Below, in pieces: positions 1 to 28,225 of a stretch of DNA of 28,225 nt (its first letter is position 1; each line of letters opens with the position of its first letter). The notes under the pieces are model-generated. The model was not told the origin of the DNA. It was given only the letters and a program-made list of their open reading frames with translations, and did not search any database. The stretch comes from an uncultured Erysipelotrichales bacterium. Lineage in GTDB: Bacteria > Bacillota_I > Bacilli_A > Erysipelotrichales > Coprobacillaceae. The stretch covers positions 1-28,225 of the forward strand of contig CAZWZD010000001.1 of NCBI GenBank assembly GCA_964638235.1. The letters run 5' to 3'. The translations under genes and the position numbers were made by a program.

Positions 1-68
1 TTAATAATTCTCCTTTTCCTTGATAAACTCATTATAGAGTTTCTTCTTAAATAAAAATAAGGTACAAA

Positions 69-356
69 TCAATGAATGAACTTGTACATCTTTCTCCTTA
101 TATATCTGATACTTTGATCAATTGATTTACGAATAGCGCTATATGAAACTTGTTCAACTTCAGCAATTTCCACATTTGACATTTCTAAATAATATTTCAT
201 ATATAATCGTCTTTGTTGAATTACTGTTAGGTCTTTTATTAATTGTTCTAGTTCGTAATATAAATGATCATTTTGATTAGCCATTAGTGTTGATGATGGA
301 TCAGGTAATGATTCAACATCAACATCTACTATTGGCCAATATAATAATGTAGCCAT
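69..356 (-). CDS. Sigma-70 region 4-like HTH protein (95 aa)
   Basis: C-terminal LTVIQQRRLYMKYYLEMSNVEIAEVEQVSYSAIRKSI fits a sigma region 4 HTH; AGAGGG SD-like sequence upstream. Confidence 0.7.
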   Translation of the reverse strand: MATLLYWPIVDVDVESLPDPSSTLMANQNDHLYYELEQLIKDLTVIQQRRLYMKYYLEMSNVEIAEVEQVSYSAIRKSIDQSIRYIRRKMYKFIH

Positions 357-651
357 TGGAATTACTTCCCTCTTATATAGTTCATGTTATGTTTCAATAT
401 CAGCAACGACATATCCCATTATTAGTCGTTCATTTGATGTATATCAAGCAGGTGTCCACTTATTTTATCCTACACAATATCTCTGCCTGCGACGGTTGTT
501 ATCACGCTCGGACTAAGACCTATTGCAAGTATCATTGTATTTGATTTGCATGATGCAAAACTATGGTGTGGACTGATATCGCCTTTATTTTGTTTTCAAA
601 GATCTCTTTAGGATTAAACTATTTTCCCCTTACATATAATAGGCAATGAAA

Positions 652-1107
652 TCACTTATCATGGCCAAACTTTTTTAAATATTCTCTTAATTTTTCAAAT
701 ATGTATTTTACTTGTCTTCTATCTAGATTCATTTCTTTACCAATTTCTTCTAAGGTATACCCATTAATTCTTAAAAGTAATGCCTGTAATGTTAATTGAT
801 CAATCTTAGCGACAACACTATTGGGATATAATTTATGAAGACCATATGCAATATCATCTGGAGTTTCAAAAGGATGAATGTTATAAACCACTAATGAAAT
901 ATTAGGGTTTTGAATTAATTTAAAGTAAATATCATCAAGATGTACTTCATGATTGCAATAAGATCTATTCTTATTAAACATCTCTTTGTCGTATTCATAA
1001 ATACTTTGTATCGTTTTTTCATCAACACCAAAGGATCTTAACAATTCATTTTCCTTTTCTTTCTCTTCTTTAAACTTCTTTTCTTCTAATGTATAAATAA
1101 ACCTCAT
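652..1107 (-). CDS. Sigma-factor-like HTH protein of Firmicute ICEs (151 aa)
   Basis: C-terminal HTH GYTLEEIGKEMNLDRRQVKYIFEKLR. The N-terminus resembles, from memory, ICE-borne sigma-70-like proteins. AGGAGG SD upstream. Confidence 0.65.
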   Translation of the reverse strand: MRFIYTLEEKKFKEEKEKENELLRSFGVDEKTIQSIYEYDKEMFNKNRSYCNHEVHLDDIYFKLIQNPNISLVVYNIHPFETPDDIAYGLHKLYPNSVVAKIDQLTLQALLLRINGYTLEEIGKEMNLDRRQVKYIFEKLREYLKKFGHDK

Positions 1108-1111
1108 ACTT

Positions 1112-1139
1112 ACCTCCTGAATTATGAAATTCAGAAGGT
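1112..1139 (-). promoter_or_regulatory. Hairpin sequestering the SD of the 151-aa sigma-like gene
   Basis: Minus strand ACCTTCTGAATT-TCAT-AATTCAGGAGGT: a 12-bp stem with one G-U pair, whose 3' arm contains AGGAGG. Confidence 0.6.
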
Positions 1140-1216
1140 GATGGTGGTGCTCTTATCAATGTAACCATCCCCTTTATAACTAGGCGACGAAATACACCTG
1201 AGTGGCCAAACAAAAT

Positions 1217-1261
1217 AAAAAAAAGTGACAAAATCGTGAAAACATCTCACGATCAGTCACT
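1217..1261 (-). terminator. Intrinsic terminator downstream of the defence cluster
   Basis: Inverted repeat AGTGAC..ATCGTGA / TCACGAT..GTCACT at 1224-1261, followed on the minus strand by TTTTTTTATTTT. Confidence 0.7.
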
Positions 1262-1433
1262 CTTGTTTCAATATTCAGTTGTAAATATACATTAAAAGAA
1301 AACGTCACTACCACTCACACCTTGTCATCATGATAATTAAAGTATTATTATATAATACCTAAATCATATATGACAGCTGGTAAGCCTAAAGCATACTTTT
1401 ATGACTTAAAATGCAGTTTTTCTCCAAAAAACT

Positions 1434-2360
1434 CTAGATGTATTTTTTAAATGTATCCCTTAATAGCACTGCTCTATCAATTATTTGGTTCATTAATGTA
1501 GAATAGTTAGAATGATCGTCAAAATTCAATCCAGCTATATATGATTTAATTCGGGACGCTTTCTTTCCATCTAGTCTATCCCAAGTTAATTCAATATTTA
1601 GCAACGCTTCAATCTCATCTTTGCAATCATGTAGCTGATCAAATAGTTCTTTGCTGTCATTAATATAAATTTCAACACAAACATTGCTATTCTTATTAAC
1701 TAAATTTATTCCAACATGAGCTAAACTTGTTCCTAAAGATACATCATACCAGTGATCAGTAGTTGCCTTTCGTACATTGAATGGTTTTCCTCTTTCAACT
1801 ACAACTTCATTGAACATACTCCAAAATTCTAATCTTTCTGCTTGTGATTTATTTAGTTCTCCATCTTTGGATGAGATTCCTTTAGTATTTTTTACAAAAT
1901 CATTAGGCTGCTCAATCACTTTGAAATATGGTGCTGGTAGTGAATCACCGATTGTATAAGCATGTATTTCAATCAAGAAAAAGCTTATATGTTTATTGGT
2001 ATTATTGTTTAACCATTCTATCGCCGCTTTATGTTCTGATCTGGCTTCTTTTACAATCCAAACTACCACCTGAGCATCTAGTCCTGAAGCATATACAATA
2101 GTTTTGCCTAAATGATCATGATTTGTAGCTTCTAATTGGTTTTCAATAATAATCTTTGTATCTGTAGTTTCATCTTTAGCTACAATGTCACAACGATATG
2201 AACCAACATATACTTCAGTATCAATATCAACTAAAGTTAATCCTAATACTTCATTAAGATATTCAATATTTGTATCACTAGAAAGCCATTTAGAGAAATC
2301 ATATTGTTCGTGTTTCCATAATTCTCTTATGTCGACTTCTTTTAATTGTCCTAGTTTCAC
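1434..2360 (-). CDS. DUF4268-like protein with an N-terminal PD-(D/E)xK nuclease-like domain (308 aa)
   Basis: LRELWKHE-type start, CDIVAKD...IIIENQL...HDHLGK and EHKAAIEWLN motifs; GTG start with GAAAGGAG SD. Confidence 0.75.
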   Translation of the reverse strand: MKLGQLKEVDIRELWKHEQYDFSKWLSSDTNIEYLNEVLGLTLVDIDTEVYVGSYRCDIVAKDETTDTKIIIENQLEATNHDHLGKTIVYASGLDAQVVVWIVKEARSEHKAAIEWLNNNTNKHISFFLIEIHAYTIGDSLPAPYFKVIEQPNDFVKNTKGISSKDGELNKSQAERLEFWSMFNEVVVERGKPFNVRKATTDHWYDVSLGTSLAHVGINLVNKNSNVCVEIYINDSKELFDQLHDCKDEIEALLNIELTWDRLDGKKASRIKSYIAGLNFDDHSNYSTLMNQIIDRAVLLRDTFKKYI

Positions 2361-2406
2361 AAAAAAACTCCTTTCTGTTTAGTTTAATCCACACAATATT
2401 GTATTA

Positions 2407-5396
2407 TTACTGATAAGTTTTTAATGATTTGAGTTCTTTTACCAATTCATACTTTATTCCTGTATCTATCACTTCAAAATGCTTTCTACCACAAGTAATC
2501 TTTTTCTTTTCTGCACCCTTAAGATCATTAATATTTTCCGTTCCCTTAGTTTCAGCAACAAAATACAATTTTTCTCCCTCATCAGTATTTAATACAACAG
2601 CCCAGTCTGGATTATATGTTCCTATAGGGGTATCTATCTTAAATAAAGAAGGTAATTTTGCATATAGTACAACATCATCATCATTTTCGGCATCAATTGC
2701 AAATGTACGTTCCACTTCCGAATCGTATATTACATGATCATATATATTTTTATCAGAGTATACTTCTAATAAGTTTTTATCTTTATATCCAAAAAGTTGA
2801 TCATCATTAAATATTAAATCTTGCTCATAATATTCATCAATCTTTTCGTATCTAATACCTTCTGTTAAGTTTTCTTTTTTTACACTTAATAATATTTTTG
2901 ATACCTGCTTAATAAATTCTTCAGGATTTACATAAAAATCAGATAATCTACCTGATTTAGCAATCACTTCAATTATTGTTTTTCTCAATAAATCTGTTGA
3001 ATCTTGCAATCGTCTAATAAAATCAGGATATACTGGTTTTTCAAATTCATAAACATCACCCAATTGTCTTTCTTGATGCCCAACATCTACAACACCAGAC
3101 TTATTAATATCGATTTTTGTAATCTGACCATCTACTTTATCAGCTTTAATTCTAGGCATATTATGAATTTCATTAATTGCTTGTCTCTTAAATAAGTCCA
3201 TATCCATATTAATTGTATATTTAGTTTTTTGCTTAACCTTGTTCCATAAGGCTTCAAACTCTGGGATAATTGAACTTTTTTATTTAACTTGACTTCAATC
3301 TTCTTTGAGACATCTTTAATTTCTATTTCTCTAGATAGATTTTCGATTCGCTTACAAACTTTATCAGTGAATGATTCCATTTCATCTGGTAATACAAATG
3401 TATCATCATGTTTATCTTGATAATATTTAGGTGTTACTTTTCCAGCTTTGGTCATGTAATCATTTTTAACAAGATAATTGAAAATCTTTTGTGAATCCTC
3501 TTGTGACAATTCAACAACCGAACCATCAAATTGTGTTACAGCAATTCCTGTAAATGAAATTGGTTCGATGACACCGAATTTAAAATTATCAGTTTCTAAT
3601 TCTTTCTGTAATGTAGTAGCAAATTCTTTATATGATTCATTTGCTATCACACTTAAAGTATTGTATTTGCCTTCAAGAACTCTATTACCTGTTTGATCTA
3701 CACAAATACGCAAACCACGTCCAACTTTTTGACGTTTTGTCATAGTATCTTTTGTTTCTACTAAAGTACAAACTTGGAATACATTTGGATTATCCCAACC
3801 TTCTTTTAAAGCAGAATGTGAGAAAATGAATCTAATTGGTTCATCAAAGCTCAATAAACCTTCCTTATTTTTCATGATTAATTCATAAGTGGATTCATCA
3901 TCTTTACTAGCACCATTTGTAGAGTTTTTCATTCTACCCTTACCATCTGTCGCAAAATAACCATCATGTACTTCTTTTGCATCAGTACAAATATAATTCC
4001 CGAACTTTTCTCTTAACAATTTATATTTTGGTAGCTGAATCATACGATTGTATTCTTCTTCAAACCATATTGCATAATCTCCACGTTCATCTTCACGCTC
4101 ATAATTTCTATATTTCTCAACTTTATCAATAAAGAATAAACTTAAAACTTTAATACCTTTTTTTATGTAATGAAGTTCTTTATTTAAATGTAATTCTATA
4201 GTTTGTCGAATTTGTGCTTTTTTGATTACAGTATCATCAACTTCACCTATAGCTTCACCTTTTTCTAGTGTATCACCATTAGCAAAATCTATTGTTTCAA
4301 ATTCGGCATTAATATTATCAACTATGTAACTAGATTCTTTATAACTATCAAATCCTTTAGATAATTCCCATAAATCATCATAATTTTTAACAGTTACTTT
4401 CTTTTTACTTGGTACTCCATCCTTACCAACCACATAAATTTCTAGATTTGCTCTTATAGCATTATTTTTAATTGTTGTCCCTAATAATTTAACATAAGGT
4501 TTATTGCTTGCTTCGTTGCTAGTAATAGATGCAACTTCAATATGTTTAACTAAGTTTTCTTGATATGCATCCACCGGTGTTAATCGGTACATTAAATTAT
4601 ATAACTCTTTATGTGTCGCAGAATAGCGTAATGTACACATTGGATTTAATGATGCAATCGCCTTTTGTGAAGCAGACAACTCACCTTTTTTGCTTTTCTT
4701 CTGAGAATCAACTGATTGTGGCTCATCAATAATCAATATTGGATTTGTCCCCGTAATTAAGTCAATTGGTCTATTACCACTTAATTTTGAATCTGAAACA
4801 TTGTTAAAGATGTTTGTTGATTTATTAAATGCAGCAATCGTCATAATCATGATTTCGATATTTGTACTGGTAGCAAAGTCTTGTACCAATTCAAGATGAT
4901 CAGAATCGTAATTGAAATAATGATAAATAACATTATCATATCTTTCCTTAAAATGTTCTTCTGTCGCTTTTAATGAACTGAAAACACCTTCTTTAATAGC
5001 AACACTAGGAACAACAATAATAAATTTGGTAAATCCATACCTCTTATTTAATTCTAATATAGTTTTAGTATAGACATATGTTTTACCAGTACCGGTTTCC
5101 ATCTCTATAGTAAAGTTTTTATTTTCTAAAGATTTAGTTCTTTGAATATCGTTGTTTTCTTGTATCTTTTGAACGTTTTGTAACATTGTGAAGTCATCAA
5201 TAGAAACTCTATTTGAGTGTCCTATAAAATAGTTAACACCTTCAGAATCAACAACATTAAACCATTGGTTGTAGTTTTTATCTTTTGATATATCAATTGT
5301 AAATATTGAATCCTTAATTTGACAACCATCAAAGATATCACAAATAGCATTTACAGCTTCGGTTTGATATGGTTGATCTATAAATTTTAATTTCAT
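2407..5396 (-). pseudogene. res: Type III restriction endonuclease Res, split by a 1-bp frameshift at 3263-3265 (fragments 3132..5396 and 2407..3207)
   Basis: Fragment 1 has METGTGKT, DEPQ, SALKEGWDNPNVFQVC and QKVGRGLR. Fragment 2 has YNPDW...AETKG. Adding one C to the C3 run restores LSPEFEALWNKVKQKTKY and a 996-aa ORF. Confidence 0.88.
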
Positions 5397-5408
5397 TCTA
5401 AAGCCCTC

Positions 5409-7253
5409 CTAAATGCATTTAATATCTTCAATGCCAGCTTTTTCTAAATTGTAAACTGCATTGATCTTATCGTTATCGTTATTAAATCCAGATTCTTTGA
5501 ACACCACTGTTCTAGGTGCTAATTCACAGATTTCCTGGATATCTTCTTTTGTTATATTGTCTTCTAAACACACTATCATATAACGTTTTCCAACTCTGAA
5601 CATTGTTTTACCATTGACTTCTATTTCAATAGCAGGCATATCAAAAATCCCATACTTCAACATGATCTCATATAAAATATCTTCTTTTGTTCTATCTTCT
5701 TTAAATACATCTGCAAGATCAAAGATATTATTTTCATCATACTGATATTCACTATCCCATGGCTTGATATTGCTTGAATCAAGTTTGAATACTTTAAATC
5801 CTATATCAAAAGGAAATTCTTTATTTTCTTCATGGAATAGTCCTTCAGGATTGTTCTTTTCCATCCATTCTTTTTTGATTTGTTCTCCAGCTCTTCGTAT
5901 ACGTTCTTTTCCAATCTCACAAATATTCAAATACCCCTCTTTATATGCTTCAGAATCTTCATTACACTTTTCAGCTAATTGAACCATAATGTATTTTCTA
6001 TTTCCATTATCTTCACTATTTAATTTCATTATTGCAGATGCAGTAGTCCCTGAACCCGAGAAAAAATCCAAAATAATATCATTTTTTTCAGTCGATATTT
6101 TTAATAAGTTATAGATTAACTTTGTTGGTTTCGGATGTGTGAATATTTTTGCTTTCCCAAACAGCTTTGATAATTCTGAAGTAGCATCTGCATTCATGCC
6201 TTTATCATCCCACCAAGATTCTGCACGAAATTTACTGAATTTCCTATTTGCAGCAAAAACCTTTTGAACTGGTTTTCCTTTTCCAGTTTTTCCGAATATT
6301 ATTCTTCCATCTGCAATTCTTTTTTTTGTTTCTACTTCATTGAAAACCCAATATCTACCTGCAGGAGGATAATGAATTTCTCCAGTATTTGGATTCATAA
6401 TTGAATAATATGGACCTTTATGATTTGCAGATAAATCTGTTGTAGTCCATGGTCCTCTAGGGTCATTATCTGGATTCGAGAAAGTTTTCATTATGAATTC
6501 TTCAGTTACTGGATAACCTAAATCATATACTTGGTTTATGTTCTTCGAATAACAAAGAATATAATCATGTACCGGTGGTAAATAACCCATATTATTTCCA
6601 TTAGTTTTCTTTTTCCATAGAATATTCCCAACGAAATTTATTTCTCCAAAAATTTCATCACATATTTTTTTTAGGTTAAATACTTCATTATCATCTATAC
6701 TAATGAAGATTACTCCATCATCTCTTAAAAGATTTTTTGCAACTATTAATCTTGGATATATCATGTTTAACCAATCTGTATGAAATCTACCATTGGTCTT
6801 TGGATTAGACGCAAATTCTTGATTAGTCATTTTTTTAAATTCATCCATTGAACTTCCGTACGAATCGTTATAGACGAAATCTCCTCCTGTATTATAAGGT
6901 GGATCGATATATATGCATTTTATTTTGCCATAATAAGTTTTTTGAAGTTGCTTTAAGACTTCTAAATTGTCTCCTTCAATATACAAATTTTCTGTTTTTT
7001 TCCAACTTTTGCTATCTTCTTTAGATGGTCTTAAAGTCGCTCTAGAAGGGGTTTGAGCAATCTTAATTGATTCATTTTTTCCATTCCATGTAAATTGATA
7101 TTTCTCTTTAGCATCATCAATTCCATCTCCTAAAATAACTCTTAATGCGCCAAAATTCACCTTCCCCTCTGTTACAACATTTGGAAATAATTCTTTTATC
7201 TTTTCAATATTACTTTTTGTAATATCTAAACTTCTATCACTTATTTTTTCCAT
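5409..7253 (-). CDS. mod: Type III modification methyltransferase, copy 2 (614 aa, beta-class N6-adenine MTase)
   Basis: IYIDPPYNTG (motif IV) precedes DFFSGSGTTA (motif I), with a TRD in between; lies directly upstream of res. Confidence 0.93.
   Translation of the reverse strand: MEKISDRSLDITKSNIEKIKELFPNVVTEGKVNFGALRVILGDGIDDAKEKYQFTWNGKNESIKIAQTPSRATLRPSKEDSKSWKKTENLYIEGDNLEVLKQLQKTYYGKIKCIYIDPPYNTGGDFVYNDSYGSSMDEFKKMTNQEFASNPKTNGRFHTDWLNMIYPRLIVAKNLLRDDGVIFISIDDNEVFNLKKICDEIFGEINFVGNILWKKKTNGNNMGYLPPVHDYILCYSKNINQVYDLGYPVTEEFIMKTFSNPDNDPRGPWTTTDLSANHKGPYYSIMNPNTGEIHYPPAGRYWVFNEVETKKRIADGRIIFGKTGKGKPVQKVFAANRKFSKFRAESWWDDKGMNADATSELSKLFGKAKIFTHPKPTKLIYNLLKISTEKNDIILDFFSGSGTTASAIMKLNSEDNGNRKYIMVQLAEKCNEDSEAYKEGYLNICEIGKERIRRAGEQIKKEWMEKNNPEGLFHEENKEFPFDIGFKVFKLDSSNIKPWDSEYQYDENNIFDLADVFKEDRTKEDILYEIMLKYGIFDMPAIEIEVNGKTMFRVGKRYMIVCLEDNITKEDIQEICELAPRTVVFKESGFNNDNDKINAVYNLEKAGIEDIKCI
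5488..5924. repeat. 437-bp direct repeat, copy A (3' part of mod copy 2)
   Basis: Line-by-line comparison with 7348..7784 shows identity except one base (5505 C versus 7365 T); offset 1860 bp. Confidence 0.95.
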
Positions 7254-7268
7254 TTGTTATACATCTCC

Positions 7269-9134
7269 TTATATGCATTTGATATCTTCAACGCCTGCTT
7301 TTTCTAAATTATACACAGCATTGATTTTGTCATTATCATCTGCAAAACCAGATTCTTTGAACACTACTGTTCTAGGTGCTAATTCACAGATTTCCTGGAT
7401 ATCTTCTTTTGTTATATTGTCTTCTAAACACACTATCATATAACGTTTTCCAACTCTGAACATTGTTTTACCATTGACTTCTATTTCAATAGCAGGCATA
7501 TCAAAAATCCCATACTTCAACATGATCTCATATAAAATATCTTCTTTTGTTCTATCTTCTTTAAATACATCTGCAAGATCAAAGATATTATTTTCATCAT
7601 ACTGATATTCACTATCCCATGGCTTGATATTGCTTGAATCAAGTTTGAATACTTTAAATCCTATATCAAAAGGAAATTCTTTATTTTCTTCATGGAATAG
7701 TCCTTCAGGATTGTTCTTTTCCATCCATTCTTTTTTGATTTGTTCTCCAGCTCTTCGTATACGTTCTTTTCCAATCTCACAAATGTTTGCGTATCCTTCT
7801 TTGTAAGCCATAGTATTTTTATCACACGATTCAGGTAATTGTACTAATATAAATTTTCTATTTCCATTTGTTCTATAGTTTAAATTAAACAATGCTTGAG
7901 CAGTTGTCCCAGAGCCAGAGAAAAAGTCTAAAACAATATAATCTTTTGATTCATCATTGTTGATTTGCAAACTTAATAAATATTCTATTAGTTTTGAAGG
8001 TTTTGCAAAATCGAAAATTGATTTCCCATCGAAGAGTTCACGTATTTCTTTTGTTCCTTCCTGAGTAAATGGACCATTTTGAATTGACAAAGGTTTTCCT
8101 CGTCTGATATTGCCATCTTCATCATAAAGATATTTTTTAACTCTTACAGAGTAATTACCATCTGATTGTTTATTAAATACTACTTCATTATTTTCAATAG
8201 CTTGTAATAATCGATCTTTACTCCATACCCATTGTTTTCTAGGGTGAATAACATCACCATTATATTCGATACTATACATTAAATTTGGTCTATCACCTAA
8301 ACTAGTTGTCATTAATGGCTGTGTCATATAACCACCTCTTGTATTGTATTTTTCATCCATTTTGTTATATGATTTTTGACCTTCTTCATCTAATTCAGAT
8401 GTGATATTTTGAATAGGTTTCTTTGAATAACACAAAATATATTCATGTAAGCTTATAAAGCCAACGGTTTGAGCTGCAGCACCATATTTATTTTTCCAAA
8501 CTATAGTCTCAACTTTATTTTCTTCTCCAAAAATTGAATTGCACATAGCAATTAAACCAAATAATTCGTTGTCGTCTATGCTGATAAAAATTACTCCATC
8601 TTCAGCTAATAGATTTCTTGCTAAAATCAATCTAGGGTATAACATATTTAGCCAATTTGTATGGTATCGTCCATCTGTCTTTGCATTAGAAGAAACAGAT
8701 TGATTAGTCTTTTCTTTATAATTTTCAATTGACGCAGAAAACGAATCATTATACACAAAATCATTGCCAGTATTATAAGGCGGATCAATATATATCATTT
8801 TAATTTTTCCATAATATGTTTTTTGCAATTGTTTTAAAGCCTCTAAATTGTCACCTTCGATATATATGTTTTCCGTTGCTTCCCAGATTTTACTTTCATC
8901 CTTACATGGTCTTAGAGTTGAAGTAGAAGGAGACTGTGCAATTTTTATAGCATCATTTTTTCCACACCAAGTAAATTGATATTTTTCTTTTGAATTATCT
9001 ATTTCATCACCTAAAACCATTTTTAAGGCATCAAAATCTATTTTTCCTTCTGTAACAATGCTTGGAAATAGCTGTTTTAACTTTTCTATATTCATTTTTG
9101 TAATATCTAAGCTTCCACTGTCTAACTTATCCAT
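7269..9134 (-). CDS. mod: Type III modification methyltransferase, copy 1 (621 aa)
   Basis: IYIDPPYNTG and DFFSGSGTTA motifs; central TRD clearly different from that of copy 2. Confidence 0.93.
   Translation of the reverse strand: MDKLDSGSLDITKMNIEKLKQLFPSIVTEGKIDFDALKMVLGDEIDNSKEKYQFTWCGKNDAIKIAQSPSTSTLRPCKDESKIWEATENIYIEGDNLEALKQLQKTYYGKIKMIYIDPPYNTGNDFVYNDSFSASIENYKEKTNQSVSSNAKTDGRYHTNWLNMLYPRLILARNLLAEDGVIFISIDDNELFGLIAMCNSIFGEENKVETIVWKNKYGAAAQTVGFISLHEYILCYSKKPIQNITSELDEEGQKSYNKMDEKYNTRGGYMTQPLMTTSLGDRPNLMYSIEYNGDVIHPRKQWVWSKDRLLQAIENNEVVFNKQSDGNYSVRVKKYLYDEDGNIRRGKPLSIQNGPFTQEGTKEIRELFDGKSIFDFAKPSKLIEYLLSLQINNDESKDYIVLDFFSGSGTTAQALFNLNYRTNGNRKFILVQLPESCDKNTMAYKEGYANICEIGKERIRRAGEQIKKEWMEKNNPEGLFHEENKEFPFDIGFKVFKLDSSNIKPWDSEYQYDENNIFDLADVFKEDRTKEDILYEIMLKYGIFDMPAIEIEVNGKTMFRVGKRYMIVCLEDNITKEDIQEICELAPRTVVFKESGFADDNDKINAVYNLEKAGVEDIKCI
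7348..7784. repeat. 437-bp direct repeat, copy B (3' part of mod copy 1)
   Basis: 436/437 identical to 5488..5924. Confidence 0.95.
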
Positions 9135-9135
9135 A

Positions 9136-9843
9136 TTATTTAGCTCCTTTCAATCTCTTAATAAGATTTTTAAGTTCCAATTCTTTATCGTAAAGCTCAT
9201 CATCAATGCGTAGCTTTTCAGCTTTCATTCTTGCATTTTTGTATTCTTCTTTTAAACGATTAACATCAGCGTTTAGTGAGTCATATTGCTTTATCATTTC
9301 TCTATAATCATGATTCCCCTGAGGGAAAAAATTAACTATTTTATAAATCTTTAACTTATAAATATAATTAATGATATTTGTGTAATATTCTTTTAAGTTG
9401 AATCCAGAAACATTCTTAAACTCATTGCTCAAAGAGTTTACATATTCTGCATATACTAACTCTTCAATTACAGTTTTATTTGGATCAAGCTTATTAATTC
9501 TTTTTGAGGCACCAGAAATATAATTCACATTATTATTCTTCATAAATAATAATGTAGATTCTGGAAATGCAGAATGAATTAATTGAGATAACAAGGTAAT
9601 TGAATCATTTTGCTTTAAAACTATCTCAAAGACATAGATTGCTTGAAAACTATAATTTTCATCCACATACGATCTAATCTTCGCTGTTTGCTCATTTAAT
9701 AAACTAATTAAATGGATTGACGATATATGTGTTTCTAGTAACTTCTTATCACTTCCTGATAGTTGCAACTGCTCAACGATTGCTTTTACGGGTATTCTTT
9801 GCTTTGGAATCTGTGGAAGATTCAACGTTTCAACTAATTCCAT
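9136..9843 (-). CDS. DUF4391-like protein (235 aa)
   Basis: N-terminal RIPVKAIVEQL..ISSIHL..IYVFEIVLK and a C-terminal coiled coil. Position between the SNF2 helicase and mod is typical, with 1-bp gaps to both neighbours. Confidence 0.7.
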   Translation of the reverse strand: MELVETLNLPQIPKQRIPVKAIVEQLQLSGSDKKLLETHISSIHLISLLNEQTAKIRSYVDENYSFQAIYVFEIVLKQNDSITLLSQLIHSAFPESTLLFMKNNNVNYISGASKRINKLDPNKTVIEELVYAEYVNSLSNEFKNVSGFNLKEYYTNIINYIYKLKIYKIVNFFPQGNHDYREMIKQYDSLNADVNRLKEEYKNARMKAEKLRIDDELYDKELELKNLIKRLKGAK

Positions 9844-9844
9844 T

Positions 9845-12800
9845 TTATTTCACCACCAAGAATGATACTAATTCGAAATCATTTAGTCCTGTCACTGTAT
9901 TTTCAAATAAAGTTGCTTGACCAATTTGAAATAAAGATTGGATACCTTTTTTCTCAACTACTCCTTTAATATCAAAAACAGCCTTTTCCAGTAATGAAGT
10001 ATACATGCTCATATCATTACCATTTTGTGTTTCTTTATTAAATTCTTTAACTAAGTTTTCAATTGGTTTTGTTTTTGTTTGGCATAAAGCTTTATACAAA
10101 TCCAATATCTTTTTGGGACTAGAGTTTTTTACATGAATATGACCATCTTCCGCTACATAAACTAGGAAATACGGGTATAAAGAAGTAGCTCCTTCTTGAA
10201 CATCAGTATATCTTTTTTGTTTTAAACAATAGATTACTCCAGGTCTACATTCTTCTTGAATTTTTGTATTAACATTTGTAACAGCATAAACACCTGTAGG
10301 ATATTTTTCTAATACATTAGGATTTTCTTTCATATATCTATCTAATGACATTATAAAATCATCTAGTGTTAAATCAGTTATTGAAATGCCACCTTGAAGT
10401 TCTTCAACATCTAATACTTCATTTTGTAATTGTTGCAATTGTTTCTTTCTATATTCAAGATTCTTACTCTCTGTATTTAATAAATCATCTTCTCCAGTTG
10501 CAGATAAGTCTAGAATAACCATTCTATTCTTAACTCTATTTTCTAGATTAATATATTCGTCTAGTTCCATATTAGGCCAGAAATTAACCAATTGAATTTG
10601 GGTATTTGTTGATCCGATACGATCTATTCTACCAAATCTTTGTACAATTCTTACAGGATTCCAATGAATGTCATAATTAATTAAATAATCGCAATCTTGC
10701 AAGTTTTGACCTTCACTAATACAATCTGTTGCTATTAAAACATCAATTTGTTGTTTTGACGTATCTATATAATTAGATTTAGGTGAAAAATGAGCCAATA
10801 TAGAATCAAATGTATTTGGTACAGACTTCAAGTTTGTTTTAGTGCCACTTCCACCTGTTACTACTCCACAGTATAAGCCATGTTTCTTTAATAACCATTC
10901 AGCAATGTTTACATACAAATAATCGGCAGTATCAGAGAATGATGTAAAAATAATCAATTTCTTGTTATCTTCATTTATTGGATTATTAATTTTATTTGTT
11001 ATTGTGTTCTTTAAATCTGCTAATTTTGCATCTCTATTACCATCAACCTTATTAGAATACATTAATAATTCTTCTAATATTTCTTTATCTTCTTCTAAAT
11101 CTTGTGATAACTTTAATACATCTAAATCTCTAATCTTTACTTTTACTTTTCCACCTACTTCTACATCGTCAAATTCGTCTGTATCAATTGATGAATCATC
11201 AAAACTATATTCAGAATTATATGTTATTGAATTTAACATATTATCAATCTGATTTTGAATTCTATTTAATGTAAGTGTAAATGAATTAACTGAACTTTCT
11301 AATCGTTTAAAGATATTTACACGCATTAAGTTACAAATACTTCTTTCACGGTCGGCTTGTTTAAAACTCCCCAATCCACCTTTTACTTTTTGATCATATA
11401 ATTCTTCATATATATGGATTCTATTAGGTAATACATACAACATTGGTGAATAAATCGCTAAATGTAATCTAGCAATCATGCTATTAACTTCTGATAATGA
11501 CGGAAATTGTTTTTTTATATCAATATCAGACTTGATTGAAACTGGTTGCAATCGTTTCGGAAATTCTCCAATATCTTTTGTATCATAATAAGTTTGTATA
11601 TGTTTTCTACTTCGCGCAATTGTAACAGTATTCAATAAGTTGAAGAAATTATAATCAAGCATTGGCAATAGATTTTGCGTTGTTTGTTCTTCTTCTGGTA
11701 ATTTTGACCATTCGTTGAATCTTTGTTGTGCAATTCTTAATGTACTTTCTACACTTTCAATCCCTGCATTATCTTTAAAAGCATCATCCATATCTTCAGT
11801 AATGAACATGATTTGATTCTTTAAATCTGCAAGTCTATTATTTACTGGAGTAGCTGATAACATTAGAACTTTTGTTTTTACACCAGATTTGATAATATTC
11901 TCCATTAACTTTTGATATCTAGTCATTTTATTCTTTCTAGCATTGTTATTTCTAAAATTATGCGATTCATCAATAACGACTAAATCATAATTACCCCAAT
12001 TTACAGTTTCTAAATTAATATCACCTGAATAACCAGTATCTCTAGATAAATCAGTATGATTTAAAACATCAAAATTGAATCTATCTTCAGTCAGAAAATT
12101 TGTAGTACTATTTTGCTTAAACGCAGTCCAGTTTCCTCTTAATTTCTTAGGCGCTAAAACAAGTACTCTGTCATTTCTTAATTCATAATATTTAATGATT
12201 GCTAGAGCTTCAAATGTTTTACCTAAACCAACTGAATCTGCAATAATACATCCATTATATAATTCTAATTTTTTGATAGCTCCTACAACTGCATCATGTT
12301 GAAAGTTATATAATGAATTCCATACTTTAGTTTTGTTGATTCCAGTTTTTTCTTTAACTCGAGCCATATCATCCATATTTAATAACTTCTCTCCAAAGAT
12401 ATTATACAAAGTTAAAAAGTATAATAACTCCGGAGAATTTTCTTTATATAAATTCATTAGATGTTTTAGCAGCTCTTCTTTAACATCTGCTACTATTTCT
12501 TCATTATCAAATACGCTGTTAAAAAAGTTGTTATATTGATCTATGATTTCTTGTTCATCATTTACAGTATTAAAATCAAATCTTAATTGTTTTGTGTATC
12601 CTAATCCATCTTTTGAAAAGGCAATATTAGTCCCGTTAACTAAAAAGCTATTATCAGAATTTTGAACAAAAATATTATTTGGTGTAACCACACCTTGTTT
12701 GATTACTGACTTAACTTCTCCCTTTTCCTTAATAAATGAATAACACTTATTCGCAATTTGATTTTGATCTAAATTGTTTTTTAAACTAATCTCTAAATTA

Positions 12801-13066
12801 AACTCAGAAACATTTCTTTCTCTCTGGCTCATTTGAAGTTCGAACTCTTTAACTTCTTTTTTATCTGTAATAATATTTCTAATAAATGTAGGTTCGTTGA
12901 ACAAGAATCTAAATTTTTTACTTTTCTCTAGTACTTTTCTTAATTCTTCAAAAGCATAGATTGTGAAAATAGGAGAACTAACACTTACAGTTGAACCAGG
13001 CTTAACATTATCTTTAATAAATTCTCCTACTGCACCGATTTTTGTTGAATCTAAAACTCTAGGCAT
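9845..13066 (-). CDS. SNF2-family (SF2) helicase with a degenerate PLD-like N-terminal domain (1073 aa)
   Basis: ADSVGLGKT, DESHNFRN, LSATPVNN, SEGQNLQD and WNPVRIVQRFGRIDR motifs. Confidence 0.9.
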   Translation of the reverse strand: MPRVLDSTKIGAVGEFIKDNVKPGSTVSVSSPIFTIYAFEELRKVLEKSKKFRFLFNEPTFIRNIITDKKEVKEFELQMSQRERNVSEFNLEISLKNNLDQNQIANKCYSFIKEKGEVKSVIKQGVVTPNNIFVQNSDNSFLVNGTNIAFSKDGLGYTKQLRFDFNTVNDEQEIIDQYNNFFNSVFDNEEIVADVKEELLKHLMNLYKENSPELLYFLTLYNIFGEKLLNMDDMARVKEKTGINKTKVWNSLYNFQHDAVVGAIKKLELYNGCIIADSVGLGKTFEALAIIKYYELRNDRVLVLAPKKLRGNWTAFKQNSTTNFLTEDRFNFDVLNHTDLSRDTGYSGDINLETVNWGNYDLVVIDESHNFRNNNARKNKMTRYQKLMENIIKSGVKTKVLMLSATPVNNRLADLKNQIMFITEDMDDAFKDNAGIESVESTLRIAQQRFNEWSKLPEEEQTTQNLLPMLDYNFFNLLNTVTIARSRKHIQTYYDTKDIGEFPKRLQPVSIKSDIDIKKQFPSLSEVNSMIARLHLAIYSPMLYVLPNRIHIYEELYDQKVKGGLGSFKQADRERSICNLMRVNIFKRLESSVNSFTLTLNRIQNQIDNMLNSITYNSEYSFDDSSIDTDEFDDVEVGGKVKVKIRDLDVLKLSQDLEEDKEILEELLMYSNKVDGNRDAKLADLKNTITNKINNPINEDNKKLIIFTSFSDTADYLYVNIAEWLLKKHGLYCGVVTGGSGTKTNLKSVPNTFDSILAHFSPKSNYIDTSKQQIDVLIATDCISEGQNLQDCDYLINYDIHWNPVRIVQRFGRIDRIGSTNTQIQLVNFWPNMELDEYINLENRVKNRMVILDLSATGEDDLLNTESKNLEYRKKQLQQLQNEVLDVEELQGGISITDLTLDDFIMSLDRYMKENPNVLEKYPTGVYAVTNVNTKIQEECRPGVIYCLKQKRYTDVQEGATSLYPYFLVYVAEDGHIHVKNSSPKKILDLYKALCQTKTKPIENLVKEFNKETQNGNDMSMYTSLLEKAVFDIKGVVEKKGIQSLFQIGQATLFENTVTGLNDFELVSFLVVK

Positions 13067-13077
13067 AGTTTCCCCTC

Positions 13078-13278
13078 CTAACGAACTATTTCTATTATGT
13101 CATCTAAATTACAATCAAAGTAACGACATATTTTAACTAAAATATTTAAAGTAACATATTCATTTTTGGACAACTTTGCTAACGTATTAGAACTTATTCC
13201 TACCTCTTTAGCAAAAGTAGTTTTATTCATTCCTTTATCAATTAACAACTTAAATAATTTGTTATAACAAACATCCAT
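13078..13278 (-). CDS. Cro/C1-type HTH regulator (66 aa), first gene of the defence operon
   Basis: YNKLFKLLIDKGMNKTTFAKEVGISSNTLAKLSKNE..LVKIC..FDC pattern; GGAGG SD. Its stop overlaps the helicase SD. Confidence 0.85.
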   Translation of the reverse strand: MDVCYNKLFKLLIDKGMNKTTFAKEVGISSNTLAKLSKNEYVTLNILVKICRYFDCNLDDIIEIVR

Positions 13279-13351
13279 TTATATTTCCTCCAGATATTAA
13301 TGTTATTAATAAATATTTGCGATTGCCAATATTTTTTCATTCAATAAAGAA

Positions 13352-13380
13352 ATTATATCACAACCAATAAATATGTTCAT
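13352..13380 (-). promoter_or_regulatory. Putative sigma-A promoter of the defence operon
   Basis: ATGAAC-N17-TATAAT with an extended -10 TG. An imperfect palindrome, AAATATTtGC-GATT-GCcAATATTT at 13311-13334, lies just downstream and is a candidate operator. Confidence 0.55.
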
Positions 13381-13428
13381 CCATTTTCATTAGAACGTAT
13401 GAAATATGCATATATATGTGCAATTTAA

Positions 13429-13478
13429 CAAAAAAACGCCAAGAAATAGTATGCTCTCGGCATACTATCCCTGGCGTT
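13429..13478 (-). terminator. Intrinsic terminator separating the backbone genes from the defence operon
   Basis: AACGCCA..ATAGTATGC / GCATACTAT..TGGCGTT stem at 13435-13478, followed by a T-tract on the minus strand. Confidence 0.75.
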
Positions 13479-13481
13479 ATT

Positions 13482-13826
13482 TTATACTAATAATCCTTTT
13501 ACATTTATTAATGAATTAATTAATCTATTAATCAGGTCTAAAGCAAAATCTTTTGGATTATTTAAATTAGCGAAATCTCCATCAATGATATCATTTTGCC
13601 AATTAATAATCGATTCTTCTATTGATTTAATCCTTTCTAGTTTATCATTAGGTAACTTTTCCCCCTCTAAATCAATTAGGATTGCTATTACTCCATTCAA
13701 ATACGAATCTACTTCTAGCTTATCTTGTAAGCCATTTTCAAATAATAAAGCTAAAGCCTTTAATTGCTGCATAATACAATCAACTTGAAGGCTAATCATT
13801 TCTTCAGAATATTCCTCAAACATCAT
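13482..13826 (-). CDS. Hypothetical protein (likely 114 aa; the ORF track starts it at 13880)
   Basis: AAGGAG SD about 10 nt upstream of the ATG at 13826. Confidence 0.6.
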   Translation of the reverse strand: MMFEEYSEEMISLQVDCIMQQLKALALLFENGLQDKLEVDSYLNGVIAILIDLEGEKLPNDKLERIKSIEESIINWQNDIIDGDFANLNNPKDFALDLINRLINSLINVKGLLV

Positions 13827-13882
13827 ACAACTACATCTCCTTATTGTTTCTATATTACAACCATTAAGTATCATTATCAAAT

Positions 13883-15049
13883 TTATTTGAATACAACTTT
13901 GTAACCTACCGTAGTTCCACCTTCCTGATATGGTTGTAGTTCACCATATGTTGCTGATGTTGAATGTAATTGACTATCCATATAAGAAACTGCTGCACTT
14001 TTACATGATGCAATATCGTAGTTGTAATCTCTAATATAGAATACTTTATTAGTTGGTTTTGGTTTATTAGATTGCTGTTGTTGTGGTTTAGAAGGATTGC
14101 TAGGTTTAGTTGAAGTGGAATTATTCGTATTTGGTAATTGATTTACTGGTTTTGGCTTTTCTTTAACTGTTACATTTAGTGTAGCAGTTGTTTTATTATT
14201 TGAAGAATCTTTTAGGTTGTATTGGAATGTAAATTTACCTTGTTGATTTGTATCAACATTACCTTCAAAAGTAATATCTTCTTTTTTTAACTTGCTGTAG
14301 TTATCATTAACGGATGCTACATAATCTAATGGATTGAAGGTATTGCCTTGTGTTAATGTTACTTCTTCTTGTTTTAGATTAATTGTTGGCTTTTGGTCAT
14401 CTATGACTGTAACAATTAAAGTTTTTGTTACTGTCTTCACACCATTACTAACTTCATAGACAAATTCATAATCCGTTAGCTGATCCATTTTCTGAAGCTT
14501 CGGTAATGTGATGGTATTCTTTTCATCATATTCTTTTACATAGTCAATTGGATGAAAGGTATCACCATAGGACAATGTAATATGATCATCTGTTAGTACT
14601 AAATTTATATCTTCATAATAGGCCATAATATAATCTTTCTTTGCAAATAATACAGCTGCTATTGATGATAGTAATAATGTAATAACAATAATGATTGTTA
14701 TTAACCTGGTTCTCTTTAAATGAATATCAGCTTTTGCATTTTCATAGACACCTTGATTTTCAAATAAATGAATTCTAATGTTTTCCATTGCTTCTGATGA
14801 GATATTAGGATTACACAATGGAGATGGATCAAGTCCATACTCCATTGCTAATGCTATTTCTCTCATCTGCTGCCAGTCATATCGAGGATTTTTGATGATA
14901 TCGATATCCAAGCCTTTTTCATCAGCAAGTCTTAACTGATTTTTTTGTCTTGCATCATAACTATAGGTTGAAAGTATATTATCTAATTTCTGGCTCATAG
15001 GTATATGGATTCTCTTCATATTCAAAGATATCAGGTAATTCACATTCAC
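13883..15049 (-). CDS. Membrane-anchored surface protein with Ig-like (DUF5011-like) domains (up to 388 aa)
   Basis: N-terminal GLD..NP..QM repeat module, TM helix ITIIIVITLLLSSIAAVLF, Ig-like units (DDQKPTINL..NVDTNQQGKFTFQYNLKDSSNN) and a P/S/N/Q-rich linker. Start codon uncertain; ATG at 14998 is an alternative. Confidence 0.7.
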   Translation of the reverse strand: MNVNYLISLNMKRIHIPMSQKLDNILSTYSYDARQKNQLRLADEKGLDIDIIKNPRYDWQQMREIALAMEYGLDPSPLCNPNISSEAMENIRIHLFENQGVYENAKADIHLKRTRLITIIIVITLLLSSIAAVLFAKKDYIMAYYEDINLVLTDDHITLSYGDTFHPIDYVKEYDEKNTITLPKLQKMDQLTDYEFVYEVSNGVKTVTKTLIVTVIDDQKPTINLKQEEVTLTQGNTFNPLDYVASVNDNYSKLKKEDITFEGNVDTNQQGKFTFQYNLKDSSNNKTTATLNVTVKEKPKPVNQLPNTNNSTSTKPSNPSKPQQQQSNKPKPTNKVFYIRDYNYDIASCKSAAVSYMDSQLHSTSATYGELQPYQEGGTTVGYKVVFK

Positions 15050-15380
15050 ATGATTCCATTAGATAATCATGATAGATATGATGAGTTTTACAGTAATCTA
15101 GATATCTGATTAATCCTTCACGATGTTCAATTTCATCATAATAACGATCAATTAATGTCCAATAGGCTGCATGCGTGCTATCTGACATATAGACAATGTT
15201 ATAGCCCTGTTCTAGATAATCCAATTCATAATCATCGAGGCTGTAATCCCATTCCGGTACTTTTAGATAGGCATCATCCTTTGAATCGTAGATATACAAG
15301 TAATCATGATTTTCATTGTCTTCATAGAAAGAAAGCATTGAATCCTTCTTTGCAAATATTGCTGTTAAAACTAATTCCAT
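14979..15380 (-). CDS. Hypothetical acidic, Tyr-rich protein (133 aa)
   Basis: Co-oriented ORF in the gene run, with protein-like composition. Confidence 0.65.
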   Translation of the reverse strand: MELVLTAIFAKKDSMLSFYEDNENHDYLYIYDSKDDAYLKVPEWDYSLDDYELDYLEQGYNIVYMSDSTHAAYWTLIDRYYDEIEHREGLIRYLDYCKTHHIYHDYLMESCECELPDIFEYEENPYTYEPEIR

Positions 15381-15393
15381 AAATAAAAACAGC

Positions 15394-15415
15394 TACAAGG
15401 TAAATTTACCTTGTA
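15394..15415. repeat. 22-bp perfect palindrome, copy 1
   Basis: TACAAGGTAAATTTACCTTGTA, 13 bp upstream of the ATG at 15380. Confidence 0.97.
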
Positions 15416-15429
15416 ACCTTCTCCTTTCA

Positions 15430-15933
15430 TTATGATAGGAAGAATCCCTCATCTTCCTTAATTTCCATCGTATCAAATAGTTCAGCCATAATACTGTCAT
15501 CTTCTTTGATACTGTCATATGTTTCTATATATTTTGTATTATTGACCTGAAACTTAGGTTCAGTTTTCTTTTTAGGTTTATTTTCATCTTCAATCATCTT
15601 ATCTGCTGTCATCTTTAAAGCAATTTCTTCATTGATTGCTAATGCATCAGGTGCTTTACCAACATCTAAAAGTAATAATGACTGATAGAATAGATGAGGC
15701 TCTTCTTCCTTTAAATTCTTCAACTGTTTATACATGATATTTAAAAATTGCTTCTTTACCTGATCTTCAACCATAACTTCAACTGGCTGTTTTAAAATAT
15801 CCTGGTAATGCTTTGCTGGCACATCTGTGGGCTGTTTTGTTTCAGGGTTGATATAGGTATAAGTCATATCATGAATGGTTTTACACATTTCTGTAATCTT
15901 CATCTTAGAAAAAATATCAAACTGCTTATTCAT
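15430..15933 (-). CDS. Hypothetical protein (likely 167 aa; the ORF track starts it at 15984)
   Basis: GGAGTG SD before the ATG at 15933, which overlaps the stop of the upstream ORF. Confidence 0.65.
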   Translation of the reverse strand: MNKQFDIFSKMKITEMCKTIHDMTYTYINPETKQPTDVPAKHYQDILKQPVEVMVEDQVKKQFLNIMYKQLKNLKEEEPHLFYQSLLLLDVGKAPDALAINEEIALKMTADKMIEDENKPKKKTEPKFQVNNTKYIETYDSIKEDDSIMAELFDTMEIKEDEGFFLS

Positions 15934-16252
15934 TGTCATCACACTCCAATCCATAAAAATAATCATCTGTATCCTGATCATCAACTACATGATCATAGCC
16001 ATCAATCATTTCTGCCATAGTTAAAATAATAGATAATTTCACTTTATCTTCTAATTCATCTGTTGCTTCAATAGCACTTTCATACATTAATCTTGTTAAG
16101 GTAGTTTTACCTTTCATATCTTCTTTATATTCATCTTTCGCATTTGTAATTAAACCTAATACACTTAACTTAGCCTGGATGATTCTTTTATCTTCAGGTG
16201 TTAAGTTCTTATAGTTGATAATTACTGGATCTAAATTATTCATCATCTTCAT
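15926..16252 (-). CDS. Hypothetical protein (108 aa)
   Basis: Overlaps both neighbours, consistent with operon coupling. Confidence 0.65.
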   Translation of the reverse strand: MKMMNNLDPVIINYKNLTPEDKRIIQAKLSVLGLITNAKDEYKEDMKGKTTLTRLMYESAIEATDELEDKVKLSIILTMAEMIDGYDHVVDDQDTDDYFYGLECDDNE

Positions 16253-17405
16253 CCCTTCTTCTTGTTCCTACTTCACTGATAAATTCAATATACTGACGAT
16301 CATTCAAATTCATTAAGTAATCAGCCATGATATCCTTTGTTACTGCATCTCGATCAAGCAATCTCAAACTTCTTTGCAACTCTATATCTCTATTTTTAAG
16401 AAGTGAATACAAAGCATCTAAAAGAACATTTAATTCTTCATCTTCTTTTACTTCCTTATGTAATACAATATTTGTCATACGTTGTTTATTCATATCAAAT
16501 ATTTCAGAAGCATTAGATAATGCAAAGTTACATGATGTAAAAGCGAGATCTTCACTAAAGTTTAATGACTTAAATTTGCATTCTACAAAACTGCAATGTA
16601 AAAACTTTGATGACATTAAGACATTTTCAAAAGTTGAATAATCAAAGATGACCTTTTGTAACATCACCATGTCTAATGCCATATTCTTAAAGGTACAGTT
16701 TATAAAGTCCGTACTCGCATCCAACTGCATATTCTTATCAAACTCACAGGAAATAAATACACATTCACTAAACAAGGTATTCTTTAATTCCTTTAATCCA
16801 AATGATTCATTTTTATAGGTAACTTTTTCTACTGTCTGTCTTGTTGTAACTTCAACTTTTTTATGTTCTTCCACCTTTTCTTCTACTCCTGTTATAAATA
16901 ATTCTTCTCTGATATAAGCACCTTCAACCTTGTTTCCTTGTTCTTCTAATGTAGCAGGTTCTAAACTACTGCCAATTACTTTCATATTATTTAGATTATT
17001 ACCTTTAAAATCCACTTCTTCTAAGCCAGTACAGTTTACAAACAAGACTGAACTCAATGTTGATTCAACAATCGCTGAATCATTAAAAGTACAGTGATAG
17101 AAGCAACAGTTAGGTAACGAACATGTAGTAAACACAACATTATTAAATGTGCAGTTATAGAAGGTACATTTACCTGAAATCGTTAATGCTCTGAAATTGA
17201 CATTTTCCACAATGCAGTTTCGCATCATCATCTCTTTCTTTTGACCCCTTATTTGATTTTTAATCTTTAACATATCAAAAGAAGTTTCAGTAAAGATATC
17301 ATGCTGCTTGATATCTCCTAAAACTTCTTCTTCCAAATTTAAAAGAGGTACTGACGAATCAATACCTCGATTTAATAAAAACGTACTAATTTTATTATCT
17401 TCCAC
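16236..17405 (-). CDS. Pentapeptide-repeat protein with two repeat blocks (389 aa)
   Basis: Five-residue periodicity such as CTFYN CTFNN VVFTT CSLPN CCFYH CTFND and CVFIS CEFDK..CSFVE CKFKS. Overlaps the virD4 stop. Confidence 0.75.
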   Translation of the reverse strand: MEDNKISTFLLNRGIDSSVPLLNLEEEVLGDIKQHDIFTETSFDMLKIKNQIRGQKKEMMMRNCIVENVNFRALTISGKCTFYNCTFNNVVFTTCSLPNCCFYHCTFNDSAIVESTLSSVLFVNCTGLEEVDFKGNNLNNMKVIGSSLEPATLEEQGNKVEGAYIREELFITGVEEKVEEHKKVEVTTRQTVEKVTYKNESFGLKELKNTLFSECVFISCEFDKNMQLDASTDFINCTFKNMALDMVMLQKVIFDYSTFENVLMSSKFLHCSFVECKFKSLNFSEDLAFTSCNFALSNASEIFDMNKQRMTNIVLHKEVKEDEELNVLLDALYSLLKNRDIELQRSLRLLDRDAVTKDIMADYLMNLNDRQYIEFISEVGTRRRDEDDE

Positions 17406-19332
17406 TATTTTCCTTCTCCTTTATATCATCCATAATACTGAAATATTTTGGTTCCTTCTTTGCAACATATCTAAGTTTGTAATCTACAAGTGATGGATAG
17501 AACACATACTGATTAAATGGAATTACCTTAGTGATAAAAGCTTTTTCTCTTTGTCTAAGAATCAAGGCTTCACCAAATTTAAAGTTTTGTAATCTATCAG
17601 GTGTAATTACCCTTTCTAATTCTTTTCTACCATTTCTTGTAATGTAATGTGATCCACAACGTTTAGATAATTCATCTAATGTTTCATAATCACCACTTAA
17701 CAGATAAACAGTATTCTTTGCATTGTTCTTGATTGTCTTAGCAGTATTTTTGCCATAGGCATTATCTAACTGGTCATATCCCTGAACAACAGCAGTCAGT
17801 CTTACACCTCTAGAACGACCTGCAGTTAATACATTCGTGATTTCATCAAATGCTGGAAACTGGCCCATTTCATCAAACATGATATGAAATGGTATAGGAA
17901 GTCTTAAATTAGGTGATGATCTTGCCGTCTTAACAAGGCTTTGCCATAACTGTTTAATAAACAATGTAACTAATGGATAATATGTCTGCTTTTCATCATG
18001 AACCTTCAAGTAAATCATTGTCTTTTTATTACCAATATTCTCTAGATCAATATCATTATTAGACAGCATCTTTTTAATCGCATCATTAGTAACAATACTG
18101 TTTAAATGTTTAGTAAGAACATTACGTGAAGACTTTCTTGTCTGTTCAGCACTGTCTACATAAGACATTAGCTTTTCCTTACTTAGATCACTGTTTGTTT
18201 TATGATTTTGCAAATAATACTCTAACCAGGAAACATTACCTCGTGATGTTTTCTTTTTTATTTCATCACCTTCAAGCATAACTCTAGCCACTGCCGGTAT
18301 ATTAATCACATCAATATTGCCACTTTCAGCAAGTAAGTGAATATATCCCTCTAATACACGACTAGCTTCTTCATTCCAAAAGTTATCTTCATTTGCTTCT
18401 TTTTTGCCTGAAGTAATAGCTTGTACAACATCTCTGAAATATTCCTGAGCTGATGAAAAATCAGCTGTTGTTCTGAATTCTTGTCGATATTTGTCGTAAA
18501 TATAATCACCTGCATCATTTGTACCAAAATAAGATTCATAATTTGGTATAGCACCATCACCATATAAAGTCTGATATTCTTTATCTATTTCATCTTTCAT
18601 CCTGTGATAGCGTTCTAACTGTTCATCTTGAATAGCCAACTGTCTTACATATTCACTTGCACCTAAATATAATGGATTCCAGCAATCACTGTTATCTGGA
18701 TCAATGAAATCAATAAAGTAAACATCATAGCCTTGTGATTTAAAAAGTTCTGCAGTCTTTTCTGATAATTCACCTTTAATGTCTACCGTTAATCCTGATT
18801 CACCAGTCATTGCCATCAGACATAACATCGGCAGCATAAAACTAAATGATTTACCTGAACCTGATGAACCAATAATTAAGCTATGAGAGTCACTGTCATC
18901 AACATAGACATGATCTTTATAAGACATAAAAATAAGTCCACTCTTATCATGAGCAGACTTCGTTGGTAATCTCATATTTAAATAACTGTTAAACTTCTTT
19001 ATTCTTAAATCCATTGGTGATGTTGTAATATGACATTGCTTATCAAAATACAATGGGGTCATCTGTTTCTTGTAGTAATCCATATCCGTTAAAGATGAAT
19101 AGTTATCTTTATCACTTGTATCTTTATCATTCATCTTATTCATCAACAAAAACAAAGGAACTATTAATGTAAACATCGTCAATCCCATAAAATACGAACC
19201 ATTAATAAACAGATACTTTGGATTTACTGTAATTCCAACGTTACCTGAAAACAGAAATGCAAGCTGCATTCCTACAAAATAAACAACAAATAAACTTACT
19301 ATCCAGGATATCAATATTTTCTTCTTATCCAT
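17395..19332 (-). CDS. virD4: Type IV coupling protein, VirD4/TraG family (645 aa)
   Basis: Two N-terminal TM segments, Walker A GSSGSGKS, Walker B IMFDEMGQF, and GRSRGVRLTAVVQGYDQL..YG. Confidence 0.93.
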   Translation of the reverse strand: MDKKKILISWIVSLFVVYFVGMQLAFLFSGNVGITVNPKYLFINGSYFMGLTMFTLIVPLFLLMNKMNDKDTSDKDNYSSLTDMDYYKKQMTPLYFDKQCHITTSPMDLRIKKFNSYLNMRLPTKSAHDKSGLIFMSYKDHVYVDDSDSHSLIIGSSGSGKSFSFMLPMLCLMAMTGESGLTVDIKGELSEKTAELFKSQGYDVYFIDFIDPDNSDCWNPLYLGASEYVRQLAIQDEQLERYHRMKDEIDKEYQTLYGDGAIPNYESYFGTNDAGDYIYDKYRQEFRTTADFSSAQEYFRDVVQAITSGKKEANEDNFWNEEASRVLEGYIHLLAESGNIDVINIPAVARVMLEGDEIKKKTSRGNVSWLEYYLQNHKTNSDLSKEKLMSYVDSAEQTRKSSRNVLTKHLNSIVTNDAIKKMLSNNDIDLENIGNKKTMIYLKVHDEKQTYYPLVTLFIKQLWQSLVKTARSSPNLRLPIPFHIMFDEMGQFPAFDEITNVLTAGRSRGVRLTAVVQGYDQLDNAYGKNTAKTIKNNAKNTVYLLSGDYETLDELSKRCGSHYITRNGRKELERVITPDRLQNFKFGEALILRQREKAFITKVIPFNQYVFYPSLVDYKLRYVAKKEPKYFSIMDDIKEKENSGR

Positions 19333-19344
19333 GCATCTCCTTCC

Positions 19345-19366
19345 TACAAGGTAAATTTACCTTGTA
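19345..19366. repeat. 22-bp perfect palindrome, copy 2
   Basis: Exact copy, 12 bp upstream of the virD4 ATG and directly 5' of its GGAAGGAG SD. Confidence 0.97.
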
Positions 19367-19400
19367 AATAAAAAAGACATTGTATAGTTACAATATCTTT
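19367..19400 (-). terminator. Intrinsic terminator after the TetR gene
   Basis: Minus strand AAAGATATTGTA-ACTA-TACAATGTCTTT followed by TTTATTT. Confidence 0.7.
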
Positions 19401-19411
19401 AGTCATTTTAC

Positions 19412-19975
19412 TTAAGCTTTGCGATAAACAAAATCGAACGCTTTACTGATTCGTTCAACAATATCAAATCCACCATTTGAAATTGACCAGTCTACTGAAA
19501 TTCCAAACACGACATCTGAATATAAACGAACAAGTTCTTCTCCATTTAATTCAGAGCTAATTATACCTTGATCTATCAAATTCTGCACAATTGCCACATC
19601 TGAACTTCTAAAATCTTCGACATCAACTTCTTTAAAAGATTCTGGGCTTTTACGATACATCATAATAACCTGTGTGCCTGAAAAAGATAGTTCATATCCT
19701 AATGTTTCCACATATTTTGCCCATTGAAGTTCTTTTGTTTTGAACTGATCATATGTTACAACCTCAGGTTGTAACAGGTAGCCTTTTTCAATCTCTCTAT
19801 AATTTTTTATAATCCACTGAAGAAGCAGATCTTCTTTACTCTTGAAATGATGGTAAAAGGAACCTTTTGTAACATTGAATTCTTGACAAATCATCTGAAC
19901 GGTAACATTTTCAATTCCTTTTTCTTTGAACAATTCAATTGATCTAGCCATCATATCGTCTGATTTAACTATCAC
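19412..19975 (-). CDS. TetR/AcrR-family regulator (187 aa)
   Basis: SIELFKEKGIENVTVQMICQEFNVTKGSFYHHFKSKEDLL HTH. Extended -10 TGcTATAAT at 19997-20005. Confidence 0.92.
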   Translation of the reverse strand: MIVKSDDMMARSIELFKEKGIENVTVQMICQEFNVTKGSFYHHFKSKEDLLLQWIIKNYREIEKGYLLQPEVVTYDQFKTKELQWAKYVETLGYELSFSGTQVIMMYRKSPESFKEVDVEDFRSSDVAIVQNLIDQGIISSELNGEELVRLYSDVVFGISVDWSISNGGFDIVERISKAFDFVYRKA

Positions 19976-20018
19976 ATTTCATCACGCTCCTTCTCTATTA
20001 TAGCATCTTTCGCCACTC

Positions 20019-20051
20019 AAAACAAAAGCAGAAGCCACTTTTGACTTCTGC
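20019..20051 (-). terminator. Intrinsic terminator after the SDR gene
   Basis: Minus strand GCAGAAGTCA-AAAG-TGGCTTCTGC followed by TTTTGTTTT. Confidence 0.75.
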
Positions 20052-20067
20052 CATCAGTTATTATGTT

Positions 20068-20871
20068 CTATTTGTCGATATCTGGATTTTTCCATTGAAC
20101 TGGTCGCATATGTCCAGAGTTCATTGCTCCATCAATTGTAATTGTTGTACCTGTAAGATATGGTGCAAGATCACTAGCTAAGAATAATGCTGTATTTGCA
20201 ATTTCTTGAGGTTCAGCTAATCTTCCCATAGGAACTGTTTGACAGAATCCATCAATATATGATTGAGGGGCCATTGCCCAAATTTCTGTTTTTGTTGTAC
20301 CTGGACAGATAGCATTTACTCTAATGTTATGTTTTGCATAATCTAGAGCAGCTGTTTTTGTCATGTTTACTACTGCTGCTTTTGCCATTGTGTATAAAGC
20401 CATTCCTTGTGTTCCTTGGAATGCACCATTAGAAGCTGTATTAATGATGAATCCACCTTTTTTACCTTTTAAGATAGCTTCTGCACCATATTTCATACCC
20501 ATGAAGACACCTTTTTGGTCAATACCAATTACTTTTTCATAATCTGCTACTGTAATTTCATGAACTGGTGCTTCTGGAATTCCCATTCCAGCATTATTAA
20601 CAATACCATCTAGTTTTCCATATGTTTCTACAGTAAAATCAACCATATGCTTTACATCTTCTTCTTTAGAAACATCAACCTTAACAAAGGCAGCTTCATT
20701 TCCAGCCGCTTTAATTTCATCAACAACTTGTTTTCCTTTTTCTTCATTGAAGTCAGCAATCACTACTTTCATTTGATTTTCCGCAAAAGTCTTGGCCATA
20801 GCCTTTCCCATACCGCTACCGGCACCTGTAATTAAAACTACCTTTCCGATACAACTACTAAAATCTGTCAT
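20068..20871 (-). CDS. Classical short-chain dehydrogenase/reductase (267 aa)
   Basis: TGAGSGMG, NNAG, catalytic YTMAK and RVNAICPG motifs. Asp at the end of beta-2 (IADFN) suggests NAD(H) preference. Confidence 0.93.
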   Translation of the reverse strand: MTDFSSCIGKVVLITGAGSGMGKAMAKTFAENQMKVVIADFNEEKGKQVVDEIKAAGNEAAFVKVDVSKEEDVKHMVDFTVETYGKLDGIVNNAGMGIPEAPVHEITVADYEKVIGIDQKGVFMGMKYGAEAILKGKKGGFIINTASNGAFQGTQGMALYTMAKAAVVNMTKTAALDYAKHNIRVNAICPGTTKTEIWAMAPQSYIDGFCQTVPMGRLAEPQEIANTALFLASDLAPYLTGTTITIDGAMNSGHMRPVQWKNPDIDK

Positions 20872-20889
20872 GTTAAATTCTCCTTCCGC

Positions 20890-20911
20890 AAAACATACTC
20901 GGGTATGTTTT
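20890..20911. promoter_or_regulatory. Candidate TetR operator O1
   Basis: AAAACATAC-TCGG-GTATGTTTT, just downstream of the -10. Confidence 0.75.
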
Positions 20912-20918
20912 CAAGTAT

Positions 20919-20947
20919 ATTATATGAACTTACAGCTATAGAGTCAA
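20919..20947 (-). promoter_or_regulatory. Sigma-A promoter of the SDR gene
   Basis: TTGACT-N17-TATAAT. Confidence 0.8.
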
Positions 20948-20977
20948 CAAAAAACATACTCAGGTATGTTTTTTGTT
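20946..20977. promoter_or_regulatory. Candidate TetR operator O2; may also act as the relaxase terminator
   Basis: AACAAAAAACATAC-TCAG-GTATGTTTTTTGTT; same core as O1 and abuts the -35. Confidence 0.7.
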
Positions 20978-21002
20978 TGTGAAACTTATTATTTCATTAA
21001 GA

Positions 21003-22178
21003 TTAAACCAGCAATTGTTCTTCCATCCTTCGATTATATTCCTCAATAGCCTTATCAATTTCACTTTGTTGCTCATTAGCTAATTTATGGATGTATCCTT
21101 TAAGCTTGGCCTCAGTAAGAAACTTCCTCTTATAGGTTCTTTTAATTTTAGAAGGTAAATTTACCTTGTTACTATCTTTTGATGTTGATTCTACATATTC
21201 TGTCTTTTTATAATTTTGCAGGATATAGTTACCAACTTTAGCATAGAACTTTTCAAGTTCAGCTTCTTGGATAGTTGCTAGATCATTACCTTCTTCATTT
21301 ATAACTTCTTCTAATTGATCCAATTTATTTACATATTCATTAAACGCTATATTTAGTTCATCATCATTTTGAATTAGATCATCAATGATAGATTTTATCA
21401 TCGGCTGATACTGCTTCATATTGTATGAGTTATACTGAAGCCTGCCTGTCTTTGGTAAGACTTTATATAAATCTCTTAACTTAGGATTTTTCTTTAAATC
21501 CTTTTTTTCAATTGATGTCATCAGTTCCTTAAGTGACATATCTTTTTCCTGGAAAAATAATCTGTAATTTTTACCTGTTCTTTCTTTTAGTTTTGCTCTT
21601 GCACTTAATGATGAATATATATGTCTTTTTACATTCTTCATTTCTCTTGGGGTAAGTTTACCTCTAGTTCTTGTTTGATTCTTTTCCATAAATACAAGAT
21701 GAATATGTGGATGTTCGGTATTACGGTGTAAATCAAACCACCATAATGTGTTGTTGTAATCTATATGATATTCCTTCAGCATCTTTGGCAGGAATTCTTT
21801 TACTGCAGATAACCATTGCTCTGTATTTTCTAAACCTAACTGATAAGCTTCATTATCGTCTTCTAAGGAAATGACATAATCCCAGCATAGATTCCCATCT
21901 TTATGAAAGCATTGATCTATTTCTTTTTTAAAGGCATCACGTTCTTCTTTGGTATTTAATTCACCACTTGAACTATAGGTTCCAACACTATGACTGCCTG
22001 TATATCCAAAATATCCATCTTCCTGTTTATCAATTTCTTTATCTACATCTTTAGCTTCTTCTCGACCTGTATAATCAAAATAGCCACCAACTGTTTCATT
22101 CGAGATTGTATCTTTAAATCTTGAATTCTTTGGTGGCTTTTGTCCATATTCAAAAAATCTTATTTTTGTAATCTTCAT
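21003..22178 (-). CDS. mobL: MOBL-family relaxase (391 aa)
   Basis: YFDYTGREEA (catalytic Tyr region), WDYVISL, and WWFDLHRNTEHPHIHLVFME (His triad), the pattern of MobL relaxases. Confidence 0.85.
   Translation of the reverse strand: MKITKIRFFEYGQKPPKNSRFKDTISNETVGGYFDYTGREEAKDVDKEIDKQEDGYFGYTGSHSVGTYSSSGELNTKEERDAFKKEIDQCFHKDGNLCWDYVISLEDDNEAYQLGLENTEQWLSAVKEFLPKMLKEYHIDYNNTLWWFDLHRNTEHPHIHLVFMEKNQTRTRGKLTPREMKNVKRHIYSSLSARAKLKERTGKNYRLFFQEKDMSLKELMTSIEKKDLKKNPKLRDLYKVLPKTGRLQYNSYNMKQYQPMIKSIIDDLIQNDDELNIAFNEYVNKLDQLEEVINEEGNDLATIQEAELEKFYAKVGNYILQNYKKTEYVESTSKDSNKVNLPSKIKRTYKRKFLTEAKLKGYIHKLANEQQSEIDKAIEEYNRRMEEQLLV
21149..21170. repeat. Palindrome copy 3 (20/22), inside the relaxase CDS
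   Basis: TAGAAGGTAAATTTACCTTGTT; encodes NKVNLPS on the minus strand. Confidence 0.85.
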
Positions 22179-22185
22179 GATTATC

Positions 22186-22207
22186 TACAAGGTAAATTTA
22201 CCTTGTA
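22186..22207. repeat. 22-bp perfect palindrome, copy 4
   Basis: Exact copy between an AGGAGG SD and the relaxase ATG, 7 bp from the ATG. Confidence 0.97.
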
Positions 22208-22219
22208 ACCTCCTCTACA

Positions 22220-22249
22220 TAAAAAAAGGTACAGACTGAACTGTACCTT
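22220..22249 (-). terminator. Intrinsic terminator after the flavoenzyme gene
   Basis: AAGGTACAG-N6-CTGTACCTT followed by a T-run on the minus strand. Confidence 0.8.
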
Positions 22250-22254
22250 CATTA

Positions 22255-24186
22255 TTATTTAATGCTAATACCAGCATCAAATCCCTCTTCAATTGCGTCT
22301 AGTGCATTACTTGTTTTAACTGCACCACCAACAACCATTACATTATCAAATTCTTCTTTTAACGCTTCAACTAATGAATTTTCTGGTGTATATCCCATAC
22401 CTAATACAACCATTTGACATGGAATTTTGAAAGTTTCACCTTTCTTATCTACAACAACGCCATCATCTTCAATAGCAACAACTTTAGTTCCTAAATGTCT
22501 TGCAACATTGTACTTATCTAAGTTTTTATTAATAGCGATAGCAGCTACACCATTAATATCAGTTAACATTTGATCTTTCATTTCTACTAGTGTAACCATT
22601 CTTTCTTGAATAGCTAAATGAGAAGCTGTTTCAGCACCAACTTCACCACCACCGCAAACAACAATGACATCAGCTGGTTGAACTTTGCCTAATAATACTT
22701 CTTCAGCGCTATATACATGTGGTAAGTTAATTCCTGGAATATTAGGACGAATTGGTTTACCACCTGTTGCACAAATGATAACATCTGGATTTTCTTTCTT
22801 TAGTAAATCCATAGTAACTTCTGTATTTAAATGAACTTCTACTGTACTTTCTTTGATTTCCTTTAAAATCCAGTTAGTGTACATAGCTAATGAACCCTTG
22901 TTTGGTGGGAATGCAGCAGAAACAAATTGTCCACCTAAGAAATCTTGTTTTTCATATAGTTTAACATGATGTCCTTTAATTGCAGCAGCTCTAGCAGCTT
23001 CAAGTCCACCTACACCACCACCGATAACTACAACATTCTTTGGTGATTCTACTTTAGAATAATCTAATTTATATTCTTTACCTAATGTTGGGTTAACTAA
23101 ACATTTAGCACCTGTAGGACCTTGTCCATTATCAACACATCCTTGAATACATCCAATACAGTAACGGATATTTTCATATTCACCCTTTTTAGCCTTAGCT
23201 GGGAAGTAAGGATCAGCTAATGATGCTCTACCCATAGCAACAAAATCAGCTTTATTTAATTCTAAGATTGTATCTGCCATTTCAGGATCATTAATTCTAT
23301 TAACAGCGATAACTGGAATATTTACCATACGTTTTACTTCAGCAGCATAATCAACAGCCCAAGCTAAATCAGTGTACATATGAGAGACAATGCTTTGATA
23401 GTTTGTACTATATGTACCAGTTGATGAATGAATACCATCAAATCCCCATTCTTCAAACCATCTTGCTAGAATTCTACTTTCCGCAATTGTTCTTCCACCT
23501 TCCTTCATCTCTACTGCAGAGAAACGAATGATTACAGGGAAATCTTTACCAACTTTACTACGAATATTATCAATGATTTCATGTACGATTCTAGCTCTGT
23601 TAGCTAAACATCCTCCATATTCATCAACACGTTTGTTTGAATATGGTGATAAGAATTGTGCTAATAAGTAACCATGGCCAGCATGTACTTCAATACCATC
23701 AAATCCTGCTTTTTTAGCTCTTAATGCAGTATCACCAAAATCTTCAACGATTTTATGAATTTCTTCAACTGTTAATGGTCTAGGTAATTGTCTATTCCAT
23801 GGACATGGAATAGGACTAGCAGAGATAACTTCTCCTCCCCCATTAACCATTGGATTTGTTTGTCTACCAGCATGATAAATCTGACAGAAAATTTTTGTTG
23901 GATATTTGTGAATACGATCAGTGAATTCTTTATTTAATGCAATCTGATCATCATTGTATAATCCAGCGATACGGTCTAAACCACCAGCATGTTCACTAAT
24001 AGTGTAGTTTTCTGTAATAATTAAACCCCATCCACCTTTAGCTTTTTCTTCATGATAAGCCATGTATTTTTCTGTAAGAGTTCCATCATAATTGTTGTAA
24101 TCCATAGCCATGGCTGGAACTACCATACGGTTTGGAATTTCTACATTACCGATTTTCATTGGTGTAAATAATTTTTTTAGTGTCAT
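22255..24186 (-). CDS. NADH:flavin oxidoreductase (OYE TIM barrel, 4Fe-4S, FAD/NAD domain; BaiCD/BaiH/FadH-like family) (643 aa)
   Basis: HAGHGYLLAQFLSP, Fe-S motif CIGCIQGC-x11-C, and GGGVGG and GGGEVG Rossmann motifs. Confidence 0.93.
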   Translation of the reverse strand: MTLKKLFTPMKIGNVEIPNRMVVPAMAMDYNNYDGTLTEKYMAYHEEKAKGGWGLIITENYTISEHAGGLDRIAGLYNDDQIALNKEFTDRIHKYPTKIFCQIYHAGRQTNPMVNGGGEVISASPIPCPWNRQLPRPLTVEEIHKIVEDFGDTALRAKKAGFDGIEVHAGHGYLLAQFLSPYSNKRVDEYGGCLANRARIVHEIIDNIRSKVGKDFPVIIRFSAVEMKEGGRTIAESRILARWFEEWGFDGIHSSTGTYSTNYQSIVSHMYTDLAWAVDYAAEVKRMVNIPVIAVNRINDPEMADTILELNKADFVAMGRASLADPYFPAKAKKGEYENIRYCIGCIQGCVDNGQGPTGAKCLVNPTLGKEYKLDYSKVESPKNVVVIGGGVGGLEAARAAAIKGHHVKLYEKQDFLGGQFVSAAFPPNKGSLAMYTNWILKEIKESTVEVHLNTEVTMDLLKKENPDVIICATGGKPIRPNIPGINLPHVYSAEEVLLGKVQPADVIVVCGGGEVGAETASHLAIQERMVTLVEMKDQMLTDINGVAAIAINKNLDKYNVARHLGTKVVAIEDDGVVVDKKGETFKIPCQMVVLGMGYTPENSLVEALKEEFDNVMVVGGAVKTSNALDAIEEGFDAGISIK

Positions 24187-24219
24187 AATTACATTCTCCT
24201 TTTCTGTTTTACACTAAAA

Positions 24220-24250
24220 ATTATAAGTATTGTAGTAACCACTAGGTCAA
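24220..24250 (-). promoter_or_regulatory. MerR-type promoter with a 19-bp spacer, driving the flavoenzyme gene
   Basis: TTGACC-N19-TATAAT with a TAGT-GGTT-ACTA dyad in the spacer; divergent from the MerR gene. Confidence 0.8.
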
Positions 24251-24286
24251 ACTATTTTTTTCACAAATGTGTTATAATAGATAACG

Positions 24287-25102
24287 GTGATAGATATGAA
24301 ATATACAGTAAAAGATGTTTGCAAGATTTATAAAATTAATAGAGAAACTTTACGTTACTATGAAAAAGAAGGATTAATAAAACCAATCAAGGATGAATAT
24401 AACAATTATCGTTACTATGATGAATGGGAAATCAACTTCATTGGTGAATGTCGTAAATATCGTTCTATGGGATTTAGTATTCAAGAAATTAAAGAAGTTC
24501 TTTCAACTGATAATCTTGAACAATTCATCCAAAAAGTTGAATCGAAACAAAAAGATATTGATGACCAGCTACATTTTTACCAGATGTGGAGTAAAAGAAA
24601 CAGTGAATATGTCACTGATTTAAAAAATATCATTCCACGTTTAGGAAAGATTGAAATTGTAGACTCTGAACCACGTTACATCATGCCATATCGTAAACAG
24701 TATAATCAGCTGATGGACAAAAAAACATTAAGCGCCATGACCGATTTAATGGACAATCATACGTTTGTAGATAGTATGTTATTTATTCCTTATGATGACT
24801 ACATCAATAAAACAGAAAATTTTTACTGGGGATTCTCTATTCGTGACCGCTGGGTAGATGCTCTAAACTTTCCTGCAGAGCAATATATTCATGAAAATAA
24901 GCAAAAATGCATCTGTACAACAATTGATGCTGGTGATAAAGGTGGTGTCAACTACAACCTTTTTAAAGATGTTATGACCTATATGGAATATCATCGTTTC
25001 AAACTTTGTGGTGACATTTTTGGTATTCTATTAACTCGTGTTCATGAAAATGGCAAATACTGTCGATATTTAGAAATGTATTTTCCAATAACTGACGCAT
25101 AA
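24287..25102 (+). CDS. MerR-family regulator with a C-terminal effector (GyrI-like) domain (about 270 aa)
   Basis: YTVKDVCKIYKINRETLRYYEKEGLIKP..NNYRYY HTH. Extended -10 TGtTATAAT at 24270-24278. ATG at 24296 is a likely start. Confidence 0.92.
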   Translation: MIDMKYTVKDVCKIYKINRETLRYYEKEGLIKPIKDEYNNYRYYDEWEINFIGECRKYRSMGFSIQEIKEVLSTDNLEQFIQKVESKQKDIDDQLHFYQMWSKRNSEYVTDLKNIIPRLGKIEIVDSEPRYIMPYRKQYNQLMDKKTLSAMTDLMDNHTFVDSMLFIPYDDYINKTENFYWGFSIRDRWVDALNFPAEQYIHENKQKCICTTIDAGDKGGVNYNLFKDVMTYMEYHRFKLCGDIFGILLTRVHENGKYCRYLEMYFPITDA

Positions 25103-25125
25103 TTACATAGACACTAACGATGAGT

Positions 25126-25147
25126 TACAGGGTAATTTTACCTTGTA
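25126..25147. repeat. Palindrome copy 5 (20/22), overlapping the stop of the 94-aa ORF
   Basis: TACAGGGTAATTTTACCTTGTA, with palindromic flanks AGT/ACT (25123-25150). Confidence 0.9.
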
Positions 25148-25422
25148 ACTTTTTCTATATATTCTTTTAATGCATTTAACATTTCAGCATTACCAACCAT
25201 AAACTGATTCAAAATTGCTTCATCATGTTCTCTAAACAGTTCGTTTAAGATATTGGAATTGAATTTGATTCTGGTTTCATAAAGATCCATCATCTCATCA
25301 AAGATATCTGCAAATGTATAATCAAGTCCACATACTTCTTTAAGATAAAGCTGAATATTCTGCAGCTTTCTGTCAAAATCAGCACTTACTCGATAATTTC
25401 TTTTAACTTTCATAATCTTCAT
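25138..25422 (-). CDS. Ribbon-helix-helix-like protein (94 aa), candidate relaxosome accessory factor or regulator
   Basis: Alternating beta-strand KRNYRVS followed by two amphipathic helices (ADFDRKLQNIQLYL, TFADIFDEMMDLY). Confidence 0.55.
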   Translation of the reverse strand: MKIMKVKRNYRVSADFDRKLQNIQLYLKEVCGLDYTFADIFDEMMDLYETRIKFNSNILNELFREHDEAILNQFMVGNAEMLNALKEYIEKVTR

Positions 25423-25451
25423 AGTTACAAGGTAAATTTACCTTGTAACTA
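25422..25451. repeat. Palindrome copy 6 (core 25426-25447), extended to a 30-bp perfect palindrome
   Basis: TAGTTACAAGGTAAATTTACCTTGTAACTA spans from the stop codon of one RHH-like ORF to the first base of the next start codon. Confidence 0.97.
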
Positions 25452-25769
25452 CTCATCCTTTCCTAGTTTCATTTTTATATATTTATCACACATTGCTTCT
25501 TCATTCAGTGACTTCATTAATATTGCCATATTGGTTGGAATTGACTTGTTATGCTTAACAAGCAAACCCAAGTATTCATGGTTATACTGACTTAATTCTA
25601 AAATCACATTTAACGTATCAACATTAATAGAATCCATTGCGTTATATGATTTAATCATCTGTTCAAGAAGCTCTCCTTTCGATAAATTTGGTTTACCTTT
25701 AGACACTGCATTAAACATATCTTTTACATGTCCTTGACATCTGATTGTTATATTTGTTTCATTAGCCAT
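25449..25769 (-). CDS. Ribbon-helix-helix-like protein (likely 106 aa; the ORF track starts it at 25835)
   Basis: AAAGGA SD before the ATG at 25769; beta-strand TNITIRC followed by helices HVKDMFNAVSK and SKGELLEQMIKSY. Confidence 0.55.
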   Translation of the reverse strand: MANETNITIRCQGHVKDMFNAVSKGKPNLSKGELLEQMIKSYNAMDSINVDTLNVILELSQYNHEYLGLLVKHNKSIPTNMAILMKSLNEEAMCDKYIKMKLGKDE

Positions 25770-25789
25770 ATGTATACTTTTCCTTTCTT

Positions 25790-25933
25790 TAGCAGGATAA
25801 GGGATAATGTACGAATGTTTTGCAACATTTCGCATACATTACCGTCCTGTACAACTCAACAACGTTGAGTTTATCGATGTTTTTTGAGTTTTCAGTACGT
25901 ATACAAAACTTATTACACCTTGTACGAATGTAA
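25790..25933. other. Candidate oriT region
   Basis: Non-coding gap upstream of the RHH-RHH-MobL module. Inverted repeats at 25814-25829 and 25853-25871; 11-bp direct repeat TGTACGAATGT at 25808 and 25921. Confidence 0.5.
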
Positions 25934-26140
25934 TTAATCCCATGTATACGTTGCATTTTGATTAGGAACTTCATCCTTAAAAAAAGACGTTCTAATTGGA
26001 ACGCCTGATTTAGTTATCTTTTCCCATACATTATGATGTGTATAGGATGCTACCATTGTCCATCCATAGGACTTGGTACCTACTTTGACTGGATATTTAA
26101 CCTTATTATATTTGATTCTTGTACCTGCGATAACGATCAC
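25934..26140 (-). CDS. Small basic hypothetical protein (68 aa)
   Basis: GTG start directly after the ardC stop; no convincing SD. Confidence 0.4.
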   Translation of the reverse strand: MIVIAGTRIKYNKVKYPVKVGTKSYGWTMVASYTHHNVWEKITKSGVPIRTSFFKDEVPNQNATYTWD

Positions 26141-27436
26141 CTACTTTACCGCTACTGCATCTTTAGAGTCCTGAAACTTTAGACTCATCACTTCATCCAT
26201 TGCCATTCCTTTAGCCATCCAAAGAAATGCTAACAGATAATCTTCTTTATTAAATTCTTCCATAAACATATCGTTAGAAGTATTATCAGCACATACAATC
26301 TTTTCACCATCAAAGGTATAATAAATCTTAGGTTCAACTTCTTTCTGATTACTCCAGTCATCAACTAAAATTGTCATTTCCTTTGGATCAACTTCTTGGT
26401 AACCATTTCTTAAAATCATTCTTAGTTCATCTTTACTGATTGCATTTTCCTTATAACTTCCATCAACAATTGCTTCATTAACAGACGCTTCTATCTTTAC
26501 CAGTCGTTCATAATGTCCTTTATCCAAAATATATTCACAGATACTTTCAGCATCCTTGATTGCTGAAAATAATGTATTTGGCTTTTCTTGTATTGCTTTT
26601 AACCAGCTTTGAATATAAGCTTGACTGTTTTCTAAATAATCTTCATTCTTTTGAGGAATAATCCCTAAGTCATTGCAAATAAAAGAAGAACCTATTTCAG
26701 CTCTTAGTTCTTCTATTGCATATGCTTCTTGATCTTCCATAAAGTATTTAATTGGTCTGTTTAATCTACTTTGATGTGCTGTTGAATGTGATACTTCATG
26801 AAATGCATCACTAAAGAATGCATCAGTTAATTTATATCGATGATGATCAGGAACAACTACCTTATCATCATTTAGATTATAGAATGGTGTATTAACTTTA
26901 TGATCCTCATTTAAATCTAGTCCAGTTTCATGAGCAAATTCATAAAGCAGATAATATGATAATGAAAATTGATCATCTATTTCATCTTTAACAATAGCTT
27001 TGTTTTCTTTATACGGTTCAATACCATCCATCTGTTTAGCATTAAATACAGTATAAACCTGTGAGATATATCTGATATCATCTTTTCTATCAGGTTCTTT
27101 ATTTAACAAATCATGTAACTGTGAAAAAGTAAGTTTTTTCTTTTCTTTGGTATCATAAATGCTCCAGTATTCAATGGGTACACCTTTTTCACCTTTATGG
27201 ATATGATAGCCTTTTTCTGATGCCTGTTTGAATGTCATCCATCTTGGATCATCGTACTGATGAATATACTCATTTAAATATAGAATGAATCGATTACTGT
27301 TTTTATAGGTTGTATTTGTAATAGGATTGAATGATGTTCTAGAAGGGATAAAGCCTTGATGCCAGGGTAAATCTTCCTTTTCAAGACAGTCAACAAATAG
27401 CTTTACAATCTCTTCTCTGGCTTTATTCTGTTTCAT
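26141..27436 (-). CDS. ardC: ArdC-family antirestriction protein (ssDNA-binding N-domain and zincin-like domain) with a C-terminal extension
   Basis: LPWHQGF, NPITNTTYKNSN, DPRWMTFKQA..GYHIHKGEKG, YTVFNAKQMDG, HEVSH and YAIEELRAEIGS motifs. The ATG at 27436 has an AGAGGA SD. Confidence 0.9.
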   Translation of the reverse strand: MKQNKAREEIVKLFVDCLEKEDLPWHQGFIPSRTSFNPITNTTYKNSNRFILYLNEYIHQYDDPRWMTFKQASEKGYHIHKGEKGVPIEYWSIYDTKEKKKLTFSQLHDLLNKEPDRKDDIRYISQVYTVFNAKQMDGIEPYKENKAIVKDEIDDQFSLSYYLLYEFAHETGLDLNEDHKVNTPFYNLNDDKVVVPDHHRYKLTDAFFSDAFHEVSHSTAHQSRLNRPIKYFMEDQEAYAIEELRAEIGSSFICNDLGIIPQKNEDYLENSQAYIQSWLKAIQEKPNTLFSAIKDAESICEYILDKGHYERLVKIEASVNEAIVDGSYKENAISKDELRMILRNGYQEVDPKEMTILVDDWSNQKEVEPKIYYTFDGEKIVCADNTSNDMFMEEFNKEDYLLAFLWMAKGMAMDEVMSLKFQDSKDAVAVK

Positions 27437-27536
27437 CTGCAAGTTCCTCTAACGTATAAACAGTATCTTCACTTTCTTCATTGTCATATGGATTGACTTC
27501 ATCAAAATCAAACTGATCTAGTATTTCTAAAGGCAT
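27423..27536 (-). CDS. Unannotated 37-aa hyper-acidic microprotein MPLEILDQFDFDEVNPYDNEESEDTVYTLEELADETE
   Basis: Translated by hand. AAGGAAGGTG SD. Start overlaps the upstream stop and its stop overlaps the ardC start. 15 D/E and no K/R/H. Confidence 0.75.
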   Translation of the reverse strand: MPLEILDQFDFDEVNPYDNEESEDTVYTLEELADETE

Positions 27537-27976
27537 ACTGCTTCACCTTCCTTTGCTTTATAATCCATAAAGTTTAGTTCTGGGTGCTGTTCAATAAAGA
27601 AATCTAATAATGGTTCTAAATCTTTTCTATTTTCACAACCTAAGAAATAATCTGTACCTTCATCAGTAAATTCAATACTGAAGAATACTCTTTTATCTTT
27701 GTCGTATGGATTAGCTAAGCAAAAGACATTATCATGAATGACTTCTGGATTGCCTTCAAAGAATAAAACAAAAGGTGGACAGTCAATTTCTTTTAATGAT
27801 TGTGGATAATCAGGTGCGATGATATTTAATGAATCCTCTTCAATGTCATCAATATACTGATCAATTTCTTCATCTGTTAATCTTTCTTTTGTAGCAATTG
27901 CCTGATAGATTCTTCTAAAATCGCCTTCATACTTTTCAGTAAATGCCATAATGGTATCTTCCATGGATCTATTCAT
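27527..27976 (-). CDS. DprA/Smf N-terminal-like protein lacking the DprA Rossmann core (149 aa)
   Basis: KYEGDFRRIYQAI..E and DYPQSLKEIDCPPFVLFFEGN match the DprA N-terminal signature, but no VGTR/SGLAxGID follows. AAGGAGG SD. Confidence 0.65.
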   Translation of the reverse strand: MNRSMEDTIMAFTEKYEGDFRRIYQAIATKERLTDEEIDQYIDDIEEDSLNIIAPDYPQSLKEIDCPPFVLFFEGNPEVIHDNVFCLANPYDKDKRVFFSIEFTDEGTDYFLGCENRKDLEPLLDFFIEQHPELNFMDYKAKEGEAVCL

Positions 27977-28085
27977 CTTGTGTTTCCTCCTTATATTGTT
28001 GAAGTGCTAGGACTAACTCATCATAAGTAATCCCATCATTATATATATGGATTGGTAAACCAAATTTTTCTTTTAAATCTTCCAT
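27969..28085 (-). CDS. Unannotated 38-aa acidic microprotein MEDLKEKFGLPIHIYNDGITYDELVLALQQYKEETQDE
   Basis: Translated by hand. GGAAGGAG SD; stop overlaps the next ATG (GATGAATAG). Confidence 0.7.
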   Translation of the reverse strand: MEDLKEKFGLPIHIYNDGITYDELVLALQQYKEETQDE

Positions 28086-28101
28086 CTTTTTCTCCTTCCA
28101 A

Positions 28102-28132
28102 TTAAAAAAGGACATCTTTTAAGTTATCCCTA
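28102..28132 (-). terminator. Weak terminator-like hairpin
   Basis: Minus strand AGGGATA-ACTTAAAAGA-TGTCCTT followed by TTTT. Confidence 0.45.
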
Positions 28133-28225
28133 TGCTGCTAAACTAATATCTAGTGATTCCTCAAATAATGGAATCACTTCTTTTGATTTACTGTCATATT
28201 CGAAAATATGATTAGCAAGTTGTTC
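28130..28225 (-). CDS. 3' end of an ORF entering from outside the window (...EESLDISLAA*)
   Basis: Open frame of 31 codons from the window edge to the TAG at 28130-28132. Confidence 0.55.
   Translation of the reverse strand, partial: EQLANHIFEYDSKSKEVIPLFEESLDISLAA

Follow-up and report, generated by a model that had tools for sequence, protein, structure and literature searches.

Why does one perfect 22-bp palindrome, TACAAGGTAAATTTACCTTGTA, recur directly ahead of the transfer genes of an integrative conjugative element (ICE), and is it used as a protein-binding site on DNA, as a hairpin in mRNA or as a place where modules join? In the 28,225-nt window (the whole stretch of DNA that was analysed) the palindrome has four exact matches, at 15394, 19345, 22186 and 25426, and two further matches with two mismatches each, at 21149 and 25126, precisely the copies listed in an earlier note made on this DNA. 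None of 100 dinucleotide-preserving shuffles, in which up to three mismatches were allowed, gave a match, so that none would be expected by chance. The exact copies stand 13, 12, 7 and 3 nt upstream of minus-strand start codons, as had also been noted, and these belong to a 133-aa ORF (15380), virD4 (19332), mobL (22178) and a 94-aa ORF (25422) respectively. In addition, the defence region and the cargo genes are indeed free of the motif, with no copy at up to five mismatches below position 14223 and none within the cargo genes.

The two transfer genes with recognizable products encode a MobL-family relaxase (21003..22178, minus strand; Pfam PF18555, E = 1.6e-24) and a VirD4/TraG coupling protein (17395..19332, minus strand; Pfam PF02534, E = 2.6e-42). 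Cargo 1 (22255..25102) consists of an old-yellow-enzyme-type flavin oxidoreductase gene on the minus strand and a MerR regulator gene on the plus strand, and cargo 2 (19412..20871, minus strand) of a short-chain dehydrogenase gene and a TetR regulator gene. The exact copy at 25426..25447 starts 1 nt past the stop codon of a 128-aa ORF (25449..25835, minus strand) and ends 3 nt ahead of the ATG of the 94-aa ORF (25138..25422, minus strand). At the other end of this ORF a degenerate copy (25126..25147, two mismatches, right arm decayed) forms the left border of cargo 1, and the 94-aa ORF takes its final codons (V-T-R) and its stop from the left arm of this copy. On the right, cargo 1 is bordered by the exact copy at 22186..22207, which follows the terminator of the flavoenzyme gene and has a GGAGG Shine–Dalgarno (SD) sequence 1 nt upstream and the mobL ATG 7 nt downstream. 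A two-mismatch copy lies within mobL itself (21149..21170), 49 codons ahead of the stop, and is kept at the equivalent position in the sister element G001. Further along, the exact copy at 19345..19366 is found 12 nt ahead of the virD4 ATG, with the SD downstream of the palindrome, and that at 15394..15415 is placed between a AAGGAGAAGG SD and the ATG of the 133-aa ORF 13 nt downstream. A weak copy with four mismatches (14223..14244) falls within the gene of a 388-aa Ig-like surface protein.

Confinement to the ICE and its relatives

We scanned the whole assembly (1.78 Mb in 326 contigs, the window sitting on contig C1) and related elements, as the earlier note had suggested, and found the motif confined to the element. 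Every match with up to four mismatches in the assembly was either on C1, where copies are also present at 40306, 32855 and 14223, or at C47:4524, on the contig that carries the integrase/ParAB end of this ICE; the reversed pattern gave 0 matches in the whole assembly. There are thus no copies outside the ICE contigs of this genome, and the spread across the host chromosome that would have spoken against an element-wide site is not seen. The same copies recur in ten independent contigs from Logan, ENA and NCBI, so they are not an assembly artefact. The earlier proposal of an element-wide control site for DNA-processing genes is therefore right in its first half, all copies being on the ICE, and too narrow in its second, as copies also stand ahead of parA and of the adhesin/T4SS operon, and some fall inside genes. 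A scan of genome contigs with the 18-bp core of the palindrome returned 28 loci, nearly all of them single terminator hairpins or coding matches in unrelated phyla, with G001 as the only true relative; we attribute the foreign matches to chance, because in hairpin-rich contexts the information in a palindrome is halved. A search of the plasmid collection gave no close relative of the element, and the ICE was not found in any RNA-seq run.

At least ten related MobL-type ICEs occur in the same host family, and each has its own dispersed palindrome of 18-22 bp, present in 5-27 copies and confined to the element, with 0 matches in the reversed-pattern controls. These palindromes include ACACGGCAA-NN-TTGCCGTGT (9-10 copies), AAATGGCAA-NN-TTGCCATTT (12 copies), GCCCGTCA-N4-TGACGGGC (nine copies), AGGTGGCAA-NN-TTGCCACCT (8-13 copies) and, among others, TGTAGCAA and GATGGAAC (14-27). 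The chromosomal scatter typical of REP or MITE sequences was not found in G000, G001, G003, G034, G060, G063, G044 or G045, the exceptions outside ICE contigs being three weak two-mismatch matches (two in G060 and one in G034).

Two patterns run through the family. Within one element the arms of the palindrome are conserved and the central 2-4 bp are free, to the point of being inverted (AC/GT), and the half-sites vary independently, an A[C/G]A variation leaving uncompensated G-G or C-C positions that are kept between sister elements. Conserved arms, a free centre and independent half-sites are what is expected of a dimer on double-stranded DNA and not of an RNA hairpin read through its loop, so that the data would fit an operator for an element-encoded dimeric binder, as the earlier note had proposed. 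In contig C18 of G073, two copies differ in their outer arms and each is self-complementary, which hints at selection that may act on pairing. The second pattern is one of position: approximately 70% of intergenic copies across the elements lie 3-50 nt ahead of a start codon (median distance 19 nt), and wherever the intergenic region is 100 nt or longer (17 of 17 cases) the palindrome adjoins the downstream start. About a fifth of copies (13 of 70) are intragenic, at positions kept between sister elements, and palindrome positions are kept generally between elements that have diverged by 6-13%. In all seven fully assembled elements checked, representing five groups, a palindrome is found at or within approximately 250 bp of parAB.

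Candidate DNA-binding proteins

Among the gene families common to all five element groups compared, the sole recognized sequence-specific DNA binder is a ParB homologue, in this ICE a protein of 239 aa (C47:2864-3583) encoded next to parA in the same element, outside the window. Its ParA partner, a 292-aa AAA_31/CbiA/ParA protein encoded directly upstream, is kept in all groups. The ICE ParB has a ParB_N domain (Pfam) and a GxxRxxA arginine patch, in the form LIGGHRRYNAL or LIGGERRYTAL, which is conserved in seven homologues, and a PDB profile search matched it to Noc, Spo0J and ParB. An AF2 model places a helix-turn-helix at residues 149-171 (helices 149-157 and 161-171), after the N-terminal domain, and Foldseek aligned this model over 150-171 columns with ParB–parS, Noc and KorB structures (the KorB entries being 8qa8 and 8qa9), with E values down to 5e-8. 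In 320 genomes from the other families of the order, a search turned up no ParB of this type. The reading that we prefer, although we rate it as evenly poised between right and wrong, is that the palindrome is an element-specific putative binding site of the ICE's own ParB-family protein, which would control the transfer modules in the manner of KorB or BisD.

The ParB recognition helix and the core of the palindrome covary. A helix that starts with G-R-T pairs with a GGCAA core in at least nine elements and G-K-T pairs with GGTAA in two separate ParB clades (G000, G001 and G037 in one, and contig C18 of G073 in the other), and the cores CGTCA, AGCAA and GGAAC go with different recognition helices. 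This covariation is a correlation with just two independent changes from Arg to Lys. The recognition helices of G060 and G045 are identical, yet their half-sites differ in the outer 3 nt, and the reading of these nucleotides must fall to a different part of ParB or to a different protein. Chromosomal parS sites of Bacillota have a canonical 16-bp consensus, TGTTNCACGTGAAACA, with which the palindrome has no half-site in common, and the earlier note was correct in setting the two apart.

We infer ParB binding at the palindromes, the direction of regulation and CTP-dependent sliding from these observations. On double-stranded DNA, a ParB dimer would read two half-sites of 9-10 bp, (T)ACAAGGTAA, and the 2-4 base pairs at the centre would play no part in recognition. 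As the sites head the partition, adhesin/T4SS, relaxosome, coupling-protein and surface-protein modules, often straight after a terminator, bound or clamped ParB would control the entry of transcription into each module, and it would probably also mark the excised element for partition. Several observations count against ParB as the reader. The loader of a sliding clamp has no need to be placed 3-50 nt before a start codon, a small element in G004 and G003 carries one copy upstream of parA without this ParB, and the self-complementary outer arms in contig C18 of G073 hint at selection on pairing. Nor was a sigma-A promoter consistently found directly upstream of the palindromes; a -10-like hexamer 3-20 nt upstream is present in about one-third of sites, which is not clearly above background. 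Sigma-54, MerR-type and class II activator layouts were rejected on inspection, as their spacing to the ATG is unsuitable. We also considered the 310-aa protein encoded upstream of parA, which has language-model similarity to MobA/MobL, as a second HUH relaxase that might read the hairpins, and dropped it because the alignment contains no conserved histidine triad and no conserved nick sequence flanks the palindromes.

The earlier note had drawn an analogy with KorA/KorB, which we judge apt, and had named two small RHH-like proteins as the nearest candidates for the binder, for which the case is weaker than for ParB. These are the 94-aa protein, a possible ribbon-helix-helix relaxosome accessory protein by its AF2 topology, and as the second candidate the 128-aa protein (106 aa in G001); one or both might use the palindrome as the operator of a global transfer-gene regulator, which we consider unlikely. 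RHH regulators do act globally on the transfer genes of some Gram-positive plasmids, and here the 94-aa ORF is flanked by palindromes on both sides, both ORFs lie upstream of mobL, the usual place of relaxosome accessory proteins, both proteins have a strand-helix-helix-like N-terminus by alignment and AF2 model, and their fast divergence parallels that of the palindromes. However, G000 and G001 have identical palindromes, and yet their 94-aa proteins are 71% and their 128/106-aa proteins 57% identical, with the putative DNA-reading strand being RNYRVS in one and KAYWVS in the other, whereas it is the ParB helix that covaries with the core. The AF2 model of the 94-aa protein (an extended N-terminus followed by helix, helix and long helix) is compatible with an RHH topology, but the protein has no match in Pfam, NCBIfam or PHROG, Foldseek returned nothing significant for it, and BLAST found no homologues of the RHH-like proteins in some of the element groups.

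Possible roles in mRNA and at module junctions

The earlier note had also listed an mRNA hairpin and a recombination site as alternatives. Neither is the best explanation of the data, but the split SDs and the bracketing of cargo in the window lend each some support, so that both may act as secondary functions. If the primary role were at the RNA level, a hairpin next to the ribosome-binding site would set translation or mRNA stability: it could connect a distant SD with the AUG, keep the AUG or SD hidden until the stem is melted by a ribosome from upstream, or protect a processed 5' end. Judged from sequence and folding, mobL, the 133-aa ORF and the 94-aa ORF each have their SD over 20 nt away from the AUG and a stable hairpin in between, and for three of the four exact copies the sole good SD is upstream of the palindrome; that of mobL is 30 nt from the AUG, a distance which would shrink to approximately 8 nt if the hairpin formed. 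Folding energies of the hairpins range from -11 to -20 kcal/mol (z-scores from -2.8 to -6.9), and at 25426 the stem grows to 14 bp (-18.2 kcal/mol), in which the UAG region upstream is paired with the AU of the start codon AUG. The median of 19 nt to the start codon and the retention of an SD upstream of the right-hand copy after cargo insertion in two lineages fit as well. Split ribosome-binding sites with a hairpin between a distant SD and the AUG are known from phage T4 genes 38 and 25, and a hairpin would restore the SD–AUG spacing in the same way for the three genes here; the T4 hairpins, however, are single and gene-specific, whereas the ICE reuses one sequence, also where bridging is unneeded. 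A primary role in RNA is nevertheless improbable, given that within an element the stem sequence is conserved beyond mere pairing and the loop is variable, that the G-G and C-C positions are conserved although uncompensated, that wobble pairs show no sense-strand bias and that roughly one copy in five is intragenic. SD bridging is not general either, as the SD follows the palindrome in most related elements, and an element-specific sequence would still need a sequence-specific reader.

The two levels could also be combined in a dual-use connector between modules, acting on DNA as ParB-clamp loader, insulator and insertion point and on mRNA as a translation-coupling or -bridging hairpin, and we regard this as rather unlikely. 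Cargo with its own promoters and terminators would then slot in without disturbing the control of the transfer genes, and one co-evolving 22-bp word would organize the regulation, translation and modular evolution of a Gram-positive conjugative-element family.

Doubtful, and distinctly so, is a recombination or module-junction site for the gain, loss or exchange of cargo between related elements. Cargo 1, the MerR/flavoenzyme insert, is missing from the sister element G001 and some metagenome contigs, and it is flanked by a duplicated stretch of approximately 36 bp that contains the palindrome, with the degenerate 25126 copy in one half of the duplication; cargo 2 abuts the upstream edge of the 19345 copy exactly and is likewise missing from G001. 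Gut metagenome contigs have empty sites, joining 19367 directly to 21003 without cargo 2, and one has a different insert of 2251 bp at the same spot. At the junction of ORF94 and mobL, for which G003 has a single copy, G034 has two copies with 701 bp inserted between them. Of 15 synteny breaks between sister elements, five are no more than 10 nt away from a palindrome's upstream edge, but the other ten, among them two insertions of group II introns and a variable region by the lysozyme gene, have no palindrome, and breaks beside palindromes are expected anyway, because the only neutral DNA is that between the upstream gene end and the palindrome. Most copies are at invariant backbone junctions, and apart from the ICE integrase, a tyrosine integrase, we found no dedicated recombinase. 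A likeness exists to the PeSL cassettes of T4-type phages, in which a promoter and a stem-loop flank variable ORFs and a role in shuffling has been deduced from circles: both are short, repeated stem-loop regulatory units at module borders that flank inserted genes. In contrast with PeSLs, which contain a promoter, the ICE palindrome has no evident one and is mostly at invariant junctions. Integron attC sites do not match either: they are imperfect palindromes (57-141 bp) with extrahelical bases and go with an IntI integrase nearby and cassettes that lack promoters, whereas the ICE has a perfect 22-bp palindrome beside cargo with its own regulators and terminators. We also rejected the idea that an ancestral frame is restored when the copy within mobL is joined to that at virD4, because mobL is full-length in G001, where both copies are 172 bp apart with no cargo.

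Finally, it is very improbable that the palindrome is a REP- or MITE-like extragenic palindrome or a mere terminator with no element-specific function: its 18-bp core does occur in terminator hairpins of unrelated phyla, a terminator scan flagged the 15394 copy and the plus-strand reading of the 25126 copy, and T-runs follow several copies in G038, but the foreign matches are single and explained by chance, copies are absent outside the ICE in the genomes tested (bar the three weak matches), positions are kept between diverged elements and most copies have no T-run. On the coding (minus) strand the 15394 copy alone was flagged, and copies other than those flagged as terminators are followed next by an SD or ATG.

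Comparison with known ParB systems

A few proteobacterial models, namely RK2 KorB, ICEclc BisD and NAH7 ParB, are known in which a ParB-type protein controls a conjugative element globally. On the IncP plasmid RK2, KorB acts at 12 OB sites of 13 bp each, with KorA or TrbA as clamp-locking partners. As in our ICE, a ParB-family protein is encoded beside ParA, and the site is a perfect palindrome in approximately ten copies near the starts of transfer and maintenance operons, sometimes intragenic. The ICE differs in being an integrated element in a Bacillota host, in having sites of 20-22 bp with a free centre in place of 13 bp and in placing them between terminator and SD, whereas OB lies beside the -35 box; a KorA homologue was not identified in the ICE, and KorB-like repression is proposed here by analogy.

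In ICEclc of Pseudomonas, BisD reads bisS, a 23-bp palindrome with 11-bp arms and a 1-bp centre; there are only two bisS sites, and BisD, which has an additional activator domain, cooperates with BisC at promoter motifs that are separate from bisS (PMC12409273). A ParB-like protein of an ICE, a long element-specific palindrome that is partly intragenic and, as we propose, control of transfer genes would be common to both, but an element of the present family has 8-27 sites, the majority of them at gene starts, and lacks a known BisC-like partner. On NAH7, ParB–parS repeats are found near the transfer and partition genes, and ParB acts as an activator (bioRxiv 10.1101/2025.01.22.634284). Repeated sites in such positions, and the putative regulatory role, are alike, whereas NAH7 is proteobacterial and has few sites.

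These comparisons point to a comparable ParB-type system in chromosomal ICEs of anaerobic gut Bacillota. It would differ from the proteobacterial models in having far more sites, in their fixed place between terminator and ribosome-binding site, and in a site sequence that has diversified between elements together with one residue of the ParB recognition helix. The family could thus provide a natural series in which to study the evolution of ParB specificity and the insulation of co-resident related elements from one another. In addition, the palindrome offers a simple sequence signature with which to delimit such ICEs in metagenomes and to find their cargo slots, which are occupied here by redox enzymes with their own regulators.

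Palindrome copies in the element and its relatives

The repeat TACAAGGTAAATTTACCTTGTA is a perfect 22-bp palindrome, which the earlier note had read as marking the starts of conjugation genes, and both the copies it claimed and their distances from start codons were borne out. All genes of the palindrome region lie on the minus strand, and the four exact copies stand 13 nt before the ATG of the 133-aa ORF (copy at 15394), 12 nt before that of virD4 (copy at 19345; gene at 17395..19332), 7 nt before that of mobL (copy at 22186; gene at 21003..22178) and 3 nt before that of the 94-aa ORF (copy at 25426; gene at 25138..25422), while two further copies, at 21149 and 25126, carry two mismatches each. 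No match was obtained in 100 dinucleotide-preserving shuffles. The window covers bases 1-28225 of a 41.4 kb source contig (C1), which belongs to a 1.78-Mb, 29% GC, 75%-complete assembly, in which the remaining copies lie on the same contig (40306, 32855 and 14223) or at position 4524 of contig C47 and none elsewhere, so that the motif is not spread across the host chromosome. The genes on C47 encode an integrase, two Xre-type regulators, ParA, ParB, SSB and a primase, and its collinearity with the corresponding element in a related genome shows it to be the other end of one ICE. The palindromes were found again in ten independent public contigs.

The sister element in the Bacillota MAG G001, which is 87-95% identical, has the identical palindrome at the same gene junctions. 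In more distant MobL-type ICEs of the same host family, whose relaxases are 34-54% identical, equivalent positions are occupied by other palindromes, namely ACACGGCAA-NN-TTGCCGTGT in genomes G003 and G034, AAATGGCAA-NN-TTGCCATTT in G060, GATGGAAC-NN-GTTCCATC in G038 and G070 and GCCCGTCA-N4-TGACGGGC in G063, together with the palindromes or half-sites ACATGGCAA (G017), AGGTGGCAA (G044 and G045), AAAGGTGGCAA (G048), GGGTGGCAA (G049) and TGTAGCAA (G040). Whole-genome pattern searches gave 8-14 copies per genome, nearly all on element contigs, and none for reversed-pattern controls; in G038, 27 copies lie within 40 kb. The palindrome observation is thus confirmed and extended to a wider ICE family. 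In G038 (contig C5; loci L147 and L148), several of the 27 copies are followed by terminator-like T-runs, three lie within a ~45-bp repeated unit, with the -10-like TATAGAAT immediately before, and four copies precede a second recurrent motif, ATGTCTCCGAACATTCAC.

Site anatomy and candidate binding proteins

The anatomy of the sites was assessed over 70 palindrome copies in seven elements, 13 of them intragenic and 57 intergenic. A start codon lies within 50 nt downstream of 39 of the 57 intergenic copies (median 19 nt), and in each of the 17 intergenic regions of 100 nt or more the palindrome is 13-55 nt from the downstream start and 55-471 nt from the upstream stop, a common order being terminator, 15-25 nt, palindrome, 1-10 nt, SD and ATG. 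Within an element, conservation of the arms reaches 9-10 bp from the centre, the 2-4 bp in the middle are variable and found in both orientations (AC and GT), and the half-sites vary independently, with ACA or AGA in either arm giving G-G or C-C positions that are kept between sister elements. Between elements, both arms change jointly. An exception is contig C18 of G073, where two copies have a common GGTAAATTTACC core and differ in their outer arms, each of which is self-complementary. This conservation fits two half-sites on double-stranded DNA, as would be read by a symmetric dimer, and fits poorly with a protein reading an RNA loop. From the general structure of A-form helices, it would likewise be unusual for a regular 9-bp RNA stem to be read in a sequence-specific way.

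An all-against-all comparison gave a core common to five element groups, consisting of a 310-aa protein, ParA, ParB, SSB, primase, T4SS proteins, ArdC, MobL, VirD4 and a pentapeptide-repeat protein, in which ParB is the sole recognised sequence-specific double-stranded-DNA binder. This 239-aa protein (C47:2864-3583) has a ParB_N domain with an arginine patch, its profile matched PDB entries for Noc, Spo0J and ParB, its AF2 model (pLDDT 81) has a helix-turn-helix at 149-171, and Foldseek matched that model, across 150-170 columns, to chains of ParB, Noc and KorB. The ParB proteins of the window's genome (G000) and G001 are 94% identical with an identical helix-turn-helix, and a palindrome copy lies at or near parAB in all seven fully assembled elements (five groups). 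In addition, the opening residues of the recognition helix change with the palindrome's inner core: G/A-R-T-x-Q-x-Y-I-N accompanies GGCAA (G003, G034, G060, G044, G045, G048, G049, G017, contig C8 of G073 and G074), P-S-T-V-Q accompanies CGTCA (G063), P-R-T-V-Q-S-L-L accompanies AGCAA (G040) and G-R-G-V-x-K accompanies GGAAC (G038 and G070), while G-K-T-x-Q accompanies GGTAA in G000, G001 and G037 and, separately, in G073-C18, whose closest relative in the ParB tree, G074, combines Arg with a GGCA core. This ParB type was found in 15 of 80 genomes of the window's host family and in 0 of 320 genomes elsewhere in the order, and no close plasmid relative was found in the plasmid collection. We consider an element-specific ParB/KorB-like site system, in which ParB would bind the sites and regulate the genes, the most likely mechanism, with about an even chance. 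The RHH-like small ORFs upstream of mobL, which the earlier note had favoured as binders, fit less well on comparison with G001, in which their putative DNA-reading strand differs while the palindrome is identical (overall identity 71% for the 94-aa ORF and 57% for the 128-aa ORF at 25449..25835 (-), which has 106 aa in G001), and both are RHH-like by topology alone, with no family match and no significant fold match.

Several observations concern the neighbourhood of parA. The gene for the 310-aa protein (L006:4543-5475, C47, minus strand) lies directly upstream of parA in all element groups, and one palindrome copy starts with the three bases of its stop codon; the protein resembles MobA/MobL by language-model features only and has no conserved histidine triad. 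A second, ParB_N-only protein (L006:5655-6149) has 164 aa here as against 304 aa in G004, and the ICE copy may be truncated. Upstream of parA in G003 (C62, ~19692-19740; L101:7693-7745), a variant palindrome, GGCGGCAACATTGCCGG, stands 13 nt after the family palindrome, a double site that is kept in G034. A small integrated element ~91% identical to the ICE left end (G004:C1, ~287000-294000, and G003:C43; L089, L090, L092 and L093) encodes an integrase, two Xre regulators, a ParB_N protein, the 310-aa protein and ParA, with one palindrome copy and neither transfer genes nor further palindromes.

Comparison with known ParB-type systems

The closest systems to this arrangement are proteobacterial. 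On RK2, KorB binds 12 OB palindromes and, with KorA or TrbA as partner, silences operons. In ICEclc, the ParB-like BisD acts as a CTP-dependent clamp that loads at two intragenic 23-bp bisS palindromes and activates transfer promoters with BisC (PMC12409273), and the ParB of NAH7 activates conjugation genes from parS repeats (bioRxiv 10.1101/2025.01.22.634284). Our literature search found no published description of such a ParB-site system in Gram-positive ICEs.

Translation signals and module junctions

The palindromes also lie among translation signals. The palindrome lies between the mobL AUG and its only good SD (GGAGG), which are 30 nt apart, and the arrangement at the 133-aa and 94-aa ORFs is similar. 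The palindrome hairpin folds at ~-11 kcal/mol; that at 25426 extends to 14 bp (-18.2 kcal/mol), with the upstream stop region pairing with the AU of the AUG, and at 19345 an upstream U-tract pairs with the SD (-17.9 kcal/mol). The SD positions and predicted folds suggest real translational consequences, whether by coupling, occlusion or bridging. Since the SD stands after the palindrome in most related elements, SD bridging is not its general function; effects on translation are plausible as a secondary property. Downstream of the 40306 copy (C1:40272-40305; L005), the palindrome and a good SD are followed by an 8-codon ORF, ATGAAAAATAGAATAAGAGGCCCATGA, preceding the GTG start called for a 1315-aa SpaA/thioester adhesin, and this ORF could encode a leader peptide; alternatively, the start assigned to the adhesin could be wrong.

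Two inserts are present in the window relative to G001. Cargo 1 (MerR and a flavin oxidoreductase) is bounded by the 25126 and 22186 copies and flanked by a duplicated stretch of ~36 bp, made up of a 14 bp SD flank and the palindrome, of which the left copy (25126) has lost the SD and right arm and still codes the last residues and stop of the 94-aa ORF. Cargo 2 (SDR and TetR) spans exactly from the mobL stop to the 19345 copy. Both sites are empty in pig and bovine gut metagenome contigs, in one metagenome contig the 94-aa ORF and mobL are separated by a different insert, of 2251 bp, and at this junction G034 has a 701-bp insert between two palindrome copies where G003 has one copy. Between sister elements, 5 of 15 synteny breaks are no more than 10 nt from a palindrome's upstream edge; the other 10 lie away from palindromes and include a group II intron (Rfam-confirmed), another insert of about that size and a variable region by the lysozyme gene. 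We read the palindrome as marking the start of a conserved unit, with variable DNA tolerated immediately upstream. The break pattern is not proof of a recombination site, and a cargo-tolerant module junction is plausible as a secondary property.

The intron interrupts the adhesin gene of G001 over 2.7 kb (L036:5886-8608; C112:25886-28608), with Rfam matches to D1-D4 and D5/D6; the other insert, also 2.7 kb, separates the 110-aa and 221-aa T4SS genes and had no Rfam match. The ardC-to-mobL stretch (21003-28225) is ~87% identical to G001, as against 93-95% for the T4SS and virD4 stretches, with the two small ORFs as its most divergent part, and looks like a recombination patch that may have arrived with cargo 1. 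The interval from the lysozyme/NlpC gene to the DUF5688 gene (~1500-2400; L151-L160), which has no palindrome, is a second variable slot, holding a NERD-domain gene, an AAA_21 ATPase gene or unrelated genes depending on the contig.
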